DNA from: a virus
DNA length: 64,000 nt
Direction: 5' to 3' (one strand)
Virus record (IMG/VR): IMGVR_UViG_3300045988_128835
Made by a program: the position numbers and the translations under genes
Shown: one piece after another, positions 1 to 64,000 of the stretch
How the letters are laid out: every line of letters starts with the position of its first letter
How positions within the stretch are numbered: position 1 is the stretch's first letter
The notes under the pieces: generated by a model
Seen by the model: only the letters and a program-made list of their open reading frames with translations
Databases searched by the model: none
Told to the model about the DNA's origin: nothing

Positions 1-48
1 CGAGATTAGCGAGTGTCTCGTGGGCTCGGAGATGTGTATAAGAGACAG
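1..48. other. Illumina Nextera i7 adapter remnant (P7 tail CGAGAT, 8-nt index TAGCGAGT, GTCTCGTGGGCTCGG, mosaic end AGATGTGTATAAGAGACAG); not biological sequence
   Basis: Exact match by eye to the Nextera read-2 adapter/mosaic end at the contig start; biological sequence begins at 49. Confidence 0.9.
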
Positions 49-188
49 ACTTTACTGATAGTGATTAAGACAGAAGAAGTGCCAAGATGGTTAATGAACT
101 TACCATATACGCTGTCTTTAACGGCGTTATCTTTTTCAAGTATATCGCTTATATCTAAATACATATCGCTTGTATCGAAATATAAAAA

Positions 189-704
189 GTGGAAAAGAAA
201 TTGTACGTCTGCGAAAAATGCGGACGAAAAGTAATGATAAGAAGTCATGGCTTATGCCAGGCTTGCAGGAGCAAAGAGTTGACTCCGAAGAAAAAAGACA
301 GAATTACATCCATTAAAAACAGCAGCAAGAAGAAAAAGTTAGAGAACCCGGATTTATCCGGGTTTTTTCGTCTTATGTTGGAGGAGTTGAGTACTATTCG
401 AATGTCTATGACCGGTAAGGCTATTCATTTTCCTACAGTATGTAACGTATGTCACATACTTCCGAAAAGGATATATAAGTCGGTTGCTACTTGCAGGGAT
501 AATATAGTTTTCCTTCATGAATCGGAGCATACGGTATTCGACATGTATCTTGACCGGATGGAATTTGATAAACTTGAAACAGAATTTCCTTTTGTGTGGA
601 AGTATGCGGTAAAGAAGGTACTGGATATGGAAAGCAGGGGAATGATTAAAGAAAGAGGTAGATTAATTATTGAAATAATTGACAGATATGAGAAAACTTT
701 ATAA
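189..704 (+). CDS. hypothetical zinc-ribbon protein (CEKCGRK...CQAC)
   Basis: 171-aa ORF with an N-terminal CxxC...CxxC; no conflicting ORF other than the adapter-derived one. Confidence 0.45.
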   Translation: MEKKLYVCEKCGRKVMIRSHGLCQACRSKELTPKKKDRITSIKNSSKKKKLENPDLSGFFRLMLEELSTIRMSMTGKAIHFPTVCNVCHILPKRIYKSVATCRDNIVFLHESEHTVFDMYLDRMEFDKLETEFPFVWKYAVKKVLDMESRGMIKERGRLIIEIIDRYEKTL

Positions 705-860
705 AATAAGAATAGAAGCTGACGATGAAACTATCTTTTATGCTCACATACGAAGAGAGAGTTATGGCAAGGATATAGCTATCGCAGTGAAAGATAGAGA
801 TAAAGATGAAGTGGAAACAGTGTTACATTGTATTAAAGAAGAATTGATTAGAGGAAGATC

Positions 861-2177
861 ATGAAAGAGAAAATAAAAATATTGACAGATTTAGGGTTTG
901 CGCCTATGGTAGAAGGAGAAGGAAATACGTTGTTTAGAATGAACGATGTTGTGATGTCGGTGTCAGATCCTAACCAAACACCAGAGCAGTTGAAGAAGGA
1001 GGTTATGTCTTTAATAAAGAACAGAGACATAGCGGAAAGAGGTGGACAGGTTCCAGTAGTTGAAGAGCCGGCGCCTGAGCCAGAGCCGGTCCAGAAGGAG
1101 GAACCGGAAGCTCAGGCGGAGGAAGCCGCTCCTAACCCTGGAGAAGAAGATTCGAATCCGTTTACAGAAAATCAGGAAACATTAGAGCCGTTTTATATCT
1201 GTGATGAGTTAAAGAAGATTGAGACCCCCAAATTCGTAAGATTGACATTAGACGATAATCGTTTTTATGTAAGAAAGATGGATGATGGGACGGCTAAGAT
1301 ATATGCTTCGGTAACAACTTTAATCAAAGATGGGTATGTAGATGATAAGACAGCACTTCAGGAATGGAAGCAAGAGATAAAGATGCTTGGTCGCAATCCA
1401 GAAGAGGTAGCGCAGTATGAAGCCGATAAGGGAACGATCATGCACTACTTATACGGATTGTACCTAACAGGTAGAGATATGGTCTTAAATCGAAGCTTTG
1501 TGGTTAAGACAGTGCAAGAAGGCAAGCTGAAGATATCTAAGAAAAATCTTGATCGGTTCTTTAATAGCATAGATGATCTTGACGATATGATTGTCAGGGT
1601 CATGAAGTTTGCCAAATTCTGTTCTGATTACAAGGTGAAACCGATGATGATAGAAAGAATCCTTTCTTTAGAGGATTACCTTGTAGCAACACCTATTGAT
1701 GCGATGGTTAAAATGACATTCAAATACAAAGAAGAAGGTTATTTTGGAGCCGTGTATCAAAGGGCTACCGGACAGTTCAAAAAAGGTGATCCGAAGAAGG
1801 AAGTAAGAGAAGTGGAAAAAGAAGAAGTGGTCATTCTTGACTTTAAATCGGGAGGAATATGGGAATCATATGCATTCCAATTGGAAGCTGAAAGAAGAAT
1901 GGTTAAAGCATGGTATGGCATTGATGCACGTATTATGAACTTTTCTCCAAAAAGCACGAGCAGTAAAGGATATACGCTGAAAGAATGGACAGAAGACAGT
2001 GTAGCACTTGAAAAGGCGGACTGTGTGTTCCAACAAGGTATGTTGAATCACCTTAGAAAAGATAAGAAATTCAAAGTGAGAAAAGGGGTGTTGAATATCA
2101 ATAAACCATACAATGAAGAGGATCATACGGTTGTATATGATATTGCAGAGGAAATATCTAAAAGGTTCATGATATAA
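861..2177 (+). CDS. RecB-family PD-(D/E)XK nuclease-like protein with an acidic, proline-rich N-terminal linker
   Basis: 438-aa ORF; IDAM...VILDFKSG resembles the hhDYKTG motif III of RecB/lambda-Exo/YqaJ nucleases; low-complexity PEPEPEP/EAQAEEA region. Confidence 0.5.
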   Translation: MKEKIKILTDLGFAPMVEGEGNTLFRMNDVVMSVSDPNQTPEQLKKEVMSLIKNRDIAERGGQVPVVEEPAPEPEPVQKEEPEAQAEEAAPNPGEEDSNPFTENQETLEPFYICDELKKIETPKFVRLTLDDNRFYVRKMDDGTAKIYASVTTLIKDGYVDDKTALQEWKQEIKMLGRNPEEVAQYEADKGTIMHYLYGLYLTGRDMVLNRSFVVKTVQEGKLKISKKNLDRFFNSIDDLDDMIVRVMKFAKFCSDYKVKPMMIERILSLEDYLVATPIDAMVKMTFKYKEEGYFGAVYQRATGQFKKGDPKKEVREVEKEEVVILDFKSGGIWESYAFQLEAERRMVKAWYGIDARIMNFSPKSTSSKGYTLKEWTEDSVALEKADCVFQQGMLNHLRKDKKFKVRKGVLNINKPYNEEDHTVVYDIAEEISKRFMI

Positions 2178-2199
2178 AAAGCAATGAGAGGAGCTAAGG

Positions 2200-3213
2200 A
2201 TGCTTGATTTTAGAAAATACGAAAACGTACCTCGGTTTCAACTTGACCGCAGGCCTGGCAGGAGCCGACTGAAGCTAACCTGCCCGGCTTGCGGGAAAAG
2301 CCGGTGCCTTACCCCTTATATTGATGTGGCGACCGGTCAGGTCGTTGGCAATGAGTTTGGAAGATGCGATCATGAACGAACTTGCGGTTATGATAAACGA
2401 CCTACCGGCAAGGATGTAGGTGACAAAGATCTTTGGATTTCGGGAAATAAGTGCATAAGAGCTTATCGTCCTCCTGTAAATCCTGACGTTGTAAATTACA
2501 TACCTTTTAGCGAGTTTGAGAGGACTGTAGTTCCAGACGATAGAAACACCGTATTTAGATTTTTATCGTCTCTATGGGGAAAAGAAAGGGTATCTGACGT
2601 ATTTAGAAGGTATCATGTTGGAACAATGGACTTATGGGGATGGAAAGGGTGTTGTATATTCTGGCAGATAGATAAGGACTTTGTATGCAGAACCGGCAAG
2701 ATTATGGATTTTTATATAAAGACCGACAGCCAGGGGAATGAGATTGATGTAAAAAGAGTGAAGGAAAAAGACGGTGACAATGAGCGACCTCATGTCATGT
2801 TTTATCACTCGTTGCATGCAAGAGACTTCTTGTTTAGACAATGCCTGTTTGGAGAACATCTTCTAAGCCAGTATCCAGATAAGGTAGTTAATTTGGTGGA
2901 GTCAGAAAAGACGGCTATTATATGCGCCGTGAATAAACCAGATGAGTTGTTTGTAGCTACCGGTGGGTTGCAGAACTTAAGACCGGAAGTGATAGATGTT
3001 TTAAAAGATAGAAAGACTGTAGCTTTTCCGGACAAAGGACAAGCATTTGACACATGGAGTAAAAAGATAGATGGGATGATGATGAAGTCAAGGATAAAAG
3101 TATCGGACTATCTTCAGAGTGTTGAGAATGTAGGGGACGGAGATGATGTGGCAGATTTGATAATTAATAACAAAGTAAAAGAGAAATATTATGAGCCTGG
3201 ACGTTTATATTAA
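2200..3213 (+). CDS. DNA primase (N-terminal zinc finger plus TOPRIM-like domain)
   Basis: CPACGKSRC...CDHERTC zinc-binding cluster; LVESEKTAII...VAFPDKGQAF is TOPRIM-like (conserved Glu, then acidic motif). Confidence 0.55.
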   Translation: MLDFRKYENVPRFQLDRRPGRSRLKLTCPACGKSRCLTPYIDVATGQVVGNEFGRCDHERTCGYDKRPTGKDVGDKDLWISGNKCIRAYRPPVNPDVVNYIPFSEFERTVVPDDRNTVFRFLSSLWGKERVSDVFRRYHVGTMDLWGWKGCCIFWQIDKDFVCRTGKIMDFYIKTDSQGNEIDVKRVKEKDGDNERPHVMFYHSLHARDFLFRQCLFGEHLLSQYPDKVVNLVESEKTAIICAVNKPDELFVATGGLQNLRPEVIDVLKDRKTVAFPDKGQAFDTWSKKIDGMMMKSRIKVSDYLQSVENVGDGDDVADLIINNKVKEKYYEPGRLY

Positions 3214-3544
3214 GAGCAAGAAGAAAGAAGAGGATCGTAAATGGGTTGCAAACATCACCCACAACATGAACAAGATGGCACAAAAAATATTCGTATCAGA
3301 AAACAAAGAAACACTATACGATTATGTTTGGAGACCGGAAGAATTGGGCAGGGAAATAGATACTAAGGAGATGGTGAAGATACTCACAAAAGGTATATAT
3401 ATTATGATCTCCAAGAGAAAGAGTCTTTTGAGATACGAACCAGAAAACGGATGGGGGTCTTATGATTCATTTCTTAAGTTTCTTATCGAATACAAAGAGG
3501 CATGTGAAGATAATCCAGGGTGTGTAATTGAAGCAAGTAGATAA
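3191..3544 (+). CDS. hypothetical protein
   Basis: 117-aa ORF, start overlaps the preceding gene (coupled). Confidence 0.4.
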   Translation: MSLDVYIKSKKKEEDRKWVANITHNMNKMAQKIFVSENKETLYDYVWRPEELGREIDTKEMVKILTKGIYIMISKRKSLLRYEPENGWGSYDSFLKFLIEYKEACEDNPGCVIEASR

Positions 3545-3806
3545 CAACATGGAAAATTATAAAAACACTTTAAACGAGGTAGTGGTGATCGAATCATCAC
3601 CAGAAACGTATTTTGTTTACGCTATTCGTAATGCTATTCGTATCTCTAAATGTGCGTATCCTACAGCCAAGAAAGTAATTTTCAAAAGAGAGGACGTAGA
3701 GGTGGAGATCTCGGAAATGGAAACTGAAAGCAGTTTGTATGAAAAGTTTAAAGAGAAACAAAAGGATAGAGTATGGAACTCAATGTGCGGCAACAACGGA
3801 TTTTAA
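3528..3806 (+). CDS. hypothetical protein
   Basis: 92-aa ORF in the operon context. Confidence 0.35.
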   Translation: MKQVDNNMENYKNTLNEVVVIESSPETYFVYAIRNAIRISKCAYPTAKKVIFKREDVEVEISEMETESSLYEKFKEKQKDRVWNSMCGNNGF

Positions 3807-4339
3807 GAGGCGAAATTTGCCCTTATTGCGGAAGAGAAACCGAGTTGGTCAATGCCGATAAAATATATAGCAGAAAAGGCTTAGGGATGGTTATGATGTG
3901 TAAACCATGCAACGCTTATGTCGGTGTTCATGAATCAGGGCCGAATAAGGGAAAAGCTAAAGGCCGGCTTGCGGGGCCATCACTGAGGTCTCTTAAGATA
4001 AGAGTCCATGCCGAACTTGATAGACTATGGTCTACGCCAGAGGAACGGGAAAGGATGTATAAAGATTTATCTGAATTTCTCGCTATACCGGAAGAGTACA
4101 CACATATAGGTATGTTTGGCGAGAAGACGATGGGAAAAGTCTTTCAGTTCTGTCATGTAAACAAAGAACGATCAGGTTCGAGAATAGAATGGCATAAACC
4201 TGGAGATAAGTGCCCTAATAAGAACAATCAAATAGTGTCAGGCAGTAGCGCATGCAGAGGATGCCCTGAGTATCTCCATGATGAGAAAGACGGGTATGTC
4301 TGGTGTGATCCCGATATGAGCTACGGCAGGTTGAAATAG
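3773..4339 (+). CDS. zinc-ribbon protein (CPYCG...CKPC; C-terminal CRGCPEY...C)
   Basis: 188-aa ORF with two Cys clusters. Confidence 0.45.
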   Translation: MELNVRQQRILRGEICPYCGRETELVNADKIYSRKGLGMVMMCKPCNAYVGVHESGPNKGKAKGRLAGPSLRSLKIRVHAELDRLWSTPEERERMYKDLSEFLAIPEEYTHIGMFGEKTMGKVFQFCHVNKERSGSRIEWHKPGDKCPNKNNQIVSGSSACRGCPEYLHDEKDGYVWCDPDMSYGRLK

Positions 4340-4391
4340 GACGCGAATTACCTATCTTTGTGCTATTATTCATCAAAAAAAATATAAGCAC

Positions 4392-4670
4392 ATGGGTAGA
4401 TCGACAGAGTACTACAGGACTCATCCCGAAGCCAGGAAGAAAAAGGCTAAAAAGGACAAGGAGATAAATGCCAGACCGGAACAGAAAGCCAAACGCCGGG
4501 AGCTTGGTCGTAAAAACTACGAAACGGACAAGAAGAAAGGCAAAAGCTGGAGGAAAGGCAAAGATTGTTCTCATACCAAAAACGGTCTTAGGTATAAATC
4601 AGTAAAAGCTAATAGGGGATCCAAATCGGATACAAAAGGTGACAAAAATGCACGAGGAGATAGCAAATAG
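4392..4670 (+). CDS. highly basic Lys/Arg-rich small protein, possibly nucleic-acid-binding
   Basis: 92 aa, roughly 40 percent K/R. Confidence 0.4.
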   Translation: MGRSTEYYRTHPEARKKKAKKDKEINARPEQKAKRRELGRKNYETDKKKGKSWRKGKDCSHTKNGLRYKSVKANRGSKSDTKGDKNARGDSK

Positions 4671-5772
4671 GATAGATATAAGAAGGATATTCAAAACCTC
4701 CAAACAGGTTATGGAAGAGGCGTATGAGAATATCTTAAAATACAGGCGGGGAGAGCTTATCCCCGCTAAAACCGGATACGATTATATTGATGAGGCTTTG
4801 CTTGGAGGTATTTTCCCTCAGCATGCTATTGCCATAGGGGCTCGGCCATCTGTGGGTAAATCGTATGTGGCCCAAAAGATATTGGAAAATGTGATGAATC
4901 CGATGATCAACCCACAAGCAGAAGATTATTTTCTTGTCAATTGCGAGTTCGAAATGAATCCTCAAGATCTTCTTCTTCGCAGAATGAGTCAGGATATGAA
5001 AAAACGGGCTCCTGAAATATTAAGAAGGCAAGATTCTAATACAGTAGAAGAGATGAGGATGTTTGAAATCCTTCAAGGTGAAATCAGAAATAATATAATA
5101 TACATCGACGCTCCGTGTACGGTAAAAGAGTTTGAGGCGGCTGTATATCATATAGCTACTAAGCATAAAGACAAACGTCTTATAATATTTAAAGTCGATC
5201 ATATTGCTTTGATAAAAAGAATGGGATTGGATCCTAAGTCGGCTATAGATGATTTGGTGGCGGTTATGAACGAAGCTAAATTAGTATATAAAAACATATT
5301 TTTCCTCATCATATCCCAATTCAACAGAGAGATAGAAGGAAGGATAAAAAGCCCACAAGAGCAGCCTCCGCGTCTTTCTGATTTTTACCAATCTGATACG
5401 CTGGGTCAGTTATGTACGTTAATGATAGGTTTGCACAATCCTCGTAGGTACGGGCTGGATAAGTATATGATATTTGGGAAAGATTGGTATCAGACTCTTG
5501 ACCGGTTTAAAACTGAAAACAAAACATCATTCAGGACAGCCGGACTGGTGTTTCATCATATACTGAAGGTAAGGCAAGTTAGTATGGAAGAGCTTACTAA
5601 TACAATCCACCCAGAGATCCTGCCGGGGCATGGATGGATGTACGGGGAGGGAGGGACGAAGTTCGTGAACCCCAACCAGCCGCCGACGCCGCCCAAGCTC
5701 TATACTGTGGAAGACGTTACGGACAATCAGGAACAAGAACAAGAGACAAAAGAAGAACAGTCAGTATATTAA
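4639..5772 (+). CDS. DnaB-family replicative helicase (RecA-fold core only, no N-terminal domain)
   Basis: Walker A GARPSVGKS matches the DnaB signature GxRPxMGKT; Walker B-like IIFKVDH; helicase and primase are adjacent. Confidence 0.6.
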   Translation: MTKMHEEIANRIDIRRIFKTSKQVMEEAYENILKYRRGELIPAKTGYDYIDEALLGGIFPQHAIAIGARPSVGKSYVAQKILENVMNPMINPQAEDYFLVNCEFEMNPQDLLLRRMSQDMKKRAPEILRRQDSNTVEEMRMFEILQGEIRNNIIYIDAPCTVKEFEAAVYHIATKHKDKRLIIFKVDHIALIKRMGLDPKSAIDDLVAVMNEAKLVYKNIFFLIISQFNREIEGRIKSPQEQPPRLSDFYQSDTLGQLCTLMIGLHNPRRYGLDKYMIFGKDWYQTLDRFKTENKTSFRTAGLVFHHILKVRQVSMEELTNTIHPEILPGHGWMYGEGGTKFVNPNQPPTPPKLYTVEDVTDNQEQEQETKEEQSVY

Positions 5773-5786
5773 AAAAAAAGAAACGT

Positions 5787-6389
5787 ATGAGACTTACTGT
5801 AGAAGAAAACGAATACCTGATAAGTAAGTTCCTTTTGGTTCTTACTGAGTTTGCGGGGGATGAGAGAGAGATGTTTTTAATCAACTCCATACATGACAAG
5901 GCGGTGGCGGATATGAATTATCGTCTTCCGTCTTTAATAAGCAGAGAACGTAAAAGACGAGTCATTGAGCTCCTTAAAGAAGGGACCAGAATAATCAAGG
6001 ACTTTTCCGGCTATGCAGGTGATATGGGTATGATTAACGAATACGATCGTCTAAAGAAAGAAATAGGAACCGTCCAAGATCAGCTTGGTGACGTAGAAGG
6101 TCAACTTCGGGCAGCAGGAGAAGTTATTAAAAAAGAACTTGATATGATTGCTGACCGAATCAAAGAAGATCTTCTTGATCGAGAACTGGCTAAAAGTAAT
6201 GCCGAGGCTGAAAGAAAAGCCAAAGTAGATCCGAGATACGAAGTAGCTTTAGGTGATTACAAGGAGATGCTGGAAGTGATTTTTACAACCAGAAACAAGT
6301 ATTCTACGGTAGATTCTGTACATGACGATCTTCGACAGTCGGTATCTACCGGTAGAAATTCGATTATTAAAGAAGGGTACAACAGTTAA
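5787..6389 (+). CDS. hypothetical coiled-coil protein
   Basis: ORF from the track trimmed to the first ATG after the upstream stop (MRLTVEENEY...). Confidence 0.45.
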   Translation: MRLTVEENEYLISKFLLVLTEFAGDEREMFLINSIHDKAVADMNYRLPSLISRERKRRVIELLKEGTRIIKDFSGYAGDMGMINEYDRLKKEIGTVQDQLGDVEGQLRAAGEVIKKELDMIADRIKEDLLDRELAKSNAEAERKAKVDPRYEVALGDYKEMLEVIFTTRNKYSTVDSVHDDLRQSVSTGRNSIIKEGYNS

Positions 6390-6404
6390 AAACAAGGAGG
6401 GAAT

Positions 6405-6602
6405 ATGGAAAAGAAGGAATTTAAAGTAGGAGAAGTATTTGCTGCCGGACTTGTAAGATTAAAATGTGTGGAAGGTGATACATGCGATAGGTGTATATTT
6501 GAAAAATACAATTATTGTTCATGTACAGACATGATTATTGGTCCATGTGAACATATTGATAGACAAGATAACAAGAATGTTATTTTCATTAAAGCTGATT
6601 AG
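6405..6602 (+). CDS. small Cys-rich protein
   Basis: 65 aa; AGGAGG-like ribosome binding site (aacaaggagggaat) upstream; six Cys. Confidence 0.4.
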   Translation: MEKKEFKVGEVFAAGLVRLKCVEGDTCDRCIFEKYNYCSCTDMIIGPCEHIDRQDNKNVIFIKAD

Positions 6603-6604
6603 GT

Positions 6605-7318
6605 ATGTACATCAATTTCAGACAACTTGCAGCATCAGACATGACTCCTAATGATCTTGCTAATCTTCTTGCCATAAGACAGAAGGATACGGTTATGATC
6701 GAAGCCATGCCGGAAGAAGATGCTGGGAGGTATATAGAGCTTGGCCTGGTTGAGAAATTAAAATCAGGCGTGATGAGATTGACCAACAAAGGAACGTCTT
6801 TTGTGAATTATATAGAGACACCGGAAATGACAGACGAGGTTCTGGAAACGTTGAAGATTATGATAGGAATGTACGAATCGTATTCAAAAGACATAGGTGT
6901 CAGCAGAAAAGAAGCGGAATCCAGATTGTGTTGGTTTATGGGTAACACCTCATTCAAGAAAGAGGTCATACTTCAGGTAACGGAATATTATATAGCAGAG
7001 TCAGGAGATTATACAATGAGCTTATGTAACTTCATATGGAAACCGCCTTCTCAGGCTTTTTCAGTTCATATGAACCTTAAAAATTCAAAGCTCTTTGACT
7101 TAATAGCTGAAAAATTTAAGATCGCTACCGAGCCTTATTTGGAGCCTAAGAAGAATAAGGAAATGGATTGGTTGTTTGCCGTATCTAAATTGCCTACGCC
7201 GCCGGCTAAAGGCAATCCGGATTATTTGTTTACCGGAAGTGCGGAAACAGACAAAGAACGATTGAAAAACATAAAAACATATTTATTTAACAAAATTAGA
7301 AAGCAATGGAAAAAGTAA
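6605..7318 (+). CDS. hypothetical protein
   Basis: 237-aa ORF immediately upstream of, and overlapping, the acyl carrier protein gene. Confidence 0.5.
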   Translation: MYINFRQLAASDMTPNDLANLLAIRQKDTVMIEAMPEEDAGRYIELGLVEKLKSGVMRLTNKGTSFVNYIETPEMTDEVLETLKIMIGMYESYSKDIGVSRKEAESRLCWFMGNTSFKKEVILQVTEYYIAESGDYTMSLCNFIWKPPSQAFSVHMNLKNSKLFDLIAEKFKIATEPYLEPKKNKEMDWLFAVSKLPTPPAKGNPDYLFTGSAETDKERLKNIKTYLFNKIRKQWKK

Positions 7319-7557
7319 GAATTAGAAAGATAATAGAGGATATAATTATTACTCAGTTTCTTAATTCGGAAATGGATATAGTTCATGAAGAAGATGTGTC
7401 GTTTAAAGAACTTGGATTAGATTCTATTGATCGAATTGAGCTTGATGCGATGGTGGAACAAAAATTCAATATCGTTATTATTGATTATGATACAGAATCC
7501 ATCAAAGATATGACTGATCTTGTTTACAAAATAATAACAGAAGGATATGGGAAATGA
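7306..7557 (+). CDS. acyl carrier protein (phosphopantetheine-attachment motif LGLDSIDRIEL)
   Basis: 83-aa acidic protein with the canonical DS(L/I)D serine motif at the expected position. Confidence 0.7.
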   Translation: MEKVRIRKIIEDIIITQFLNSEMDIVHEEDVSFKELGLDSIDRIELDAMVEQKFNIVIIDYDTESIKDMTDLVYKIITEGYGK

Positions 7558-8041
7558 TATAATTTTATGCATGGCTTTAATAGCGTCATTTGCTTTTGTT
7601 ATACAGTTTTTATTGTCGATATTAGGATCTGATCTGGATACGGATATTGACATTGATAACGCTTCTGATTTAAGCATGTCTTTGTCGGACATCATATCAT
7701 TCAAAGGCATAACACATTTTATTCTTGGATATAGCTGGACCACATACTTTTCGGGTTCCCATTTAATAGGGGTCGTAATAGGGTCGTTTTTCTTTATCGT
7801 TTTGTTTTACGTATATAAGTTACTTCTTAAGTTAAAGCAAGAAATGGTGTACGAATGTCCGGAAGATTTAAATGGCAGAGAAGTGGAGATAGTATTTAGA
7901 TCAGGGAAGAATCATTATATGGTAAATATTTCGAAAAATGGAAGACAGGAACAGATGAGAGTGAGGTGCTTGTCTGGAAAAAATTACAAAAACGGTGACA
8001 AGGTGAATATAAAATACGAAGAAGGAGAATTAAGTATCTAA
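7547..8041 (+). CDS. NfeD-like membrane protein (short form, YqiJ/YuaF-like: three TM helices plus C-terminal OB-fold beta domain)
   Basis: Three hydrophobic helices then a beta-rich tail (VEIVFRSGKNHYMVNI...GDKVNIKYEEGEL); lies immediately upstream of the SPFH gene. Confidence 0.6.
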   Translation: MGNDIILCMALIASFAFVIQFLLSILGSDLDTDIDIDNASDLSMSLSDIISFKGITHFILGYSWTTYFSGSHLIGVVIGSFFFIVLFYVYKLLLKLKQEMVYECPEDLNGREVEIVFRSGKNHYMVNISKNGRQEQMRVRCLSGKNYKNGDKVNIKYEEGELSI

Positions 8042-8072
8042 TTTTTTTATCAACAATTAAATTTTAAAAGTT

Positions 8073-9773
8073 ATGACAACAATCATGTACGTGTCAGCTA
8101 TTTTAGCTGTAGTGATTATTTTGACAATCATCGGAGTCTTATCAAGGTATCGTAGATGTAAGCCTAATCAAGTCTTGGTCGTTTATGGTAAGACAGGTGG
8201 GGAAAAGAAATCGGCGAAATTATATCATGGTGGAGCGGCATTTGTCTTGCCTATTATTCAAAGCTATGATGTTTTGTCAATGGAGCCTATGCAAATAGAT
8301 TGCAAGCTTACCGGTGCTTTGTCATCTCAGAATATTAGAGTAGATGTACCTACGACTATTACAGTAGCTATCAGTACAAATCCAGAAATCATGCAAAATG
8401 CGGCAGAAAGACTTTTGGGGATGGATACCGAATCTACTGAAAATCTTATTACGGACATCGTTTACGGTCAGATGCGTTTGATTATTGCTGAAATGACAAT
8501 CGAAAAACTTAATTCTGACAGGGATGAGTTTTTGGATAAGGCAAGAAAGAACATTGATAACGAACTTAACAAGTTAGGTCTTTACCTCCTGAACATCAAC
8601 ATCAGTGACATCAGAGACGAAGCCGGTTATATTATGAACCTTGGTAAGGAAGCTGAAAGTAGGGCTCTGAACGAGGCACAGGCTAATATTGAAGAACAGG
8701 AGAAGCTGGGTGCTATTAAGATTGCTGTACAGCAGAAGGAGAAAGAAACGGCTGTGGCTAATACCAAAAAAGAACAAGAGATTCAAATTGCTTGTACTGA
8801 AAAAGAAAAGGAAACGATAGTAGCTGAAACGAAGAAAGAAAAAGAAATAGCCTTGGCTTTAACCGATAAAGAGAAACAGATCGGCGTAGCTCAAGCAGAT
8901 AGAGACAGGGCTGCGGTTATCGCAAAAACTTTAACCGACAAGGAATCGGCGATTGTAAGATCTAAGGCAGAACTTGAAGTAAATAAAGCCGAGGCTGAAA
9001 GGATGGAAGAAGTCGGAAAAAATAAGGCTGAAGCTGACAAGGAAGCAGCTATAGCAATACAAGACTCTGAAGCTCAGATTAAGAAGGCTGAGGCTGAGAA
9101 AAATGCGTCTATAGGATACAACAATGCCCAGAAGGAGGTTGCTGTATCGGTATCAGAATTACAGATCATCAAAGCTCAATCAGAGAAGAAGGCCGGAGAA
9201 GAAAAAGTTAAATCGGAAGCGGCTGTAAAAACGGCAAAAGAACTTGCTGATAAAGAAGTGGAAGAAGCTAAGGCTAAGAAAGTTCAGGCTGCGCTTAAGG
9301 CTGAAAAGATTGTGCCGGCTGAAACCCAGAAGGAAGAGGCTATCTTGCAAGCTGATGCTGAGGCAGAGAAGATCAAACGCCGGGCTGAGGCAGAGGCAGC
9401 AGCACATTTGGCAAAAGCTGAGGCGGAGGCAAAAGCTATTCAGATGAAGCTGGAGGCAGAAGCCGAAGGTAAGAAAAAATCGTTGATGGCAGAAGCCGAC
9501 GGATTTAAGGCTATGGTGGAAGCAGCAGAATCCAATCCTCAGATCGCCATCCAGTACAAGATGGTTAATCAGTGGAAAGAAATTGCCGGAGAACAGGTTA
9601 AGGCATTTGAGCACATTAACCTCGGAAATATCACGGTATTTGACGGCGGTCAGAACAGTACCGGTAATTTCCTTAACAATGTTGTCAAGACCGTCGCTCC
9701 GGCATTGGGAGTCATTGATCAGCTTCCGATTGCAGATACTTTAAAGAAGTTAAAGGGAGATGACAAAAAATAA
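8073..9773 (+). CDS. flotillin-like SPFH/band-7 protein (YqiK/FloT-like: N-terminal TM, SPFH domain, long EA/KE coiled coil, C-terminal flotillin domain)
   Basis: N-terminal TM helix, SPFH-like core (VLVVYGKTGG...QIDCKLTG...IRVDVPTTITV), about 250 aa of Ala/Glu/Lys-rich coiled coil, C-terminal EADGFKAMVEA...NQWKEIAG. Confidence 0.8.
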   Translation: MTTIMYVSAILAVVIILTIIGVLSRYRRCKPNQVLVVYGKTGGEKKSAKLYHGGAAFVLPIIQSYDVLSMEPMQIDCKLTGALSSQNIRVDVPTTITVAISTNPEIMQNAAERLLGMDTESTENLITDIVYGQMRLIIAEMTIEKLNSDRDEFLDKARKNIDNELNKLGLYLLNINISDIRDEAGYIMNLGKEAESRALNEAQANIEEQEKLGAIKIAVQQKEKETAVANTKKEQEIQIACTEKEKETIVAETKKEKEIALALTDKEKQIGVAQADRDRAAVIAKTLTDKESAIVRSKAELEVNKAEAERMEEVGKNKAEADKEAAIAIQDSEAQIKKAEAEKNASIGYNNAQKEVAVSVSELQIIKAQSEKKAGEEKVKSEAAVKTAKELADKEVEEAKAKKVQAALKAEKIVPAETQKEEAILQADAEAEKIKRRAEAEAAAHLAKAEAEAKAIQMKLEAEAEGKKKSLMAEADGFKAMVEAAESNPQIAIQYKMVNQWKEIAGEQVKAFEHINLGNITVFDGGQNSTGNFLNNVVKTVAPALGVIDQLPIADTLKKLKGDDKK

Positions 9774-9936
9774 ATACAATGGCCCAAGGTTACACTTGGG
9801 CCTAATTGAAGAAATAAAAGCAGCATTCATAGATTTCCTGCCGGCGGAAACAGTGCTTTTAAGTGCTTTACTAATTACGATATTTTTAACATGGATTTTG
9901 GACAAGATTTAGAACCAGAAGAACTGACCAAGCATT

Positions 9937-10296
9937 ATGATCAGTGTTATGGAATTGATTTTGAAACAGAAGAAGAGGAGGATGAAGAGTATGACTGATG
10001 AGGAATTTGTATTGGATAATAAGAAAAAGGTTGTTGTAAGAAAAAGAATATCTTATTTAAACAAAGGTGATAAAGTATGGATCGTGTCTTCCGACGGGTA
10101 TCTGCTACACACGGACGTAGTTAGAGCCGAACGCGGACGGTCTTATGTGGAGATAGACGGGATTCTGTATTGGAAGCGAGGATTAGATGGCAAGCATCGT
10201 AATCGTAATAACTACATGCAGTTTGCCATGACACCAGAAGACGGTAAGAAGTATGTCGTATATTACCCGGAAGGATTTAAAGACAATGACTTATGA
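9937..10296 (+). CDS. hypothetical protein
   Basis: 119-aa ORF. Confidence 0.45.
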   Translation: MISVMELILKQKKRRMKSMTDEEFVLDNKKKVVVRKRISYLNKGDKVWIVSSDGYLLHTDVVRAERGRSYVEIDGILYWKRGLDGKHRNRNNYMQFAMTPEDGKKYVVYYPEGFKDNDL

Positions 10297-11312
10297 TGGT
10301 CCCGGAAACGCATTTGCTATATAAGGAGTTTAATGGCGTGAAACGTCTTGCCATATCTTATTCCCAGATAGACACGTTTCTTACTTGTCCAATGAAATGG
10401 TATAAGACTTACGTAGAGGGCAAAAGGTCTACGGAAAAACAAGAAGCTACGTCTTATGGTACGGTTATCCATAAGACACTGGAATACTTCTTTAAGAACG
10501 GAAGACAGCCTTCTGGAAAAGACCTGGGGGAAGCTATAAGTTACTATGCTTACCAAGAAGACATACCTTGGCAATCACCGGAAAATATGATGATAGCCAT
10601 GAAGCAATCCGGGGAGCTTCTTGCTTGGATTGTGGATCTGTTCAAAAAAGACGGCAATAGGTTTATGATAGCTGATAGTGATCTTAATCCCTGCGAGAAA
10701 CTTATCAGACACAGCGCTATAGTTGGAGTCGAAGAAGATTTTGTGCTGCCGTACCGTCTTCCTGAGCCTGTTAACATAAATGGAGTAATTCATACTCATG
10801 TGTACATAGTAGGATCGGTAGACCTTCATCTGGCTATAAAAAGCAAGAACGTAGTTCACCATTATGTCATAGATTGGAAATCAGGTAATAAGGTTTTTGA
10901 TTCTAAGAAGTTGGAAACAAATTTACAGCATCCTATATATTCATTTTACATCTATAGAAGATATGGTGGGGTTCTACCAGATATGAACATCTATTTCTTT
11001 ACCAGGACCAGGCAGTACCAAAAGGTTAAGGTAGATGAGGAACGTAAAACAAAATCTATAGAGATGCTAAATGACACTTTGTCTAAAATGTATGATTTTG
11101 AAGATAATAGTGTAAAATCATTTCAAGCGTACATCCAGGGAGCAGAAGGAGCCAGGTATAGCAAGCGGCGTGCCACCCTAAGCCAGCCTGTTTCGCAAAA
11201 CAAGCTACCCTGCCCGTCAGCACTGTGTTATTATTGTGACTTTGGATTACATAACAAAAACGAATGCCCTTTCTCTTCGGATTGGGATCCGTCTAAAAAG
11301 ATAAAACGATGA
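10293..11312 (+). CDS. Cas4/RecB-like PD-(D/E)XK exonuclease with a C-terminal Cys cluster
   Basis: N-terminal TCPMKWY, core motif VIDWKSG (hhDYKTG-like), C-terminal CPSALCYYCDF...ECPF resembling a Cas4/AddB-type metal cluster. Confidence 0.6.
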   Translation: MMVPETHLLYKEFNGVKRLAISYSQIDTFLTCPMKWYKTYVEGKRSTEKQEATSYGTVIHKTLEYFFKNGRQPSGKDLGEAISYYAYQEDIPWQSPENMMIAMKQSGELLAWIVDLFKKDGNRFMIADSDLNPCEKLIRHSAIVGVEEDFVLPYRLPEPVNINGVIHTHVYIVGSVDLHLAIKSKNVVHHYVIDWKSGNKVFDSKKLETNLQHPIYSFYIYRRYGGVLPDMNIYFFTRTRQYQKVKVDEERKTKSIEMLNDTLSKMYDFEDNSVKSFQAYIQGAEGARYSKRRATLSQPVSQNKLPCPSALCYYCDFGLHNKNECPFSSDWDPSKKIKR

Positions 11313-11482
11313 AATACGAGGACGTTCAAAAGTTAAGAACAAAATACCGGCAAGATCCGGAAGTTATAAACGTAGAATACATGAGAGACGTTGCTGTAAG
11401 ATGTGGGAATTTCAAGAAAGCATTTGAACTTCAGGAGAAGCTGGAGGATATATGGTTTAACTACTTAAAGGGAGTCCAATGA
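11309..11482 (+). CDS. small hypothetical protein (57 aa, below the ORF-track cutoff)
   Basis: ATGA stop/start overlaps at both ends (11309-11312 and 11479-11482); fills an otherwise empty gap in the operon. Confidence 0.25.
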   Translation: MKYEDVQKLRTKYRQDPEVINVEYMRDVAVRCGNFKKAFELQEKLEDIWFNYLKGVQ

Positions 11483-11808
11483 AAGAAGATCTAATATGTG
11501 GAGTAGCGATCCTTTTGTATTTAGTTTTATTATACTTGCTCACGACAGCTTTCATAAAAACAGGTAGAGCAGTAGATCGTTATAAGATGAAGAAGAAAAC
11601 TGACAAAATCAAAGTAGGTCAAAGATACGAACATAAGAACTACTTTGAGGATCCATTTGAAAGAGGCAAGCATGTGATTAAGATATTAGACATAAAAGAA
11701 GGGTACGTTCTATATGAGTACGAAGAAAAACCATATATACGTTCTTCTGTGAGTCTTGAAGATATTGTTAAAAAATACATTTTAATTACTGATGTTAAAC
11801 ACAAGTAA
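11479..11808 (+). CDS. small membrane protein (N-terminal TM helix)
   Basis: 109 aa; hydrophobic stretch AILLYLVLLYLLTTAFI. Confidence 0.45.
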   Translation: MKEDLICGVAILLYLVLLYLLTTAFIKTGRAVDRYKMKKKTDKIKVGQRYEHKNYFEDPFERGKHVIKILDIKEGYVLYEYEEKPYIRSSVSLEDIVKKYILITDVKHK

Positions 11809-11811
11809 GTC

Positions 11812-12189
11812 ATGAAAAAAGAAGTCACAATCAAGGAAGATATGGCTGTGTTTTATAAAAATACAGGAAAAGAACTATGGATTTATAACGGACTTTTCAG
11901 AAACAAGGTGTTGTCTATAAAAAAAGATAAAGCCATTATCATGTGTGAAACTGATGCTGAATATGCTGTACTGATAGAAGATAATCAGTTTATTGCCGTA
12001 GCAAAAAACATGGATTATGATTACTGCTGCGCATTCACATTAGGTAATGCCGAGGCTTATGGGGATCGTATGGGCATATCGTGCAGTGTATGCTTGCTTG
12101 AAGATAACGAAGATAAAGCAAGGGAGATGTTGAAAGAGGCGATAATAGAACTTTCAAAAAACAGTAAAATAGATTGCGATGGGCTTTGA
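11812..12189 (+). CDS. hypothetical protein
   Basis: 125-aa ORF. Confidence 0.45.
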   Translation: MKKEVTIKEDMAVFYKNTGKELWIYNGLFRNKVLSIKKDKAIIMCETDAEYAVLIEDNQFIAVAKNMDYDYCCAFTLGNAEAYGDRMGISCSVCLLEDNEDKAREMLKEAIIELSKNSKIDCDGL

Positions 12190-13600
12190 ACTTAGACCTT
12201 ACCAAAAAGAGGCAGTAGATGCCGGGCTTAAGTTCCTTACAGGAAGATCTAAGAAGCCTGGCATAATCGTAGCCCCATGCGGATGTGGAAAGAGCCTTCT
12301 GATATCCAAGATAGCACATGAAATAAATAGACCGACATTAGTATTACAGCCCTCAAAAGAGATTCTGGAGCAGAATTATGCGAAGGCCGTATCATTCGGT
12401 TCTGAACCTACTATATATTCTGCTTCATGTGGTATAAAGGAGCTGTCGGCTATGACTTATGCAACATTAAAGAGCATAAAGAAAGATGTAGCGAGGTTGA
12501 AGGATATAGGGATAGATACCTTATTGATAGACGAATGTCATTCAGGATATTCTCCTGAAGAAGGTTCTGAATTTATGGAGTTTATGAACGGGTTTCCAGA
12601 GGCGAAGGTGCTGGGCTTCACCGCCACTCCCTGCCGCCTCCGAACCTACAGTTCCATGCTGGAAGGAAACTACAGCAAGCTCAATATGCTGACGAAAGAC
12701 GAGCATAACTTCTTCAAGAAAATAGTTCATGTGACTCAAATACAAGAACTAACTTCTCAAGGGTTTTGGTGTCCACTTAAGTACGAACGATGGTCGTTTG
12801 ATGAATCGGCTCTGATGTTAAACAGTACCGGAGCCGAATACACCAACGAATCTATTAAAGAAAGTATTGTACGAAACGGCTTAAACAACTCTATCTACAA
12901 GCGCCTTCTTCAACTTATGAACGAGCGTAAAGCCATTTTGGTTTGCATGGATTCTATCGAATCATGTAATAGAATATCAGAGTTCATGAATGCCAGGATG
13001 GGAGCCATAACCGGTGTCGTAACATCGCTAACAACCAAAAAGAAAAGAGAGCAAATTATATCAGATTTCAAAGAAGGTAAGTTGAAAGTGGTTTTTAATT
13101 ATTCAACGCTTGCTACCGGATTTGATTTTCCTGAACTTGATTGTGTGATGTTTGGGCGACCAACTTTCTCATATTCAACTTATTACCAAATATTAGGCCG
13201 CGCCGTCCGCATCCATCCTGACAAGAAAGAGGCGCTGATAGTTGATTGCTGCGACAACATGAGGCGTTTCGGTCGGATAGAAGACCTGACAATTGAGCAA
13301 TTCCCTTCTAAGGGCTGGTGTATGTTTGCCGGCGATCAACTTCTGTCTAATATAAGGATGGGTGATATTATTACCAAAGACGAGATCCTTCGTCGGGCAG
13401 CCTCGCTTAAATCTGTGAATGGAGATGGTAGGAGAGAAGACGATCTTGACAGTATAATAATGTGGTTTGGAAAATATGAAGGAATTAGATTCAAGGACAT
13501 ACCGGTGTCGTATTTTAGGTTCTTGGCTGAGAATATGGCAGTAAAACCAGGAGATAGAAAAGAAAAGGTTATAGAATATTATAATAGGATAAAAGCATGA
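12179..13600 (+). CDS. SF2 DEAD/DExH-box helicase with a C-terminal DUF3820-like extension
   Basis: Motif I APCGCGKS, motif II LLIDECHS, motif III FTATP, motif VI-like QILGRAVR. Confidence 0.75.
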   Translation: MGFELRPYQKEAVDAGLKFLTGRSKKPGIIVAPCGCGKSLLISKIAHEINRPTLVLQPSKEILEQNYAKAVSFGSEPTIYSASCGIKELSAMTYATLKSIKKDVARLKDIGIDTLLIDECHSGYSPEEGSEFMEFMNGFPEAKVLGFTATPCRLRTYSSMLEGNYSKLNMLTKDEHNFFKKIVHVTQIQELTSQGFWCPLKYERWSFDESALMLNSTGAEYTNESIKESIVRNGLNNSIYKRLLQLMNERKAILVCMDSIESCNRISEFMNARMGAITGVVTSLTTKKKREQIISDFKEGKLKVVFNYSTLATGFDFPELDCVMFGRPTFSYSTYYQILGRAVRIHPDKKEALIVDCCDNMRRFGRIEDLTIEQFPSKGWCMFAGDQLLSNIRMGDIITKDEILRRAASLKSVNGDGRREDDLDSIIMWFGKYEGIRFKDIPVSYFRFLAENMAVKPGDRKEKVIEYYNRIKA

Positions 13601-13953
13601 ACAACAAGAGAAGAAAAAAAATATCGGATGTTATTAACAACGTAAATAAGTATAAAACAGATTTTGAATACATCAAATCAAAGTTATCGGAGTTGAAGTG
13701 CAACATAAATTCAGCCAAAGATGATGTTGATATGATTTTAGATGAAGAGACTGAGGCGAGAGATAATATACCGGAATCGTTACAAGACTCAGAAAGATAT
13801 TGGGAATCAGATCAGGCTGTAACTGATATGGAGGAGGTGGTTGATGACATGGAAAGTATTATAAATGATATAGATGATGTGATTTCAACCATAGATGGGA
13901 GCATTAAAACCATAAATGGTTCTATTAAAGTAAATTTGGAAGGAGTAATATAA
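13597..13953 (+). CDS. acidic hypothetical protein
   Basis: 118 aa, Asp/Glu-rich. Confidence 0.4.
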   Translation: MNNKRRKKISDVINNVNKYKTDFEYIKSKLSELKCNINSAKDDVDMILDEETEARDNIPESLQDSERYWESDQAVTDMEEVVDDMESIINDIDDVISTIDGSIKTINGSIKVNLEGVI

Positions 13954-14241
13954 ATGAAAACAAATGAATTAAGGGAAATACTTAAATTGTATGGTCTTCA
14001 ACATGATGTTGTTATCAACAAAAGTTCAAGAAGGTATTCTATTATCTTAGACAATAACATAATAGGAACCAATCACGACAAAGAGAGGGTGGTTGTGTTC
14101 CGTCCTATACCGGAAGGAAAAAACACATTCTGCATGGAGCGAGATAGGTTCTACACGGAGTTTGAAGAAGCTTTTGATGATGATAAAGCCATAGAAGCCG
14201 TAAGACAATATTTTGAAAACAATAAAAACAGAAAGTCATGA
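13954..14241 (+). CDS. hypothetical protein
   Basis: 95-aa ORF. Confidence 0.4.
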   Translation: MKTNELREILKLYGLQHDVVINKSSRRYSIILDNNIIGTNHDKERVVVFRPIPEGKNTFCMERDRFYTEFEEAFDDDKAIEAVRQYFENNKNRKS

Positions 14242-14579
14242 ACGAAAATGAAATATTTAGATTAAAGGGAAGAATAGCCATATCCAACCTATCACGTGAG
14301 GACAAGGATATGATAAATAGCATCCTTGATGGTATCAATAAAAAGGATGAAGATGAAAAAGGATATCTCTATACCGTGAGAGTAAAACTAAACAACGGAA
14401 GTCTTGCACATGCTACTTTATTTTTTAAAAGCGAGACAGGCCCTACATTTGAAGACTTAAAGAAGGAGCTTGATGATATGGGAATTAAAGATGATGATTA
14501 TAGCGATAGTGGCATAATTATCATTAACCGCATTGTTATGAGCGGAGAAGAATTTGATCGTTTTGTAAAAAAAGAGTGA
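14238..14579 (+). CDS. hypothetical protein
   Basis: 113-aa ORF. Confidence 0.4.
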   Translation: MNENEIFRLKGRIAISNLSREDKDMINSILDGINKKDEDEKGYLYTVRVKLNNGSLAHATLFFKSETGPTFEDLKKELDDMGIKDDDYSDSGIIIINRIVMSGEEFDRFVKKE

Positions 14580-14611
14580 TGGACTATATTAATTAAAACA
14601 ACGATAAAACA

Positions 14612-15355
14612 ATGAAAAAAATGGACAATATTATTATCCTAAAGGGGACAAATGTGGTTATTAACAAAGATGTTTATGCTTATAAAACGTTAGTAGCCAA
14701 AAAAGGGCTTAAGGTTGTGTGTGAAAAAGATATCAAAAAAGGAGATAAGGAAGCCACGCTGTCGTATGAAGGTCGTATGGAGATTGATATACCAGTTGAT
14801 TATATACTAAAGAATGATGATGTCCTTTTCAAAGAAGGAGAATTTCTTTTTGCTAAAAAAGATTATTCTTTTAAAGATGATATTGTTCCTGGGGGAGCTA
14901 TGGTCGAATTGGCAAAAGAGGTCTACAATGTAGATGTTATGGCTGTCATATACTACAAAGGGAAACAGTTTAGCATACCCTTGGATTTGTTAGAACCTGT
15001 TAGTTCAAAAAAAGACAATAATAAAAAAGAAGGGGAATCGGTGAAGAATGACATCATTGACGATAAACTACGATGGGATTTGCTTCCAATGGAAGAGATT
15101 GAGGACATTGTAAAAGTCTATCATGCCGGAGCCAAGAAATATGGGCCTAATAATTGGCAGAATCTTGACAACGGATTTGAACGGTATCGAGCTGCAATGT
15201 TTCGACACCTGATGGAATACATGAAAGGAGAAAGAGTGGATTCCGATACAGGATGTTTTCATCTTGCACAATGTGCATGGAACTGCATAGCTATGCTGTG
15301 GTATGACAAGCATGGAAAAGGGTTGATACCATTAAATAAGGAGGAAAAGAAATGA
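14612..15355 (+). CDS. protein with a C-terminal dATP/dGTP diphosphohydrolase-like (MazG-like) domain
   Basis: RWDLLP...VYHAGAKKYGPNNW...RHL...HLAQCAWNC matches the conserved pattern of phage dNTP pyrophosphohydrolase N-terminal domains (from memory). Confidence 0.5.
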   Translation: MKKMDNIIILKGTNVVINKDVYAYKTLVAKKGLKVVCEKDIKKGDKEATLSYEGRMEIDIPVDYILKNDDVLFKEGEFLFAKKDYSFKDDIVPGGAMVELAKEVYNVDVMAVIYYKGKQFSIPLDLLEPVSSKKDNNKKEGESVKNDIIDDKLRWDLLPMEEIEDIVKVYHAGAKKYGPNNWQNLDNGFERYRAAMFRHLMEYMKGERVDSDTGCFHLAQCAWNCIAMLWYDKHGKGLIPLNKEEKK

Positions 15356-15660
15356 CAATAGAACAACTAAATTATTTATTAAGAAAAGAGCTTTATGCTA
15401 TAAAAAACCATAAAGACAATATTGATAGAATCAAAAAAGAATATTTTGATTCCAATTATGGGTTAAAAGAAGGAGATAAGATCCGTATTTTACACGAAGC
15501 AGGAGATGAAATGATAGGCTTCTTGAAAAAAGTTGAAGTATGTGAAGACGGAGATCTGTACTTGACAATCCAAAAACAAAACGAAAAAGGTGACAGAGGC
15601 AGAGGAATATGGAATATGTATCTATCATCAAAATCAATTAAAATTGAAAAATGTGTATAA
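15352..15660 (+). CDS. hypothetical protein
   Basis: 102-aa ORF. Confidence 0.4.
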   Translation: MTIEQLNYLLRKELYAIKNHKDNIDRIKKEYFDSNYGLKEGDKIRILHEAGDEMIGFLKKVEVCEDGDLYLTIQKQNEKGDRGRGIWNMYLSSKSIKIEKCV

Positions 15661-15664
15661 TGCC

Positions 15665-16840
15665 ATGAGAGTGTTAAGTTTATTTGACGGAATGTCATGT
15701 GGTCAAATAGCGTTAAAAGAAATAGGGATCACACCTGAAGTATATTATGTATCAGAAATAGATAAGTTTGCTATTAAACAAACGCAATTAAATTTCCCTA
15801 ATACTATACAAGTAGGAGATGTAAGGGATTTGAATGTAGAAGATCTTGGACACATAGATCTTATTTTAGCCGGCAGCCCATGTAAGGATATGTCTTTTTC
15901 TGGAAAAAGAAAAGGGTTGTCTACCGTAGAAGGAATAGAAATCAAATCACTTAATGAGTATCTTGAATTAAAAAAACAAGGATTTGAATTTGCCGGTCAG
16001 TCTTACTTATTCTGGGAGTTTATTCGTATTTTGAATGATGTAAGAAAAACTAATCCTGATGTATTGTTTCTTCTTGAGAACGTTAAGATGGGAAAGAAAT
16101 GGGAGCCGGTATTTGATGATGCTATAGGGTGTAAAGGCAATCATATTAATTCAGCACTTGTTTCCGCTCAAACCAGGAAACGTATTTATTGGACTAATAT
16201 TCAAGGCGGCATTATCCCTCAACCTAAAGACGAAGGTTTGACCATAAGTGATATAGCGGAATATGAAGTAGATGAAAAATATTACTTATCTGAAAAAGTT
16301 TTAAACAATTTAGCTTTTCACTTGAAAAGAAATCACGACAAGGGAAATTGTTATGGAGCTAATATTAAAACAAAAGATGAGAAATCCAATACTGTTACCG
16401 TAAAGGGTAAATACATGTACGATCTTATTTGTGTAGCAATGAGAGGTAGGAATCCAGAAAAACCTACATGTAGAGAATCTGGTCTTAAAACAGTTCAGAT
16501 GATTGAATTTAAAAACGATGGAAAATCCAATTGTCTCACAACAGTTCAGAAAGATAATCTTATTTTCCAAATACCAAGAGGATTTAACAAAGGTGGATTT
16601 CATGAAGATAAGGCTCCAACATTATCTTGTAATTCATATGATAGAAACAATTTTATCATACAGAGAGCATTACATGGCGATTTCAGAATAAGAAGATTAA
16701 CCCCTACAGAGTGCTCCAGGTTACAGACTGTACCAGATTGGTATAAATGGGAATGCAGCGAAACCCAACAGTACAAGATGTTGGGGAACGGGTGGACTAT
16801 TAAAGTGATTGAACATATACTTAAAAGAATAAAAGAATAA
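15665..16840 (+). CDS. DNA (cytosine-5)-methyltransferase
   Basis: Motif I LSLFDGMSCG, motif IV GSPCKDMS (the PC dipeptide), motif VI LLENVK; start taken at MRVLSLF (ATG 15665), not the upstream in-frame ATG. Confidence 0.85.
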   Translation: MRVLSLFDGMSCGQIALKEIGITPEVYYVSEIDKFAIKQTQLNFPNTIQVGDVRDLNVEDLGHIDLILAGSPCKDMSFSGKRKGLSTVEGIEIKSLNEYLELKKQGFEFAGQSYLFWEFIRILNDVRKTNPDVLFLLENVKMGKKWEPVFDDAIGCKGNHINSALVSAQTRKRIYWTNIQGGIIPQPKDEGLTISDIAEYEVDEKYYLSEKVLNNLAFHLKRNHDKGNCYGANIKTKDEKSNTVTVKGKYMYDLICVAMRGRNPEKPTCRESGLKTVQMIEFKNDGKSNCLTTVQKDNLIFQIPRGFNKGGFHEDKAPTLSCNSYDRNNFIIQRALHGDFRIRRLTPTECSRLQTVPDWYKWECSETQQYKMLGNGWTIKVIEHILKRIKE

Positions 16841-17382
16841 TGATTAGAGCAAGATTTTACATTAAAAAATCCGACTGCGGTAACGACTACCGTCCAGTCA
16901 AATGGCCTATAAAATATCCATATTGGCGTAGTGGTGAATCCGATGATTCATTCATACTTGTAGTGTATGCCGAAGACGAAGACAGCATAAAAGAGCTGTG
17001 GCCGGAAGCATACGATATTAATGTCTTAGAAAAAGATACTGAGGTTAAATTCACATTAAGATTTCCTAAGCCTAAATGGTATGAATTGCAAGAAGAGAGA
17101 TTAGAAGAGTATGATAAATTATATGGTAAATTCGTATGGGTTACGGACATGTGTCTAAAAGATGGGAAAATAAGAAAGGTAAAAGCCAGAATAGAAGATT
17201 GTGGTGGTCTTTTATTAGCCGACACTCCTGGCCGGTTCACTCCTTATACAATAGGGTATCAAGCTTTTAAAAGTAAAGAAGAAGCTTTGAAATATGCAGA
17301 GGAACAGAGAACGGATTTAATTAAGTCTCTTAAGTTACAAATACATGAACTTGAAAATCTAAAATTTGAATACGATGATTAA
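16840..17382 (+). CDS. hypothetical protein
   Basis: 180-aa ORF. Confidence 0.45.
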   Translation: MIRARFYIKKSDCGNDYRPVKWPIKYPYWRSGESDDSFILVVYAEDEDSIKELWPEAYDINVLEKDTEVKFTLRFPKPKWYELQEERLEEYDKLYGKFVWVTDMCLKDGKIRKVKARIEDCGGLLLADTPGRFTPYTIGYQAFKSKEEALKYAEEQRTDLIKSLKLQIHELENLKFEYDD

Positions 17383-18088
17383 CTATGCAGCAAAAGCCAG
17401 AAAAGCTTATTTGATAAACAATTTCGATAAGATCCTTAACAGTCTCAACACGCTTCATTCAACGGTTGAGACCATGACGTTGTTCGTAAACGACCAGGCT
17501 TATAATTACATTCTTAAGCTAAAGGAAGTAATTAAAACCAGTCCTATGTATAAGCACAATATCAAGCGTCTTTTAAATAATATGGACAAAGAGATAAAGA
17601 GGTACAATGCTTCTATCTACTACATAAATAAAGAGCGTAGTGAGGTTATAGCTGATATAACACAAGCGATGGAAGATTGTCTCATGCCATACATAGACAA
17701 TCTGGCCGGCGCTATAAGGGCAGCCGTGTGGTCGAAGGGTGTGTCCGAGGAGCGGACGGAAGCGGCGGTACTGTCCCTAATCGTATCCTCCTTGGCCACG
17801 ACATCAGGCAGACTTATCTCAGGTGGATATCAGATCATGAAAGAAATGGGTGGGGGTCAAGGTGGTAATCCATTTACGTTTATGAGCATTGATAAGATAA
17901 GACACTTATCTACATCATTATCTGATGCTATTACCGGTGGGGAAATAGCTCTTGAGGAAAAAGAAGCCAATGACATAACTAAGGCAATGGATATTTTTAT
18001 TGAGAAAATGTCTGATTCGGATATTGTTGATAAGGTGATCAGCATACTTGAAGAGGCTGAATCTAAAAATAAGGAGGAGCGATCGTGA
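17366..18088 (+). CDS. hypothetical protein
   Basis: 240-aa ORF. Confidence 0.45.
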   Translation: MNTMINYAAKARKAYLINNFDKILNSLNTLHSTVETMTLFVNDQAYNYILKLKEVIKTSPMYKHNIKRLLNNMDKEIKRYNASIYYINKERSEVIADITQAMEDCLMPYIDNLAGAIRAAVWSKGVSEERTEAAVLSLIVSSLATTSGRLISGGYQIMKEMGGGQGGNPFTFMSIDKIRHLSTSLSDAITGGEIALEEKEANDITKAMDIFIEKMSDSDIVDKVISILEEAESKNKEERS

Positions 18089-18276
18089 ATTATTTGGATG
18101 GGTATGTAGAAGAAGTTCTTTCTGAGCCGTACTATGATGATTATGGCTCTGGGGTTTTTAGGTGGTGGGTGAAAGTGTCTTACGTTTGTGAAGGCATAGG
18201 AGCTGTCACTACCTTAATGTTTGATACGAGAGAAGAAGCAGAGGCAGTAAAAATAGGTTATAAATTTTTATGTTGA
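18085..18276 (+). CDS. small hypothetical protein
   Basis: 63-aa ORF, coupled start. Confidence 0.3.
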   Translation: MNYLDGYVEEVLSEPYYDDYGSGVFRWWVKVSYVCEGIGAVTTLMFDTREEAEAVKIGYKFLC

Positions 18277-18283
18277 AAATAAT

Positions 18284-18520
18284 ATGAGGTATTTTGTTTT
18301 ATTGATGGCACTTGTGTTATCATCATGTTCGCATGATGATAGTCAGGTTAATAACGGATGGGTTATATATGATTTACGTCCTTTACAGGGTGGACGTGTG
18401 ATGTATTATGCTGAAGACGAAAGAATTTCAATATTTAAACATAATAGAATCATAAAATTCGTTAGATACCAAGGGGAATACAATATCGGAGATTCTATTA
18501 AGATCGTGAAAGTAAAATAA
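18284..18520 (+). CDS. putative lipoprotein (signal peptide with lipobox LSSC)
   Basis: MRYFVLLMALVLSSCSHDD. Confidence 0.4.
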   Translation: MRYFVLLMALVLSSCSHDDSQVNNGWVIYDLRPLQGGRVMYYAEDERISIFKHNRIIKFVRYQGEYNIGDSIKIVKVK

Positions 18521-18521
18521 T

Positions 18522-19010
18522 ATGGAAAATAATTTAAAACTCGTATGCCCAAAATGTGGCACCCCTCACCAGCCTCATTCTCCGCACACGATGGATGCAG
18601 ATGGATTTGAAAGGTGTGAGATAAGAACTGTCATGGAAGACAGGGGGTGGTGCTACGAATGCTCTTTTTGGCAAAATATGTACGACAAGCACAAAGACGA
18701 TCCAGGATGGGTTAGGATAGACGGTGAAAGCTGGGTGCTTAAGCCTATGGTGGAAAACGTACCGAGCGGATGGAACAGCCTTGGATGTGGTGGAAGAAAG
18801 ATGTATATCAATATCGAAGGGAAAGGCATTGTTGTATCAAATAACTGCTGGTGCCAAGGTGATGTTTCGGACGCATTCAAGGATCTTATGCCTGATAATG
18901 CTACTTGGGCTACGAAGGAGGAATTTGACAAAGCTCCTGTAGTAGGACATATCATAGAAGGTATTGGTTTAGTTTTCACAGATAGGGGAGGTCATGAAGT
19001 TAATGCTTAG
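18522..19010 (+). CDS. Cys-rich hypothetical protein
   Basis: 162 aa with CPKCG...C...CYEC...C clusters; last gene of the plus-strand block. Confidence 0.45.
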   Translation: MENNLKLVCPKCGTPHQPHSPHTMDADGFERCEIRTVMEDRGWCYECSFWQNMYDKHKDDPGWVRIDGESWVLKPMVENVPSGWNSLGCGGRKMYINIEGKGIVVSNNCWCQGDVSDAFKDLMPDNATWATKEEFDKAPVVGHIIEGIGLVFTDRGGHEVNA

Positions 19011-19053
19011 AAACTTATTTCATGTTCTGCTTATACAAGAAAAGATGGTAACT

Positions 19054-19100
19054 ACAACAATCCCCAACCATACAATAGGCGTACGGTTGGGGATTGTTGT
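19054..19100. terminator. perfect 16-bp inverted repeat (ACAACAATCCCCAACC / GGTTGGGGATTGTTGT, 15-nt loop) at the convergence of the plus and minus gene blocks
   Basis: Seen directly; located between the stop codons of convergent genes (19010 and 19100). Confidence 0.5.
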
Positions 19101-19837
19101 CATATCGTAAAATTAAGTGTTTTTTCTAATATCAGATATTCAGTATGAACTTTACTTCCGCCATCATTTATCAAGTCCAAATTAATATAAGCTGTATATG
19201 ATACATGATGATCACCAGGAGCAATACGTTTCATATCTGATAAGAACATAGAATTTAAACCTTGGCCAGACCATGATTCTGGATATGGCAAAGGTTTAAA
19301 GTCGGCGTCTGTACATCTTACAATCCAAGTAAGATTAGGATCTGCCCTAACTATTCTATCATGAGGTCCATCAATTACAAGATCTGGCATCTCATATTGG
19401 TAACTATCATAATTAAGGACAATAGGATCACCAAAGTTTACACCGTATATAGCAGCAGGTGGAGTAAAGCTTGTTATTAAAAAGGTTCTATTAATCCTAT
19501 TGGTTGTTCTTAGCGTAAACTCATCAGGTGCTATCACACTTACTCTAAATCCATAATAAGGAGAGATTGTTAAAGCAATAGCAAGAACCACCGAATCCTG
19601 TTCAAGCAATTCCTCTGTCGTATCAACCTGACTATCGATCTCTTGCCTATCTTCCATTGGAACACCGCCTTGGACACTTATGGAATCCAGCCGTTCTTTT
19701 TTAGACAGAAAGATAAATTGCCCGCCCTGTGGAATGGTGCCTACTTTCTTTCCTTCTACGATTACCCCCCCCCCTATACAATCGCTAACTATCTTATACT
19801 CATATAGTTTAGCATTATTTTCAAATCTTCTTCTCAT
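19100..19837 (-). CDS. tail-fibre/receptor-binding-like virion protein, MRRRF N-terminus, contains a G10 homopolymer
   Basis: 245 aa; last gene of the minus block; shares its MRRRF start with two paralogous-looking ORFs. Confidence 0.5.
   Translation of the reverse strand: MRRRFENNAKLYEYKIVSDCIGGGVIVEGKKVGTIPQGGQFIFLSKKERLDSISVQGGVPMEDRQEIDSQVDTTEELLEQDSVVLAIALTISPYYGFRVSVIAPDEFTLRTTNRINRTFLITSFTPPAAIYGVNFGDPIVLNYDSYQYEMPDLVIDGPHDRIVRADPNLTWIVRCTDADFKPLPYPESWSGQGLNSMFLSDMKRIAPGDHHVSYTAYINLDLINDGGSKVHTEYLILEKTLNFTI
19765..19774. repeat. C10/G10 homopolymeric tract inside the coding sequence (encodes GGG in ...DCIGGGVIVEG...)
   Basis: Counted directly: 10 consecutive C on the plus strand. Confidence 0.9.
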
Positions 19838-19841
19838 AATT

Positions 19842-20459
19842 TCATAAAATTAATTCGGTAAAGGGGCGGACAAAACGTGGATTACTCCTTGTACTTGTAT
19901 CCAAATGATCTCCTTGGATGTTTATATCATAATACCACGAATAGGTAGATTGTGTAGATTGAGTGGATGTCCACATTTTATTACTCATTATCGTACCTCC
20001 TACCATTAAAAGGCATTCGTTTATTTCATTCGCATACAATGATATCAAAAAAAACTCTCCGGCGCCACCTACATATCCATTTTGACCATTTTTAAATAAA
20101 TAGCTATTAGCTTTATTAAAAGCGTAATTTTCATTACTGGTATCATATTCAAGATACGCATTCTGATTTTCACGCCCCCAATAATCCTTTTTAACGGTCT
20201 CCATATAAGAACTATTTTGTGCAAATATATTGTCTACTCTTCCATTCTTACCCCAACTAAATGTGCCAATATATTCGGTGGCTATAACAAAACACACTTT
20301 ATCTACAAGAGCTATTCCATTGCATAGATCATTGGAATATCCTTTATTAGACCAATTTTCTTTTGTATATAATCCTCCATCTACATGTTGGATGTATATG
20401 CCTTTATTGATTATAAGCGAGGGATTTACCCCCATCCCTATTTGAAATCTTCTTCTCAT
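19842..20459 (-). CDS. tail-fibre-like protein with MRRRF N-terminus
   Basis: 205 aa, rich in W/Y/N/G (beta-sandwich-like composition). Confidence 0.5.
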   Translation of the reverse strand: MRRRFQIGMGVNPSLIINKGIYIQHVDGGLYTKENWSNKGYSNDLCNGIALVDKVCFVIATEYIGTFSWGKNGRVDNIFAQNSSYMETVKKDYWGRENQNAYLEYDTSNENYAFNKANSYLFKNGQNGYVGGAGEFFLISLYANEINECLLMVGGTIMSNKMWTSTQSTQSTYSWYYDINIQGDHLDTSTRSNPRFVRPFTELIL

Positions 20460-20501
20460 CTTTTTTTTTGCAAGATACTATTTTTTTTCATAACAAAAGA
20501 A

Positions 20502-20542
20502 ACCGGTTCCCTATCATCTCTGACTGAGAACCGGTAAGAAAA
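20502..20542 (-). terminator. hairpin (AACCGGTTC...GAACCGGTT) followed by a U-rich tract on the minus strand, downstream of the 2140-aa gene
   Basis: 9-bp stem seen; U-rich flank on the minus strand. Confidence 0.35.
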
Positions 20543-20672
20543 CAATTTCAGAAAAAATTAAACCTACATAATCTTTCAAGTAAGAACAAAAAAACGTACA
20601 ATCTACTCTTTGACGATGCTAATATAACATATTGGAATCATACAAAAACAATGCAAGTCCGATATTCTTCGT

Positions 20673-23600
20673 CTATTTGTAACTAACGTCATCGTCTCCT
20701 TCCGAATCAGGAGTAGCGCCGATGAAGAACATCATTGACTTGTTGTTTGTCTGCTGCCACCAATTATAGGCGCGCGCTACGTCTTCCGGCGTCTTGATAT
20801 TATACCATTGTTTGATAAACGTCTGTTTGGCGAGTTGCCTAAATAACTTAGACTCTCCCTTGTATGTACCGGATGTTACTTTATCAAGTGAATAATTCCT
20901 AAGATCGGTAAGATCCTTCAGTTTTCGCCCCATAACAAACGGATCGTTAATGATATCTACCACGTTAAGCTCCATAATAAACGGCATCTGTGAAGCTATT
21001 TCGTTTATGGTTCTGAATCCGACATAGGATCCAAATTGAGTAAGCCAACTTTCTTCGTTTTCATCATCATCACGCCATCCGGCAAGAAGCATGGATACGG
21101 CTTGCATGATAAGGAACGTGCCGGCATAGACACTGAGGCGTTTGAGATTAGTTTTTTCTACCTCATTCATATTGTCTTTATTTTCGTTCCAGGCATCTAT
21201 GATGTTTTTCATACCAGACTCGGAAGCCAGGCTAAATGTTTTGGCTATCATATTCTTTAACGTAATTGACAACCCTTCCTCTTCTTGCATTGTTTGGAAA
21301 TTGAAGCCACGTCTTTTCCACAGACGTTGAGCCGCCAGCACCAACCATCCTCGGTGGGCGGTCATGAACCTGGCTATCCAGTTGCGCGATGCGGCAGTTC
21401 GGTTTTCTTCATTCAAAGATCCGTTACATATCTGCGACAAGCTACGGACTTGATTCCTGGTTATAGCCATCTGGGTTTCAACTTCCTCAACAGTAACACC
21501 CGATCCTGGCTTTACAACCACCTTCCCATCCACGACGTCTACCATACTCCATAAAGTACGATCTTTTAATGCGTTCCATTCTCTTTTTATGGTACTCTGT
21601 TCTTTATTGCGTTCTTTTTCCATCTTGAAATCTTGGAACGTGTAGAACCGGCCTTTGTAATAACGAACATTGTCCATAGTAGCAATCATAACCTGCGGAT
21701 CAAGAGGGTAGTTCAGGATTTCCATAAAAGCATACATAGGCGAACGCATTAAGGTCCTGGCCGCTCTATTGTATCCGGCACCATACATACGATTTCGGAT
21801 ATTGAATATCCCCATTCTCTCACCTATGACATATAATTTGCTTTTCCTATCTATGTCTCCGGTTTCTGCTATACAAGATGGAGCAAGGCGTGAAAATTCA
21901 GCCGATGCGTATTTAAGGGAGTCTTTGCTTATATACTGTCCTACGGCAGATTCCATGATGAGGTTGATATGACCTGTTAAGGCGCCGGTAGCTGCCACAA
22001 ATGGAGACAGTGCCAAGTTCATGACCGACATAAACCTTTCAACAGCCATCATAATTCTTGTAAGGTCTACCGTATATCCTCCGATGTTCACCGTAAGTTT
22101 TTTGGTGTTCATCCTAATGCCATAATAATGATCGTTGAAGAAGTCCCTGAACATCTGATATGCTTGGGTTGCTTCAGCCTTTTTACCACCTTCAAATTGT
22201 TTATTTAGTAACATCTGCTCCAGTCCTTGAGCGAGCTCTATAGACTTCTGCTTTTCGTTGTATAACGATGACTGCATCATAAGCATCGAATAAGAGTAGC
22301 CAAAATCGTGAGATACATCATCTTGGTTCTCCAATTCATATATGTAGTATTTAGGTATAGACCTAAGCCTGTCTTCTGGATCATACACTTCTCCTTGCCT
22401 GGTCTTACCATATAGAGAATCGTCTACTCTGTCCAGGCACAGATCTGATACAAAATTACGAACCGTATTTTTGAAGTTAATACCCAATCCTTCTACACGT
22501 TCTATATCTTGTTTGGATATCTGTGGAATAGCATACAGGTTCGGGCTCTGCTCTTTGTATAGATCAAGGGATTGTCTTTTTATTTCCTTGAGTTTTTGAA
22601 TCATATTCCACTGCTCTACGTTTTTAGTAGCAACCTCATTACCGTCAGCATCATACTTGATACCAAAGTCATTGAAATACGATTCGTCACGATACAGGCT
22701 TTTCTTAGGCATTCGATGACCATACCCATGATCTTTTACATAATCAGGATTACGACCGCTATTTTCGGCTTCAGATTCAGCCACCCATGCCCTTGCAGGG
22801 TCGAAAGACAAGTACGATATGTCCATGCCATAATCTTGGGTGGATGTACCGTTTTGTACGTCCTTAACCATTTGCGCCACATCTATCTCACCTCGACCGA
22901 TTTTGTCGATCATAGCTGCATATCCGGTAGGCGCCATGCGTTTATAGTACGAAAAAACCTGGCTTCTGGCAAATTCATTAACAATAGCATTAGCTTCTTC
23001 TACGCCCTCTTCTCTTGTATTATTTAAAAATAAGCTGGCCATCTTAGCATTAACAGCATTCCTGAAATCTCTACCGTCTAATTCTTTGCTTATACCAAGC
23101 TTTTCTGACAGGTAGTTGGTTTCAGATACGGTAAACAGATATCGGTTATCAGCAGCCTTAAACAGCTTATCCCTTAAAGCCTGAATCCTTTTTGCTTTCT
23201 TCGCCGTAGTATGACGTTGTACGAACTTCCATTCCACTTCCTTGGAGTCAGCAAGAGCATTTAAATAAGACTGATTTACTTCGTTTTCAGCCTTACTGCT
23301 TTTAGTAAGGTACTTATCAATATCTTCAAGACCCACCATCTTAGCATAATCTATCAAAATAGCGTAATCGGCTTCAATAGCTTCAGATGCGGCCCTAAAA
23401 GCATCTCTTTCAGATGAGGTAAATGTCGCTTCGTTAATCTCTCCGATATCAGCCACATCGCGATTGTTTCCGATTATTTCCTTGATAATAGCCTTATTTT
23501 TTTCTATATCTTTCACAATAGAATCCACGTCAGTCGCATCTCTATCACTTGTCGTAGAACTAATGATATCATGCGCCATTTTAAGATACGAAGCCTTGTT

Positions 23601-26600
23601 ATTTGATTCGGTACGTGCCGACTGTTCTGATTCTACATCATTCCAAAACCGATCGTTGAATGACAGGTGACCTCCCAACATAAGTGTCTTCAGCGCAGCT
23701 TCTCCTCCAGACTCGCTCTGAATCGTTCTTAATTTTTGCAAAAACGATTCTGATACGGCATTAGTGGCATTATTTGATTCCTTTCTCCAAACTTCATTTA
23801 TAGCTTGTATTTCTTTGGCCATCTTAAGTTGGTCGCCGGTTTTTTCCACTCTCCTGGTTCCTACATATATGTATTCTGAAGCTGCTTCCTTACGTTGTTT
23901 ACGAAGCAGTCCTTCTTCTTCGTAATTGCTGCTTTTAAAATAGGCAACCTCATCAAAATTACCACCGCTATCAATAAAAGGCTGCCTCAATATCCGTTTT
24001 TGCCGGGATAGGGCATTAAGGTATTCTTTGGTTGTTTGAGAAACCGGATGCCCTAATTCTTCTTCAGCCTTTTTGTATATGGATTCCATTCTTGTGGCAT
24101 AACTTTCGCTAAATTCCAGTTCCGAATTTTCAGCATCCCACTTTTCCATCTGCTCTGTATAGATCTTTTCCTGCTCGATGGTAAAAATATCGGTATTAAC
24201 TCTATCAGACGATGGTTTGAATTTAGCGTTTTCAGTAACCGTATTTCCATCCTTGTCAACTACTTCTCTTTTAAATACGTAATTACGGTTATTGTCAACC
24301 ACATCACCAATTTCTTCTTCTGATATCTCTATGTTCATGGCAGTCGCAAACGCTCGCATCTGCGCCAGCTTCTTATTACGATCGTATTTAGCCATATCAA
24401 GAGCACTACGAAGGTAATTAGAAGTTTTGCCGTCTACTTTCTGAAGCAGTTTTTCAAATTCAGATTTGTTAAAACCATGCTTTTTCGCATATGCCAGGAA
24501 GTCGGATATGGCGGGCTGGGCATTCACCATCGCATTGTAATTGTCTTTGGCAATCATAGCTCCAAGAGCGTTATTGAACGGATTGGAAGAATGCTCTAAT
24601 ATACCAAACCACCTACTTATCCAAGAAACATCGTGTTGAACCTTGTCGAAAAATTCTTTTACTCTCTTTACCTTATCTGCCGGCACATGAAGTTCGTTCA
24701 TTAACTTATCAAGCAACGTGCTTTCATCAAGGTCTTGTACTGATTTAATATCAGACTGAATACCATTGATGTCGGCAATGACGGTATTGATCCTATTTGT
24801 ATAATCCTGCTTTTCACGTTCATCAAATTCGGTACTTCTGTTACGGATATATCCTCGAAGATCGTTCATGATCGGAAGAACCTGATTGTTGATAATATCT
24901 ACGTTCTTTCGATCATTGGTATTGAAATGAAGCTTGCCGTCTTTGGTATCACCATGAAGGATGGTGTTCACCACATTACTTAAGTATCTGACCTGAGCTT
25001 CGGCTGTGGAGATCATGCTGTTCATGGCAGCCGCCATCTCATTCTTGTCTATTTCGGTCTCTACCTTATTTATCTTATCTTCTATGGTCTTAAGCTGAGC
25101 AAGGGTCATAGACGTAGTTACAGCCCTATCAGAGCTTATCTGACGTAAGTCTCTTAATGTTTTTCTTAGTGATCTGATCTTAGACTCAAGAAACTTGTTC
25201 TTGTTCATAGAAGAAAGGGAGTATAATGTAAAGTCATTATCCTTTAACAGAGAGGTGTCAAATCCTTTATCTATGTCAGTAATGGCAAGATCACGAATGT
25301 TTTTAATAACGTTATTCAAATCTTGTCTTTGGGTTGATAAAGCTGATTTAAGCCAGCTTACGATTCCAGAGAAAAGCTGCCGGACGCGCCCCAGGAAGGA
25401 GGTGGGCTCTACCGGCGCCTGTGCTGTGCCGGTCTGCATCTCCCTGGCGAGGATCTTTCCAAGAATTTCTCTCCTAATAGCATTATCAAGCTCAGCTCTT
25501 TCATATACCTTACCGTATGTATTATAATACTGACCTGCATACTGGTTCCACTCTTCCGTACCTTCTACATCTTGCAGAACAGCCTCAACAGCATTCTGAT
25601 CTCTGTATGCCTCTACAAGGAAGTGGGCTGTTTCTTCTACTAAATCAGATAAAGTAGCATCTTCACCAACTGCTATTACGTTATTGGCAATATCCGCCAA
25701 TGCCTTAGCAGAAGGTTCATGCCCGTATTTGGTTTGGTACTTCTCTATATAGTCGGTCATACCTATGACACTAACGCCAAGAGTTTTCAGTATCTCGACA
25801 ATAGAATTTCGTTGGTCACGTTCCTGCCTGCTATAATCCGATACGATCTTAGCTTTAGTATCAGCATAAAGATCGTTGTCTTCTAATATGAATGAAACTA
25901 CAAGCGCATCAAAATGATCGTACTTGGCGTCCAATTCATTGTATCTTCCTGACTTAAGATCGTTCTTTATCTGCTCTTTGCTAACCCTTTCCGTTCCTCC
26001 GGTGGCGAGCCTCATAGTTACCTTACTATTATCCAACGAGCTTATGGTTATCATACCTTGGTCGTTCATGGAAACATCTGAACCAAAATGATTACGGAGC
26101 TCGGTGTAGGATAAGGCTGAATTGAAAAGTCTAATTTGTCCTGTATGACCTTCTCCTGTAAGATAATAGCTTCTTGTTTCAGGATCGAATATCTTAGATC
26201 CGGACAAAAGACCTTTCTTTATAAGGTAGTTAATTATACCACCTTTTGTTGATAAAGAAGTAGAAGCAGAAGCGGTCATGACCGGTATAAAAGATTTGGG
26301 ATTATTAAGAACATACCTTCCAGCTTTGTAAGTAATGTCTGCCACGCCATCCCAGGCAGATTCTTGAACGGTGCCTGATAAGAATCCTATTCTAATATCA
26401 TTCCCGCCAGAGCGAAGAGCTTCTCCGTAATCTTCAAATAATTGATTACGATCGTTCATGAAAAACAAACGAGGCTCTCCGGTCTGATACGTTACACCCA
26501 CAGGATTAGAATCTGTTTCTGGTAACTCTTCTGGGCTAAATATCTTAAGACCGTCCTTTATAACCATATAATTAACACCCTTATCCTGTACCATAGATAC

Positions 26601-27095
26601 GGGAGTGAAGTCCGAAAATATAGCATCTTGTAGATACTGCCCGGCGTCTATTCCCGGTCCTTCCGGTACGGAAATACTTGACGGAACCATAGCATCCACC
26701 AACATAATATTATCACCCAGATCTTGGCTATAGAATCCGAAGCCTGATTCTTGAATCCCATAAGTTGCATCTGATTTTGATACAAGAACAGGATTACTCA
26801 TCTTAGAAGCCTTATCCAGCACCCTTTCTCTATAAGCTTCCGGAATAAGATCGATGTTGGATTTCACCTTATTGTAGGCCTGTTTATTGATAGGCACTCT
26901 CTTTCTCCAGTCGCCAAAAGCCTTTAAGAACTTATTAGAAAATACGGTTTTAAAAACAGTAGTAGCCCGTTCCCTATTTTCCATAAGAGGAATAGATGCT
27001 ATTTTATCAAACAACATAGACCTGTCCCCTGATCTGGTAGAGACAGAAACAACTTTCTTTTTATTATCTCTTTTAATAATACACGTTGACGCCAT
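20673..27095 (-). CDS. giant virion protein (2140 aa), probably internal/ejected cargo or a tail component
   Basis: Uninterrupted 6.4-kb ORF; no DxDGD RNA polymerase motif found. Confidence 0.8.
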   Translation of the reverse strand: MASTCIIKRDNKKKVVSVSTRSGDRSMLFDKIASIPLMENRERATTVFKTVFSNKFLKAFGDWRKRVPINKQAYNKVKSNIDLIPEAYRERVLDKASKMSNPVLVSKSDATYGIQESGFGFYSQDLGDNIMLVDAMVPSSISVPEGPGIDAGQYLQDAIFSDFTPVSMVQDKGVNYMVIKDGLKIFSPEELPETDSNPVGVTYQTGEPRLFFMNDRNQLFEDYGEALRSGGNDIRIGFLSGTVQESAWDGVADITYKAGRYVLNNPKSFIPVMTASASTSLSTKGGIINYLIKKGLLSGSKIFDPETRSYYLTGEGHTGQIRLFNSALSYTELRNHFGSDVSMNDQGMITISSLDNSKVTMRLATGGTERVSKEQIKNDLKSGRYNELDAKYDHFDALVVSFILEDNDLYADTKAKIVSDYSRQERDQRNSIVEILKTLGVSVIGMTDYIEKYQTKYGHEPSAKALADIANNVIAVGEDATLSDLVEETAHFLVEAYRDQNAVEAVLQDVEGTEEWNQYAGQYYNTYGKVYERAELDNAIRREILGKILAREMQTGTAQAPVEPTSFLGRVRQLFSGIVSWLKSALSTQRQDLNNVIKNIRDLAITDIDKGFDTSLLKDNDFTLYSLSSMNKNKFLESKIRSLRKTLRDLRQISSDRAVTTSMTLAQLKTIEDKINKVETEIDKNEMAAAMNSMISTAEAQVRYLSNVVNTILHGDTKDGKLHFNTNDRKNVDIINNQVLPIMNDLRGYIRNRSTEFDEREKQDYTNRINTVIADINGIQSDIKSVQDLDESTLLDKLMNELHVPADKVKRVKEFFDKVQHDVSWISRWFGILEHSSNPFNNALGAMIAKDNYNAMVNAQPAISDFLAYAKKHGFNKSEFEKLLQKVDGKTSNYLRSALDMAKYDRNKKLAQMRAFATAMNIEISEEEIGDVVDNNRNYVFKREVVDKDGNTVTENAKFKPSSDRVNTDIFTIEQEKIYTEQMEKWDAENSELEFSESYATRMESIYKKAEEELGHPVSQTTKEYLNALSRQKRILRQPFIDSGGNFDEVAYFKSSNYEEEGLLRKQRKEAASEYIYVGTRRVEKTGDQLKMAKEIQAINEVWRKESNNATNAVSESFLQKLRTIQSESGGEAALKTLMLGGHLSFNDRFWNDVESEQSARTESNNKASYLKMAHDIISSTTSDRDATDVDSIVKDIEKNKAIIKEIIGNNRDVADIGEINEATFTSSERDAFRAASEAIEADYAILIDYAKMVGLEDIDKYLTKSSKAENEVNQSYLNALADSKEVEWKFVQRHTTAKKAKRIQALRDKLFKAADNRYLFTVSETNYLSEKLGISKELDGRDFRNAVNAKMASLFLNNTREEGVEEANAIVNEFARSQVFSYYKRMAPTGYAAMIDKIGRGEIDVAQMVKDVQNGTSTQDYGMDISYLSFDPARAWVAESEAENSGRNPDYVKDHGYGHRMPKKSLYRDESYFNDFGIKYDADGNEVATKNVEQWNMIQKLKEIKRQSLDLYKEQSPNLYAIPQISKQDIERVEGLGINFKNTVRNFVSDLCLDRVDDSLYGKTRQGEVYDPEDRLRSIPKYYIYELENQDDVSHDFGYSYSMLMMQSSLYNEKQKSIELAQGLEQMLLNKQFEGGKKAEATQAYQMFRDFFNDHYYGIRMNTKKLTVNIGGYTVDLTRIMMAVERFMSVMNLALSPFVAATGALTGHINLIMESAVGQYISKDSLKYASAEFSRLAPSCIAETGDIDRKSKLYVIGERMGIFNIRNRMYGAGYNRAARTLMRSPMYAFMEILNYPLDPQVMIATMDNVRYYKGRFYTFQDFKMEKERNKEQSTIKREWNALKDRTLWSMVDVVDGKVVVKPGSGVTVEEVETQMAITRNQVRSLSQICNGSLNEENRTAASRNWIARFMTAHRGWLVLAAQRLWKRRGFNFQTMQEEEGLSITLKNMIAKTFSLASESGMKNIIDAWNENKDNMNEVEKTNLKRLSVYAGTFLIMQAVSMLLAGWRDDDENEESWLTQFGSYVGFRTINEIASQMPFIMELNVVDIINDPFVMGRKLKDLTDLRNYSLDKVTSGTYKGESKLFRQLAKQTFIKQWYNIKTPEDVARAYNWWQQTNNKSMMFFIGATPDSEGDDDVSYK

Positions 27096-27235
27096 AAGAA
27101 TTTATTTTGTTTTGACACAAAGGTAATTAAAAATCAGGCACATGATAAAAACAAAGCCGTCTAACTTCCCAGTCTGACGGCTTAATATACATATGAAAAA
27201 ATAATTATAATCTGACGTAAATCGTCAAGTTACGC

Positions 27236-27559
27236 TTACGCATTATATTTGTACCCATTTCTATGAATAAACCTTCCTGATTCGAACCTTTCCACATCAT
27301 CCGGTCCAATAGGTCCGCAGTCTTCCCTCCTTGCCTCATACCACAGCCCCGGCTTACGGAGCCGGCAGGTTATGACGTATTTAAAGCAGTTGTGAGTAAA
27401 ATGGAATACGGAGCCTACTGGGAAATACCTGGTAGTTTGAAACACTATTCTTTTTCGTTTAGTATCAAACACTATATCTCCTACTATCTTAGCCACGTAA
27501 TAGCTTCTGCCATTTAACGTTTCATCTGTTTGTGGTATCCAATAATAACCTCTTGCCAT
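27236..27559 (-). CDS. hypothetical protein
   Basis: 107 aa; first ORF of the small-gene island. Confidence 0.4.
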   Translation of the reverse strand: MARGYYWIPQTDETLNGRSYYVAKIVGDIVFDTKRKRIVFQTTRYFPVGSVFHFTHNCFKYVITCRLRKPGLWYEARREDCGPIGPDDVERFESGRFIHRNGYKYNA

Positions 27560-27597
27560 GCCACAAATATATGAAAAAGTCGGATAACTTACGTACC

Positions 27598-27909
27598 CTA
27601 CTCTATTATTTGTTTAAATAGTCCAATTTCATCTATTTTGACATGACCGCTTTGTATACGACCATTATTAGGATTATGTAGAAAATTGAAACCACTTTCT
27701 TTTTCCTGTCTTTCAAAAGAACTGATATCCTTTCCTCTACGGGCTCTTTCAAAAGCTTTCTTGAACAACTTGCCTCTAAAGGTCTTGACGAGGATCTTGG
27801 TAGCGTTATTGCCGGCTCTTACCATTACTTTCCTTGCCTGGTCCTCCGAGACAAAGCTGCTTCGGAAAATATACGATGCTGCTGCTTGTATATCTTGTTT
27901 AGTAATCAT
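27598..27909 (-). CDS. hypothetical protein
   Basis: 103 aa. Confidence 0.4.
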   Translation of the reverse strand: MITKQDIQAAASYIFRSSFVSEDQARKVMVRAGNNATKILVKTFRGKLFKKAFERARRGKDISSFERQEKESGFNFLHNPNNGRIQSGHVKIDEIGLFKQIIE

Positions 27910-28256
27910 ATGACAAACATTTCTTTCAAGATACTATTTTGTATGCTATATATCAATTTCATCCCATCTCTATCATATACGTCAAAAAAGGATTCACTTA
28001 AGTTCTTTGGATTTACATTCAGTTGAATTATGCAATTACCGGTATAAACCTTAATTCCGTAATTATCAGAGTATATATCCTGCATAGTCTCAAATGTCTC
28101 AATTAAATTTTCAACAAGGACTCTGTTAAATGAAAAAGATTCTTTACCATTACCTTTAAATGTGATATGATCTAAATTTATGTTGTCAAATTCATACTCT
28201 AACTGATTGCCGTCCATCATATTATAAATGATTGACTTTTTGATTATAAATCCCAT
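27906..28256 (-). CDS. hypothetical protein
   Basis: 116 aa, coupled with the neighbouring ORF. Confidence 0.4.
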   Translation of the reverse strand: MGFIIKKSIIYNMMDGNQLEYEFDNINLDHITFKGNGKESFSFNRVLVENLIETFETMQDIYSDNYGIKVYTGNCIIQLNVNPKNLSESFFDVYDRDGMKLIYSIQNSILKEMFVI

Positions 28257-28273
28257 ATTATTTTGTTTTTTAG

Positions 28274-28579
28274 TTAATATAGATCTTCTGAATACAATTG
28301 TTCTCTAATGGCATTCCTATCTACTACCATTTCCTGATTATTGTTTCTAACAAGTTCAGATGCCTCCTCTCTTGTTAAAAACCGATTCTTGCTTGTCAAA
28401 AATCCTTGAACACTGCGGTTTTTATGGGCTATACCGTATGCCGCAAGTTGAGATAGTATAGAGGGGTGTCTCAATCCACAGAACACGGTTCCGGATGGTA
28501 TATTGGTGGGCTGATAGGGACGCTTCTTGCCGTCCTGCACCCAGATGGCAGCGCATATCACGATTTCTTTATTGCACAT
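28274..28579 (-). CDS. hypothetical protein
   Basis: 101 aa. Confidence 0.4.
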   Translation of the reverse strand: MCNKEIVICAAIWVQDGKKRPYQPTNIPSGTVFCGLRHPSILSQLAAYGIAHKNRSVQGFLTSKNRFLTREEASELVRNNNQEMVVDRNAIREQLYSEDLY

Positions 28580-28581
28580 GA

Positions 28582-28857
28582 CTATAAATTTAATATTCCG
28601 TTTTTACCAATATGTTTCTTTTCTTCTTCAGTAGGCCATTCTTTCTTGAACTTACCGTGCCACGTTCCAGGAACTACCACCACTTCGCCTCCCTTACTAT
28701 ATTCAATAGCGGCACATTCAGAACAAAGAGGCTTGCCTTCATATCCCTTTAGCGACTTATCGTAAATACGATTCTTACAAGGTCTTATAAGAGCCCAATA
28801 ACAGGATGTGGCTGTATTATCTATACAGCCACATTTTGAACATACAAACAAACTCAT
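28582..28857 (-). CDS. zinc-ribbon protein (CSKCGC...C...CSEC)
   Basis: 91 aa with two CxxC pairs. Confidence 0.45.
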   Translation of the reverse strand: MSLFVCSKCGCIDNTATSCYWALIRPCKNRIYDKSLKGYEGKPLCSECAAIEYSKGGEVVVVPGTWHGKFKKEWPTEEEKKHIGKNGILNL

Positions 28858-29717
28858 CCCGCAATCTCCCAGTCATTAGACATAATATCATGTTCGGTTG
28901 GATTCCAATTTGATGCTACTTTTTGACCTGTATCTACCATCAATATATTTACGTCAAACATACAGATATACTTTTTACCCCAATCGATTCTTTTTATCTT
29001 ACGACCTAATTTAAGCCGTTCTAAAGCCTGTTCGAATGTCATGCCACGACGAGGCAGTTTGAGATACTTTTTAAGTCTGTCGGCAGCTTCATTTGGTGTA
29101 TGGCCATCGTATTCGAAAGCGGTTTCTCTTTCAGGAACATCAAACAAATCCCAGTATTTGCTTTCATAGTGATTAGATACCTGACCGGTAGGCAGGATCG
29201 CCATCACAATAAACCAATCATCAGAACCGAAGCATTTTTCTCCGTCGCTGTGTCTCCTTGATTTGCAAACTTCAACCTGTCCGCTTCTGGCTAATAGATT
29301 AAAGAAGGCAGCGTTATACAACATGCTATACCGATACAATTCATTGAAAGTGTGGTATCCGTCAGAGACTTCTCCCACGTCTACAGGCTTCTTGTTTTGA
29401 ATACTACCCAAAATATTCTCTATATAGAGCTGTATTTTATACATACCCATTTCGGTGTGGCCGTATTTGTTCAAGATATTATTGACATCGTATTGTATAT
29501 TAAAATCTTTTTCAAATTCTACTTCAGGATGATTAGGATAGAAGTAGTCCACTGATGCTTCTAACACTGACTTTACGTGTTCTATTATCCTCGCAACATC
29601 ATCATGTTTAAAAAAATGCTTAAATCTTTCAACGAATTTAATATCTTCGTTGATTGCTGATTCGAACTCTTCTTTTGTCATTACTCTAACCACATCTTTA
29701 AAATCTTTTAATTCCAT
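28854..29717 (-). CDS. hypothetical protein with a C-terminal DUF2829-like (MTFEQALERLKLGRKIKRIDW) phage domain
   Basis: The C-terminal ~60 aa match the MTFxEALxxLKxGKKxRRxxW pattern common in phage proteins. Confidence 0.5.
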   Translation of the reverse strand: MELKDFKDVVRVMTKEEFESAINEDIKFVERFKHFFKHDDVARIIEHVKSVLEASVDYFYPNHPEVEFEKDFNIQYDVNNILNKYGHTEMGMYKIQLYIENILGSIQNKKPVDVGEVSDGYHTFNELYRYSMLYNAAFFNLLARSGQVEVCKSRRHSDGEKCFGSDDWFIVMAILPTGQVSNHYESKYWDLFDVPERETAFEYDGHTPNEAADRLKKYLKLPRRGMTFEQALERLKLGRKIKRIDWGKKYICMFDVNILMVDTGQKVASNWNPTEHDIMSNDWEIAG

Positions 29718-29740
29718 GATTTGTTTTAAATTAATTGTTA

Positions 29741-30376
29741 CTATACTTTCTTTATCCTACAATACAAACCCCACAAAAACTCAGCGGAGAAACTATCCCA
29801 TACATTATTCTTCTGCCAAAGTTCTACTTTGTTAACAAACCAAGACCATATGGGACCCTCATATGAAGAATCAGATGATGATCCCAATCCGATTTTCTCC
29901 ATTTCATTCGCCACATCAGAATAAGGATCTAAAATGACTCCCCTAATCATGTTAACAATATCATCCTTGTCTAACGTAAATTGAAACCGCTCCTTGTTAG
30001 TAGGCGGATCTTGATTCAATTTACCAGTCGCAAGCCATTCTCCATCATGATACAATTCGATAAGTTTCCTTACCTTATTTTTAAGAAAAGAATACTCTTG
30101 TATGACTTCCATAAAATCAGCTTCGTTAGCTTTACCTTCTATGAAGATAACGGTTTTGCTTCCAGGTCTATGATCGTCTAAGCTTGCCGGGATTCCCAAT
30201 ATCGTCCATCCTTTAAACTCAGCTATCTTAAAACGCATGATGTCAAACGCCTTATAGAAATCATCACAATCTACAGATTCTATTACCTTAATATCCTCTT
30301 CCGTAAATTTACCTCGTATTGGAATAATGTGATGACCAGGGCAGCCATCGGTTCCGAAATATGCGATTCTAACCAC
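29741..30376 (-). CDS. hypothetical protein
   Basis: 211 aa. Confidence 0.45.
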   Translation of the reverse strand: MVRIAYFGTDGCPGHHIIPIRGKFTEEDIKVIESVDCDDFYKAFDIMRFKIAEFKGWTILGIPASLDDHRPGSKTVIFIEGKANEADFMEVIQEYSFLKNKVRKLIELYHDGEWLATGKLNQDPPTNKERFQFTLDKDDIVNMIRGVILDPYSDVANEMEKIGLGSSSDSSYEGPIWSWFVNKVELWQKNNVWDSFSAEFLWGLYCRIKKV

Positions 30377-30396
30377 GATATTTACAATATTTTAAT

Positions 30397-30612
30397 TTAT
30401 TTTGCTAAAACATTCATATAACATGGCACATCTACCACATCTCTTCTACGAAGTCCCTTATCAAAATAAGAAACTATATAAGTATTTTTACCTTCGTGAT
30501 CAGGCCTGGGATCAAAACATTCAAAAACGAATCTTGTTATACCTTCCAAATGACCAAGCATGAAAACAAATTCGCCACTGTATCTTTTATTAGCCAATTC
30601 TTCTACAGTCAT
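30397..30612 (-). CDS. hypothetical protein
   Basis: 71 aa. Confidence 0.35.
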   Translation of the reverse strand: MTVEELANKRYSGEFVFMLGHLEGITRFVFECFDPRPDHEGKNTYIVSYFDKGLRRRDVVDVPCYMNVLAK

Positions 30613-30836
30613 AATCTGTCCCCTCCTAATCCTGAATTGATGCTAACGTACTTAACACGGACATCATTTCCACGTCCAAGCTGACCCCATCCGGGCGATG
30701 GCGTTCCCTTAGCCGGAGCAGGGACAGCCCTAAGCCGAGACCAGTCCTGCTTTTGCCTCATGGCTTCGGCCTCTTTGTAATACCGGTTACACAGTTCTTG
30801 ATCTTCGTAACCAACGTAATCTTCCTTATTTTCCAT
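30609..30836 (-). CDS. hypothetical protein
   Basis: 75 aa. Confidence 0.35.
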   Translation of the reverse strand: MENKEDYVGYEDQELCNRYYKEAEAMRQKQDWSRLRAVPAPAKGTPSPGWGQLGRGNDVRVKYVSINSGLGGDRL

Positions 30837-30989
30837 AAAAAATACTTTTTCAACAAAAGTACGACATTCATAAATTAATTAGATTTAAAATAAAACAATA
30901 TGAATTAAAATAAAAACCCGATACGTTAAAATCGCATCGGGCCTGGTATTGGGAAAAATAGGTTCAGATCTTGGGTAAAGATTCGAGCC

Positions 30990-32560
30990 AATTTTTAACA
31001 TATTTAGGTAATTATATACAACTTTACACCACAAATATAGGAAATTGTTTTTTTATATATAAATAATAATTCCTATATTTGTGTCATGAGATTAGTTGAA
31101 CAACATATAATCAAACAAAGTTCTGTTTATTACAATGAACTTTATGATCTATTGCATAAGTGTAAAAACTTATACAATAAAGGGTTATATGTTGTTAGAC
31201 AGTATTATTTTCAATACAAGGATGATAATACTGTAAAGTATAAGTACCTAAACTACTATTCTCTTGAAAAGAAGTTAAGAACAGAAAATGATGTTGACTA
31301 TCGTGCTTTACCAGCACCGGTTGCTCAACAAGTATTGATGATGGTAGATAGAAACTTTAAATCTTTCTTCAATCTCTTTAATAAAAAGAATAGAGGTGAG
31401 TATTCTGAGGAAGTAAGAATGCCAAGGTATCTCAACAAGGGTGGTTTGTTTCCTGCTGTTTTTGCAACAAATGCTTTTTCTCAAAAATGGATAAAACAAG
31501 GCATTGTTAAGTTACCAAAACAGTTTTCCTTTACAACAAGAACTAACAAGCAAAATATTCAACAACTTAGATTCATTCCTAAGAATGGGTATATTGTTCT
31601 TGAAATAGTTTACAATAAGAAGGAAAAGAATCTTATGTCCGATAATGGGAACTATCTTGGCATCGACATAGGATTGGATAATTTAGCATCTTGTGTTTCA
31701 AACACCGGTTCTTGTTTTATCATCAATGGTAGACCACTAAAGTCTATTAACCAATATTATAACAAAAGGTTAGCATTCTTAAAATCTAAGTTAAAAGACA
31801 ATAAACAGATTTCAAAACAAATAAGGTCATTAACCGACAAAAGGAATAACAAGATCAAAGACTATCTGCATAAAGCAAGTAGAATATTGGTTAATCATGT
31901 AGTTTCCAATGGTATTAATACGATCATAATCGGTCATAACAAGTGCTGGAAACAAGAGATCAATATTGGAAAGCGTAATAATCAGAACTTTGTATCTATT
32001 CCTTTTAATTCGTTTATCAGTATGATATCGTATAAAGCTACATTAGAAGGTATTAATGTTAAGATCGTTGAAGAATCTTATACTTCAAAATGTAGCTTTT
32101 TAGATAATGAACGGATTTGCAAACATGAATCTTACAAAGGAAGAAGGATTAAACGAGGATTGTTTAAAACCTCGTTTGGTAAGATCATTAATGCTGATAT
32201 CAATGGTGCTTTTAACATCATTAGAAAATCAGAAAAAGAATCCTTTGATGTAACGATGTTACCAGAAGGTAGAGGGTTTTGGTGTAACCCGGTACGAATT
32301 TCCGTATAAATGTGTATTACTTTACACTTTTGGTGTAAAGTGGTATATAATCACCCATTTAGGGTCTTTGTCTATTCTATCTTTCAGTTCATGCAATGCT
32401 GAGTCCATAACCGTATTCGGTACGCCAATCAACTCTCCTATTAAATACAATGGGGTTTTATTCGATTTAGATTCGTGTGCTATATTCATGTCAAAAAAAA
32501 GTTATGTGAAACAAACCGGCCACGGGTATTCTATTGCCCGCCGACCGGTATAATATTTTT
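30990..32560 (+). mobile_element. IS200/IS605-family (IS1341-type, tnpB-only) insertion element on the opposite strand to the surrounding phage genes; approximate boundaries
   Basis: tnpB ORF flanked by subterminal hairpins: left 31033-31083 (CACAAATATAGGAAATT / AATTCCTATATTTGTG) and right ~32320-32345 (CTTTACAC ttttg GTGTAAAG); strand is opposite to its neighbours. Confidence 0.5.
31086..32309 (+). CDS. tnpB: TnpB-like RNA-guided nuclease (IS605 OrfB family, RuvC-like)
   Basis: RuvC-I GIDIGLDN, TSKC...C Cys motif, RuvC-III DINGAFNII (DxNAAxNI-like); 407 aa is a typical length. Confidence 0.75.
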   Translation: MRLVEQHIIKQSSVYYNELYDLLHKCKNLYNKGLYVVRQYYFQYKDDNTVKYKYLNYYSLEKKLRTENDVDYRALPAPVAQQVLMMVDRNFKSFFNLFNKKNRGEYSEEVRMPRYLNKGGLFPAVFATNAFSQKWIKQGIVKLPKQFSFTTRTNKQNIQQLRFIPKNGYIVLEIVYNKKEKNLMSDNGNYLGIDIGLDNLASCVSNTGSCFIINGRPLKSINQYYNKRLAFLKSKLKDNKQISKQIRSLTDKRNNKIKDYLHKASRILVNHVVSNGINTIIIGHNKCWKQEINIGKRNNQNFVSIPFNSFISMISYKATLEGINVKIVEESYTSKCSFLDNERICKHESYKGRRIKRGLFKTSFGKIINADINGAFNIIRKSEKESFDVTMLPEGRGFWCNPVRISV

Positions 32561-32652
32561 ATTCCTTTTTTTCCAAACGGGAAAAACGGGAATGCGGGAA
32601 TCATATTTTTTACTATGGCTCCCGCACCACCGGAAGGACCTGGATCTGGATC

Positions 32653-32946
32653 TCAGGTCAGATCCTTCCAGTTTATTTTTTCGCCGAGGTAATCTTGCAC
32701 GGCAAGCCATCTTATAAAGGCTACTCCTTCGGGAGCATCCGGATCATCCAAATACATTAACGTAGCTTTCACCAACTCGTTCTCACATTTGAAGACCTTC
32801 GGAAAACCATCCGAATAGTACATTGCAAAGACATATTGGACATCGCCCCATGTCGCTTTATCCGGCTTCTTCGCTCCGCACTTTTCAAAAATATCTTTTA
32901 TTTCCGGCTGCTTCCAGATCCTCTTGGATCCATCGATGTTGACCAT
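32653..32946 (-). CDS. hypothetical protein
   Basis: 97 aa. Confidence 0.4.
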   Translation of the reverse strand: MVNIDGSKRIWKQPEIKDIFEKCGAKKPDKATWGDVQYVFAMYYSDGFPKVFKCENELVKATLMYLDDPDAPEGVAFIRWLAVQDYLGEKINWKDLT

Positions 32947-33039
32947 CTTCTTTACCGCCTCATCAGCGAGAGCATTAGAAAAATGGTAGCCGTAAGTATC
33001 TACATATTTCTGATAAGCTGGATCCTCTGCGTCTGCTCC

Positions 33040-33812
33040 TCAATAAGAACGACCTCTGCCACGTCCGCGACCTCTACGCATCTGAGGTCCGTCACCGTAG
33101 TATCTGTCGTCTCCATAGTAATCGGTCGGGTAGGATTCGTAACCCATCCTCCGGTATTCCCGGTCCTCCATTTCATGACGACGTTCGCGCTCTTCGAGCC
33201 TTCTTTCCCTTTCTTCCAGCTCGTTTTCGCGCTCTTCCATTTCTTTCATCTTCTCATGCATACCGTAATGGTCGTAAATACCACCACCATACCCCATGTA
33301 CGTCCCATCAGAACGCCGGCTTCTGCCTCTGCCTGCGACTTTTCAGCTATAGCTCTCTGAGCAGCTTCATACTGATCAGCCCATGCCCTTGCCGCATCTG
33401 CTGGATTAGAAAAGTCAGGAACCAAAATTCCCTTGCCGCCTGAACTTGTTTTGTATTCTCCTGTTTTACGAATAGAAGGAAGAACCTCAGATGTTACCCA
33501 TTTCTTAAATCTCTTAGCAGACTCTAATTTTGAAGATAATATAAGAGAATATAAACCAGATTCATTAATTATTCTTATACTATCTATATATCTGGTTTTC
33601 AATATAGATCGTTTTACGCCCCATTGATTATCAGATACTTGCAAAAGCATAGAATCATCATCATCTACATGTCTTTTTACCGCATCTTTAGCATTTATAT
33701 ATCCAAGAGATTTAGCCACATCTGACGCCACAAACCAAACATCTCCTTTTGGATCTACAATAATTCTAAGCTCTCCAAAATCCGAACTTTCAAAAACAGA
33801 AACTTTATCCAT
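33040..33812 (-). CDS. Bro-N (KilA-N/BRO family) domain protein; the reading frame is apparently broken near 33297, with an Arg/Glu-rich coiled coil and a GRGRGRGR tail in a second frame
   Basis: N-terminal SDFGELRIIVDPKGDVWFVASDVAKSLGY...INESGLYSLILSSK is classic Bro-N; the 188-aa ORF (33246-33812) ends in a nonsense-like hydrophobic tail and the overlapping 85-aa ORF (33040-33297) continues in another frame. Confidence 0.6.
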
Positions 33813-34451
33813 GATAAAAAAAATAGGCCCAAAAGAGAATGTCAGATCCCACTATGACAAACCCTAATGAGCCAAAAATATCTTTCAACATCAAACAACC
33901 AGAGGTGGGATCTCGTTGTTCATTGTTTCTGAAACAAAGATAGGAACAGGATCTTAAATAGCAAATATTTTAATACTTTTTAAATCAAACCAGGGCCCGC
34001 ATCACTGCGAACCCTGATCTACACTAATCTAAACTAATACCATGAAAAACTTAAATCTAAAAACTAAAGAACACACAAATGTATGAAAATGTATGCTTTT
34101 CACAAAGAATCTGTATCCTGTTCTTTTGTGTGATTCAAGACATGGGATATAGTTCTGATACTTAATCCGGTTTGATTTTGTATCAGATTATAAATATAGG
34201 ATTTTGAAACTACAGTTCTTAATTGACCTAAATCATTCATAATGTTTTTATACATAAGATGAATGCTGTTATTACGTTTGATGGTACTGATTCTCATTTC
34301 CTACCGTTATTAGTTGCGTTCTGTTCTTACTTTTCCCTATTTTCTATAATCCCTTCCTGAAACTAATATCGCAAACTTAATAAAAATAATCCATAAACAA
34401 TGAAAATCTAACTTTTCTTATATGTTATTGATATATACACATATATAAGAA

Positions 34452-34477
34452 AAGTGAGACTTTCACAAGCCTCACTT
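34452..34477 (-). terminator. hairpin (AAGTGAG...CTCACTT) plus U-rich tract downstream of the 751-aa gene
   Basis: 7-bp stem, U-rich flank on the minus strand. Confidence 0.35.
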
Positions 34478-34522
34478 CCCAAATTGTGATTATGAAAAAA
34501 CTATATCATATATATACAAAAA

Positions 34523-36778
34523 TTATTTGCATTCTAATTTATTAAGATCACCTAATTCAGACTTGCTTATGGTCATGTCTTGTGTCAAGCCAGATCTGTT
34601 TTGGTATGGAGCATAATCGGTTTCTACCGTCTTAGCCTTCTGAGTAGAATCGTATTTCACCTCCGATTCGGTTCCTGTTAGATTTTGGTAGATAGAGCCG
34701 GAACTACTTTCGCCGACTTTAGTGAACACTGTGTTCCCTATTCTGATAAAATTATTATACAACCCTTCTACGATAACATTACCATCCTGCTTAGTTATGT
34801 TATGATCCCGAACCTCATTTAAGAGATTAGGATGCTTTGTGAAAAGATCGTGATAGAAATCAGAACCGGCATATAACATATCATAATAATCCAAATAGAA
34901 CAGATCTGTAAAAGAAGGATCGGTACTGCTCATGCTATACTCAAATAGCTGTTCACGATCATTACCTGCCAAAGATAGTTCAATTTGTTTTAACGTATCC
35001 GGATCTGAAACGGTAAGACCCAGCAAATAATCTGGTTTAAAGTCAAGATACTTGTATGCCCCTTCATACACTTCCGTATTATGAAGCTTATTTTCAAGAT
35101 AAGATTGGTATAAATCGAATAAGAGTAAAGGATTCTCTTTGTCCTGCTTTCTGTTTATGTATCGGCTAAACTCCCGTTCTTCATTAACATACGGACTTTC
35201 AGGAATAACAAGATGACCAAACGCCAATCTGGTAGCATTCATCTCTTCCGTATTCTGAGAATCGGTATAAGACAGGACGTATTTTTTAATAGAATCAGCA
35301 AGGGCCTTACTATCTACGTTTTTCACGCGGAGCTTATCTAAAACACCATCTTTAAAACAATATTCAGGATAGATACCAGGTGGGAAATAAGTTAGGCTCT
35401 GCTTGGCAAGCTCGGCAGCCATATCGTACAAATCACCTAAATTATCTCTTTCTACCTTATGATATAGGTTTCCACCAAGATAAAGCAGAGAATGATTTTC
35501 AAATGCCGATACTGGATCTATGTCAGATTCCATATAAACGATATTCATATTATCCATATACTCTGGCAAAAACATAACACGGCGATCCCTGCTATCTCCA
35601 AGAACGTCATCAATAGCAGAAGCTAAAGTAGGAGCATAAGTATCATCGTTGCGCCTTGCTACATAAATATCAAGATCCAACATCAAGCTATCAATTTTAT
35701 TCAGCGATTCTTCTGTTCCGTCATATGCCTTAGACACGCCTACGATATCTATACCAAGACCCACACAAGCCTCTTCTACGTCCCATATCATACTTCTAAG
35801 GTCTTCTTCTGTATCAGCATTAACCCTATTTAGAAAGGCTGATATACGAGCTCGTAATGACTCAGATCCAATAGGGCTGTAATAAGCATAATCTTGCAAC
35901 TTTGATAATGACCGTCTCTTCCCTTCTACGATATTATTATCTTCTAAAGCCACAACCGGAACGATGTTCATATTCGAAAATTCGTTGAACATCGACAAGG
36001 CAAAACTCTTATCCGACTGATATCTTTCAACTAACTCCGGATATGAATCAGATAAAGATCCGAAAGCAGCATCAAACTCTGAAGCAACACTAATACCTCC
36101 TACTGTATTTTTTATAGCCTCATAAACTTCAGCCGGATTGTATGATGCTCTCTTTCCTAATTTATTGAAGACGCCTTTTTTATACACAACAGGACCGTAT
36201 GGTTTTTCTACGGTTGTGAAGTAAAACTCTTTCCCAAGATCGTGTTCGTTATTAGAATAGTCTAATAATAGCCTCATAAAAGAGCTGACCTCATTGAATA
36301 CAGAAGGATTATCTAATATCCTACTTATTTCCGTCTCATTATACAAGCCGGATCTTCTTAGATTTTCTTCATTTAGGATAAGATTGCCATCCACATAAAA
36401 AGAGCTTCTAACTCTATTAATAAGAGATCGTATGCTATATATGGAATTGGATATCATAACATCTCTTACATCCTTAACATCCTGAGCCGTTAAGGGATCG
36501 GAAAAATAAGCCTGACGCTTCATATACGACAGCACATCTTCTAAAAGAGGTTCGCCATTAGGATCGGTATTAAACATCTCCCCTGGAGCCGGGTTATTCC
36601 AATGACCATAATACGACAAAAAATCAGAGGTGTAAGCCTTAGCCCATACTTGAAGAGCTCGCTCGCTGTTTCCTAATAATTTTAAGGCACTTTCGTAAAG
36701 AACGGAAGGCTCACCGTTAGGAGCCTCAACCCGTTCTATTTTATTTTCCTTCTTTTCTATCTGACATTTGACACCCAT
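34523..36778 (-). CDS. virion structural protein (751 aa), function unknown
   Basis: Long ORF in the structural block. Confidence 0.7.
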   Translation of the reverse strand: MGVKCQIEKKENKIERVEAPNGEPSVLYESALKLLGNSERALQVWAKAYTSDFLSYYGHWNNPAPGEMFNTDPNGEPLLEDVLSYMKRQAYFSDPLTAQDVKDVRDVMISNSIYSIRSLINRVRSSFYVDGNLILNEENLRRSGLYNETEISRILDNPSVFNEVSSFMRLLLDYSNNEHDLGKEFYFTTVEKPYGPVVYKKGVFNKLGKRASYNPAEVYEAIKNTVGGISVASEFDAAFGSLSDSYPELVERYQSDKSFALSMFNEFSNMNIVPVVALEDNNIVEGKRRSLSKLQDYAYYSPIGSESLRARISAFLNRVNADTEEDLRSMIWDVEEACVGLGIDIVGVSKAYDGTEESLNKIDSLMLDLDIYVARRNDDTYAPTLASAIDDVLGDSRDRRVMFLPEYMDNMNIVYMESDIDPVSAFENHSLLYLGGNLYHKVERDNLGDLYDMAAELAKQSLTYFPPGIYPEYCFKDGVLDKLRVKNVDSKALADSIKKYVLSYTDSQNTEEMNATRLAFGHLVIPESPYVNEEREFSRYINRKQDKENPLLLFDLYQSYLENKLHNTEVYEGAYKYLDFKPDYLLGLTVSDPDTLKQIELSLAGNDREQLFEYSMSSTDPSFTDLFYLDYYDMLYAGSDFYHDLFTKHPNLLNEVRDHNITKQDGNVIVEGLYNNFIRIGNTVFTKVGESSSGSIYQNLTGTESEVKYDSTQKAKTVETDYAPYQNRSGLTQDMTISKSELGDLNKLECK

Positions 36779-36804
36779 AATAATTAACTTTTTTGCAAAG
36801 TTAA

Positions 36805-37335
36805 TTATAAAACTGATTTATACAATGACGGATCCCAAACTCCCTCTATATAAATCTCCGGAAAACTCAAACTGCCATCACGAAGAGTGGTGACTTCCAA
36901 GCTGGGAATGTTGAAAACAGTACTGGCACTACCAAACTCACCATTCAACTTGATAGCATTTCCGCTGTTATTAGCCTCATAATAAAAATAACAATAATTT
37001 TCATTAAGACTCGGATCATATTCGTACCAATATGTTAGATCTTGTATATGGTCTTCTATATTACCAATTTTGTTTTCACCTAATATAAAAATACCATTAT
37101 TGCTATGATGATAAACCATAGATTCATAACCACCATAATTCCAATTACTATTAAACATTATGTAACTAACATCGGAATCATGATCTTTTAATACAGGTCC
37201 TATATGTATATGAATTTTATTAAACTGACATACATAAGGTCTTTTTCCTCCAAGCCTTTTTATATCTTCATTAGATAACTTATTATAACATCCTCCCACA
37301 AAATTATCCGCAGCATTAAAAAATCTCCTTCTCAT
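36805..37335 (-). CDS. tail-fibre-like protein with MRRRF N-terminus (start taken at the second Met)
   Basis: Shares MRRRF with 19100-19837 and 19842-20459; W/Y/N/G-rich. Confidence 0.5.
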   Translation of the reverse strand: MRRRFFNAADNFVGGCYNKLSNEDIKRLGGKRPYVCQFNKIHIHIGPVLKDHDSDVSYIMFNSNWNYGGYESMVYHHSNNGIFILGENKIGNIEDHIQDLTYWYEYDPSLNENYCYFYYEANNSGNAIKLNGEFGSASTVFNIPSLEVTTLRDGSLSFPEIYIEGVWDPSLYKSVL

Positions 37336-37337
37336 AC

Positions 37338-40300
37338 TCAACACTCCTTATTTAACTCATTTATCGAATCCGAATTATCAGAACCTTCTACAAGATTCTT
37401 ATTCCTATCTATCTCTTCCTGGCTCATGTTACTCATCATATTTTGTATTTTCCTACCAGATTGAGATAAAGAACGGATGAATGCGCTGGAACTTATCTTA
37501 ACTCCAAGATCTGGTTTTGCCCTAAACGCTTCTCCGGTACTGATATTATATAAATCATACACACCTGAGTTCATGTAGAATTTGTATATCCAGTTTCCAC
37601 CAGCTTTTTTGTATCCTAATTTGGTTAGCTGGGTTACGCTCATGCCAAATTTAATGCCATTACGAGCCATTATCTTCTCTGGTATAGGTTCTATCTTAGC
37701 CGAAACAGACGTGTATGCTTCATCACCGCCGTACAAGAAATAAGGGGTTGTTACCCTTGATATGTAAGTAAACGGTTCTTCGAATATACGAGGCTCGTCT
37801 TTTGCAGCCTTAGATTCTTTCCTTGGATTGGATATCCTAATAAAAGGATCGTATGTCAAAAAGGTTAAGCCGTATTCTACTTTATAACCTGACACATCAT
37901 TAAGACCCCTTATAGCCTTAGTTGTATGCGCATGGTTAATGGTGTCTATACCGTACCTGGATTCCATATCGGTCATAATACTATTAACCTCATCTCCCTC
38001 TACATAAACCTCTTCTCCTTCTGGGATAGAGGTTATGCCGGCAGCCCTTCTAAGTAGCCATAAGGTGACTTCAGCAATGTCAGAGAACTTATCTCCGTTC
38101 TTCCTATAGTTATCTACTCTTCCTTCTTCAGATCCAGGTAATTCGACATTTCCTTCAACTTCGACATTTGTTCTGGATTGTCCTTTGCCTTCTCCATCTC
38201 CCTTTTTATCGCCATCTTCCTCAGTGCGTACTGCACCGCCTTCTGCACTTCCTTCTTTTCCATCATTTAAAATATTATCTGATTCTGACTCTATAGACTC
38301 CACAACGGTATCATACCCTGGTATGCCGCTAAGGAAATCCGCTATGTTATTCAAAAACTCTATTTTTTCCTCATTTGTCATATTAAGACTTTCCACAGGA
38401 CTCCATATGGCAGGCAAGTTGTTTGATTTTATTGCAGTAGAAACATCTTCTACAGTTTGATTATCCACCGTAGGCAAAACTTTAGAAACCAAACTATTGA
38501 TGTCATATTCCATTTTTTCTACTTCCTCTTTTGTGCCATATTCCTTTAGGGTGTCCATGCCATTGACTCTAAGGGAATAATTCAAAGCCTTACTCGGAAC
38601 AAAATTAATATATTTCAAAAAGTTTTTCAACTCTGATATAATTTGTTCATCAGACCTTGAACCAACATAATCCACTACTACCTGATCTGTTTGAGAACGA
38701 AGCCAAGAAACATATTCATCTAAGGTCTTACCACCTTTCTTGGAAGGAGTGGATATCTTATCACCTACTGTTCCTTTAGGTTCTAATCCCATTTCCTCCT
38801 TAAGACTTTTAGGATTACCTCTCTCACGAAGAAACCTCAAGTCACCTCCTACAATCTTCCTTGCTATAAAATCAAAAATATTAGCATAAGGCGGCAATCC
38901 TTCTTTTTCTATATGAGATTCTATTTCGTTTAACATAAGAGAGAAGTTTTTCCTGGAGGTACGCTTCTTGCCAGGTAAAGACTGCGCAGCTTGTGCCGCA
39001 GGAGCCGGCTGAGCTAATGGCGCCGGCTGAGTCTCCCAGACAGCCCCTTCCTCTGGCATTTCCTCTTCATAAACATCCACGTCTTCTTTAGAAGTAACGG
39101 TCTTACCCTCATCAGAGAAAGGAAGATCATCCTCTATAAGCGACTTAGGGCTGGAAGATGATTTACCAAACTGAATCCTGATCTTAGGAGCGACAAACAT
39201 CTCACCTTCGAAATCTATTCCAGATTCTACTTCAGACGTCACAATGTCTTTCACGCTCCTACTTCCATCTTCTACCCACTTAACAACATCAGGAACTGTA
39301 GATAATTTTTCTATAGCCTCACGAGCTTTTCTAAGCCCTGAAATAGGATTCAAATACGATACTTGATACGAAGCCGGATCAAGACCTAACTTGGTTAGAT
39401 ACGCATTAAGATCTTGTATATCATCTTGACCCATCTGTAGCAATTCAGAATCACCGGATTCAAGCAGCATATCTATAAAAGACATCCATTTCGGCCCTTC
39501 CTCTGATTCCACAGAACGTAGGCTAACTGGGAAAAGATAATTAAGACCGTTTTTACCTTTGATGACAACTACCGGAACTCTTACATTTTTGTAATTATTC
39601 CCCTTGTCATTTAATATAGAATAAGCAAATGGGAAGCCTGTGTATTTAGATCCGTTCTTAAGCACGACTTTACCATTTAATACATATCCGACATCAGATA
39701 CTTTTTCAGCACCTTTTTCGGTAATAGGGAGATTTTCTACCTGGCCATATCCTTGACCGTTCACCTTCATGTTAAACACCGGTCTTCCGGGAAGGGTCTG
39801 GGCAACAACATGCGTGCCGACGCCGATGGTAGCCGACCGGCCGGCGTCCTTCTTCCACTTGTTAAAAGCCGTTCTTCTTATTTTACTTATATCATCTATG
39901 CCTCCTGTATCAGCTTTTACAACAGAAACGAATCTGTTCCCACTCATGACCTTGATAACCATATTGGATACCAGTTTATTCTCAGCAGATTCTATTCTTT
40001 TTTTATCGCCGGACTGAACAGCGTCATTGTATTCGGCAAAAAGAGACTGATTATAGGTATCATTTACATCTATTTCGAGATTAACCTTATCTCCTTTTTT
40101 CAAAGAAGATAATGCTTCCTGATCTATTTTATCTACCTCATTCTCTCCGAATCCGACACCTGTTCTGTACGGAACCAATTCATCTGAATCAAGACGCTTA
40201 TAAACCAAAGAATAGGAATTACCCACGTCCTGAATAGACACGTCTGTGTAACGGTTAAGAACACGAGCCGATTCTTTGTCTATAGACCATCTCGCATGAT

Positions 40301-43300
40301 AAGGCAGTTCAATTATAGTAGCCGTTTCTCCACCTATATTAAGAGAATACCTTTTAGTGCCATTAGCGTTCGTTTCAGAGCTTATTTGAATAGGAACCAA
40401 TGATTTTATAGAAGATATAAATTTATCGGCTCTAAGACCCGCAATTTCATACCTTTCGTTGCCATCGTTGGATATTCTTCTAACCATCAACGTCTCTGGA
40501 TTCTGGGCGCTATCTATGTTAGCTCCCGGTGTATTGTCAGATTCGTCTAATTCATTTACAAGAGAATCTATATTAGCATCATCCTCTCCAAAATTACTTA
40601 ACGTAGATTCGGAAATACGACCTTTGTCAATAATCCTGTTTTGTTCAATATAAGGAAGGAGATCTGTGATGTTTCCAACCTGACCAAGATCTTCTATGGT
40701 AAATACCGAATCAGCAAGCTTATCTTCGTCAACCTTCTCCCCTTTATCCCGTCTGTTCATTATATCAACATACGAAGAAATAGCATCATCAAGTTCCTTC
40801 CTTTGATCTGGTTCTAAATTGGATTTAGCCATATCAATAATAGCTTTATTATCCTCATACACAGATCTCGGACTTGTAAGCCTATCAGCCTTCTCAGATA
40901 ATGATTTTATGAGATTAACAGGACTGTCACCCAAAGACGATACATAATCATCAAAATCTTGTTTGTATTTATCATACACATCTTTTTCTCTCGCAGTAAG
41001 AAGATCGGCATTACCTGTATATAGTTTATCAATTATAGACTGCCTTACGGCCGGAACCATAATAGGATTGTCCATCGCAGCCTCATAATCTTCATCCGAT
41101 ACAGACTCCGTAAGCGGTGACTCTTTTATATCATCTTCTGCTTCCTTCATCCTATCTTCCCTTACTTTATCAAGAGCATGCATAAAAGCCTTGATAGTCC
41201 AAGCTTCGTCTTCCGAAATCTTACCTTCTGACACAGCTTGATCTACTACCTCATCAGTGTCATATTCACCAACTTTATTAGGCTCTGCAAAATCAGGAAC
41301 CTTGTCATCCCCTTTATAAGGAGTAGACCATAGAGAAGACAGCGCTTTTGAAAATCCCCTGTTTTCCTCAGCTAAGAATCTTTTATCAAGCATCTTAGAC
41401 AAGAAGTTATTCATATTCCTATAGTCCACCAAACTCCTTCGGTATTCATTTACCAAGGATCTCATGGCTTTGTCTTTGGCTGTAAACTTCTTTTCCTGTC
41501 TTGATTTTACATTAAAATAATCATCAAAAGCCACAAGCGTATCATAGGCTTCTATCACATCTTGTGAACTTATGGGAGAAAGAGGAGATGATAAAACAGA
41601 TTCAGTTTTACTTACCAGCTCTTCTATCGAAAACTCTTTTCCTATTAACGTTGATAACTCAGATAACGAATTGTTATAATTGGTTCTAAGACTTTCCAAT
41701 TCTTTGGTTTTTCGTTGTATGGATTCAGCTTGTGGATCTTTCCCTTCTACGTTACGAGGGCGGGTAGCAAGATCTTCTATTTCGGATTCAAGTTCTTCTA
41801 TCCTTGACCGTATGCCACGGATAGCCATCGCCCGCTCCCTTGCCCTGTCCGACAGCCGGGAGAACGTACTTAGTGCATCTGCCACGCGAGGCTGTCCTGA
41901 AAGCGTTTCTATGACAGAAGCTATGTCTTTCATTCTTGATTCTGATTGAAGACCAAGGAAGGCATTACGAGCCACGTATTTCCTAAACTCAATCTTAGAA
42001 TCATCACCTATAAGATCTTCGGCAAAACTCTGGGCAGATCTGAAATCCGAAAGACGATTGTTATAATTATCAATAATAGAATCCTTGTATTTCTTTGCCT
42101 CTTCCAAAGACATTCCATTAGCTTCGGCTATTTCCGAAATAGGCATCATATCAATCATCTGCCTAAAATTTTCAGCCGAATCCTCTAAGGTTCCCATTTG
42201 GTTGTCAATAGACATCTTTTCAAACATAGCATCATCAAGCTCCTTGCCAGTCATAGACTGGGCATCGGAACGAACTTGAGGCCCTAAACTCATTGATTTT
42301 TTCAACGTATTCAAAGCCGCCGTGTTAAGATTAGAAGATGCTTTGTTGTATTCATTCACTTGCCTTTCCAGCAAGATCTGACTATTGCTATACTCTTTAA
42401 CCCCAAAGAAGCCTTCCCTCATACCAAACAAAGAACCGATAATAGCACCGATTCCTATTTCAGTCCATCCTTCTTTAGACGTATATTGCTTTTTAAATCC
42501 TTCAGAAATAGCATCAAGAACATCAACGGCTCCGTTCATGGCTACATTATCATATCTTGACTTAACATATTCCTCAGCCGTATTCTGAACAGCACCTTGA
42601 GATCCTTCTTCCCATAAGCCTTCGGACACTGGCCTTTTCATGATATTGAAAACATTGCCTGCTATCTTTTGTCCTATATTGGGATTGGTTATTTTAATAG
42701 CCATCTCTCCCGGCTTCGCAACTTCCGTCCCTAATCCAAATAAATGCTTGTTGAGCTTCTTTTCCAACCCTGGTATAGCCTTGCCTCCTAACCCTATATA
42801 CTTACCAAAAAGAAGCCAGTTAGATAATCCTACTATACCCATATTGGCGGCAAATATAGCACTACCTACATCAGCATTAGAATTACGAAAAACAGCCATT
42901 TCCTCTGCATTGGGATCACGACCATAAATCTTACGATAATAATCCTTGAAATCAGACTCAGATTGCTTCATAAAAGAATTTGCTTCAACCGATGACTCGA
43001 ATCCGGCACTGGTAGCCAACAACGTCATGGTTTTAGCCGCCTCCCCTACATTTCTTCCGGTAGCAACTCCTTTTCTTACATAGTCATTAAACACGCTTTT
43101 AAGGCTTCCTATACCCCTATTTGCAGCTTGCCTTGCTGCTAACTTAGCTCCGATTCTTCCACCTAATTTAGCACCTATATTGCCCAATGATCCAACTCCA
43201 AGTCCTCCGGTCATGTACGCTGATATCATGGCTCCTACGGTAAAAGACATTCCGTTACCAAGGACATCATTCCATAAGAAATTACCGGTATCCTTAAAAA

Positions 43301-43979
43301 GCTTCTGACCGAAATTATAATCTTCTACCTCTTTCTTGTAATAATGGGGAAGAAGCATGTCTATTTGCTGGTCAAGATCACCTACAAACTTATCCATGTT
43401 AGTGTTTAACGCAGCTTTATAACTTCCCTCAGATGCCATATTGATAAGTTTGTCAGGCAATGACACAACTCCTTGTGCACCGTACAATGCAGACTTTAAA
43501 GCGAATTTGCCTACACCATTCCAAAACTTACTCCATCCGCTCTGTCTCCTGGCATAATAATCCTCATTATTTATACCCGGAATATAGTTGGGATATTTTG
43601 TACGCCATACCCCATCATTACCCATCTGATGACTTTCACGGATACTTACCTTCGGTCCATAGGGATTAAGAGGCGGCGGGGCAGGTGTAGCCCCCCTGTA
43701 GCTGTTACGAGCCAGTGCCTCCGAGTAGCTGTTGCTTATCTCTTTGGCTATATACGGTTCTTCGTATTCGGCAGCAGCTATCCTTGATGCGTAATCCGGG
43801 AATTTAGGTTGGGCATACACACCTTCACCAGGTATATAATTAGGAACCAGAGGTGTTGTCGTCTCTGGTAATGTAGCCGGAGTGTAATTCTCTTCTTCGG
43901 CTAATTTCCTTTGCCTTGCCACATCTTCGTAAGTGGTTTTAGCAGCAGTATTATATCTATCTATATTATTGTCAGCCAT
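37338..43979 (-). CDS. giant virion protein (2213 aa) with Gly-rich segments and a charged low-complexity region
   Basis: 6.6-kb ORF; no RNA polymerase motif recognised. Confidence 0.8.
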   Translation of the reverse strand: MADNNIDRYNTAAKTTYEDVARQRKLAEEENYTPATLPETTTPLVPNYIPGEGVYAQPKFPDYASRIAAAEYEEPYIAKEISNSYSEALARNSYRGATPAPPPLNPYGPKVSIRESHQMGNDGVWRTKYPNYIPGINNEDYYARRQSGWSKFWNGVGKFALKSALYGAQGVVSLPDKLINMASEGSYKAALNTNMDKFVGDLDQQIDMLLPHYYKKEVEDYNFGQKLFKDTGNFLWNDVLGNGMSFTVGAMISAYMTGGLGVGSLGNIGAKLGGRIGAKLAARQAANRGIGSLKSVFNDYVRKGVATGRNVGEAAKTMTLLATSAGFESSVEANSFMKQSESDFKDYYRKIYGRDPNAEEMAVFRNSNADVGSAIFAANMGIVGLSNWLLFGKYIGLGGKAIPGLEKKLNKHLFGLGTEVAKPGEMAIKITNPNIGQKIAGNVFNIMKRPVSEGLWEEGSQGAVQNTAEEYVKSRYDNVAMNGAVDVLDAISEGFKKQYTSKEGWTEIGIGAIIGSLFGMREGFFGVKEYSNSQILLERQVNEYNKASSNLNTAALNTLKKSMSLGPQVRSDAQSMTGKELDDAMFEKMSIDNQMGTLEDSAENFRQMIDMMPISEIAEANGMSLEEAKKYKDSIIDNYNNRLSDFRSAQSFAEDLIGDDSKIEFRKYVARNAFLGLQSESRMKDIASVIETLSGQPRVADALSTFSRLSDRARERAMAIRGIRSRIEELESEIEDLATRPRNVEGKDPQAESIQRKTKELESLRTNYNNSLSELSTLIGKEFSIEELVSKTESVLSSPLSPISSQDVIEAYDTLVAFDDYFNVKSRQEKKFTAKDKAMRSLVNEYRRSLVDYRNMNNFLSKMLDKRFLAEENRGFSKALSSLWSTPYKGDDKVPDFAEPNKVGEYDTDEVVDQAVSEGKISEDEAWTIKAFMHALDKVREDRMKEAEDDIKESPLTESVSDEDYEAAMDNPIMVPAVRQSIIDKLYTGNADLLTAREKDVYDKYKQDFDDYVSSLGDSPVNLIKSLSEKADRLTSPRSVYEDNKAIIDMAKSNLEPDQRKELDDAISSYVDIMNRRDKGEKVDEDKLADSVFTIEDLGQVGNITDLLPYIEQNRIIDKGRISESTLSNFGEDDANIDSLVNELDESDNTPGANIDSAQNPETLMVRRISNDGNERYEIAGLRADKFISSIKSLVPIQISSETNANGTKRYSLNIGGETATIIELPYHARWSIDKESARVLNRYTDVSIQDVGNSYSLVYKRLDSDELVPYRTGVGFGENEVDKIDQEALSSLKKGDKVNLEIDVNDTYNQSLFAEYNDAVQSGDKKRIESAENKLVSNMVIKVMSGNRFVSVVKADTGGIDDISKIRRTAFNKWKKDAGRSATIGVGTHVVAQTLPGRPVFNMKVNGQGYGQVENLPITEKGAEKVSDVGYVLNGKVVLKNGSKYTGFPFAYSILNDKGNNYKNVRVPVVVIKGKNGLNYLFPVSLRSVESEEGPKWMSFIDMLLESGDSELLQMGQDDIQDLNAYLTKLGLDPASYQVSYLNPISGLRKAREAIEKLSTVPDVVKWVEDGSRSVKDIVTSEVESGIDFEGEMFVAPKIRIQFGKSSSSPKSLIEDDLPFSDEGKTVTSKEDVDVYEEEMPEEGAVWETQPAPLAQPAPAAQAAQSLPGKKRTSRKNFSLMLNEIESHIEKEGLPPYANIFDFIARKIVGGDLRFLRERGNPKSLKEEMGLEPKGTVGDKISTPSKKGGKTLDEYVSWLRSQTDQVVVDYVGSRSDEQIISELKNFLKYINFVPSKALNYSLRVNGMDTLKEYGTKEEVEKMEYDINSLVSKVLPTVDNQTVEDVSTAIKSNNLPAIWSPVESLNMTNEEKIEFLNNIADFLSGIPGYDTVVESIESESDNILNDGKEGSAEGGAVRTEEDGDKKGDGEGKGQSRTNVEVEGNVELPGSEEGRVDNYRKNGDKFSDIAEVTLWLLRRAAGITSIPEGEEVYVEGDEVNSIMTDMESRYGIDTINHAHTTKAIRGLNDVSGYKVEYGLTFLTYDPFIRISNPRKESKAAKDEPRIFEEPFTYISRVTTPYFLYGGDEAYTSVSAKIEPIPEKIMARNGIKFGMSVTQLTKLGYKKAGGNWIYKFYMNSGVYDLYNISTGEAFRAKPDLGVKISSSAFIRSLSQSGRKIQNMMSNMSQEEIDRNKNLVEGSDNSDSINELNKEC

Positions 43980-46900
43980 AAATTTTCTGCAAAAAATCGT
44001 TCAACTTACTAAACTTGTCATTCATGTTGGGCGTGATATTTATTCCTCTCATATACGGATCCCTCATCTGATCAAGACGTTCTTGAACAGCCTCCTTCAC
44101 GTATTTTACAAAGAAGTACTGAGGACACTTCTGGTGAATGCTATTCCAGTAATCCGCATACTCATCATTACCTGGATCCAAAGGAACAAAATCCGAGAAC
44201 AACAATGCAGGATTTTTAGAATTTTTAGTCCTTTTGTCATAGAAATTGACCGCTACCTCTCTTGAACCCCTATCGTCCATTCCCTCCAACTGAACTGATA
44301 TATTATCAGACATGTCAATAAAATTATCAACAAGGGCTTTAACAACATTCATTTCTTCTGGCTTAAGGTAAGAACCATGAACCTTTACTATATCATAAAG
44401 ATCATTCTTAACATCAGCCTTAGAAGCCAAACGAGGAAGGCCATTACGTATAAGATACTTATCATAAGAATAACCTTCCTTCTTTCCGGTATCTACAAAA
44501 TCACAGGTTTCAAAACTTGATTTGTAGCCATCTACCGGATAATTGCGCTCCTCGACCGAAGGATCTATACCCGCCTTAAGAAGCTCGTCATTCGTAATCT
44601 CAACCCTTTCTGTAACATAAGAATTTTTACCGGAACCTACTTGAGCAGTCAAGAATCTTCTAACGGTGCCATTATCTATCTCGGCATCCATATTAATGGC
44701 ATTAATAGCAGTAGGATCCAGATTATTTACCTTTCCTGCCATGTAACCAGACAATCTTCTAAACTGAGCCTTCTGCAAAGACTTTTCCGGCGAATCGGCA
44801 TTCCAATTGTATCTTTTGTAAGAATCAAGGTAATGATACTGAGATAACTTATCAGAAATCTGATCGGGAGATACAGACATTTTTATCTCATCCTGCATCT
44901 GACTTGCTATCATATCAGACACCCTACTGTTTTTCTCAGCATATCTTAGCTGGGTAATAGTCAATGGTTCACCTTCCTGATAATCTTTTAAATCTATATC
45001 ACCATCCTTATCTATGGTCATATAATCAGATATATTAAAATCAGGATCGCCATTGAGTTTCTTCATTCCATTAATAAGAGCCAATGTACCAGTAGAAGAA
45101 CCATTATTCTCGCTTGTAATAGCATCAGATATGTTTTTCCCCAACTTGCCGGCACTCACCTTAGCTCCTAATGACGGAGATATAGCACTAAGAATATCTA
45201 TTCCTCTTGAAGGATCCATCATGTATTCTCTGAACCCTACGGCATCAGATACACCAGTTGTTATGGCTGTGGCGAGCAGGAAGGCTCCAGCCTTATCATC
45301 TGTATTGGTAAGATTCATAAAAGAATTTCCTTTCATAAACTTAGCATTACGAACTTTCCTGATAATATCCTTATTTTTTTTAGTAACTATATTATCTATT
45401 TGATAATCAGTTATGTTATTTATAGCCTTTGCAGCTCCATTTGCCTTAGAATCAGAAAGAAGTAAAGCATCATAAGCTTCGGACAATCTGTTATTTCCTT
45501 GTCCGAAATATCCGTTTTTCTGACCTCCATTATTTTTTAAATAAGAATATATCCGTTCTTCAGGAGTCATATTAGCATACAATCCTGGGTCAGTTTTTTC
45601 TTCTTCGTATGATGCTGCAACGATATTGCTTCTGTCTGTAGGAGATAATGAATTATATAATTTCAATAAATTTACTCTACGCTCTGTGGAAGAAGATGTG
45701 AGTTGTTCATAAGGGATATTAGCCAAATTAACAGATCCTATCTTACCCGTTCCAGAATTGATAGCCGTAGGCCCGTCTATAGGAGCCATAGGTACTCTCA
45801 TACCGCCTGCGCCTGTTGTGCCTGCGGATGAGCTTTCAGTTCCCATCTTGGAGCCGTAAGTGCGCATGTACTCGGTTTCAATCTTAGCCTGAGCAAGTTT
45901 CTCTTTTGCCAATGATATTTCAACCATAGACTTAGCATTGTCAGTCAAAAACTTTTGCTGAGCCCTATCCTCTTCTAACCTCGCAAAATAAAGATCATCT
46001 TTCTTCCTTTCAAAACTTGTATTGTCGTATCTCCATGCATCAACCATCTTATCGAAAAGATTATTGGTAACAACAAAATTAGCAGCCGCTACCGGATCTG
46101 ATGAAGCTATTATCATATCTGCCTCCCTCTTGGCTTCTGCTTTCTGATTTTTAGCTTCCTGTATCTGACTGTCAATACGATCAATAATATCCTTATTATC
46201 CCCTACTGATTTCTTTTTTGCTTCCAATGCTCCTATATGCCTATCGTATCTTTCGACATAAGACCCAATGTATTGACTAACCAAATCCGGATTACTGAAC
46301 ACCGGATTGGTAGCTGCCATGTATGATGCTTCTATTCTCATCTGATTCATCATGTTTTCAGATAAGTTAGCAGACACAAAATTCCTTATCTGGGAATCTG
46401 TAAGTTCATCTACACTAACTTCTATAATACCACCAGTAGGATTACCTTTAACATCATATTCTGTTGTTTGAATCTTCTTGCCTTCGTTATTTTTCCTAAA
46501 GTCACTAACCAGCTTATTTATCTCCTTAGTATAATCGACATAAGGAGAATAATGAAGACCTCCTAACCTTGATCCTGCTTTACCATCTGACCTCCATTTG
46601 TAATAAGGATCCAAAGCATGCCATTCATTAATAGGAGAATAAAGTTCAGGATGATTCTGTTTTATAGATTCTATTTCCTTCATGACCCTCTTGCCTTCTT
46701 TTGTGCCGGCAATCGCGTTAATGACCGTATCATCCAACACCGAACTAATCTCTCCTTGTATGGCTCTCGTAACACCATCAGAAGAAAGATCCACGCCTTT
46801 GAATTTTTGATTGATGTTAGCAATCACACCTGACATCTTATCCTCCATATAAGCGCGGGCTTCAGGTTTATCTATCTCTTGACCCATGAGGTAATCTACC

Positions 46901-47031
46901 TGGGTATATATCTTTTCACGAGCAGCATCAACCTTCTGCTGTTTGTACATCATGACGTCCTTAACAAGATCTATGTTGTAAGGACTAACATACGGGGCGT
47001 ATTGCCTTAAAATACTATATTGTGAAGCCAC
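43972..47031 (-). CDS. virion protein (1019 aa); contains a single DKDGD pentapeptide
   Basis: Long ORF coupled to its neighbours. Confidence 0.8.
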   Translation of the reverse strand: MASQYSILRQYAPYVSPYNIDLVKDVMMYKQQKVDAAREKIYTQVDYLMGQEIDKPEARAYMEDKMSGVIANINQKFKGVDLSSDGVTRAIQGEISSVLDDTVINAIAGTKEGKRVMKEIESIKQNHPELYSPINEWHALDPYYKWRSDGKAGSRLGGLHYSPYVDYTKEINKLVSDFRKNNEGKKIQTTEYDVKGNPTGGIIEVSVDELTDSQIRNFVSANLSENMMNQMRIEASYMAATNPVFSNPDLVSQYIGSYVERYDRHIGALEAKKKSVGDNKDIIDRIDSQIQEAKNQKAEAKREADMIIASSDPVAAANFVVTNNLFDKMVDAWRYDNTSFERKKDDLYFARLEEDRAQQKFLTDNAKSMVEISLAKEKLAQAKIETEYMRTYGSKMGTESSSAGTTGAGGMRVPMAPIDGPTAINSGTGKIGSVNLANIPYEQLTSSSTERRVNLLKLYNSLSPTDRSNIVAASYEEEKTDPGLYANMTPEERIYSYLKNNGGQKNGYFGQGNNRLSEAYDALLLSDSKANGAAKAINNITDYQIDNIVTKKNKDIIRKVRNAKFMKGNSFMNLTNTDDKAGAFLLATAITTGVSDAVGFREYMMDPSRGIDILSAISPSLGAKVSAGKLGKNISDAITSENNGSSTGTLALINGMKKLNGDPDFNISDYMTIDKDGDIDLKDYQEGEPLTITQLRYAEKNSRVSDMIASQMQDEIKMSVSPDQISDKLSQYHYLDSYKRYNWNADSPEKSLQKAQFRRLSGYMAGKVNNLDPTAINAINMDAEIDNGTVRRFLTAQVGSGKNSYVTERVEITNDELLKAGIDPSVEERNYPVDGYKSSFETCDFVDTGKKEGYSYDKYLIRNGLPRLASKADVKNDLYDIVKVHGSYLKPEEMNVVKALVDNFIDMSDNISVQLEGMDDRGSREVAVNFYDKRTKNSKNPALLFSDFVPLDPGNDEYADYWNSIHQKCPQYFFVKYVKEAVQERLDQMRDPYMRGINITPNMNDKFSKLNDFLQKIYG

Positions 47032-49847
47032 TATTTGGTCCTCCTTCTTCTTTTAGTTTCATCATCTTCTTCATTTAAACTTCTCAAGTAAGGAGTGGAA
47101 TAATCACCCATATTCATCACATCCTGATCACCTTGAACGTAAACAATTTGACCACTTGGAAGCATTCTCATATTCGGAGCTATGGAAGCTATGGTATTCA
47201 ACGATGTACGAACATTGAACTTATTCTGTATCTCACTGTTTATGCTGTCATAATAACGAGCAAGATTTTCATCCCTTATAGCCATAGCCTTCAATAACCC
47301 AGATTCATAACGTTGCCTTTCCACTATGTTCTTATCGTCTGTCTGAACATAAGCCATTTCATTGAATCTATCAGCTTCGTTTATTTGCCTTGCGTTATTG
47401 AAATTTACTTCGTTAATGTACTTGGCTATATTGCTTCCGGCTATGGCGTTCATATTAGCCAGAATAGCAGAGCGCTGGGAGTCGGGCACGTCACCTACTG
47501 CGTCCAACTGAGCCGATGTCGCGCGGTTGAGCTCGTTGATATACTGATCAGCAGATTGGAGAACCGGGTCTATACGTGGTGCTTGATGCCTCTCTAGACC
47601 TTCTATTTCCAAGCCAGTGTCAAGGGTTCTTAGCATTTCCGGGAAGATAGGACCGAACGCCGCCGGTCTGCCCTGTCCTTTAGGTCCATTGTCTGCAACC
47701 ACCTCCTCTGTATCGGTGTCGGTTGCAGTCGTAGGCGTACTTGCTTTCGGTTTTACCTCTATCCTTCCAGGAGATCCAATCTTAGGCGGTGTAAGACCTG
47801 GTGCTATGGGACCGGCCTCAATAGGCTTCATTTCTGGTTTAACAGACTCAAGAACGAAGTCTATTTCCGGCATTAACCCACTATCTTTTAAAGCAACAAA
47901 CTTATTATAATCGGAGCCCAGAATCTTCTTAGCGGCATCAGATTTATCACCAAATAAGTCAACATAATTCTTTATCCCTTTTTCGTTTAACAATCTTTTT
48001 TGCTCTGCTGAAACAACGTCCAATCCATAATAAGAACGGGTGGCTGTTGTCTGACCAAACTTATCATCTACGGCAAATGAATTATAAGCCTGATTCCCTC
48101 CGTAGCTTCCGGCGTCCTGGCCCCAGAATCCGTATTCATCTCTGAATTTCTTGGCTGCATCAGCATTCGTAATAGCGCCTACATCAGCTAACGCCCACAA
48201 TGCATTTAATTGCCTGTTGTATCCTTTCTGGAAACCTTCTGTATCAAAATCACCATCCGTATTGTACTTGTTAGCCCATCGGTTTATGTCGAGCAAATTA
48301 GATACCGCCTTATCATTTACCCTGCCGTATCCTAAATTGCTTCTATGTTGGAGATTCTGGTTGGCATTGACACTGGAATCAGGATTAAGAATCTGCTCAC
48401 GACCACTAACATCAGATACAGTCATATTAAGAGTTCGTCCAAATAACTGATTGATAAGCTTATTGTAGCCGATAGCATTCTTTCTAAGTTCCTCCAGCTC
48501 CTTCTGAGTAGGTCCACCTTCAGCCATTTTTCTGGTTTGCTTAACATACTCGTCATATATCCAGTTCTTAGCATCTGATTCTGCAATATTAAAAGCCTTA
48601 GCTTGTTTCTTTACCTGATTCAGATCAACAACCCCGCCATCCCTGAAAAAAGCATCCATCTTCTCGTTACGCTTAGATTCTTCCTGTTTGCCATAAACGA
48701 TTTCAGCGAAAGAACGAAATTGTGCTTCAAGCTCGTCTATCTCTTTCTGGTTTTCATTGACGTACTTGGAAAGAATAGAAGCATTAAGATTAGATGTGTT
48801 TTTGTCTTTTACATCTTCATTTTTCTCTAATCTCTTATATACACGCTCCTGATCTTCGTACTTATCAGACAAACCAATCTTCTTCTTATATCGATCAAGG
48901 AGTGTAGCATACGTATCTTTTGACGTTGCCTTAATACCATAATTTTCTCTAACGTAAGAGGCAAACTCATCATCTATCTTACGATAATCGGAAACAATAT
49001 AACCCTCTGGCAAATCAACCGGAGTGCCACCATTTTCATGTCTGTTCCCTTTGGCTTCCATAGGACCTACGGAGTCAGGAGTCAGCACGTACTCGCCTTT
49101 CTCTATCTCTACATTCGCAGCATCTTCCATAGACTTAGGAAGAGGATAAATATATTCGCCGGTCATATCAGACGTATCCATCTTCTGACCGTTACCTAAA
49201 TTCACGCCACCACCTTCACGTTCCCACTTGATGAATTGCTGACGACGCTCCTTGGCAAGTTTTTCCCTTGCAGCCTGCTCGTCTCTGCTGGCAGCATATG
49301 CAGCAGATGAAGCTCCCATGATATTACGGGTAAGACCTAATCCTAAACTAACACCAGATAAGGCAGCTTGAGCCACGTTAGCGCCCACCTTATTACCAGC
49401 TCGTATCCTGCCAAGGCTGGATCCGAACATCTGAGCTCTGCTGGTTAGGTCGGGTGAGTAATATGGGATAGTCATAGGATCGAGAGGATTTCCATCCTGT
49501 GATCGCTTTTCTTTTGATTGATTTTCTTCTTTATCAACACTAACAATAGTTCCTTTGGGCATAGACTTAGGATCGAACGTATTGTTATTACTTACATTCA
49601 TAGTCGGAATAGAAGGTTCTTGCATTTTTATAGTAGAATAGTCAGGACCTATAATATTGTCAAATCCCGCCTCCATCATGTCTATTTCCGAATTTATCTC
49701 ACTCATACCAGGAACATTGGACATATCCATATCAATATAAGGATTAGATGTCGTATCAGCCTGTTGTGTAACATCCTGAACACTACCACCAGGAGCGAAT
49801 ACCGGACGATTTTTTATGATTCGTAATCTCATATCATCTTTTTTCAC
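47031..49847 (-). CDS. virion protein (938 aa)
   Basis: Long ORF; overlaps the upstream gene by 1 nt. Confidence 0.8.
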   Translation of the reverse strand: MKKDDMRLRIIKNRPVFAPGGSVQDVTQQADTTSNPYIDMDMSNVPGMSEINSEIDMMEAGFDNIIGPDYSTIKMQEPSIPTMNVSNNNTFDPKSMPKGTIVSVDKEENQSKEKRSQDGNPLDPMTIPYYSPDLTSRAQMFGSSLGRIRAGNKVGANVAQAALSGVSLGLGLTRNIMGASSAAYAASRDEQAAREKLAKERRQQFIKWEREGGGVNLGNGQKMDTSDMTGEYIYPLPKSMEDAANVEIEKGEYVLTPDSVGPMEAKGNRHENGGTPVDLPEGYIVSDYRKIDDEFASYVRENYGIKATSKDTYATLLDRYKKKIGLSDKYEDQERVYKRLEKNEDVKDKNTSNLNASILSKYVNENQKEIDELEAQFRSFAEIVYGKQEESKRNEKMDAFFRDGGVVDLNQVKKQAKAFNIAESDAKNWIYDEYVKQTRKMAEGGPTQKELEELRKNAIGYNKLINQLFGRTLNMTVSDVSGREQILNPDSSVNANQNLQHRSNLGYGRVNDKAVSNLLDINRWANKYNTDGDFDTEGFQKGYNRQLNALWALADVGAITNADAAKKFRDEYGFWGQDAGSYGGNQAYNSFAVDDKFGQTTATRSYYGLDVVSAEQKRLLNEKGIKNYVDLFGDKSDAAKKILGSDYNKFVALKDSGLMPEIDFVLESVKPEMKPIEAGPIAPGLTPPKIGSPGRIEVKPKASTPTTATDTDTEEVVADNGPKGQGRPAAFGPIFPEMLRTLDTGLEIEGLERHQAPRIDPVLQSADQYINELNRATSAQLDAVGDVPDSQRSAILANMNAIAGSNIAKYINEVNFNNARQINEADRFNEMAYVQTDDKNIVERQRYESGLLKAMAIRDENLARYYDSINSEIQNKFNVRTSLNTIASIAPNMRMLPSGQIVYVQGDQDVMNMGDYSTPYLRSLNEEDDETKRRRRTK

Positions 49848-49900
49848 AAAGATAAGAGAAACGAACGAGAAAATCCAACGTTATGGGATACGTTTAAAAA

Positions 49901-50920
49901 TCAATCATGTACGGCAGACAAACCACCCGAATCAGGATCATACTTAAGGCCGCATGCCCGTCGATAGTTTTTAAGCGCTCTCTTGTACAAAAACAGCACC
50001 GTCTTGGAAACTATTTTTTTCATGGACTTGGTTAAAACCTCTTCTGTTGAAACAGACATCAGGCAGCTATTCAAGAACGACCTGACATTGGAACCAAACA
50101 GAGTCTTCACCATTTTTCTGAACGACCTAAAAAGATATGATGCCGAAAGGGCCTTTAATCCATTGCGAACCATCCTCTTATTTAAATACGAAACGGCTTT
50201 GTCAGATAAACATAGTCTATTCTTTCCTTCACTGTCCACCTCTGACGAAAACCAAGAATACAAGGTGGTAGGATGTTTCTTGAGATGATTGATAAAGGAA
50301 GTTATAATACCTTCTTTCAAAGCCCTTTTGTGGGCTACGCATGCAGCAATCTTCTCTTCTCTTTTCAAAGAGCTGTCAAGGCATCTAAACACCGTCCTAT
50401 TGTCTCCGATGAAATACTGAGGACGTTCTTCCTTAAACTTAGCCCGGTATGCGGCATATCCTTCCTTACGGAGCATATCTATCTGAGACCGGATATAGAA
50501 CCTTACACACTTTTCTTCGGCTTCTTGCACGCTTTTAAGATAAGGAACTGACTTTCTTCCATATCGAAGATAGTCATAAACCATAGCCTCTATGAAGTCA
50601 TTGTACGGAAAGAATCTTCCAAAACCAAAGTTCCAAACTATGAAACATCGCACTCTATCTTTCCAGTAATCAGATATGAGAAAGTTGCTACAATATCTCA
50701 ACTCCCTGTCTTTCTGATAGAAATGATGAGTATGTTTGTCATAAAATAGATTAAAATATCTCAAATTGCCTAAACACTGACCGGCTGGACGGCGTACTAC
50801 ATTGTACCCTAAGTTGCTGAAGCTATTGTATATAACTTCTATCGGAGAGACCTGCTCTTTCTTAAAGAGCTTGTCGTGTAACTTGTGAGGATCTATTATT
50901 TCATTTAATTTTGTCTCCAT
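49901..50920 (-). CDS. basic hypothetical protein (339 aa), orphan between the virion genes; weak HUH-like (KHTHHFY) and GIY-like (VIY...GYNV) strings only
   Basis: ORF with no recognisable domain; adjacent to a hairpin-rich non-coding region. Confidence 0.55.
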   Translation of the reverse strand: METKLNEIIDPHKLHDKLFKKEQVSPIEVIYNSFSNLGYNVVRRPAGQCLGNLRYFNLFYDKHTHHFYQKDRELRYCSNFLISDYWKDRVRCFIVWNFGFGRFFPYNDFIEAMVYDYLRYGRKSVPYLKSVQEAEEKCVRFYIRSQIDMLRKEGYAAYRAKFKEERPQYFIGDNRTVFRCLDSSLKREEKIAACVAHKRALKEGIITSFINHLKKHPTTLYSWFSSEVDSEGKNRLCLSDKAVSYLNKRMVRNGLKALSASYLFRSFRKMVKTLFGSNVRSFLNSCLMSVSTEEVLTKSMKKIVSKTVLFLYKRALKNYRRACGLKYDPDSGGLSAVHD

Positions 50921-50987
50921 GATTATTTTATTGTTTTAGTGCAAAGATATGGTTTTTCATCATACGCTCAAAGAAGAAAATGCACGG

Positions 50988-51033
50988 CCTTGTATCCGGT
51001 TTGAGAGAAATAGGATACAAGGTTTTTTGTTTT
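50988..51033 (+). terminator. plus-strand rho-independent terminator (10-bp stem CCTTGTATCC/GGATACAAGG, then TTTTTTGTTTT)
   Basis: Seen directly; oriented against the surrounding minus-strand genes. Confidence 0.5.
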
Positions 51034-51245
51034 ATGACGGTTTGGATAAGAGACGGGAAAACGACTCTGAACGTAACCGCCTGACCGTCAGTGGTGGGAC
51101 AACAAATCTTGAATTAAAACTACGCCTATGAATAGTCTCCGTTTTCCTTAATATTAAGACCATTTTCAATGATCTTACTCATTATATTATTTATATTATT
51201 TTATATACTTTACCATTTATTCATATAATTGTTTATAGTGAATGA

Positions 51246-51419
51246 ACTTAACGACCGAAGGGAGTTAAGTGAGTGAACGGATTGACAAATTACTTTTTCC
51301 GTCATTGTATTGTTCGCCTAATTGTGTTAAAAGATTGAGTATCGTGACCAAAGGGAACGATGCGAAAGAACTTATAATATTTAAAAACGACTGAACCTAT
51401 CGACTGAAGGGAGATAGGT
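51246..51419. repeat. three hairpins (51246-51270, 51341-51361, 51395-51419) with a conserved 11-nt loop GAC[CT][GA]AAGGGA and covarying stems
   Basis: Stems ACTTAAC/GTTAAGT, ATCGT/ACGAT and ACCTATC/GATAGGT differ in sequence but keep their pairing; the loops are near-identical. Confidence 0.6.
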
Positions 51420-51579
51420 GATGGAGTGACGTTAATAGTTATATTAGGTAGCCAGTGGAGAATTAGGCAGGCTGGTAGGCGAGACGGGCGTCCATGCCCG
51501 TCAGGACAGTGGAGGTACGTAGGTCTGTTCTGTTAAACCAAGGCGATGATAGTTCCATCCTTCACGAAATCGCACAAAA

Positions 51580-51646
51580 AAGCCGGATTATCTTGATATC
51601 GTTCTTCAACCTCCGGTATCCGCATAACGAGTCTCAAATCCGGCTT
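51580..51646 (-). terminator. long hairpin (AAGCCGGAT...ATCCGGCTT) followed by UUUUUGUG on the minus strand, downstream of the 806-aa gene
   Basis: 9-bp closing stem seen, with a U-run on the minus strand. Confidence 0.45.
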
Positions 51647-51679
51647 CGCTTTATTAATATGAGAAATAAAATAATTGTT

Positions 51680-54100
51680 CTAATTGTCAGTGACGCCTTT
51701 AATGCGAAGTTGTATATTGGGAAGCACGGCATTAATCAAAGCCATTTTCTTATCCTCTTCGCTTTCTTTTTCATGCTGTTTATACATCATGCTGTAATCA
51801 CTGTCATCACCATCCTTTTTCCCGTCTAACGTCAGTAAATGATTTACGATGTCCTTACCATACGTTTCAGTCCATGTACGGAATCTCTCTTCCTCGGACT
51901 GTCCCTCCTGGGACGGGGCTTCCGGGTTAGGAAGGGCGGCTGCCACTTCTACCTCTGGAAGTGTTACCGATGCTGCTATTTCAGCATCATCTCCGAATCC
52001 CATTTGACCATACGAAGATACGGAATTTTCTTCAATTTCCAAACCAAGATTTTTAGCAACCTCCATAGCATAATTATAACGGTCATCGTTTCTTATAACA
52101 CTCTTATGAGGACGTCCTGCTCCTTGGTTCCAAGCTACTACAGCATCTTTAAGGTTATCGGCGTTCATGAAGTCCTGCCGGCTGTAGTTGTAATACCCTG
52201 GTCCTTCTTTTCCTTTTCTTGTGTATAAGAAATTAGAATATCCGGTTTTCCCTTCGTATTCATCAGCTAAGAACTCAAGTTGGTCTTTGAATGTTGGTGT
52301 AGAATGACCTTTCTTTTTGGCGTGCTTGAATAGCTTATCCATGCGCTCATTATGCCATTGCTGTATGCCGTATGATGTTCTGTTGTCTCCGTATATGTCA
52401 TCTTTAAGACCGGATTCAGCCATGAGGTTACCTATGATGGCGAGCGCCTGTATTTTAGACATGCCTCGCTTTCCAGTAAAGTATTCATATGCTTCACGCT
52501 GTTTGCCAATTACGCCACCTTCTTTTTTAATATTAGTATTGTACCTCTTTCCATTCCACGTAAATTCCTTAAGACCTCTTTTCCTGGCTTCTTTAAAGGC
52601 TTCGCCTCTTGTAGTGGAAATCGGGTCTTGTAATTCAAGATCGTTTTTTATACCAAGAATGGCATTAATAATATTATCATCCTTTTTATCATCATCATCT
52701 AATTTATCAACATTATTCGAAACGTAAGATTGGCTTATCAAGTTTGATACGCTCTTTCTGTTTTTATAAGTTCCTTCTTTATCTGATGGAGCTTCAAAAG
52801 CATATACAAGTGGATACGAATAATCCGTATCTGGATCTTCTGACATAAATTCGTTTACTGCATGAATAGCTTTTTTGTATTTAGTATCTTTTATACTATA
52901 CTTCCCAGCATCTTGAACATGATCATAAAATCTGTCTATCATGTAGTTGATATATCCACGCTTATCGCTCTTAAATCTTTCTTTATCTCTTTCAAACTCT
53001 TTTGGCGGATATCTTTTATAATATTCTTGAAAAAGTCCCCTAAATTTTCCATCCTCAGATACAGCGTAGGGGTTTCCACCAGATTCTTCAATAATATTTC
53101 CAAGTACGGCTTCTATCTGGCGTTGATTAAAACCTTTATCATATAAAGCATCATAGATCATATTCATCCCTTCTACGTCCATAGTACGATGCTTACCCTT
53201 ACCCACACGCTTCATATTTTCATATTTGGATTTGAATAAATCCCAATCTATTTCCGGCTTAGAAGACTCCCCTCCTTGTTTTTTGGATCTTATCTCCATC
53301 CTTTTATCCAAATCATTCTTGGAATCAATAATGGATCTAAACAGGATCTTGTTTGGATCGCTCTCTTCGTATGGGATTTTATCTTCCACATAATCCCTGA
53401 TTTCAAAAGGATATCCTATTGCATCAAGAGTCTTAGTAACAATCCCTACTTTAATAGGTTGATCATTCCTATAAAAATCATACTTATCCTTTACGACCAT
53501 CCTGCCTTTATCATCACGGTACATGGTAAAACTTGATAAGCCTGACAAATCATTTAAATCGCCGTAAGCATCCGGTATAAAATTGTATTCGTTAAATACC
53601 TGATGTTCTCCGGTTCTGGCTTTTTTTAAAAGATCTATCCCCTCTTCCACGATTCCAAGTTTCCTGCTCGTTACATCCCTTAACTCCTCCAAATCAGATA
53701 CGTCCTTGCCTGCAACTTTTCCATCAATTATCTTATTATCTAAAGAATCAAGCTCCCTTCCATATTTTTTAGCCATTTTCTCCCACCCACCATTTATCCT
53801 GTCAGATATAATGGATTTGATATTGTCTGGTATTCTGACAATCCCATTTTCTTCTTTCAGATTATTTGGTTGGTTTAAGAATCTAAACCAAAGATTCTGA
53901 CTAAAATCATCTACATTGGCTTTCGGAACATCTTGACCAAAAAATTCCATTATTTTGGTTTTTAATCCTCTTTCATTAGCATACACATCAGGTGTTATAT
54001 TAGATGCCAGATATTCTCTAAGTTTTACAAACGGACCAATTTTATTCCATAATGTTTTTGGTTGTTTGTCCTTTACATAATTTTTAATTTTCTTTGCCAT
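51680..54100 (-). CDS. virion protein with two lysozyme-like (phage tail lysozyme / glucosaminidase-like) domains
   Basis: Two repeats of a GNhhxESGxNP...G(L/I)(F/Q)QW-like pattern (AVLGNIIEESGGNPYA...RGLFQ and AIIGNLMAESGLKDD...YGIQQW). Confidence 0.5.
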   Translation of the reverse strand: MAKKIKNYVKDKQPKTLWNKIGPFVKLREYLASNITPDVYANERGLKTKIMEFFGQDVPKANVDDFSQNLWFRFLNQPNNLKEENGIVRIPDNIKSIISDRINGGWEKMAKKYGRELDSLDNKIIDGKVAGKDVSDLEELRDVTSRKLGIVEEGIDLLKKARTGEHQVFNEYNFIPDAYGDLNDLSGLSSFTMYRDDKGRMVVKDKYDFYRNDQPIKVGIVTKTLDAIGYPFEIRDYVEDKIPYEESDPNKILFRSIIDSKNDLDKRMEIRSKKQGGESSKPEIDWDLFKSKYENMKRVGKGKHRTMDVEGMNMIYDALYDKGFNQRQIEAVLGNIIEESGGNPYAVSEDGKFRGLFQEYYKRYPPKEFERDKERFKSDKRGYINYMIDRFYDHVQDAGKYSIKDTKYKKAIHAVNEFMSEDPDTDYSYPLVYAFEAPSDKEGTYKNRKSVSNLISQSYVSNNVDKLDDDDKKDDNIINAILGIKNDLELQDPISTTRGEAFKEARKRGLKEFTWNGKRYNTNIKKEGGVIGKQREAYEYFTGKRGMSKIQALAIIGNLMAESGLKDDIYGDNRTSYGIQQWHNERMDKLFKHAKKKGHSTPTFKDQLEFLADEYEGKTGYSNFLYTRKGKEGPGYYNYSRQDFMNADNLKDAVVAWNQGAGRPHKSVIRNDDRYNYAMEVAKNLGLEIEENSVSSYGQMGFGDDAEIAASVTLPEVEVAAALPNPEAPSQEGQSEEERFRTWTETYGKDIVNHLLTLDGKKDGDDSDYSMMYKQHEKESEEDKKMALINAVLPNIQLRIKGVTDN

Positions 54101-54530
54101 CTTTTTCTTCCTCTAAGAATCCAAACATTTCACCTGCGCAATTACCAACAAATCCGGCTATGTAAGCTGCGTGTTCATCTTCTCCCACCTTAAAGCCAAG
54201 AGACATATTACAATGTTGGCATACCGACATAGCTGCATGAAATGATTCATGACATATGTTTCGCATAATCATATCATTCTCACTTTGAAAATTCCATAAT
54301 AACTTAAAAGCTCTATCATCTCCCTTATCACGAACAAGATTCATAAAAGAGACTTCTGAATCTAAATCGCCTTCATCTCCCCATTCTCTTTCATGATCCA
54401 ATTCTGCATTCTCAAAACGATCACACAATGTTTTGTAATCTAACCCTATGGTGATAATCAACTTTAGTGGATATATCACAAAATCAAATTCTTTTTCTTT
54501 CATTCTTTTTTTTTCAACAAATGTAAACAA
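54084..54530 (-). CDS. small HExxH protein (putative zinc metallopeptidase)
   Basis: CHESFHAAMSVCQHC contains HESFH. Confidence 0.45.
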   Translation of the reverse strand: MFTFVEKKRMKEKEFDFVIYPLKLIITIGLDYKTLCDRFENAELDHEREWGDEGDLDSEVSFMNLVRDKGDDRAFKLLWNFQSENDMIMRNICHESFHAAMSVCQHCNMSLGFKVGEDEHAAYIAGFVGNCAGEMFGFLEEEKDGKEN

Positions 54531-54610
54531 AATAGCCGAAGAATGCCACCATTCATTCTCCGGCTTGTTATGATAAATCTCTTCTTATGAAAACAGTACG
54601 AATGTAAGAT

Positions 54611-56245
54611 TTAAATCTTAATCTTCTTAATTTCATCAATCATATTCTTATATCCGCAGAACTTGCTGTTAATAACATCGAAGATAGATTCTGACCAGCC
54701 AGCTATGTTCAAGATATTAGATCCTCTGTAAAACATCTCACTTCCATATCCTTGAATAGAAATAGAAACGATTTTGCAATTTGGATTCACTTTCTTGAAC
54801 CCTTTCAAAAGTTCGGCGAATTTGCCATATCCATAACTGGAACTTTTCTCCCATACAACAGATTCACCGTCTCCTATCTGCATATCTGAAATAACGTACA
54901 AGTTATCTACTTTGATCTTATCTTTAACGCACTTATCCAAGAATGCAAAAAGACCGTTTTCAGTGTCACCACCGCATTCTCCTCCGGCAGTAAAAGATTT
55001 TTTGTTATTCCATAAAACACCTTTACTTCTATCATATTCGTAATTGATAAGTTTGTCACCAAACATACCAATAAATACGTCAGGAAGCACAGAAGCAATC
55101 ATACAGCCAAACAAGTTGCCAATGACAGCCGTACTTGTTTTGCTAAAGGCAGACACCTCAGAAGATCCTCCCATATCTCCACGTACAGAGCCAGAGTGGT
55201 CAATCAGGATAGCCGACCGCCCCTCCAATACCGGCAGGTTCTTGCAGGAGATGGTTATGGCTTTCTCCAACGCATCTAAAATCTTATATTTGTTACGCGC
55301 TGTTAATTTAGCACGTTTTTTATCCGACTCAAATACAATATCATTATCGGAACCATCAGTGCCTATATTTTCAACCTCTTTGAAAGCTGAAGCAAAACGG
55401 AAAGGAAGCATCTTCGAATTAAGCACCTTCTCTTCTATTGTAAGCTGCCTACAAACTTCATCTATTTGATCAGGTGCGTATTTGATTATGTTTACAAGAT
55501 TACGAACCATATTAAAAATAGGCATACCTTTTACATTAGAAACCACGTCCCGAATAGCGTCACCTAAAGCTTCTTTCTTTTCCTTATTGTCTTTCTTATC
55601 CTGACCGGCCTTAGACATCTCTTTTTCAAGAATCTTGCTTTCGTATAATCCAGACAAAGATCGACCTTCTATAAGATACTGGAAAGCTGTTTTATTAACC
55701 TGATTGCTTTTGGGGTGAAATAAATTCACAAGATCAATCATCGTAATAACCCTACTGTCCATCTTGTACTTGTCAATCCGATACGGATCAAGACCTTCCA
55801 GGGCCGTCTTAAACCCTTTCTTAATAGCGCTGGATATTCCTCTTAACTTCTTTGGATTTTTGTCGTTAAGAGCCGCATAGCAGCCAAGGATTTCGCTCAT
55901 ATCATCAGGACGCATAACGATCTTATTATAGAACCTTGAAGCCCATTCCTTACCCGATGCTTTGCTGGCAAGGACAGAAGCCATAAGATGCGTTACCGAC
56001 CTAAGCTTTCCTTCTTTCCTGACATACAATGCTGTTTGTGCTGCGAAATATGGATCTACTTGATCCATAAGGTCCTTAATCCTGTTCACCTTGTCTTTTT
56101 CTTTCTCATAATAAGAATCAGACAACATGGTAGTCATTACCGTAGATACCAACTCTTCTTCTGCGTTAGGCTTATACGCCTTCTCTCCCATGTGATTCAC
56201 GATCGTAGGTTTAACACCTTCATCCTTTTTGTTAAACTTTCCCAT
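54611..56245 (-). CDS. rsr: Ro60/Rsr orthologue (TROVE domain plus C-terminal vWA domain with MIDAS motif DHSGS)
   Basis: 544 aa (Rsr proteins are about 530); C-terminal ILIDHSGSV...; N-terminal helical-repeat region; adjacent tRNA-like non-coding RNAs. Confidence 0.7.
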   Translation of the reverse strand: MGKFNKKDEGVKPTIVNHMGEKAYKPNAEEELVSTVMTTMLSDSYYEKEKDKVNRIKDLMDQVDPYFAAQTALYVRKEGKLRSVTHLMASVLASKASGKEWASRFYNKIVMRPDDMSEILGCYAALNDKNPKKLRGISSAIKKGFKTALEGLDPYRIDKYKMDSRVITMIDLVNLFHPKSNQVNKTAFQYLIEGRSLSGLYESKILEKEMSKAGQDKKDNKEKKEALGDAIRDVVSNVKGMPIFNMVRNLVNIIKYAPDQIDEVCRQLTIEEKVLNSKMLPFRFASAFKEVENIGTDGSDNDIVFESDKKRAKLTARNKYKILDALEKAITISCKNLPVLEGRSAILIDHSGSVRGDMGGSSEVSAFSKTSTAVIGNLFGCMIASVLPDVFIGMFGDKLINYEYDRSKGVLWNNKKSFTAGGECGGDTENGLFAFLDKCVKDKIKVDNLYVISDMQIGDGESVVWEKSSSYGYGKFAELLKGFKKVNPNCKIVSISIQGYGSEMFYRGSNILNIAGWSESIFDVINSKFCGYKNMIDEIKKIKI

Positions 56246-56273
56246 TTGTTGTTGTTTTCTTTAAAGTGTTATA

Positions 56274-56316
56274 CAAAAAAAGCAGTGATATTACTACCAC
56301 TGCTTGAAAAAAAAAA
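56274..56316 (-). terminator. hairpin AGCAGTG...CACTGCT flanked by A/T runs (U10 upstream and U8 downstream on the minus strand), between the non-coding RNA array and rsr
   Basis: Seen directly. Confidence 0.5.
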
Positions 56317-56335
56317 TATATCAAAATGAATACTC

Positions 56336-56466
56336 AATGAGGGAAAACCTGAAGTTAGTGTAAACAATCAAATAATGGATTTGAACCATTGACACATATC
56401 TTAAAAGGATATTGCTCTACCATCTGAGCTAAATTCGAAGTAACTAACCCCATCACCACTCATTAG
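56336..56466 (-). ncRNA. Y-RNA-like RNA 1: a tRNA-like body (D arm GCTC-AGATGGTA-GAGC, anticodon arm with UUU, T arm AATGG-TTCAAAT-CCATT) with no canonical acceptor stem, held in a long stem (GTTAGT/ACTAAC and AATGAG/CTCATT)
   Basis: Folded by hand from the reverse complement; the 5' leader carries the GTGGTGATGG motif. Confidence 0.5.
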
Positions 56467-56586
56467 TTTCTTATGTCTTTCAAACAGAGGAAAAGCGGAG
56501 ACGGAGAATTAAAATGATATATCGGCCTCATTCGAAGTAACCGTACTCCTCACCATCTGTATATTTTATTAAAACAGGGATAACTT

Positions 56587-56700
56587 GGAAGGTGTTTTAA
56601 AGGAGGTTTTGATCTACCAACTGATCTAATTTTTCTTACATGAAAAATACAGGACTCGAACCTGTGACACAAACCGAAGTATCACCTTCCATCACCACTG
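56587..56700 (-). ncRNA. Y-RNA-like RNA 2 (YrlA-like permuted tRNA module): T arm ACAGG-TTCGAGT-CCTGT, then a 7-bp acceptor-like hairpin ATTTTTC-atgtaa-GAAAAAT, then UA and D arm GATC-AGTTGGTA-GATC; closed by stem GGAAGGTG/CACCTTCC
   Basis: Folded by hand; 5' leader motif CAGTGGTGATGG. Confidence 0.55.
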
Positions 56701-56810
56701 TTTTTGTATTATAATCTCTCTTGATTACGATGCAAATATAGACATTCAAATATGATTTACAAATTAAAATGATTTAAAATAGATTAATTTGAATAAATTA
56801 ACACACAGAC

Positions 56811-56842
56811 AATATAATAGGAAGTATTGTATTGTATATTTG
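56811..56842 (+). promoter_or_regulatory. Bacteroidota sigma-A-type promoter: -7 element TATATTTG (56835-56842), matching TAnnTTTG, with TTG-containing -33 region
   Basis: Exact match to the Bacteroides -7 consensus, 25 nt upstream of the ATG at 56868. Confidence 0.4.
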
Positions 56843-56867
56843 CGTATAACATAAAAAAAATAAATAC

Positions 56868-57479
56868 ATGGATAGATATATTGTTGATTTACTATTAAAT
56901 GAAGACGACTCTCCGTTTAATAGTAAAAATTTTAAAATAATAGAATTTGAAGAAAATGACAATGAAAAAGTATATAACCTATTCAATAAAGTGTACGGAG
57001 AAAATGTAAGTATTATTTTCATTGATAGTGGATTTGGAGTATTAACGTTTATAAATGATAACATGATGAGACAAGTTGATTTGTATATCATGCTGCAATC
57101 TTTATCCGTTATATACGAAGATGCTATAGATGTAATATCCATATTGTTCGGTAAAAACGCATCACTCCTTACAGTATGTAACAAACCAGCCCCAGTCACG
57201 CATGATAAAAATTCCAGTGGTGATATTAATACCTATATAATTAAAGATAGTTCGAGTGGTTTATTTAAAATAGGGAAAAGCCGTAACCCTATTGAAAGAC
57301 TTAAAACGCTATCTATCGGGAATCCTAATTTATCTATAATAGGAGTATGCAATAAAAATGTAGAATTATTAATACATAAAGAATATGATTCGGTAAGAGT
57401 AGGTGGAGAATGGTTCAGAATGGATAATAATGATATTTGTCATATAATAAAAAAATACGGATTTATATGTGTAGAATAA
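56868..57479 (+). CDS. T5orf172 / GIY-YIG-like domain protein, in opposite orientation to its neighbours and in very AT-rich sequence
   Basis: C-terminal GLFKIGKSRNPIERLKTLSIGNPNL...HKEYDS..VGGEWFRMD matches the T5orf172 pattern ending in GEWF. Confidence 0.6.
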   Translation: MDRYIVDLLLNEDDSPFNSKNFKIIEFEENDNEKVYNLFNKVYGENVSIIFIDSGFGVLTFINDNMMRQVDLYIMLQSLSVIYEDAIDVISILFGKNASLLTVCNKPAPVTHDKNSSGDINTYIIKDSSSGLFKIGKSRNPIERLKTLSIGNPNLSIIGVCNKNVELLIHKEYDSVRVGGEWFRMDNNDICHIIKKYGFICVE

Positions 57480-57483
57480 AAAA

Positions 57484-57514
57484 TTACCCTCTACTTATTG
57501 AAAAGTAGAGGGTA
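57484..57514. terminator. perfect 13-bp hairpin TTACCCTCTACTT-attga-AAGTAGAGGGTAA between convergent genes; a U-run follows on the minus strand (classic terminator for the giant gene)
   Basis: Seen directly. Confidence 0.6.
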
Positions 57515-57522
57515 ATACGATA

Positions 57523-60500
57523 TTATCTATTCTTAATCTTATCTTCAGAAATCAACCACTGGAATATAATTTTCCGGTTGCTAATTACTTTCTTTATCCT
57601 CATCAGCATCCAACTTCCACGCAACCTATCCAGCCATGACCGTCTGAAATTAAGAGCATCAGAATTAACCGACTTATTTATATCGTTATCGTCCTTGATC
57701 CAGATAGGTGTTTCAGATCGGTCGTCGTCAACCCTATTGAAGAAGTCATTTAACTTATGTCTTCTATATACCTCAGTATCCAGGACCTCGGTATGGTCGC
57801 CTACAATCTTCGGATACGATATACGTTGCGCTAAATTATTCTTTTCTTCTGGAACAAGATGAATTTCACCTGAGTTGTTTGTGTCGTTGTAGATAGTTAT
57901 CGTATCTAAACCTACTTTCCTGTCAAGAGTGTAATTCACATCATCGACGTATTTCCTTGCATCAAGCTCGTATTCTACAGAAGCCAGCGTAGAGCCATTA
58001 TATTTCTCTTTTATCGGCACTTCTAATATAAACGGATATGTTGTTCCGTAAAATGTCTGGAAGCTCTTATTCGTCAGCAAATGACTCCATAAGCCGCCTT
58101 CTTCGTCTGATGCTGGGAAGTTTATTCCTGTCTGGAAATATTGTTGCTGTTCTATATAATAGTCAGGACAGAACGAATAATAAGAAATCCATTCTTGCTT
58201 CAGACACGAATATCCGATAGTGAACGACACGTCTTTAAAATACTGTTCGTCTTTTAAAGATATTTCCTTATCGTTTGACAGCACCTCTGTTTCATTGTAT
58301 AAGAACCTTCCACCATCATATTTGTAATATGCCGGGTTCTTAACAGGTATATAATCTTTTTTCGTGATAAGTACCCTCTTATACCTGTTATCCCATCCAA
58401 GAGACAGACCAAGACCGATAAATTTATTGTCTGTATCTTCTTCTGTCATCTCTGTACCGGTTAAGATGTTAGTTATTCCGTATCTAAGAATCTTAAACGG
58501 AAGATGACGTTTAAGCCAATGTCTGATACCTACACTAAGTTCCTTGAGATTACGTCCGTTCGGATCGGTCATAAACACCTGTGCTCTTTTAGTATCTACC
58601 CAGAAGTGACCAAATTCTGAACTAATTATTTCAGTGCTCTGGGTTCCAGAATAACCGAGGTCGGTCGTGTTGTACTCCAGAGGCCGGGACGCGAACAGAC
58701 CGCCGGTGCCCATCTCGGCCTGCCCTGGGGAGGTACGCTCCTTGATTACGTCTATGGCGTTATGGAGTGAAACCTGATCCTCGAATCTGACAAGAATCTG
58801 ATCGGATTCAATACGCTTCATGTGAATAAGCTTCCCGTTGCTGGTTGGGAACTCATGATAGTCCATAGGCTTGTACGTCAGCCACGGATCTGTTTGGCTG
58901 TTTTCAGATACATCAGCCCTACTCCATATAACACCATTAGGACGTTGGTAAGCACAGTCATAAAAACGTCGTTCGTACGTTGCCGGCAATACATTTGGTG
59001 TTAGTGTCATCCTCGACGAATAGATAGGACTTATCTTGTAATCATTATCCCTATGGATAGATACGTTCTTTTCTTGTGTCCACCAAACAAAATCTCCTAC
59101 TTTTGGATAGAATAGTTCATGAGGCTGAGGGCCCTCTAATCTGAAATTACAATTTATTTCAGACTCTACAAGGAACTGAGGAATGCCATAGAACCATGTA
59201 TAAAATCTTCCATTAACGTACCTGCCGGATGTGTCACCATTTAATTCGTATAAGCTCTTCCTGTTTGGATAAAAAGCGTATCTTCCTTTATTAGATGATG
59301 TCCAGCTATTGAAACGTTCGTTATCTATTGTCTCAAGAGCGTCTTCTCCAGTATCATAATTAACAAAATATCTTGGATACCCTACATTTCTGTAATCCAT
59401 GTATGGGAATGGTATCATGTCTCCAATACCAAAAGCGCTATTATAAAAAACAGGGAATTTTCTTTTTAATGAAAATCTGGTTATCACCGTATCGCCACCG
59501 AATATCAGTTTCTTTTCATTAGTGAAAAATCCACATCCACCTATGGAAATCCATTTTATATCTTCTATCTGTCCATATTGATCCGGCCTATATCGCATAA
59601 GTCTCATATACGGAGAACAGATGTACGATACTGTTTTGGATTGCTCGAATGTTCTTCCTGCTACAACATCACTTCCAGCAATAACCGAATCATCTATGCG
59701 GCTACTGTCGTAATTGTAAACATAGTTCGGATATTCCAATAAATATTTCGATTTACCATCTCCTTTTTCACCTGGATCACCAAATGATAAAAATAACGAA
59801 GATTCACGATCTATATTATTAACGAATAAGAAACGTCCCTCATTATCATTTCTACCGGTTCCCCATTTAGAAGACATACTGGCATCCATCATCGGATATA
59901 CGCCAGACTTAATGTACTTAACAGAAGATAAACCACGGGCAAAATTTCGTTCATACTTATCCTGATCTGTTATGCCTATCATTGAATTATATAATCCCAC
60001 AGAAGTATAATACCATGCATGATTACGTCTTGGTCCATTGTTTATAAACGTATTAAGCCAATCATAACGGTACTTACCGTACAATATCGGGCCTTTAGCA
60101 AGAGTCTGACTGATGGTTGACACCATTGAAGAAAACAGCATGGCCACGCTTAAATTAGTCAGGAATCCTCCTCCGGTAAGACCGGCCGACCCTCCTATGT
60201 ATCCAGACTGCGCCCTTATCTGAAGCTCTTCTGCTATCATAGCTGCTATTGTAGCACTTGATTCAACTGCGGCAAGCGACGCAGCCATCGTGTATGCGGC
60301 AGGACCTAAGATAGTCCATTTTGGATGATCTTCTACAGGTACGAAACTGCCCACAGACATTCCTCTTTGAAACCCGTCTATACATACTTCATTTGGAAGT
60401 TCTGGCTTGTTGAAATAAATATCAGGTGAACAGAATGAATACCACACGTTTCCTCCTTTGTCGAAAGGATGGGATATAAACTCGTCTCTTTTGCCAGACG

Positions 60501-63500
60501 TATAATTATATTGATCTTGTGACAGGTCATTATATGGGTAATTAGGATAGATATTCACATTACCATCGTCTCCTATGTATCTAAGCATATCATAGGCTAA
60601 TCCTGAAGCCACAACCGACCTATTTAGTCTCCTATCTCCACGATACAGTTCATATCCTACAATCGTATTTCTTTGTTGTTGCGTAATCAAACCAGAATCC
60701 ACTGCAAAATCCAAAAACACTTGTATGGTGTTCTCATCTACCATAATACCTACCGGATATATTTCAGAAGCTATGTCATATCCACGTTCATCACTGTTCA
60801 TGAATGGTATATGCTTATTATCTGGAAACCGGTAATGACGTATAGGTTGCTGGCAAAATACGGTAGAAGTATCTACCCCTCCATAAGAATGACCCTTGAA
60901 ATAAGATAATCCATTTTTGTCTGACAAAGGAGCACCATAATATTCTGTTAACTTATTCATAATATTAGAATAAGCTTCTGATTTTTTTGGATCACCATAA
61001 GATCTGCCTGTGTCTATTTTCATCCTGCTACTATCATAAAGTTCAAAATTAGCAGGATATTTCTCAGATGATTCCCAATATGCAAAATCCCCGTATTTAT
61101 AAGGACGAGGCTTGCAATTGATGGGCCTATCTCCACATGTCTGACATTTTGATGCAAATAAGACAGTTGATCTAAGTGTTATAGAATCCACAGACAAATC
61201 AATCTTATTTACCTCCTTTTCTCTTATACCAAAAATATACGGATATATAGTTTTACCTGTAGCAAAAGCGACTCCAAGAATAGCACGGGAAGGCTTCTTT
61301 CCTTCTTCTTCCTCTTCTTCTGGGGTATCATAATTTTTATAAGAACAAAATTGAATTTGTCTAAACGTCATTATCCAAGGAACTGCTACAATAGGAGATT
61401 CTATTGTAACATAAAAATAATTTTGACCTATAGAATCAAAAAACTCTTCATTTATTTCTCCGAAAGCCGGTCTTGCTATGTTAACAATAACGGAATGAGA
61501 TGATTCATACTCAGGTCTATCAAATTCAACTGGTACTATTCCAAGAGGGGACCATGTTTCAACATCCTTCCAAAAAGAAACACGAACGTAATTGGTAGAC
61601 ACAGCATCCATTATGCCATCTACCTTTCCAAGAGCTTCAAGATAAAGAACTTTGTTCTCGTCTTTATAACCTTCTATGTCCCACTCTTCTGGTCTATTGA
61701 TTCTAATAAATCTTGCATTTGTCATTACATTTCTGACAAACTTCCATACCACAAATTCAGATGCGAATCCAATATTAAGCTTATCCCCTGTAGGATTATT
61801 AAATGTAGCATTGTTTACATACCCTTCAAATTTCCAATCAGTTTCATCTATACCGGTATCCGAATTTTTATATATCATATCTTGCAACTTCTCAGAAGCT
61901 TCAGGCCAAAATTGCTCAATACAATACCTGGGTCCGTTCTTTGATCTATACTGATTATTTATGACTGTACTGGTAGATCTACCGGCTCGCCAATCTCCTA
62001 CATCATTTATCTTTTGGCTCCATCCATCTATATGAAGAATATAACTTCCAAGAAGATAATTATAATTCTGAAAGTTGTTATAATCAGTTCTTGACACAGT
62101 AGGATCAGAGCAATAACTCTCAATATAACATCCGCATGTACAAGGCATGGTATCTAATACGTATATAGCATCAGACACGGTTTTTAAAACAGATCCAGGT
62201 TGTAAGTATGGATAAAACTCAGAACAAAGGTGTTGATTGCCATCACCTGATATGCTGCCAGCGCTATACCCAAAAAATGCTTCTTCCATCCATTCAGATA
62301 AAGAATCCATTGTCTCGTAATTAAACAACACAGAATACTTATTCTGATTTTCTCCTCCTGTGGTATATAGATAATCTGTAGAGACGTGTTCCATTTCGCT
62401 AAGAACCTTATAGATATAATCTTCTACAAGGCCTGTTATTAGTGGAACTGGAGCAGACAATATAGATTCTTGACGATGGGGAACTTCGCAGTCTCCTTCC
62501 ATTTCTGGCAACCCAATATGATCAATTGGTTCCATATAATCCTGTGTTCCGTCTTCTCTGTATTTGGTAGCTATATCGCATATCTGTCTTTCATTGTCTC
62601 CATTCTCCTTATTGTTACAAGCTACAAGACCTATATTTTCAGACAAATAATTTATAGGGGTTCCTACAATATCATCATAATCGATAATAAATCTTGATTT
62701 CCCTTTAAAAGTAGCGAAATTGCTTTCCACTATAACAGTTTGACCTACAGTAGCCGGGTTGTTACACTCTTTCTGTTCTTCATCTATAACAACCGCATCG
62801 TCGTCAATCAATACCCCATCTCCTGCCGTATTGCTATACTGCCATACATATTTCCTATCAACACCTGAGCAATCCGGAGCATATGCGTTTATAGACTGGT
62901 ATGGGATACTGTCTTTGTTCATTTCCTCTCTTGCCTTATCAGAAGGTGGGGGAACAAGAACGAATGCTGGAGTTTTATAACCAGTAGATGTCTTAAACGA
63001 GATAGAAAACGGATACACTTCATTCCTCATGTATCCCACATACAACGAACAAGCATTACCATCCTTATACAGGTCTTCGTGGGCTACAGACGCCTGCCAT
63101 TTTAGAAAATGCCCCATAAGAGAAACTACAGGCTGTAAATTCCATTCTTTTTCTGCCGTAAGACCATATTGAAGAAGACGGTTTCCGACTGACACTATTC
63201 CTCTTGATGTATTATATATGGCTCTTTTTAAAGAAATGTGTTCGAATGTCGTTCTTTTGTTATTAAGATCAGAATAATAGTATATAGTCTTCTCTGTAAT
63301 AGGATGAATACCTTCTATAAAATAATCCACTACAGGTTGTGTTTCACCATTGTATCCAACAGTATTCTGAATAACAGCCACCTTGTAATGACTAACTTGC
63401 CTATCCAAATTAGACACCTTAAGTCTTATACCAAGATTAGTTCTTTCTCCCCATTTCCCATCATTAATTCTAATATATTGTTCATCGAATACATGCACAG

Positions 63501-64000
63501 GATTAGTCAATGAAGTATAGTTAGTTTTCTCGTTGCCAAATTCATCACACAGAGCCACAGCAAACTGATACACGCCCGCGCGTAGGCTGCCCCCGTACTC
63601 TATCTGTACCGGCTCTACACATGGCTGATCCAGCAGCGGAAACACCCTAAGTTTCTCACATGCCAGAAAATAACCATTCTCCTGCATGAACTTTTTCCTA
63701 TCGTATTCTTTATCGCATATCTTATACCCATGATAATGATACCATATATCACCTTCATCATCAGGAGTAAGGGCCTTGTCTACAATAACATACCTGGGAG
63801 GATTATAATCGTCAGTCCAATAAATACACTTACCACATTTCTCTGTCTTGATTTCTATGGTTTTTATAGGATGATAGATAGAGAAATTGAGGCACGGATC
63901 TTGCTCGTTGTCTTCAAGCAGGGTTTTCATGCCAGAGCACAACGACTCCGATCCTTCTACCATAGATTCTATATCGGAATCAGATAAGATACTTGTATCG
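57523..64000 (-). CDS. giant virion protein (at least 2146 aa; the ORF stays open to the window edge, so it is 5'-truncated here). Rich in Tyr/Trp/Asn/Gly, possibly tail/muzzle/fibre-like
   Basis: No in-frame stop between 63963 and 64000. Confidence 0.8.
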   Translation of the reverse strand, partial: DTSILSDSDIESMVEGSESLCSGMKTLLEDNEQDPCLNFSIYHPIKTIEIKTEKCGKCIYWTDDYNPPRYVIVDKALTPDDEGDIWYHYHGYKICDKEYDRKKFMQENGYFLACEKLRVFPLLDQPCVEPVQIEYGGSLRAGVYQFAVALCDEFGNEKTNYTSLTNPVHVFDEQYIRINDGKWGERTNLGIRLKVSNLDRQVSHYKVAVIQNTVGYNGETQPVVDYFIEGIHPITEKTIYYYSDLNNKRTTFEHISLKRAIYNTSRGIVSVGNRLLQYGLTAEKEWNLQPVVSLMGHFLKWQASVAHEDLYKDGNACSLYVGYMRNEVYPFSISFKTSTGYKTPAFVLVPPPSDKAREEMNKDSIPYQSINAYAPDCSGVDRKYVWQYSNTAGDGVLIDDDAVVIDEEQKECNNPATVGQTVIVESNFATFKGKSRFIIDYDDIVGTPINYLSENIGLVACNNKENGDNERQICDIATKYREDGTQDYMEPIDHIGLPEMEGDCEVPHRQESILSAPVPLITGLVEDYIYKVLSEMEHVSTDYLYTTGGENQNKYSVLFNYETMDSLSEWMEEAFFGYSAGSISGDGNQHLCSEFYPYLQPGSVLKTVSDAIYVLDTMPCTCGCYIESYCSDPTVSRTDYNNFQNYNYLLGSYILHIDGWSQKINDVGDWRAGRSTSTVINNQYRSKNGPRYCIEQFWPEASEKLQDMIYKNSDTGIDETDWKFEGYVNNATFNNPTGDKLNIGFASEFVVWKFVRNVMTNARFIRINRPEEWDIEGYKDENKVLYLEALGKVDGIMDAVSTNYVRVSFWKDVETWSPLGIVPVEFDRPEYESSHSVIVNIARPAFGEINEEFFDSIGQNYFYVTIESPIVAVPWIMTFRQIQFCSYKNYDTPEEEEEEGKKPSRAILGVAFATGKTIYPYIFGIREKEVNKIDLSVDSITLRSTVLFASKCQTCGDRPINCKPRPYKYGDFAYWESSEKYPANFELYDSSRMKIDTGRSYGDPKKSEAYSNIMNKLTEYYGAPLSDKNGLSYFKGHSYGGVDTSTVFCQQPIRHYRFPDNKHIPFMNSDERGYDIASEIYPVGIMVDENTIQVFLDFAVDSGLITQQQRNTIVGYELYRGDRRLNRSVVASGLAYDMLRYIGDDGNVNIYPNYPYNDLSQDQYNYTSGKRDEFISHPFDKGGNVWYSFCSPDIYFNKPELPNEVCIDGFQRGMSVGSFVPVEDHPKWTILGPAAYTMAASLAAVESSATIAAMIAEELQIRAQSGYIGGSAGLTGGGFLTNLSVAMLFSSMVSTISQTLAKGPILYGKYRYDWLNTFINNGPRRNHAWYYTSVGLYNSMIGITDQDKYERNFARGLSSVKYIKSGVYPMMDASMSSKWGTGRNDNEGRFLFVNNIDRESSLFLSFGDPGEKGDGKSKYLLEYPNYVYNYDSSRIDDSVIAGSDVVAGRTFEQSKTVSYICSPYMRLMRYRPDQYGQIEDIKWISIGGCGFFTNEKKLIFGGDTVITRFSLKRKFPVFYNSAFGIGDMIPFPYMDYRNVGYPRYFVNYDTGEDALETIDNERFNSWTSSNKGRYAFYPNRKSLYELNGDTSGRYVNGRFYTWFYGIPQFLVESEINCNFRLEGPQPHELFYPKVGDFVWWTQEKNVSIHRDNDYKISPIYSSRMTLTPNVLPATYERRFYDCAYQRPNGVIWSRADVSENSQTDPWLTYKPMDYHEFPTSNGKLIHMKRIESDQILVRFEDQVSLHNAIDVIKERTSPGQAEMGTGGLFASRPLEYNTTDLGYSGTQSTEIISSEFGHFWVDTKRAQVFMTDPNGRNLKELSVGIRHWLKRHLPFKILRYGITNILTGTEMTEEDTDNKFIGLGLSLGWDNRYKRVLITKKDYIPVKNPAYYKYDGGRFLYNETEVLSNDKEISLKDEQYFKDVSFTIGYSCLKQEWISYYSFCPDYYIEQQQYFQTGINFPASDEEGGLWSHLLTNKSFQTFYGTTYPFILEVPIKEKYNGSTLASVEYELDARKYVDDVNYTLDRKVGLDTITIYNDTNNSGEIHLVPEEKNNLAQRISYPKIVGDHTEVLDTEVYRRHKLNDFFNRVDDDRSETPIWIKDDNDINKSVNSDALNFRRSWLDRLRGSWMLMRIKKVISNRKIIFQWLISEDKIKNR

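Follow-up and report, generated by a model that had tools for sequence, protein, structure and literature searches.

Complexes of flotillin and NfeD are widespread in bacteria, and structures have been solved for several related SPFH cages, while the physiological role of these assemblies is still unclear. The SPFH–NfeD complexes and the roles proposed for them have been reviewed (PMC13086221). The described system closest to the locus reported here is the NfeD–flotillin operon that all the retrieved Bacteroidaceae genomes carry in their chromosome (in Xylanibacter rodentium the product is an 'NfeD family protein' at NCBI). Homologues of the two phage proteins are encoded side by side, in unchanged order, in the chromosomes of Bacteroides thetaiotaomicron and Xylanibacter, and an NfeD-like homologue lies directly upstream of the flotillin in all 29 Bacteroidales loci retrieved, bearing out the statement, in an earlier sequence-only reading of this DNA, that the pair forms a conserved bacterial operon. 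The phage copy has the same genes, order and architecture, the spacer being short in both settings (20–31 nt), and differs in being located in a replication module, with a gene for an acyl carrier protein (ACP) before the pair and a 50-residue membrane ORF after it. Tblastn found neither the ACP nor the 50-residue ORF within 3 kb of any bacterial operon. The pairs of E. coli (yqiJ–yqiK) and B. subtilis (yuaF–floT, or NfeD2–FloT) are very distant from the phage pair.

The locus, which is a phage-borne, diverged copy of the NfeD–flotillin operon preceded by the ACP gene and followed by the gene for the 50-residue membrane peptide, lies in a window of 64,000 nucleotides (the whole stretch of DNA that was analysed). 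The window shares 97.2% nucleotide identity over 3.8 kb with crAssE-Sib (OR575929.1), a phage classed as epsilon crAss-like in the proposed genus Epsilonunovirus (PMC11054128), and the near-identity to this classified genome assigns the source as an epsilon crAss-like gut phage. None of the epsilon crAss-like phages has so far been cultured (PMC11054128); the cultured phages of the collection that come closest by major capsid protein are Cellulophaga phages, with 34%. The phage is very common in the human gut and among those most frequently assembled there, with 165 IMG/VR loci for the species and one exact ACP sequence on at least 1000 contigs of human-gut data. Bacteroidaceae are among the predicted hosts of the phage group. 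The ACP and the flotillin are already labelled in the GenBank record of crAssE-Sib and go undiscussed in its publication.

Genes for a DnaB-like helicase, an exonuclease and a helicase flank the locus, in agreement with its proposed placement in a phage replication module. The three ORFs first read from the + strand were confirmed at 7306–7557, 7547–8041 and 8073–9773, and encode, respectively, the ACP of 83 residues, a short-form NfeD-like membrane protein of 164 residues and a flotillin of 566 residues. They had been described as consecutive and translationally coupled; this fits the first two, where the ACP stop and the NfeD-like start overlap by 11 nt, but not the NfeD-like and flotillin genes, which are separated by a 31-nt spacer, leaving the 11-nt overlap as the only one among the junctions of the three. 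Upstream, the stop of a 237-residue ORF (6605–7318, + strand) overlaps the start of the ACP by 13 nt. Its product is unassigned, with no match in searches of Pfam and PHROG and a pLDDT of 35 in a single-sequence AF2 model; it is 76% identical to its counterpart in the sister phage, has a population dN/dS of 0.045 and is a possible co-translated partner. Downstream, the flotillin stop overlaps by 14 nt the start of the 50-residue ORF (9760–9912, + strand), in which hydropathy places a C-terminal hydrophobic helix at residues 29–47.

Judged by its sequence, the product of 8073–9773 is a true flotillin, closer to the flotillins than to other SPFH branches. It matches the Pfam models Band_7 (91.7 bits against a cut-off of 23.6) and Flot (38.0 bits against 27), and all five of its PDB sequence matches at E ≤ 0.001 are flotillin-1 or flotillin-2, the best solved relatives being human flotillin-2 (E 7e-23) and flotillin-1 (E 5e-19). 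The protein begins with its one hydrophobic helix, a predicted membrane anchor (residues 4–22, encoded at 8082–8138), followed by the SPFH/Band_7 domain (8160–8705), a coiled coil identified from composition and alignment (8706–9482) and the Flot C-terminal domain (9420–9749), all on the + strand and with both domains placed by Pfam. Residues 212–470 are 63% Ala, Glu, Lys and Gln with a single proline, so that the Ala/Glu/Lys-rich coiled coil and Flot C-terminus of the earlier reading, as well as its flotillin assignment, were upheld. Against the FloT equivalog model (NCBIfam NF058507) the protein scores 144.5 bits, below the cut-off of 700, and it is 24% identical to E. coli YqiK. Its population dN/dS is 0.037 and, at 82% identity between the sister phages, it is the best conserved gene of the neighbourhood, the other genes compared lying at 76–79%; synonymous sites between the two phages are saturated.

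The product of 7547–8041 is NfeD-like on the evidence of its modelled fold, its family profile and synteny. Helix 1 (residues 5–23, 7559–7615, + strand; helix 2–25 in the model) is strongly hydrophobic, with a Kyte–Doolittle value of 2.70, and carries a conserved QF(I/L)LS. It is followed by a conserved acidic loop (DLDTDIDIDNASD..., 7628–7693, + strand) with a net charge of −7, in which Asp33 and Asp37 are nearly invariant among 83 family members and which is disordered in the model (pLDDT <50 at residues 33–46). Helices 2 and 3 (7697–7831, + strand) are placed by the model, conservation and hydropathy. Helix 2 (residues 51–69) is weakly hydrophobic and contains SFKGxxHF, the most conserved motif of the family, and helix 3 (residues 72–95) is strongly hydrophobic; of the three transmembrane helices originally claimed for this N-terminal anchor, all are thus present in the model but only two are strongly hydrophobic. 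The C-terminal region (residues ~105–164, 7859–8038, + strand) is modelled as a five-stranded OB-like barrel of the NfeD type, for which the best match is to solved NfeD domains, and is a putative partner-binding domain. As a short form, the protein is without the ClpP-type protease domain.

Profile searches gave a different picture of this protein. The Pfam models NfeD, YqiJ_N and YqiJ_OB did not match it, with nothing at E ≤ 0.1 for NfeD or YqiJ_OB against the protein and nothing at E ≤ 10 for NfeD or YqiJ (PF07290) against its C-terminal domain and the family consensus; hhalign against a single YqiJ sequence returned a probability of 1%. Only three of the 83 family members match PF01957, the best with an E of 6e-5. 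The failure of the Pfam scan, which had been named beforehand as evidence against an NfeD identity, weighs less than the evidence from structure and gene context, which is stronger. Wherever the gene immediately after the NfeD-like one could be read, it encodes a Band_7 protein; this holds in the window, in L083, L085/86, L166–171, L177 and L178, and in the 29 Bacteroidales loci. The public label 'transmembrane protein' is corrected accordingly to NfeD-like.

The gene at 7306–7557 (+ strand) encodes a divergent ACP resembling those of type II fatty-acid synthesis. The protein matches Pfam PP-binding (PF00550; 26.7 bits, with the cut-off at 20.8) and PHROG 5934 'acyl carrier protein' (E 9e-8), and all 60 of the PDB sequence matches listed, among 115 at E ≤ 1, are ACPs, in agreement with the original claim. 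In the best PDB alignments LGLDSID is aligned to LGADSLD, placing Ser40 (codon tct, 7423–7425, + strand) over the DSL serine of solved ACPs; from sequence and conservation this is the predicted attachment site for 4'-phosphopantetheine. Conservation of this serine had been proposed as a check, and Ser40 is found in the sister-phage ACP despite only 39% identity and in 155 of 162 unique population variants. The protein is acidic (pI 4.35, 20 Asp and Glu against 10 Lys and Arg). Assignment as the AcpP equivalog of fatty-acid synthesis was rejected, the best NCBIfam score of 29 bits being below all the cut-offs (66–106 bits) and far under that of 70 bits for the AcpP equivalog, and the protein is described as ACP-like only. 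It evolves about 10 times faster than its neighbours, with a population dN/dS of 0.43. The ACPs of other phages (PHROG 5934; putative auxiliary metabolic genes of marine and Vibrio phages) are likewise small and acidic, with a PP-binding domain and a DS(L/I) serine, and likewise come without the complete gene set for fatty-acid synthesis; the ACP of the window differs from them in overlapping an NfeD-like gene, in its low score against the AcpP equivalog and in its fast evolution. Some public records that carry the label 'DUF1493' should read ACP.

The sequence-only reading had treated the ACP, NfeD and flotillin as one unit, and it is possible to picture them as a single pathway of lipid or membrane remodelling, for example one in which phage-directed acyl chains and a scaffold of flotillin together form a replication compartment. 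The genes are indeed adjacent within the replication module, with the ACP and NfeD-like genes overlapping, the same trio is found in a sister species and the ACP serine is conserved. We nevertheless regard such a pathway as very unlikely, since the ACP is missing from all the bacterial NfeD–flotillin operons and from the phage-like contigs L177 and L178, which carry the pair, and evolves fast, while the flotillin is dispensable. The annotation of the 151-kb reference genome also contains no phosphopantetheinyl transferase, acyltransferase, synthase or lipid enzyme, and no ACP-using enzyme. An ACP beside the pair occurs only in the source phage and one sister species, so that the trio expected in related phages was recovered in the latter but not in L177. 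As the only tie between the ACP and the pair is an overlap of genes, seen in two sister species of phage, the ACP is treated here as a neighbouring auxiliary gene, an orphan ACP gene preceding the pair; a host phosphopantetheinyl transferase would probably modify its product.

The phage flotillin is 62–66% identical over its full length to Bacteroidaceae flotillins (65% identity and 81% similarity to the Band_7 and Flot protein encoded beside an NfeD-like gene in B. thetaiotaomicron), and the NfeD-like protein is 31–38% identical to its Bacteroidales homologues (35% for B. thetaiotaomicron). These identities point to the pair being a host-derived operon that has diverged. Between Bacteroides and Xylanibacter the flotillins are 83% and the NfeD proteins 44% identical, and the phage pair shows a fitting ratio. 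The sister phage and other phage-like contigs also carry the conserved pair, at differing genome positions. A search of 50,697 phage records with the flotillin gave 11 matches, with only that of crAssE-Sib extending over the full length.

Within the phage species the flotillin and the 50-residue ORF are absent from 15 of 79 genomes (19%), and on this count the flotillin is not essential. The missing cassette is of ~1.85 kb (approximately 8042–9890, from junction sequences). At the junction, which has the T-rich microhomology TTTTTAA, TTT(TT)AAT comes after the NfeD-like stop and leads straight into ATGGATTTTGGACAAGATTTAG, corresponding to 9891–9912 of the window. The genomes without flotillin keep the ACP and NfeD-like genes under purifying selection, and these two genes are present, intact or near-intact, in all of 159 loci (the ACP being partly covered in 7). 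For the NfeD-like gene the population dN/dS is 0.060, and 0.076 in the genomes lacking the phage flotillin; this persistence of purifying selection suggests that the NfeD-like protein probably also works with the host flotillin. A rival reading, possible though doubtful, is that the constant ACP and NfeD-like pair serves to interfere, with the NfeD-like protein targeting host flotillin cages to re-purpose or disable microdomains rather than reinforce them and the phage flotillin, where present, co-assembling with that of the host. The invariance of the two genes, their overlap in both sister phages and the selection that continues after flotillin loss would fit, and 62–66% identity could permit mixed oligomers. 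Cross-binding between the phage NfeD-like protein and host flotillin is a supposition, however, and at 31–38% identity to host NfeD its partner specificity may have drifted; retention of the flotillin in ~81% of genomes under strong selection argues for a positive role of its own.

The flotillin also varies in length. In an alignment of 120 cluster representatives the coiled coil shows indels of 2–159 residues, most commonly of 11 and all in frame, with the SPFH and Flot ends retained. Degenerate AEAEA-coding repeats lie at 33-nt spacing in 9351–9436, and slippage in such repeats could explain the variation. Some records contain large in-frame NfeD::flotillin fusions. The loss of the flotillin and 50-residue ORF from genomes that keep the ACP and NfeD-like genes, and the coiled-coil indel variation, are new here. 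It might be supposed that the cassette is a conflict module that blocks superinfecting phages or counters host defence at the membrane, as its presence and absence are scattered over the lineages of the species, the coiled coil is highly variable, the pair differs in genome position from one phage to another, as expected of an accessory cassette, and the 50-residue peptide, lost along with the flotillin, evolves fast (dN/dS 0.32; a 42% identical homologue lies at the same place in the sister phage). We think this unlikely. None of the PADLOC-DB v2 defence models matched the ACP, NfeD-like protein or flotillin at E ≤ 0.1, a literature search found nothing tying flotillin to phage exclusion, selection on the SPFH and Flot domains is strong and purifying rather than diversifying, and the length variation has an explanation in slippage. 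The absence of flotillin from 15 genomes and the fused records could also be expected of a neutral passenger, host DNA without function in infection, but this is disfavoured as extremely improbable given dN/dS values of 0.04–0.06, 82% flotillin identity between sister species despite saturated synonymous sites, indels that are all in frame, and an identity to any sampled bacterial copy of 62–66%, which argues for long residence in phages.

The function of the phage pair is most likely that of a host-like membrane scaffold, by analogy with the bacterial system. The ACP, NfeD-like protein and flotillin would be expressed together with the replication genes of the same strand. The flotillin would be anchored in the inner membrane through its N-terminal helix and oligomerise through the long coiled coil and Flot domain, producing, on the cytoplasmic side of the membrane, an SPFH cage or microdomain like those in the solved structures of flotillin-1/2, HflK/C and QmcA–YbbJ, and the NfeD-like protein in the same membrane would bind its SPFH partner via the C-terminal OB barrel. 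The phage would thereby add to or replace the flotillin scaffold of the host, the likely benefit being that membrane-protein complexes and the envelope are kept working during infection. Taken as a whole, a host-like scaffold that supplements or replaces that of the host is the explanation we favour on balance, with modest confidence. Since the function of flotillin in bacteria is itself not well defined, to say that the pair works like that of the host is a weak mechanistic statement. A distinctly unlikely variant is that the invariant unit is the overlapping ACP and NfeD-like genes, with the NfeD-like protein docking on host or phage flotillin cages and recruiting the ACP to make a lipid or membrane microdomain that is specified by the phage and serves replication or assembly; if true, this would be the first viral system taking over bacterial flotillin scaffolds and a genetic handle on the function of the flotillin–NfeD complex.

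That a diverged copy of the host flotillin operon is kept under strong purifying selection indicates that the scaffold matters during Bacteroides infection. The natural variants, with and without flotillin, with coiled coils 2–159 residues apart and with NfeD alone, provide a ready-made allelic series, and their comparison could show the role of the scaffold and test whether cage size is set by the length of the coiled coil. Even if the genes prove to be ordinary auxiliary genes that mimic the host, the public annotation is still corrected.

Among known systems, the human flotillin-1/2 cage (9bq2) shares the plan of SPFH domain, long helix and C-terminal domain, and the QmcA–YbbJ SPFH–NfeD cage the concept of an NfeD partner (cited in PMC13086221). 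Relative to the solved SPFH cages, the phage protein has a longer coiled coil of variable length; relative to the bacterial flotillins examined, which have a constant 552 residues, this coiled coil has extra segments. The 'flotillin family protein' of Vibrio phage KIT04 is also a flotillin-like SPFH protein in a lytic phage genome, but its identity is only 29% and covers half the length, with an upstream gene of 82 residues annotated as hypothetical. The phage pair is a phage-borne addition to the known NfeD–flotillin system, and not every phage of the population carries the flotillin.

The locus runs along the + strand from a called 237-aa ORF (6605-7318), which overlaps by 13 nt the 83-aa ORF of the acyl carrier protein (ACP; 7306-7557), through the 164-aa ORF of the NfeD-like protein (7547-8041) and the 566-aa ORF of the flotillin (8073-9773) to a 50-aa ORF (9760-9912) that overlaps the flotillin gene by 14 nt. 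The sequence-only reading took the ACP, NfeD-like and flotillin genes to be translationally coupled; the 11-nt overlap of the first two supports this, but a 31-nt spacer separates the NfeD-like gene from the flotillin gene and the coupling does not extend to that pair. Genes for a DnaB-like helicase, a PD-(D/E)XK exonuclease and a superfamily-2 helicase flank the locus, which therefore lies in a replication module, as had been proposed. Scanning for sigma-70-type promoters and terminators gave no excess over shuffled sequences, Bacteroides and phage promoters being outside the coverage of the tool. The DnaB-like helicase ORF (4639-5772) and the next, 251-aa ORF (5634-6389) overlap by 139 nt in different frames; both are annotated in GenBank for crAssE-Sib, and either the overlap is exceptionally long or a start has been mis-called.

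Over this region the sequence shares 97.2% identity with the human-gut phage crAssE-Sib (GenBank OR575929.1, 151 kb), where the three products are named 'acyl carrier protein', 'transmembrane protein' and 'flotillin family protein'. This phage has been assigned to the proposed genus Epsilonunovirus of the epsilon crAss-like phages, for which CRISPR-based host predictions of Bacteroides, Parabacteroides and Porphyromonas are cited (PMC11054128). The words flotillin, acyl carrier, NfeD, SPFH and membrane do not occur in the text of that paper (PMC11054128), and literature searches on crAss-like phages with flotillin or NfeD, and on flotillins encoded by phages, yielded no relevant paper. The phage is very common, with one exact ACP sequence on at least 1000 contigs, and 165 IMG/VR loci belong to the species. 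At window ~19000-20700 the GC skew changes sign and the coding strand switches too, with + strand replication genes before this point, - strand structural genes beyond it and the maximum of the cumulative GC skew near 20 kb. A 544-aa protein (54611-56245, - strand) matches PHROG 850, 'RNA-binding protein', and is a Ro60-related protein in the crAssE-Sib annotation; its gene adjoins a tRNA gene (56367-56438, - strand; Rfam tRNA, 53 bits). The Ro60 orthologues of bacteria usually act with tRNA-like Y RNAs. The crAssE-Sib major capsid protein lies outside the window (27336-29033 of the related locus L172), and in a collection of 50,697 phage records its only cultured relatives were Cellulophaga phages phi17:2 and phi4:1 (34%) and a Leptolyngbya phage (26%), with no match to a classical crAss phage. 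This fits the published view that the epsilon phages are separate from other crAss-like families.

Two Pfam models identify the flotillin, Band_7 at 91.7 bits and Flot at 38 bits, each over its cut-off, and all solved relatives found at E<=0.001 in a PDB sequence search are flotillin-1 or flotillin-2. It has a single N-terminal hydrophobic helix, and Ala, Glu, Lys and Gln make up 63% of residues 212-470.

For the middle protein, the proposed recovery of NfeD by a Pfam HMM failed, and there was no meaningful match to Pfam, PHROG, NCBIfam or PADLOC models. The NfeD and YqiJ_OB models were likewise missed by the majority consensus of 83 family members and by the isolated C-terminal domain, and when the family alignment was compared by hhalign with E. 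coli YqiJ as a lone sequence, the probability was a non-significant 1%. A phmmer search of the PDB returned only chance matches to the anti-sigma factor antagonist SpoIIAA. An exhaustive profile search with the protein found 408 representatives at E<=0.001, and members of the family have in common three helices, one with QF(I/L)LS, one with SFKGxxHF and a third that is strongly hydrophobic, together with an acidic DxDxDxD loop and an LVGR...GD barrel. Among 177,635 PDB sequences the top match of the family profile is YuaF (E 0.012), across the whole barrel; YuaF is the NfeD partner of FloT. In addition, PF01957 was touched by 3 of the 83 members, 'NfeD family protein' is the NCBI name of one member, and UniProt calls a viral homologue with 34% identity 'NfeD-like C-terminal domain-containing protein'. 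On the strength of the YuaF match, the PF01957 contacts and these names we conclude that the middle protein is a short-form NfeD-like protein despite the failed HMM test. The acidic loop lies between helices 1 and 2 (window 7628-7693, residues 28-49) and has a net charge of -7; two of its aspartates are conserved in nearly all of the 83 members, bacterial ones included, and it could be a cation-binding site.

The ACP matches Pfam PP-binding at 26.7 bits against a cut-off of 20.8, as well as PHROG 5934, 'acyl carrier protein'. A PDB sequence search gave 115 matches, of which all 60 listed are ACPs, and in the best alignments its LGLDSID pairs with LGADSLD. The protein is acidic (pI 4.35). Ser40 is retained in 155 of 162 unique population variants and in the ACP of a sister phage, a related species with the same gene arrangement in which the ACP is 39%, the NfeD-like protein 61% and the flotillin 82% identical. 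Among the matches listed, the ACP homologues are all at least 96% identical, the more distant ACP compared being that of the sister phage. The protein is not an orthologue of AcpP, the NCBIfam score being ~29 bits against cut-offs of 66-106, and within the population the ACP evolves fast, with a dN/dS of 0.43 where its neighbours have 0.04-0.06. Records identical or nearly identical to the 7306-7557 protein (P0384, P0407, P0421 and others) are titled 'Protein of unknown function (DUF1493)' at NCBI and acyl carrier protein by JGI; public names are thus inconsistent, and the analysis supports the ACP name over DUF1493.

The sequence-only reading also hinted at a lipid-remodelling pathway that would include the ACP. 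No phosphopantetheinyl transferase, acyltransferase or lipid enzyme was found among the annotations of the 151-kb crAssE-Sib genome, and we consider such a pathway improbable. The 237-aa ORF upstream was considered as an Sfp-type phosphopantetheinyl transferase on account of its similar size and a 'SRKEAESR' stretch. This idea is unsupported: the ORF has no Pfam match, and its single-sequence AF2 model is too poor to use (pLDDT 35).

Nor do the three genes appear to form one unit. The sister phage keeps the order ACP, NfeD, flotillin and small ORF in the same context, but on the phage-like contig L177 the NfeD-flotillin pair stands behind a DHH phosphoesterase gene, downstream of a helicase and without an ACP, and elsewhere its upstream neighbour is an unrelated 95-aa gene (locus L178) or a divergently transcribed gene (L083). 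It follows from these contexts that the NfeD-flotillin pair is the conserved unit; adjacency of the ACP appears to be specific to the lineage of the window phage and its sister. A locus search with a 14-sequence alignment recovered same-species genomes only, and one with protein P0055 recovered none. That the pair is a conserved bacterial operon was borne out in the chromosomes of the Bacteroidales. In B. thetaiotaomicron and Xylanibacter an NfeD-like gene lies directly upstream of a 552-aa Band_7+Flot gene, and a scan of species-representative genomes, which relies on shared 8-residue words and may miss other Bacteroidales, found 29 loci, chiefly in Bacteroides and Phocaeicola, all 29 with the NfeD-like gene just upstream of the flotillin. 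By tblastn, neither an ACP nor the 50-aa ORF was detected within 3 kb of any of these 29. Their flotillins are 62-66% identical to that of the phage, and since no sampled bacterium exceeds 66%, an old capture or an unsampled donor is indicated and not a recent transfer.

The most useful new facts here are that within the phage species the flotillin is sometimes absent and its coiled coil varies in length. Of 79 IMG/VR loci of the species, retrieved via the NfeD-like gene, 15 wholly lack the flotillin and the 50-aa ORF, a cassette of ~1.85 kb (window ~8042-9890; missing in L090, L095, L097, L103, L106, L108, L114, L127, L128, L134, L144, L149, L157, L162 and L165). The junction is clean, the NfeD stop codon being followed by TTT(TT)AAT and then by ATGGATTTTGGACAAGATTTAG, the final 22 nt of the 50-aa ORF, and the flotillin-less genomes are dispersed among clusters built from flanking genes. 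All 15 retain the 237-aa ORF, the ACP, the NfeD-like gene and a downstream 119-aa gene. Selection was measured within the population because synonymous sites are saturated against the sister phage, making dN/dS unreliable there. Purifying selection is strong on both the flotillin (dN/dS 0.037) and the NfeD-like gene (0.060), which makes it very improbable that these are neutral passengers, and the NfeD-like gene is still constrained where flotillin is missing (0.076 against 0.052 with flotillin). A role in hijacking or interference centred on the ACP-NfeD pair, the genes that persist in these genomes, is possible but rather unlikely. That the cassette serves superinfection exclusion or counter-defence seems a little less probable again, having found no support from PADLOC. 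The 50-aa ORF has a C-terminal hydrophobic helix, and in the sister phage a 42% identical homologue occupies the corresponding place; the ORF evolves rapidly (dN/dS 0.32), and its loss always goes with that of the flotillin. A HEARO RNA (Rfam RF02033, scoring 94.4 bits where the gathering score is 83), a mobile-element-associated RNA, occurs at this variable spot in several flotillin-less genomes (L095:5560-5804, also L090, L108, L127 and L134), where it makes up an insertion of ~370 nt at the beginning of the 119-aa gene downstream; it is missing from the window.

Where present, the flotillin ranges from 408 to 659 aa among cluster representatives. The differences are in-frame indels of 2-159 aa, mostly at residues ~200-470 (coiled coil ~212-470, window 8706-9482); outside that stretch, a few proteins differ in their N-terminal start, others have deletions within residues 70-171, and others again are truncated or extended at the C-terminus. 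The commonest indel is 11 aa, which matches the 33-nt spacing of degenerate AEAEA-coding repeats at 9351-9436. Pending long reads, assembly collapse seems an unlikely cause of the length alleles, the DNA repeats being just 14-23 nt long at 70-85% identity. Six metagenomic records (P0020, P0028, P0029, P0046, P0047 and P0056) join the N-terminal helices of the NfeD-like protein in frame to the Flot domain at the C-terminus of the flotillin; large internal deletions have removed the OB barrel together with the SPFH domain and the greater part of the coiled coil.

The observation behind the sequence-only reading is thus confirmed and its interpretation upheld in part. It seems somewhat more likely than not that the phage flotillin assembles at the inner membrane, on its cytoplasmic face, into an SPFH cage or microdomain, that the NfeD-like protein binds this structure via its OB barrel, and that the scaffold may supplement or replace that of the host during infection. 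Both the cage and the barrel contact are inferred by analogy with two solved complexes, flotillin-1/2 and QmcA-YbbJ, and with the work on FloA-NfeD (summarised in PMC13086221). As the NfeD-like gene is kept in genomes that lack the phage flotillin, its product can probably also use the flotillin of the host. Two of the three genes were previously annotated in GenBank, and the locus is undiscussed in the literature searched. The alignment of the phage flotillin with E. coli YqiK runs from one end to the other, at 24% identity; with the B. thetaiotaomicron flotillin it shows 65% identity and 81% similarity over its full length, whereas the NfeD-like proteins of phage and B. thetaiotaomicron are 35% identical. 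Bacteroides and Xylanibacter show the same asymmetry (flotillin 83%, NfeD 44%), which is therefore a property of the two protein families. The locus is a newly recognised, phage-borne member of a known bacterial system.

Follow-up and report, generated by a model that had tools for sequence, protein, structure and literature searches.

The 1349-bp segment characterised here is probably a non-autonomous transposon of crAss-like gut phages (epsilon group), in which a TnpB gene and a guide-RNA scaffold sit between IS1595-type terminal inverted repeats (TIRs), and which would be mobilised in trans and spread by homing (Table 1). What is understood of TnpB/OMEGA nucleases comes mainly from IS605 and IS607 elements, whose excision leaves no scar, and to our knowledge OMEGA nucleases in cut-and-paste DDE transposons are known almost only from the eukaryotic Fanzors. 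In prokaryotes the association of TnpB with DDE transposases has been called rare (PMC13565253). A sequence-only reading of the 64-kb window (the whole stretch of viral DNA analysed) had recognised a tnpB insertion without tnpA and assigned it to IS200/IS605 (IS1341-type), with a span of 30990-32560. The insertion stands, since related phages show the empty site and carry the element elsewhere, and the element indeed holds no tnpA; its limits, however, are 31007-32355, and the family assignment fails on the 28-33-nt TIRs, the 8-bp duplications and the IS1595-type ends.

Table 1 Features of the TnpB element, its flanks and an example of the partner transposase (window positions unless a contig is given).
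Feature	Position	Strand	Comment
Whole mobile element, 1349 bp	31007-32355	+	TIR, promoter-like leader, tnpB, guide-RNA scaffold, TIR
Left flank, TAA + CATATTTA	30996-31006	+	W-A motif at -10/-9, as at other insertion sites
Left TIR, GGTAATTATATACAACTTTACACCAC...	31007-31039	+	33 nt, 85% complementary to 32323-32355
Left-end palindrome and AT-rich leader	31030-31083	+	inverted repeat I3; arms 31030-31056 / 31057-31083, 27 nt, 81% complementary
tnpB	31086-32309	+	407-aa ORF; RuvC nuclease (predicted) with relocated RuvC-II glutamate; HMM matches
tnpB catalytic codons (predicted)	31665-31667 (D194); 32070-32075 (E329/E330); 32196-32198 (D371)	+
Predicted omega/reRNA scaffold	32242-32355	+	five helices, covariation
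Scaffold helices 1-3	32242-46/32265-69; 32250-54/32258-62; 32274-79/32285-90	+
Scaffold helices 4-5	32292-96/32303-07; 32311-26/32334-49	+
Right TIR	32323-32355	+	doubles as 3' arm of terminal RNA helix
Predicted guide segment, CATTTAGGGTCTTTGTCTAT	32356-32375	+	would be read from phage flank; placed from TnpB/omega-RNA architecture
Small DNA-binding-protein gene	32322-32489	-	C-terminus altered by element insertion
IS1595-type transposase, example	L143 11068-11991

The comparison with related phages that had been proposed for defining the exact ends, together with inverted repeat I1, fixed them at the positions given above: the phage csAssE-Sib carries a 92% identical copy with identical ends at a different locus, and at least 118 contigs hold an empty allele of the window site that joins 31006 to 32356/7. 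The same ends are common to all 137 full-length copies found in human-gut viral and metagenome contigs (among the matches listed). The bounding 28-33-nt TIRs (GGTRATTATATAC...) are conserved in all copies, and positions 1-29 of the left repeat are nearly invariant among 72 unique copies. The first bases of the element are GG.

The same repeats flank elements of 2.4-5.5 kb with a gene for an IS1595-family DDE transposase. A 307-aa protein between those repeats matches Pfam DDE_Tnp_IS1595 (2.8e-42) and NCBIfam transpos_IS1595 (7e-57), and the partner elements encode such a transposase, with Zn-ribbon and DDE_Tnp_IS1595 domains, plus cargo genes. Over 26 nt, the left TIR shares 92% identity with the left end of two of these elements (L122 and L143), and over 25 nt the right TIR shares 96% with the end of IS1595-transposase elements; only the terminal 23-33 nt are common to the two kinds of element, at 92-96% identity to L122, L143, L174 and ~40 further transposase elements. 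The latter likewise produce 8-bp duplications (18 perfect), and both kinds occur together in contigs _104829, _090989 and _062721. By its ends the TnpB element thus falls with the IS1595 family, having GG-starting TIRs in common with DDE_Tnp_IS1595 elements and the 8-bp duplication that is a family-level trait. The ends of the ISNwi1 group in ISfinder are presumably ggnnatTAT, which would match GGTGATTAT; a literature search for an ISNwi1 end consensus found no statement of it.

A DDE transposase gene of its own is missing from the TnpB element. The complete csAssE-Sib genome, which holds the element, has no IS1595-type transposase, the 64-kb window contains neither such a gene nor a second copy or solo end of the element, and most TnpB-bearing contigs (among the matches listed) are likewise without it. 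No composite of TnpB and DDE transposase was present among the loci examined, and at two loci with both genes the TnpBs are distant ones located outside the element. Because element, window and csAssE-Sib genome all lack the transposase gene, we regard the TnpB element as non-autonomous, and it would be moved in trans by an IS1595-type transposase.

At 24 of the 66 distinct flank pairs represented by the 137 copies, the element is bordered by an 8-bp target-site duplication (21 perfect, 3 near-perfect with 7/8), and duplications of any other length were found at none of the 66. The 8-bp duplication is confirmed by empty alleles recovered for 14 flank pairs (~12 distinct sites), since these hold a single octamer. 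The other 42 pairs have no duplication, and therefore processes beyond simple transposition shape many junctions; among these processes are recombination of one copy with another, deletions at the junction and the addition of TCACC repeats to the right tip. Many of the insertions are both recent and polymorphic. When flank haplotypes were compared, the left flank was too mosaic for alignment and the right flank was more uniform among filled alleles, which fits homing with co-conversion but equally shared ancestry or ordinary descent with recombination.

These junctions bear directly on a classical IS200/IS605 (IS1341-type) interpretation, according to which a Y1 TnpA in trans would insert a single-stranded element with subterminal hairpins 3' of a short motif, without duplication. 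We can give it next to no credence. IS200/IS605 and IS607 elements have neither terminal inverted repeats nor target-site duplications (PMC13565253), whereas here 28-33-nt TIRs, in common with DDE transposase elements, accompany duplications at 24 sites that are validated by empty alleles. The presence of tnpB alone and of palindromes close to both ends would suit such an interpretation, as would the window copy, which lacks a duplication and has TTTA abutting its left end; yet 8 nt separate the conserved flank motif from the end, the left palindrome is poorly conserved, and relatives of this TnpB follow serine recombinases, not Y1 transposases.

The relatives in question, at 25-58% identity, lie directly downstream of a serine recombinase in the IS607 layout, and judged by this neighbourhood the nuclease lineage is of IS607-type ancestry. 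Ancestry of the nuclease is distinct from the idea that the element is an IS607-derived solo TnpB still mobilised in trans by a serine recombinase TnpA, with repeats and duplications incidental. That idea could draw on the same layout, on the crAss-like contig L016, which encodes an IS607-type recombinase 2.2 kb away, and on the GG with which the element begins, but it is hardly credible: the element has no recombinase, its inverted repeats and duplications are regular whereas IS607 elements have neither (PMC6188088, PMC13565253), and its ends are IS1595-type and not the AAATAATGAC repeats at the IS607-type ends in L484-L487.

As had been noted from the letters, tnpB is the sole credible long plus-strand ORF between 19 and 56 kb, two others of at least 150 aa lying inside or overlapping long minus-strand ORFs. 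Its translation contains GIDIG (residues 192-196), TSKC (333-336) and DINGAFNII (371-379), and the OrfB_IS605 search that the sequence-only reading had recommended gave a match well above cut-off (Pfam PF01385, 4e-22, 79 bits, cut-off 30.5), alongside matches to NCBIfam guided_TnpB (NF040570, 8.7e-53, 180 bits, cut-off 100) and Pfam Cas12f1-like_TNB (PF07282, 3e-12, 46.9 bits, cut-off 26.3). On these profiles, with RuvC and C-terminal TNB domains above curated cut-offs, the 407-aa ORF is a genuine TnpB. The top Foldseek matches of an AF2 model (pLDDT 86.7) were Cas12f, TnpB and Fanzor2; a single-sequence phmmer search against the PDB returned no match, and a profile was needed. Residues D194, G283, E330 and D371 are invariant among 23 homologues of 50-93% identity. 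G283 occupies the canonical RuvC-II glutamate position, aligned with the catalytic E of AsCas12f in a profile alignment, and the conservation pattern indicates that the RuvC D-E-D triad is kept as D194, E330 (E329) and D371, with the glutamate at an alternative position.

Between RuvC-II and RuvC-III there is no CxxC...CxxC motif of a C4 zinc finger, and only C336 and C346 are left, C346 not being conserved. The count of two Cys in the sequence-only reading was thus correct; the loss is clade-wide and stands beside a conserved catalytic triad and hence is not evidence of decay. Nor is the C4 zinc finger strictly defining for TnpB, since it is missing from some large TnpB branches (Altae-Tran 2023, PMC10691335). 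We accordingly hold it very improbable that the element is a decaying relic with a dead nuclease, its copies being hitch-hiking fossils, which the missing zinc finger and the G at the canonical RuvC-II position might otherwise suggest. Both traits occur throughout the clade together with invariant D194, E330 and D371, and the relocated glutamate corresponds to 'Ealt' as found in active IS607 TnpBs and Fanzors (PMC10711439). The entropy of ~0.5 at third codon positions versus ~0.1 at positions 1-2 speaks for strong purifying selection on tnpB, the ORF is intact in the 137 full-length copies among the matches listed, and many of the insertions are young. RNA-guided, TAM-dependent DNA cleavage by this TnpB would be predicted, with a candidate TAM drawn from insertion-site statistics.

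The omega-RNA had been expected to overlap the 3' end of tnpB within roughly 32200-32560; the overlap is upheld, whereas this span is too long, the scaffold being placed at ~32242-32355 and the guide from 32356, with the RNA ends assigned provisionally. Synonymous-site entropy falls to 0.19 at tnpB codons 381-400, and in the RNAalifold consensus of 28 copies 98.5% of cells are paired, with 4 compensatory pairs. A covariance-type model search, likewise proposed beforehand, bore this out, in that matches to RNA model R1 lie on the gene strand at the 3' end of ~45 distant tnpB genes. In the R1-derived alignment (34 sequences; fitting of the covariation alignment, A4, relied on the RNA model), compensatory change is seen in 35/37 pairs, and the paired cells amount to 92.7% versus 62.5% after shuffling, the shuffle and slide controls being far lower. 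Covariation thus indicates a structured RNA of five helices that overlaps the tnpB 3' end and runs to the element end; it has no Rfam match at gathering and E-value thresholds. The hairpin previously noticed after the stop codon exists, as the tip of a 16-bp helix (32311-32349) formed from the TIR and an inner inverted copy of it, and it represents the terminal helix of the scaffold rather than an IS605 subterminal hairpin. According to the TnpB/omega-RNA architecture (PMC10711439, PMC13565253), the guide would be read from the phage flank, and the sequence of the window empty allele is TTTA^TATTTAGGGTCTTTGTCTAT, in which TTA plus T precedes a 19/20 match to the guide.

At the left end, the reported upstream inverted-repeat hairpin is also real, and its pairing is close to perfect in no lineage but that of the window and Sib; conservation across copies is limited to CACAAAT/ATTTGTG on the outside, the AT-rich centre and TAyATTTG, and does not extend to the mid-stem. 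TATATTTG is located at 31074-31081, 5 nt 5' of the tnpB ATG, and the TAnnTTTG of the leader is presumably a Bacteroidota -7 promoter box. A sigma-70 promoter scan, with a model ill-suited to Bacteroidota, gave no signal above chance, and an Rfam search of the palindrome returned only a sub-threshold mir-302 match and none that is relevant.

Among 41 unique left flanks, position -9 is A in 36 and position -10 is A or T in 39; the conserved motif falls at -11 to -8 and does not abut the element end at -4 to -1. W-A^T stands 5' of the duplicated octamer on the left-end side in 22/24 cases but on the right-end side in 9/24 (Fisher p = 1.8e-4), and at borders of transposase elements in 15/36 (42%) versus 6% background. 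Therefore the transposase preference is symmetric, while TnpB elements occur almost only with the motif on the TAM side. The view that a T[T/A]A motif is purely TnpB-specific was revised in light of the transposase borders: part of the signal stems from the target preference of the transposase itself, and what is specific to the TnpB elements is the left/right asymmetry alone. The restriction of W-A^T to the left-end side suggests that it is a candidate TAM.

In the copy that the window carries, the target-site duplication is missing (left ...TAACATATTTA, right CATTTAGGG..., empty allele ...TTTA^TATTTAGGG), and the empty allele of its site has the sequence AACATCTTTATATTTAGGGTCTTTGTCTAT. This duplication-less filled allele, found in 19 contigs compared with at least 118 for the empty one, is the commonest junction variant in the sample. 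The 'empty' site of csAssE-Sib was considered as an excision footprint of an ancestral TAACATCTTTAGGG, and this was rejected, as the same 11-nt middle occurs in all 120 empty alleles and none is shorter. Positions 32356-32560 are phage DNA encoding a minus-strand gene for a small DNA-binding protein, whose last 14 codons have been swapped for 11 codons from the right end of the element (Sib ...DKDPKYKDVKNWLESLPKI, window ...DKDPKWVIIYHFTPKV).

We propose that the TnpB element is pasted into AT-rich T-N6-A octamers by an IS1595-type transposase that co-resident or co-infecting elements would supply. The RNA would then be transcribed across the right end, with its last 16-20 nt copied from the flank, so that TnpB and RNA would recognise element-free alleles (a W-A(-T) motif, then the flank) in co-infecting phages or after excision. 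Cleavage of the empty allele and recombinational repair would copy the element in, amounting to transposon homing, which may take place between co-infecting phages. Alleles already filled would be protected, since it is the terminal repeat and not the motif that precedes the guide match. A rather unlikely alternative, although it accommodates the anatomy unchanged, is that spread relies on the IS1595-type transposase and phage recombination, with TnpB and RNA serving another function such as cutting competitor or host DNA, restoration after excision only, or gene regulation. Restorative homing benefits cut-and-paste DDE elements less (PMC13565253), homing itself is deduced indirectly, and transposase preference explains part of the flank motif. 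However, the guide is local flank by construction, so the only perfect target would be the empty allele; the 22/24 versus 9/24 asymmetry has no explanation without a TnpB-linked constraint, and the conserved catalytic residues argue against a TldR-type repressor role. Homing therefore remains our favoured account. Carried further, the element might be a natural RNA-guided phage gene drive, in which an IS607-derived module of guide RNA and TnpB, the latter with its relocated glutamate, was captured between IS1595-type TIRs, relies on a DDE transposase in trans to reach new sites and spreads in crAss-like phage populations as empty alleles are cut during co-infection; we offer this tentatively, as a serious possibility short of a probable one. 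The W-A-T TAM would then be co-opted from the transposase's own target half-site, and duplication-less junctions like the window allele would be favoured, with a good TAM beside the guide match.

The TnpB element combines small size with abundance, and among human-gut phages its sites are polymorphic, dozens of filled/empty allele pairs being available. With a candidate TAM, a guide-RNA scaffold that has been defined and a partner transposase that can be identified, three questions become testable: whether TnpB helps the DDE element, whether it drives homing between co-infecting phages, and how the TAM co-evolves with the DDE target site. The annotation of such genes in crAss-like phages needs correction, as they are not IS605-type, and a 407-aa zinc-finger-less nuclease with a ~115-nt scaffold may interest genome editing. 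If the gene-drive reading is true, it would provide a prokaryotic/viral parallel to the settling of Fanzor1 in eukaryotic DDE transposons.

This organization has partial counterparts among known systems. Six 'DDE' branches of prokaryotic TnpB, for example IS630-linked, have been described, together with solo TnpBs with ends almost the same as those of elements that bear a transposase, which implies trans mobilisation (Altae-Tran et al. 2023, PMC10691335). These resemble the present element in their symmetric TIRs and in a TnpB 3' end <250 bp from the element end; IS1595, however, is unnamed in the main text of that study and is not among the DDE partners ISL2, IS630 and IS1031 listed in a 2026 review (PMC13565253), and a crAss-like phage carrier and a candidate TAM 5' of the 8-bp duplicated octamer set our element apart. 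With the IS607 'Ealt' TnpBs (pro-Fanzor/Fanzor2; Yoon et al. 2023, PMC10711439) it has in common a glutamate (E329/E330) 6-7 residues before the zinc-finger position, unlike the canonical RuvC-II glutamate ~50 residues upstream, as well as relatives that follow a serine recombinase and a guide-RNA scaffold overlapping the gene 3' end. It differs in a RuvC-I D-I-G instead of D-P-G, in the lost zinc finger and in IS1595-type repeats that replace the serine recombinase and IS607 ends. Fanzor1 is likewise a nuclease of IS607 ancestry with a relocated glutamate in inverted-repeat transposons that make target duplications, the 5' duplication being read as part of the TAM (PMC13565253), whereas our system is prokaryotic/viral, compact at 407 aa and without the Fanzor1 insertions; the resemblance is a convergence in arrangement and not membership. 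ISDra2 and other IS200/IS605 TnpBs (PDB 8EXA, 8H1J) agree in fold (Foldseek E 1e-12 to 1e-16) and in taking the guide from the flank past the right end, and the homing/retention role proposed here follows the ISDra2 model, but they depend on Y1 single-strand transposition without inverted repeats or duplication and have a TAM abutting the left end, the canonical glutamate and an intact zinc finger. Finally, IS1595 elements with passenger genes (Siguier et al. 2009, summarised in PMC8101967) display the same GG ends, ~25-30-bp repeats and 8-bp duplications, while the element in the window carries no transposase, its cargo being a nuclease and its predicted guide RNA.

The window is ~93% identical to csAssE-Sib (OR575929), an epsilon-group crAss-like phage of the human gut (PMC11054128), which has no insertion at the syntenic site and carries, ~35 kb from it, a copy of window 31007-32361 with 92% identity. 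From this copy and empty site, together with a 33-nt terminal inverted repeat (85% complementary) detected independently by a repeat finder, the mobile unit is a 1349-bp segment carrying tnpB. The sequence-only reading had already considered the gene to be inserted, which comparison with related phages bears out; the span that it gave (30990-32560) was too long on both sides. The empty allele, ...AACAT[C/A]TTTA^TATTTAGGGTC..., was found in at least 118 viral contigs. The insertion lies within the 3′ end of a small DNA-binding-protein gene on the minus strand, replacing the last 14 residues of its product by 11 from the element's right end, and the intrinsic-terminator-like hairpin of this gene is kept, with the element now located between gene and terminator. 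When filled loci (L003-L019, L180) are compared with empty ones (L362-L481), identity in the right flank stays at 88-99% among filled alleles over 2 kb or more and drops to 53-80% in empty ones; the left flank beyond ~600 bp has a mosaic gene content, even among filled alleles.

A protein-seeded scan of IMG/VR returned 579 relatives, with three copies on one of the contigs. Scans of IMG/VR and metagenomes yielded 137 full-length copies with both flanks, corresponding to 66 distinct flank pairs. The first and last 29 nt, which together form the inverted repeat GGTRATTATATACNACTTTACACCA, are nearly invariant across copies. Flanking DNA is directly repeated over 8 bp, perfectly in 21 of the 66 pairs and with a 7/8 match in 3 more, and no direct repeats of other lengths were found at these flanks. 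Empty alleles with a single octamer were found for 14 duplication-bearing pairs (~12 distinct sites), and the 8-bp duplications therefore arise on insertion, as two insertions only 7 nt apart (L037 and L043) likewise show. The sequence AAAATACTATTCTAATTCTTTTATAATATC is a hot spot, with at least three independent insertions within 7 nt (L037, L043, L032, L087).

The window allele, together with 18 near-identical alleles the commonest in the sample, has no target-site duplication; the empty allele joins its two flanks directly, save that the right flank begins with C, not T. This junction fits a canonical insertion after TAA with duplication of CATCTTTA and a later deletion of 8 nt, which would account for the C; it fits equally a recombination event involving two canonical insertions close to each other. 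At another duplication-less junction (L511), 5 nt of the target were lost. Parts of the right tip (TCACC, TAATCACC, TATAATCACC) are repeated between element and flank at the right junctions of L026, L563, L035 and L543, the first two of which, with extra TCACC repeats, belong to the duplication-less junctions. The 'empty' allele of L560, present in 12 contigs, keeps GGTAATTA of the left end, resembling a footprint left by excision or deletion. Mixed flanks, such as a single left flank that occurs with four right flanks, suggest that copies have recombined with one another.

A scan of viral contigs with the terminal repeat revealed three element classes with the same ends: TnpB elements (1.35 kb), short derivatives (51-452 bp) and larger elements (2.4-5.5 kb). 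The last encode a 307-aa protein matching DDE_Tnp_IS1595 (2.8e-42), NCBIfam transpos_IS1595 (7.2e-57) and, weakly, the IS1595 Zn-ribbon; they have only the terminal 23-33 nt in common with the TnpB element (92-96% identity) and are flanked by 8-bp duplications (18 perfect cases). Duplications of 8 bp, as in both element types here, are a feature of the IS1595 family, and GG-initiated ends are credited to the related eukaryotic Merlin elements (PMC8101967). The transposase has 237 relatives in IMG/VR, and three contigs (_104829, _090989 and _062721) contain such a relative together with a TnpB element. Neither the window nor the complete csAssE-Sib genome, both of which carry the TnpB element, encodes an IS1595-type transposase, and no composite element with tnpB and a DDE transposase was found among the loci retrieved. 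Since its ends are common to the transposase elements and a transposase of its own is missing, the window element is a non-autonomous IS1595-type element with tnpB as cargo; the ends and duplication length common to both types make mobilisation in trans likely. The cargo ORFs of the transposase elements vary (e.g., OMP beta-barrel-like, DUF5640-like) and always lie left of the transposase gene. One short derivative (L087) occupies exactly the site of the full-length copy in L037.

Coordinates of the element, its parts and related features in the window and in other viral sequences (L-numbers, recovered contigs or loci)
Feature	Sequence	Position (strand)	Remark
Mobile unit	window	31007-32355	1349 bp
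Terminal inverted repeat	window	31007-31039 / 32323-32355	
tnpB	window	31086..32309 (+)	407 aa
Predicted guide-RNA helices	window	32242-32349	five helices
Intrinsic-terminator-like hairpin	window	30944-30914 (-)	12-bp stem, then T run
tRNA-Lys	window	56366-56439 (-)	anticodon UUU; only Rfam or ARAGORN match in the window
Second tnpB	csAssE-Sib OR575929	58986-60125	unrelated
Serine recombinase, IS607-type	L016	6517-7050	crAss-like contig; 2.2 kb from TnpB element
IS1595-family transposase element	L122	1973-5482	element type frequent in viral contigs, crAss-like and other
IS1595-family transposase element	L143	9431-12260	
IS1595-family transposase element	L174	6144-11007	
IS1595-family transposase elements	L282-L343		
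Short derivative	L087	3615-3937	272-452 bp in this and the next two; left end and 88-310 nt of guide-RNA region kept
Short derivative	L101	13394-13845	
Short derivative	L164	1853-2124	
51-bp element	L161	2177-2227	back-to-back inverted-repeat pair, same ends as TnpB element

The ATG-initiated tnpB is, as read from the sequence, the only credible long plus-strand ORF amid minus-strand genes; its translation contains the motifs quoted for it, and both hairpins described beside it exist. HMM searches confirmed its identity, with matches far above the curated cut-offs to guided_TnpB (NCBIfam; 180 bits, E 8.7e-53) and to the Pfam families OrfB_IS605 (4.3e-22) and Cas12f1-like_TNB (3e-12), besides PHROG 506 'transposase' (4.9e-49). 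With 23 homologues as input, AlphaFold2 gave a confident model (mean pLDDT 86.7), the nearest structures to which are Cas12f, the ISFba1 and ISDra2 TnpBs and the mimivirus Fanzor2 (Foldseek, E 1e-12 to 1e-16). D194 (RuvC-I, G-I-D-I-G), E330 (with E329) and D371 (RuvC-III) are the same in all of 23 homologues of 50-93% identity. Where AsCas12f has the E of 'qmEDL', at the canonical RuvC-II glutamate site, all of them have glycine (G283, within IIIGHNK). The glutamate that they do conserve is found 6-7 residues ahead of the first zinc-finger cysteine position, the same placement as in the 'alternative E' arrangement known from a lineage of IS607 TnpBs and from Fanzors (PMC10711439). The zinc finger, suspected of being degenerate and of casting doubt on nuclease activity, is degenerate indeed, but this does not indicate decay: the C4 finger is missing clade-wide, IS607-borne members included, the three acidic residues are invariant, and the protein is under purifying selection, because third codon positions are about five times more variable than first and second ones across element copies. 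One relative (P0038, 507 aa, 91% identical) contains HNH endonuclease domains (PF01844 and PF14279), which points to insertion of a further nuclease gene into tnpB, or to a fusion of the two. A truncated TnpB (P0031, 355 aa, 90% identical) on a 4.3-kb contig is entered at NCBI under Parabacteroides goldsteinii, which may hint at the phage's host or come from phage DNA contaminating the assembly.

A search of one genome per bacterial or archaeal species found no relative with more than 50% identity. The TnpB lineage appears to be viral. A serine recombinase gene directly precedes that of a 58% identical relative (P0096), those of at least 28 more distant relatives and those of Helicobacter phage homologues. 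The nuclease module therefore originated in elements of the IS607 type and later acquired IS1595-type ends; the element of a 60% identical TnpB (L482) already has the right end of the window element. The second TnpB of csAssE-Sib shows 18% identity (PMC11054128).

The expectation of a guide RNA overlapping the 3′ end of tnpB is supported by a structured RNA predicted there. Synonymous variation collapses over codons 381-400 (entropy 0.19 vs ~0.5), and the last 150 nt of the L482 element are ~85% identical, against only 60% for the proteins. RNAalifold on 28 copies predicted five helices, with 98.5% of cells paired, four compensatory pairs and a covariation score of 0.171, compared with 0.126 in shuffled alignments (0/500) and at most 0.072 with slid partners; the terminal helix has many G-U pairs, as can be explained only if the plus strand is the one that folds. 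A covariance model built from element copies (R1) gave full-length matches at the 3′ end of ~45 tnpB genes of 36-50% protein identity from cyanobacteria, Firmicutes, Chloroflexota and archaea, all on the gene strand. In the alignment of 34 sequences obtained in this way, compensatory changes occur in 35 of 37 pairs, 92.7% of cells pair (62.5% shuffled) and covariation reaches 0.554 (0.157 shuffled, at most 0.098 slid), figures somewhat inflated by fitting to R1 but with a large margin. The scaffold matched no Rfam family. Its terminal 16-bp helix is the right inverted repeat paired with an inner inverted copy of itself, and the 51-bp element of L161 is just such a repeat pair. To judge from characterised TnpBs, the guide would be the 16-20 nt past 32355 (CATTTAGGGTCTTTGTCTAT).

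Of 41 unique left flanks, 36 have A at position -9, 39 have A or T at -10, 29 have T at -11 and 31 have T at -8; the right flank begins with T in 59 of 61. At 22 of 24 duplication sites, the left-end side shows the motif W-A|T (| marking the start of the duplicated octamer), with W-A just before the octamer and T as its first base; the mirror image is found on the right-end side at only 9 of 24 (Fisher p = 1.8e-4). Borders of transposase elements carry it in 15 of 36 cases, without left/right asymmetry, against a background of 6% (p = 1e-9). In our reading, the transposase favours a W-A|T step at each of its two staggered cuts, and the sites at which TnpB elements are retained are nearly all ones with the motif 5′ of the octamer. 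A target-adjacent motif (TAM) must sit 5′ of the octamer for a flank-derived guide to match the empty allele, and from the site statistics W-A|T is a candidate TAM. The empty allele at the window site has TTA-T ahead of the right-flank sequence; therefore the predicted guide matches a TAM-adjacent target at 19 of 20 positions, which holds under either origin of the window junction. The position of the candidate motif at the octamer resembles Fanzor1, whose TAM includes the 5′ duplication (PMC13565253), and also fits the general matching of TAM to transposase target.

IS200/IS605 and IS607 elements are by definition without inverted repeats and duplications (PMC13565253; PMC6188088), in contrast to the present family, which has both and for which the IS200/IS605 assignment of the sequence-only reading does not hold. 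Two TnpB-family 'transposases' of csAssE-Sib have been published, with the element itself unanalysed (PMC11054128). As a kind, DDE-associated TnpBs with inverted terminal repeats are already known: six such branches were described, as were solo TnpBs with the ends of transposase-bearing elements, virus-enriched branches with a rearranged catalytic site, and some branches that have lost the zinc finger (Altae-Tran et al. 2023, PMC10691335). The main text of that study does not mention IS1595, nor is it among the DDE families listed in a 2026 review, which calls the TnpB-DDE association rare (PMC13565253). The anatomy of the element is well supported and very probably correct; a homing function is plausible, with a likelihood approaching even. 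New here are the different DDE family, the non-autonomous element and its phage carrier, as well as the IS607 ancestry, seen together with a relocated glutamate, and a candidate TAM tied to the 8-bp duplication.

What the first reader, a model, noticed from the sequence alone, without database searches (positions are those of the whole stretch)
51246..51419. Three covarying hairpins with a conserved 11-nt loop in a 760-bp non-coding region
Hairpins at 51246-51270, 51341-51361 and 51395-51419 have different stem sequences (ACTTAAC/GTTAAGT, ATCGT/ACGAT, ACCTATC/GATAGGT) that each pair perfectly. Their loops are nearly identical (GACCGAAGGGA, GACCAAAGGGA, GACTGAAGGGA). That pattern points to selection for structure plus a sequence-specific loop: a protein- or polymerase-recognition element (operator, origin iteron, hairpin promoter for a virion RNA polymerase, or packaging signal), not a terminator, since no U-tract follows. 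Copies 1 and 3 are also followed by GAGTGA(A)CG.
Basis: seen in the sequence. Interest (0 to 1): 0.6.

Follow-up and report, generated by a model that had tools for sequence, protein, structure and literature searches.

The report
Gut phage RNA with GA-studded hairpins
The three hairpins are real, conserved with compensating mutations in related gut phages, and most likely belong to a previously undescribed structured non-coding RNA that always sits beside the same unknown phage gene; what it does is still unknown.

Summary
Each hairpin is a 41-nt rod (51238-51278, 51331-51371, 51387-51427, + strand). In it, six invariant GA dinucleotides are placed to form three tandem G.A pairs between covarying Watson-Crick helices. 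The "11-nt loop" is really a tandem G.A, a 2-bp mini-helix and a GNA/RAA triloop.

Only three copies occur in the 64-kb window. No hairpin copy was found in 185,579 prokaryote species genomes. Homologous hairpins occur in four diverged lineages of crAss-like phages. They are always upstream of, and divergent from, a gene of one small unannotated protein family (339 aa here).

This non-coding-region-plus-gene cassette occurs at two loci in many genomes of this phage species. The second copy is absent from csAssE-Sib. G.U wobbles (113 cells against 4 A.C) and folding energies put the structure on the + strand.

Best reading: the hairpins are the 5' half of a structured non-coding RNA of roughly 300-400 nt that carries repeated protein-binding rods. 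Transcription is not shown and the function is inferred. The main rival is a single-stranded-DNA signal, because the hairpin caps obey the CGNAG DNA mini-hairpin rule seen in RSF1010 ssiA and in phage N4 promoters. Terminators, double-stranded operators or iterons, Y RNA, K-turns and CsrB-type sponges are rejected. Nothing matches in Rfam.

The parts
51238..51278 (+). GA-rod hairpin 1: GU-[GA]-AU-[GA]-ACUUAAC-[GA]-CC-GAA-GG-[GA]-GUUAAGU-[GA]-GU-[GA]-AC
   Evidence: Covariance model hit of 66.7 bits. The minimum-free-energy fold is exactly this rod, -11.7 kcal/mol, z -4.25. Covariation.
51331..51371 (+). GA-rod hairpin 2: 7-bp stem GUAUCGU/ACGAUGC, cap GA-CC-AAA-GG-GA. Most relatives have a GAA triloop here.
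   Evidence: 57 bits; -11.8 kcal/mol, z -4.83. Three compensatory stem pairs against L127. The triloop position 51350 varies A/G within the species.
51387..51427 (+). GA-rod hairpin 3: stem ACCUAUC/GAUAGGU, cap GA-CU-GAA-GG-GA
   Evidence: 60.2 bits; -12.6 kcal/mol, z -3.68. G51409A in 16 of 61 relatives turns the U.G pair into U-A.
51130..51237 (+). AT-rich (81% A+T) region upstream of hairpin 1, the most conserved stretch of the interval. It holds a sigma-70-like TTTATA-18-TATAAT (51200-51229). It is a candidate promoter region; the transcription start is not known.
   Evidence: Composition. Within-species variability 0.007-0.017 per site against 0.02-0.04 in the flanking genes. Promoter scan scores 10 of 12.
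51224..51229 (+). TATAAT hexamer 8 nt upstream of rod 1. Equivalent hexamers lie 8 nt upstream of rod 2 (CCTAAT, 51317-51322) and rod 3 (TATAAT, 51373-51378).
   Evidence: 49-nt direct repeat 51224-51272 / 51373-51421, 76% identical; sequence read.
51314..51320 (+). UCGCCUA, the candidate 5' strand of a long-range helix with UAGGCGA at 51476-51482
   Evidence: RNAalifold columns 201-207 with 414-420. Type B sequences have UUGUUUA, which keeps pairing through G.U. Only one-sided changes are seen, so support is weak.
51448..51509 (+). G-rich 3' domain with blocks conserved across lineages: GUAGCCA, GGCAGG, GUAGGCGAG, a covarying hairpin 51483-51502 (GACGGGC/GCCCGUC) and CAGGACAG
   Evidence: Invariant blocks in alignment A2. 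Helix 9 has 3 pairs with compensatory changes. G 36% against C 17% over 51428-51530.
51581..51645 (.). Long hairpin AGCCGGAUU...AAUCCGGCU with an A-run before it and a U-rich stretch after it. It is a terminator of the minus-strand lysozyme gene and the likely 3' boundary of the + strand unit.
   Evidence: Sequence; folded in both strands; conserved in L127.
50988..51028 (.). Fourth covarying hairpin, CCUUGUAUCC/GGAUACAAGG, with a conserved loop (GGUUUGAGAGAAAUA) and a U6 run on the + strand. It is a terminator-like boundary between the unit and the promoter of the 339-aa gene.
   Evidence: The stems differ but pair fully in types A, B and D and in L290; L346 has one C.G mismatch. The loop consensus is GUUUGnGAnAAAUA in A, B and L290, and is more diverged in D and L346.
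50942..50972 (-). Bacteroidetes-type promoter of the 339-aa gene: -33 TTTG (50969-50972) and -7 TATCTTTG (50942-50949), 21 nt before the ATG
   Evidence: A TAnnTTTG box sits at nearly the same position (within 10 nt) in all six lineages. The same layout heads two other minus-strand operons.
49901..50920 (-). 339-aa protein of a small phage-only family of unknown function. It is always adjacent to, and divergent from, the hairpin region.
   Evidence: No Pfam, PHROG or NCBIfam match. Only 22 cluster representatives among 1.8 billion proteins. Hairpin regions confirmed next to the gene; similar layout without rods.

Best explanation
The three hairpins are the 5' half of a structured element that folds as a single strand of the + strand. 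It is most likely a non-coding RNA of about 300-400 nt. The RNA would start near 51237 and end at or before the hairpin at 51581-51645, antisense to the surrounding virion genes and bracketed by two terminator-like hairpins.

Each hairpin is a 41-nt 'GA-rod'. Short covarying Watson-Crick helices are interrupted by three invariant GA/GA steps, placed to form tandem sheared G.A pairs, and capped by a 2-bp helix with a GNA triloop. The rods are followed by a G-rich domain with a further covarying hairpin.

Shown here: the structure, its strand, its conservation and its linkage to the 339-aa gene family.

Inferred: (1) it is transcribed; (2) the rods are repeated shape-specific binding sites for a protein, the leading candidate being the co-inherited 339-aa basic protein, so that RNA and protein form a ribonucleoprotein. 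The variable number of rods (2 to 3, with one partial duplication) fits an array of binding sites better than one rigid fold.
For: Observation and specificity: 3 motif matches against 0.09 expected. The covariance model finds only these three sites in the window. In IMG/VR, 201 of 245 pattern matches are perfect 7-bp hairpins, and nearly all lie in about 75 contigs that are 93.5-98% identical to the window; the unpaired matches are singletons in other contigs. None of the 29 matches in 185,579 prokaryote species genomes pairs as a hairpin.

Structure: on 13 distinct units, 93.5% of cells pair against 72% in shuffles and 35-46% in slid controls. Ten of 13 pairs show compensatory changes and all six GA dinucleotides are invariant. 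On the 20-sequence alignment, 98.6% pair against 36-48% slid, with 14 compensatory pairs.

Strand: 113 G.U cells against 4 A.C. Rods fold at -11.7 to -12.6 kcal/mol on the + strand against -4.7 to -7.3 on the minus strand. The within-species stem variants seen in the pattern scan (C to U, A to G) keep pairing only on the + strand.

Homologues: types A', B and L290 carry 2-3 such hairpins on the same relative strand, upstream of homologues of the 339-aa gene.

Cassette behaviour: two copies lie on the same contigs. The second copy is absent from csAssE-Sib.

Insulated unit: terminator-like hairpins sit on both sides.

Precedent: the crAss-like phage phi14:2 makes abundant long non-coding RNAs of unknown function from long intergenic regions (bioRxiv 10.1101/2020.03.07.982082).

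Rod number varies: L238 lacks rod 2, L218 has a partial duplication, and L290 has two.
Against: There is no expression data. No Bacteroidetes-type TAnnTTTG promoter precedes rod 1 in any lineage, although the phage uses such promoters for minus-strand operons. Only an E. coli-like TATAAT is present. The + strand terminator is weak in type A and not evident in type B or L290.

The long-range helix is supported only by one-sided C/U changes. G.T wobbles, tandem G.A pairs and CGNAG caps are also stable in single-stranded DNA (PMC13037366).

Confidence: 0.5

Rival explanations
1. The hairpins act in single-stranded DNA. They extrude or are exposed next to the AT-rich region and are recognised by a primase (a single-strand initiation signal at an origin, as in RSF1010 ssiA or G4 oric) or by the virion RNA polymerase (an N4-like hairpin promoter). 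As template-strand hairpins on the + strand they would direct synthesis towards the 339-aa gene.
Against: No such hairpin precedes any of the + strand replication or early-type genes, or occurs anywhere else in 64 kb. The 339-aa gene has its own host-type promoter, and a terminator-like hairpin lies between it and the rods. Elaborate 41-nt rods, a conserved G-rich domain with its own covarying hairpin 60-250 nt away, and flanking terminators are more typical of an RNA gene. Two origins with two initiators in one genome, one of them dispensable, is unusual. phi14:2 early transcripts share no motif. The structural and Pfam hints for the protein are at noise level.
Confidence: 0.22
2. The region encodes an antisense or insulator transcript whose job is to pair with read-through minus-strand RNA between the lysozyme gene and the next operon. 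The hairpins serve only as stabilising or kissing elements, as in phage lambda OOP or ColE1 RNA I/RNA II. This includes the variant in which the RNA is a replication pre-primer.
For: The unit is the only + strand feature inside a 30-kb block of minus-strand genes and lies between two operons. It has three 5' stem-loops followed by a G-rich stretch, as in ColE1 RNA II (established knowledge). Terminators bracket it.
Against: An antisense function needs no invariant GA steps and no covarying caps. The same element keeps its structure while its sequence and flanking genes change (type B locus). No complementary target other than its own locus was found.
Confidence: 0.12
3. The hairpins are ligands of the phage Ro60/Rsr protein encoded 3.2 kb away, that is, Y-RNA-like modules.
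For: An Rsr gene with a TROVE domain lies at 54611-56245. The cap ACCGAAGG resembles the GNCGAAN0-1G motif proposed to contact Rsr (PMC4201824).
Against: Rfam YrlA does not hit the region, but it does hit 56582-56692 next to rsr on the rsr strand. The hairpins are on the opposite strand. The motif fails at its first position and in the GCGAAGC, ACGUAGU and CUGAAGG variants. No gene with a TROVE hit lies within 10 kb of the type B or L127 copies.
Confidence: 0.04
4. The hairpins are double-stranded DNA sites (operators or iterons) for a DNA-binding protein, or ordinary transcription terminators or attenuators.
For: The elements are repeated near a promoter region. Direct repeats TTATTCAT occur in the AT-rich part in types B and A'.
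Against: The half-sites change sequence but keep complementarity, which double-stranded recognition does not require. There is strong strand asymmetry: G.U against A.C, and GA steps. No U-run follows any rod.
Confidence: 0.04

Closest known systems
Phage N4 virion-RNA-polymerase early promoters (DNA hairpins)
   Same: Three hairpins with differing 5-7-bp stems. The caps are of the CG(G/A)AG mini-hairpin type with 3-nt purine-rich loops. The phage carries a virion-packaged RNA polymerase.
   Different: N4 hairpins are short, lie upstream of early genes and are read by a T7-like polymerase. Here the hairpins are 41-nt rods with GA steps, all within 190 nt, with no downstream + strand gene. The crAss-type polymerase is unrelated to T7-like enzymes. 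No such hairpins precede other genes.
Single-strand initiation signals (RSF1010 ssiA/ssiB; G4 oric)
   Same: The cap sequence CCGAAGG is identical to that of ssiA. G4 oric also has three hairpins on one strand. An AT-rich stretch is adjacent.
   Different: ssiA and ssiB lie on opposite strands next to iterons. No RepB'-like primase was identified. The site is 32 kb from the replication genes. A conserved G-rich domain and flanking terminators are not part of ssi signals.
Multi-hairpin protein-sponge or scaffold RNAs (CsrB/RsmZ; Y RNA)
   Same: Several similar stem-loops with conserved caps in one small RNA. The number of repeats varies between relatives. This is the proposed mode of action (repeated protein binding).
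   Different: CsrA sites need a single-stranded GGA in the loop, whereas here the GGA is not conserved and the cap is base-paired. Y RNAs bind Ro60 through a terminal helix and are matched by Rfam models; this element is not.
K-turn / box C/D and K-loop motifs
   Same: Tandem G.A steps next to helices, often preceded by U (UGA...GA).
   Different: There is no 3-nt bulge and no C-stem/NC-stem asymmetry. The GA steps recur every 4 nt or 9 nt inside a continuous rod. No box C (RUGAUGA) / box D (CUGA) pair is present.
Type III toxin-antitoxin RNAs (ToxI/ToxN)
   Same: An RNA made of repeated structured units, genetically linked to one protein gene in a small cassette that is variably present.
   Different: ToxI repeats are identical, tandem and co-directional with toxN. 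Here the units differ, are irregularly spaced and are divergent from the gene. The protein has no similarity to ToxN-like nucleases and no conserved catalytic residues across the family.
ColE1 RNA II pre-primer
   Same: A transcript of about 400-550 nt with three 5' stem-loops followed by a G-rich segment.
   Different: No antisense RNA I-like partner over the hairpins and no evidence of an origin. There is no sequence or model similarity.

Membership tests
Rho-independent terminator | G+C-rich stem-loop followed directly by a U-run | tested here: not met
   No T-run follows any of the three hairpins. The scan finds 0 terminators in 50500-52000.
Any Rfam 15 family | Covariance-model match at or near the gathering score | tested here: not met
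   No relevant hit at E up to 10 in 50800-51800 or in the type B homologue.
Y RNA / YrlA | Match to RF02553 with a tRNA-like domain, within 4 kb of rsr and on the same strand | tested here: not met
   No YrlA hit in the region. The hairpins are on the strand opposite to rsr. A YrlA-like hit (35.5 bits) lies elsewhere, at 56582-56692 on the minus strand.
Y RNA / YrlA | GNCGAAN0-1G motif (PMC4201824) | tested here: not met
   ACCGAAGG fails at position 1. The variants CUGAAGG, GCGAAGC and ACGUAGU do not fit.
N4-type hairpin promoter | 5-7-bp stem with a 3-nt purine-rich loop in the template strand | tested here: inconclusive
   The cap CC-GAA-GG on a 7-bp stem resembles it. However, a GA step separates the cap from the stem, and the unit extends to 41 nt.
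N4-type hairpin promoter | Located upstream of early genes that the virion polymerase transcribes; several sites per early region | tested here: not met
   There is only one cluster in 64 kb and none before the + strand genes. The nearest downstream gene has a host-type promoter.
N4-type hairpin promoter | Specific initiation by the virion polymerase on the hairpin | not testable with these tools
   Needs in vitro transcription. The phi14:2 enzyme uses single-stranded DNA, but no promoter motif is known for it.
Single-strand initiation signal (ssi) / origin | Hairpin with a stable mini-hairpin cap recognised by a primase, adjacent to an unwinding element | tested here: inconclusive
   The CCGAAGG cap and the AT-rich neighbour are present. 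No cognate primase was identified and no origin evidence exists.
K-turn / box C/D | 3-nt bulge followed by tandem G.A pairs between a C stem and an NC stem | tested here: not met
   GA steps are present, but both strands are symmetric and there is no bulge. In the GAAUC/GUGA variants, the U-to-C change at the 3' end of the stem keeps the rod register and breaks the K-turn register (units listed; the register comparison is my own).
CsrB/RsmZ-type sponge | Conserved single-stranded GGA in the hairpin loops | tested here: not met
CRISPR array / solitary repeat units | Near-identical repeats at regular spacing | tested here: not met
   Stems differ and spacing is 93 and 56 nt. There is no CRISPR hit on the hairpins.
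Type III antitoxin RNA | Tandem identical repeats upstream of, and co-directional with, an endoribonuclease toxin gene | tested here: not met
   The units are divergent in orientation and non-identical. The protein has no nuclease signature.

The most novel reading that the evidence does not exclude
The GA-rods could be the first recognition signal known for the replication or transcription machinery of crAss-like phages. In this reading they are single-stranded-DNA hairpins capped by CGNAG mini-hairpins, on which the phage primase or the virion-packaged polymerase initiates. That polymerase is related to RNA-interference polymerases and in phi14:2 transcribes only single-stranded DNA efficiently in vitro. 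The adjacent 339-aa protein would help to open or load the site.
Probability: 0.12. Interest if true: 0.88.

Novelty: new variant of a known kind. Interest (0 to 1): 0.62.

Why it matters
crAss-like phages are among the most abundant viruses of the human gut, and almost nothing is known about their non-coding functions. This element is well supported by covariation, matches nothing in Rfam, and occurs in more than a hundred assembled genomes of one gut phage species and in at least three further lineages.

It has an unusual architecture: helices punctuated at fixed steps by tandem G.A pairs. It is inherited as a unit with a protein family of unknown function. That gives a concrete RNA-protein (or DNA-protein) pair to test.

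If the single-stranded-DNA reading were right, it would bear on an open question: how the crAss virion RNA polymerase or the replication machinery finds its start sites.

Tried and rejected
- **Rfam.** Gathering and E up to 10 thresholds on the window, the region and the type B homologue gave nothing relevant. ARAGORN found only tRNA-Lys elsewhere.
- **GenBank phages.** Only csAssE-Sib matches, by DNA or by the 339-aa protein. The lysozyme matches other phages only through its enzyme domain.
- **Literature.** There is no paper on csAssE-Sib. Searches for crAss non-coding RNA and for tandem G.A hairpins found no description.
- **Search for the L290-type cap in IMG/VR.** Only single matches in unrelated contigs, probably chance.
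- **phi14:2 long intergenic regions.** Scanned with the hairpin model, no match.
- **Hammerhead and box C/D readings of the UGA...GA flanks.** The spacing does not fit (period 4 instead of 3) and Rfam is silent.
- **Small ORFs.** The 41-aa GTG ORF 51269-51394, and a 53-aa gene called in L127, are not conserved. The window equivalent of the L127 gene stops after 5 codons.
- **A shared 9-mer.** GGUGAUGGA occurs after rod 3 and in the Y-RNA-like leaders. By my rough estimate, about one such shared 9-mer is expected by chance between regions of this size.
- **Target-site duplications or terminal repeats at the ends of the type B insertion.** None seen.

Full report
**Where the window comes from.** The window is 96% identical to phage csAssE-Sib (OR575929.1), a 151-kb Caudoviricetes phage from the human gut. 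I call it crAss-like because its annotation uses crAss-type terms such as 'muzzle protein'. The finding lies in a 760-bp interval (50921-51679) between two minus-strand genes. One is an 806-aa tail lysozyme (51680-54100). The other is a 339-aa protein with no family assignment (49901-50920).

**The observation.** The three hairpins are at the stated coordinates with the stated stems and loops. GACYRAAGGGA occurs three times in 64 kb against 0.09 expected. One-mismatch variants occur at chance frequency.

Each hairpin is larger than described. Hairpin 2 has a 7-bp stem (GUAUCGU/ACGAUGC). In all three the stem is flanked on both sides by GA. The '11-nt loop' reads GA / 2 bp / 3-nt loop / 2 bp / GA. 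Two more GA steps lie in the flanks.

The unit is therefore NN-GA-NN-GA-N7-GA-NN-NNN-NN-GA-N7'-GA-NN-GA-NN, 41 nt in all (51238-51278, 51331-51371, 51387-51427). ViennaRNA folds each unit into exactly this rod on the + strand: -11.7 to -12.6 kcal/mol, z -3.7 to -4.8. The minus-strand versions reach only -4.7 to -7.3. The 5'-GA-3'/3'-AG-5' geometry is that of tandem sheared G.A pairs. That is established RNA and DNA structural knowledge and was not tested here.

**Is it more than chance, and is it conserved?** An exact scan of IMG/VR for TGA-N7-GACYRAAGGGA-N7-GA gave 245 matches in the 120 stretches returned. The distribution was bimodal. 201 matches have 7 of 7 stem pairs, and nearly all of these lie in about 75 contigs that are 93.5-98% identical to the window. 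The 45 singleton matches in other contigs pair at 1-5 positions in all but two cases, as chance predicts. Within this species the interval is at least as conserved as the flanking genes. The stem variants seen in the pattern scan keep pairing only on the + strand: C to U giving U.G, A to G giving G.U. G51409A, present in 16 of 61 sequences, converts the U.G of the cap helix of hairpin 3 into U-A.

**More distant relatives.** These were reached through the 339-aa protein.
- L127/L128: 83% protein identity, lysozyme upstream.
- L122-L126: about 60% identity, different neighbours.
- L290: 42% identity.

All three groups have a long non-coding region upstream of the gene with two or three hairpins of the same design on the same relative strand. 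Their stems differ. Some carry a fourth GA step plus a U.U pair in the stem (GAAUC/GUGA). Their caps read CC-GUA-GG, CC-GGA-GG, GC-GAA-GC, AC-GUA-GU and, in L290, C-GUGA-G. So the 2-bp cap helix itself covaries, and the triloop is GNA or a GNRA tetraloop.

Thirteen distinct units were counted.
- 93.5% of cells pair, against 72% after shuffling and 35-46% with slid partners.
- Ten of 13 pairs show changes on both sides.
- All six GA dinucleotides are invariant.

On a 20-sequence alignment of the whole region, 98.6% of cells pair against 36-48% slid, with 14 compensatory pairs. Among paired cells there are 113 G.U and only 4 A.C, which points strongly to the + strand. One caveat applies: the structure was derived on that strand.

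A covariance model of the unit finds only the three sites in the window, at 57-67 bits, with the next hit at 11.6 bits. A scan of one genome for each of 185,579 prokaryote species gave 29 matches. This is about the number I expect by chance, and none of them pairs. The motif is therefore specific to this phage lineage.

**What else is in the interval.**
- Downstream of the rods lies a G-rich domain (G 36%, C 17%). It has blocks that are invariant across lineages (GUAGCCA, GGCAGG, GUAGGCGAG, CAGGACAG) and a covarying hairpin at 51483-51502.
- A possible long-range helix joins 51314-51320 (UCGCCUA) to 51476-51482 (UAGGCGA). It is kept through G.U in type B, but only one-sided changes support it.
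- Upstream of rod 1 lies a 110-bp AT-rich stretch, the most conserved part of the interval.
- Each rod is preceded at 8 nt by TATAAT, CCTAAT or TATAAT.
- The unit is bracketed by two hairpins that look like bidirectional terminators, at 51581-51645 and 50988-51028. The second has different stems in five lineages, fully pairing in four of them, and a loop consensus GUUUGnGAnAAAUA that is clearest in types A, B and L290.
- The 339-aa gene has a canonical Bacteroidetes promoter: -33 TTTG and -7 TAnnTTTG, 21 nt before the ATG. The box sits at nearly the same place in all six lineages. Two other minus-strand operon heads in the window have the same layout.
- No TAnnTTTG box precedes rod 1 in any lineage.

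**Linkage to the gene.** The protein family is tiny: 22 cluster representatives among 1.8 billion. In the four closer lineages the hairpin region accompanies the gene. More remote members (L288, L346) keep the general layout, with the conserved-loop hairpin, an AT-rich stretch and a purine-rich region, but have no recognisable rods.

In many IMG/VR genomes of this species the cassette (non-coding region plus gene, about 1.85 kb) is present twice, about 36 kb apart, with 60% protein identity between the copies. An example is contig 3300045988_098998. The second copy sits between a DUF6808-like gene and a 292-aa structural gene. It is missing from csAssE-Sib, where 39 unrelated bases occupy its place. 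No target-site duplication was seen.

The number of rods also varies. L238 lacks rod 2, L218 has a partial duplication of it, and L290 has two.

**Interpretation.** The data show a single-stranded, + strand-specific, conserved structure. I favour an RNA gene for four reasons.
1. The unit is insulated by terminator-like hairpins.
2. It contains several further conserved elements over about 300 nt.
3. It is the only + strand feature in a 30-kb block of minus-strand genes.
4. Another crAss-like phage is known to make abundant long non-coding RNAs of unknown function from long intergenic regions.

Repeated rods with invariant non-canonical steps, and a variable number of them, are best explained as repeated binding sites for a protein. 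The co-inherited 339-aa protein is the obvious candidate, but this step is inference.

**The main rival.** The main rival is action as single-stranded DNA. The caps follow the C-G-N(N)-A-G rule of extraordinarily stable DNA mini-hairpins. CCGAAGG is the cap of RSF1010 ssiA, which is recognised by RepB' primase. GGA/GAA-capped mini-hairpins are the phage N4 virion-polymerase promoters (PMC13037366). In addition, the phi14:2 virion polymerase transcribes single-stranded DNA in vitro and has no known promoter.

Four points count against this rival.
1. The hairpins occur at one place only, and not before any other gene of the window.
2. The nearest gene has its own host-type promoter behind a terminator-like hairpin.
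3. The element extends well beyond a local hairpin.
4. phi14:2 early transcripts share no upstream motif.

Sequence alone cannot settle RNA against DNA. Strand-specific transcript mapping would.

**Other readings rejected.**
- Terminators: no U-run follows the rods.
- Double-stranded operators or iterons: these do not explain compensatory changes or strand asymmetry.
- K-turn or box C/D: there is no bulge.
- CsrB-type sponge: the GGA is not conserved and is paired.
- Y RNA: no model hit, wrong strand, motif not met. No gene with a TROVE hit lies within 10 kb of the type B or L127 copies.

A Y-RNA-like element does exist elsewhere, directly upstream of the phage Ro60 gene.

**Verdict.** This is a real, well-supported structured element that matches no described RNA family. 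Its function is unknown. It most likely acts as a protein-binding non-coding RNA, with a credible single-stranded-DNA alternative.

Noticed in passing
window 56366-56720 (minus strand), upstream of rsr (54611-56245): Three tandem modules share a leader (C/G)AG(U/A)GGUGA(U)GG...UACUUCG(A/G). Module 1 is a sub-threshold Rfam YrlA (Y-RNA-like) hit at 56582-56692 (35.5 bits, E 1e-5). Module 2 is an intact tRNA-Tyr in csAssE-Sib, but most of its body is missing in the window (46-nt gap in the alignment). Module 3 is tRNA-Lys(UUU) at 56366-56439. The tRNAs appear to be embedded in Y-RNA-like stems next to a phage Ro60 gene.
   Followed up: partly
The stems differ in five lineages and pair fully in four of them. 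The loop consensus GUUUGnGAnAAAUA is clearest in types A, B and L290. A U-run follows on the + strand and a weaker U-rich stretch on the minus strand. It sits just upstream of the -33 box of the 339-aa gene. A conserved loop is unusual for a plain terminator.
   Followed up: partly
window 50906-50913 (+ strand): A TAnnTTTG box lies on the + strand inside the first codons of the 339-aa gene, in four of six lineages. Together with the terminator-like hairpin at 50988-51028 it could define a + strand small RNA of about 105 nt, antisense to the gene's promoter and 5' end. The box may also just reflect lysine codons.
   Followed up: no
L124 9180-11085 versus L285 (csAssE-Sib) 7577-7677: A second, paralogous copy of the cassette (hairpin region plus a 348-aa gene, about 1.85 kb) is present in many genomes of the species and absent from csAssE-Sib. 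No target-site duplication or terminal repeats were seen.
   Followed up: partly
window, minus-strand operon heads at 27095, 36778 and 50920; + strand genes 189-19010: Bacteroidetes-type promoters (TAnnTTTG 17-22 nt before the ATG) head the minus-strand virion-gene operons; a terminator-like hairpin precedes two of them (27095 and 50920). No + strand gene in 189-19010 (the replication-type block) has such a box within 80 nt. This suggests a different promoter type or polymerase for that block.
   Followed up: partly
window 51428-51530; L124 9245-9440 (minus strand): The 3' domain is rich in (Y)AGG repeats (GCAGG, GUAGG, AUAGG). I counted about 9 in the window and about 18 in type B by eye. Their meaning is unknown; a protein-binding array or G-quadruplex potential are possibilities.
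   Followed up: no
window 28854-29717 (minus), 31086-32309 (+), 14612-16840 (+): Accessory genes were seen: a WDGH plus Tad2-like (anti-Thoeris) protein, a TnpB (OrfB_IS605 / Cas12f-like TNB), a dATP/dGTP diphosphohydrolase-domain protein next to a C5 cytosine methylase, and an SPFH/flotillin protein (8073-9773). A WDGH/Tad2-like gene also lies near the remote family member in L346.
   Followed up: no
L218 1701-2170 and L238 1804-2273 (IMG/VR type B copies): There are natural variants of the element. L218 has a 22-nt duplication inside hairpin 2. L238 has lost hairpin 2 together with the 5' strand of the proposed long-range helix, and also has a 4-nt deletion at the 3' partner.
   Followed up: no
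L288 3440-3600 (locus + strand) and L346 2600-2640 (minus strand): Remote family members (18-22% protein identity) have no GA-rods. They do carry repeated GAGCGAA / GUGAAGCGAAG motifs in the equivalent non-coding region. In L288 these are on the gene strand.
   Followed up: no
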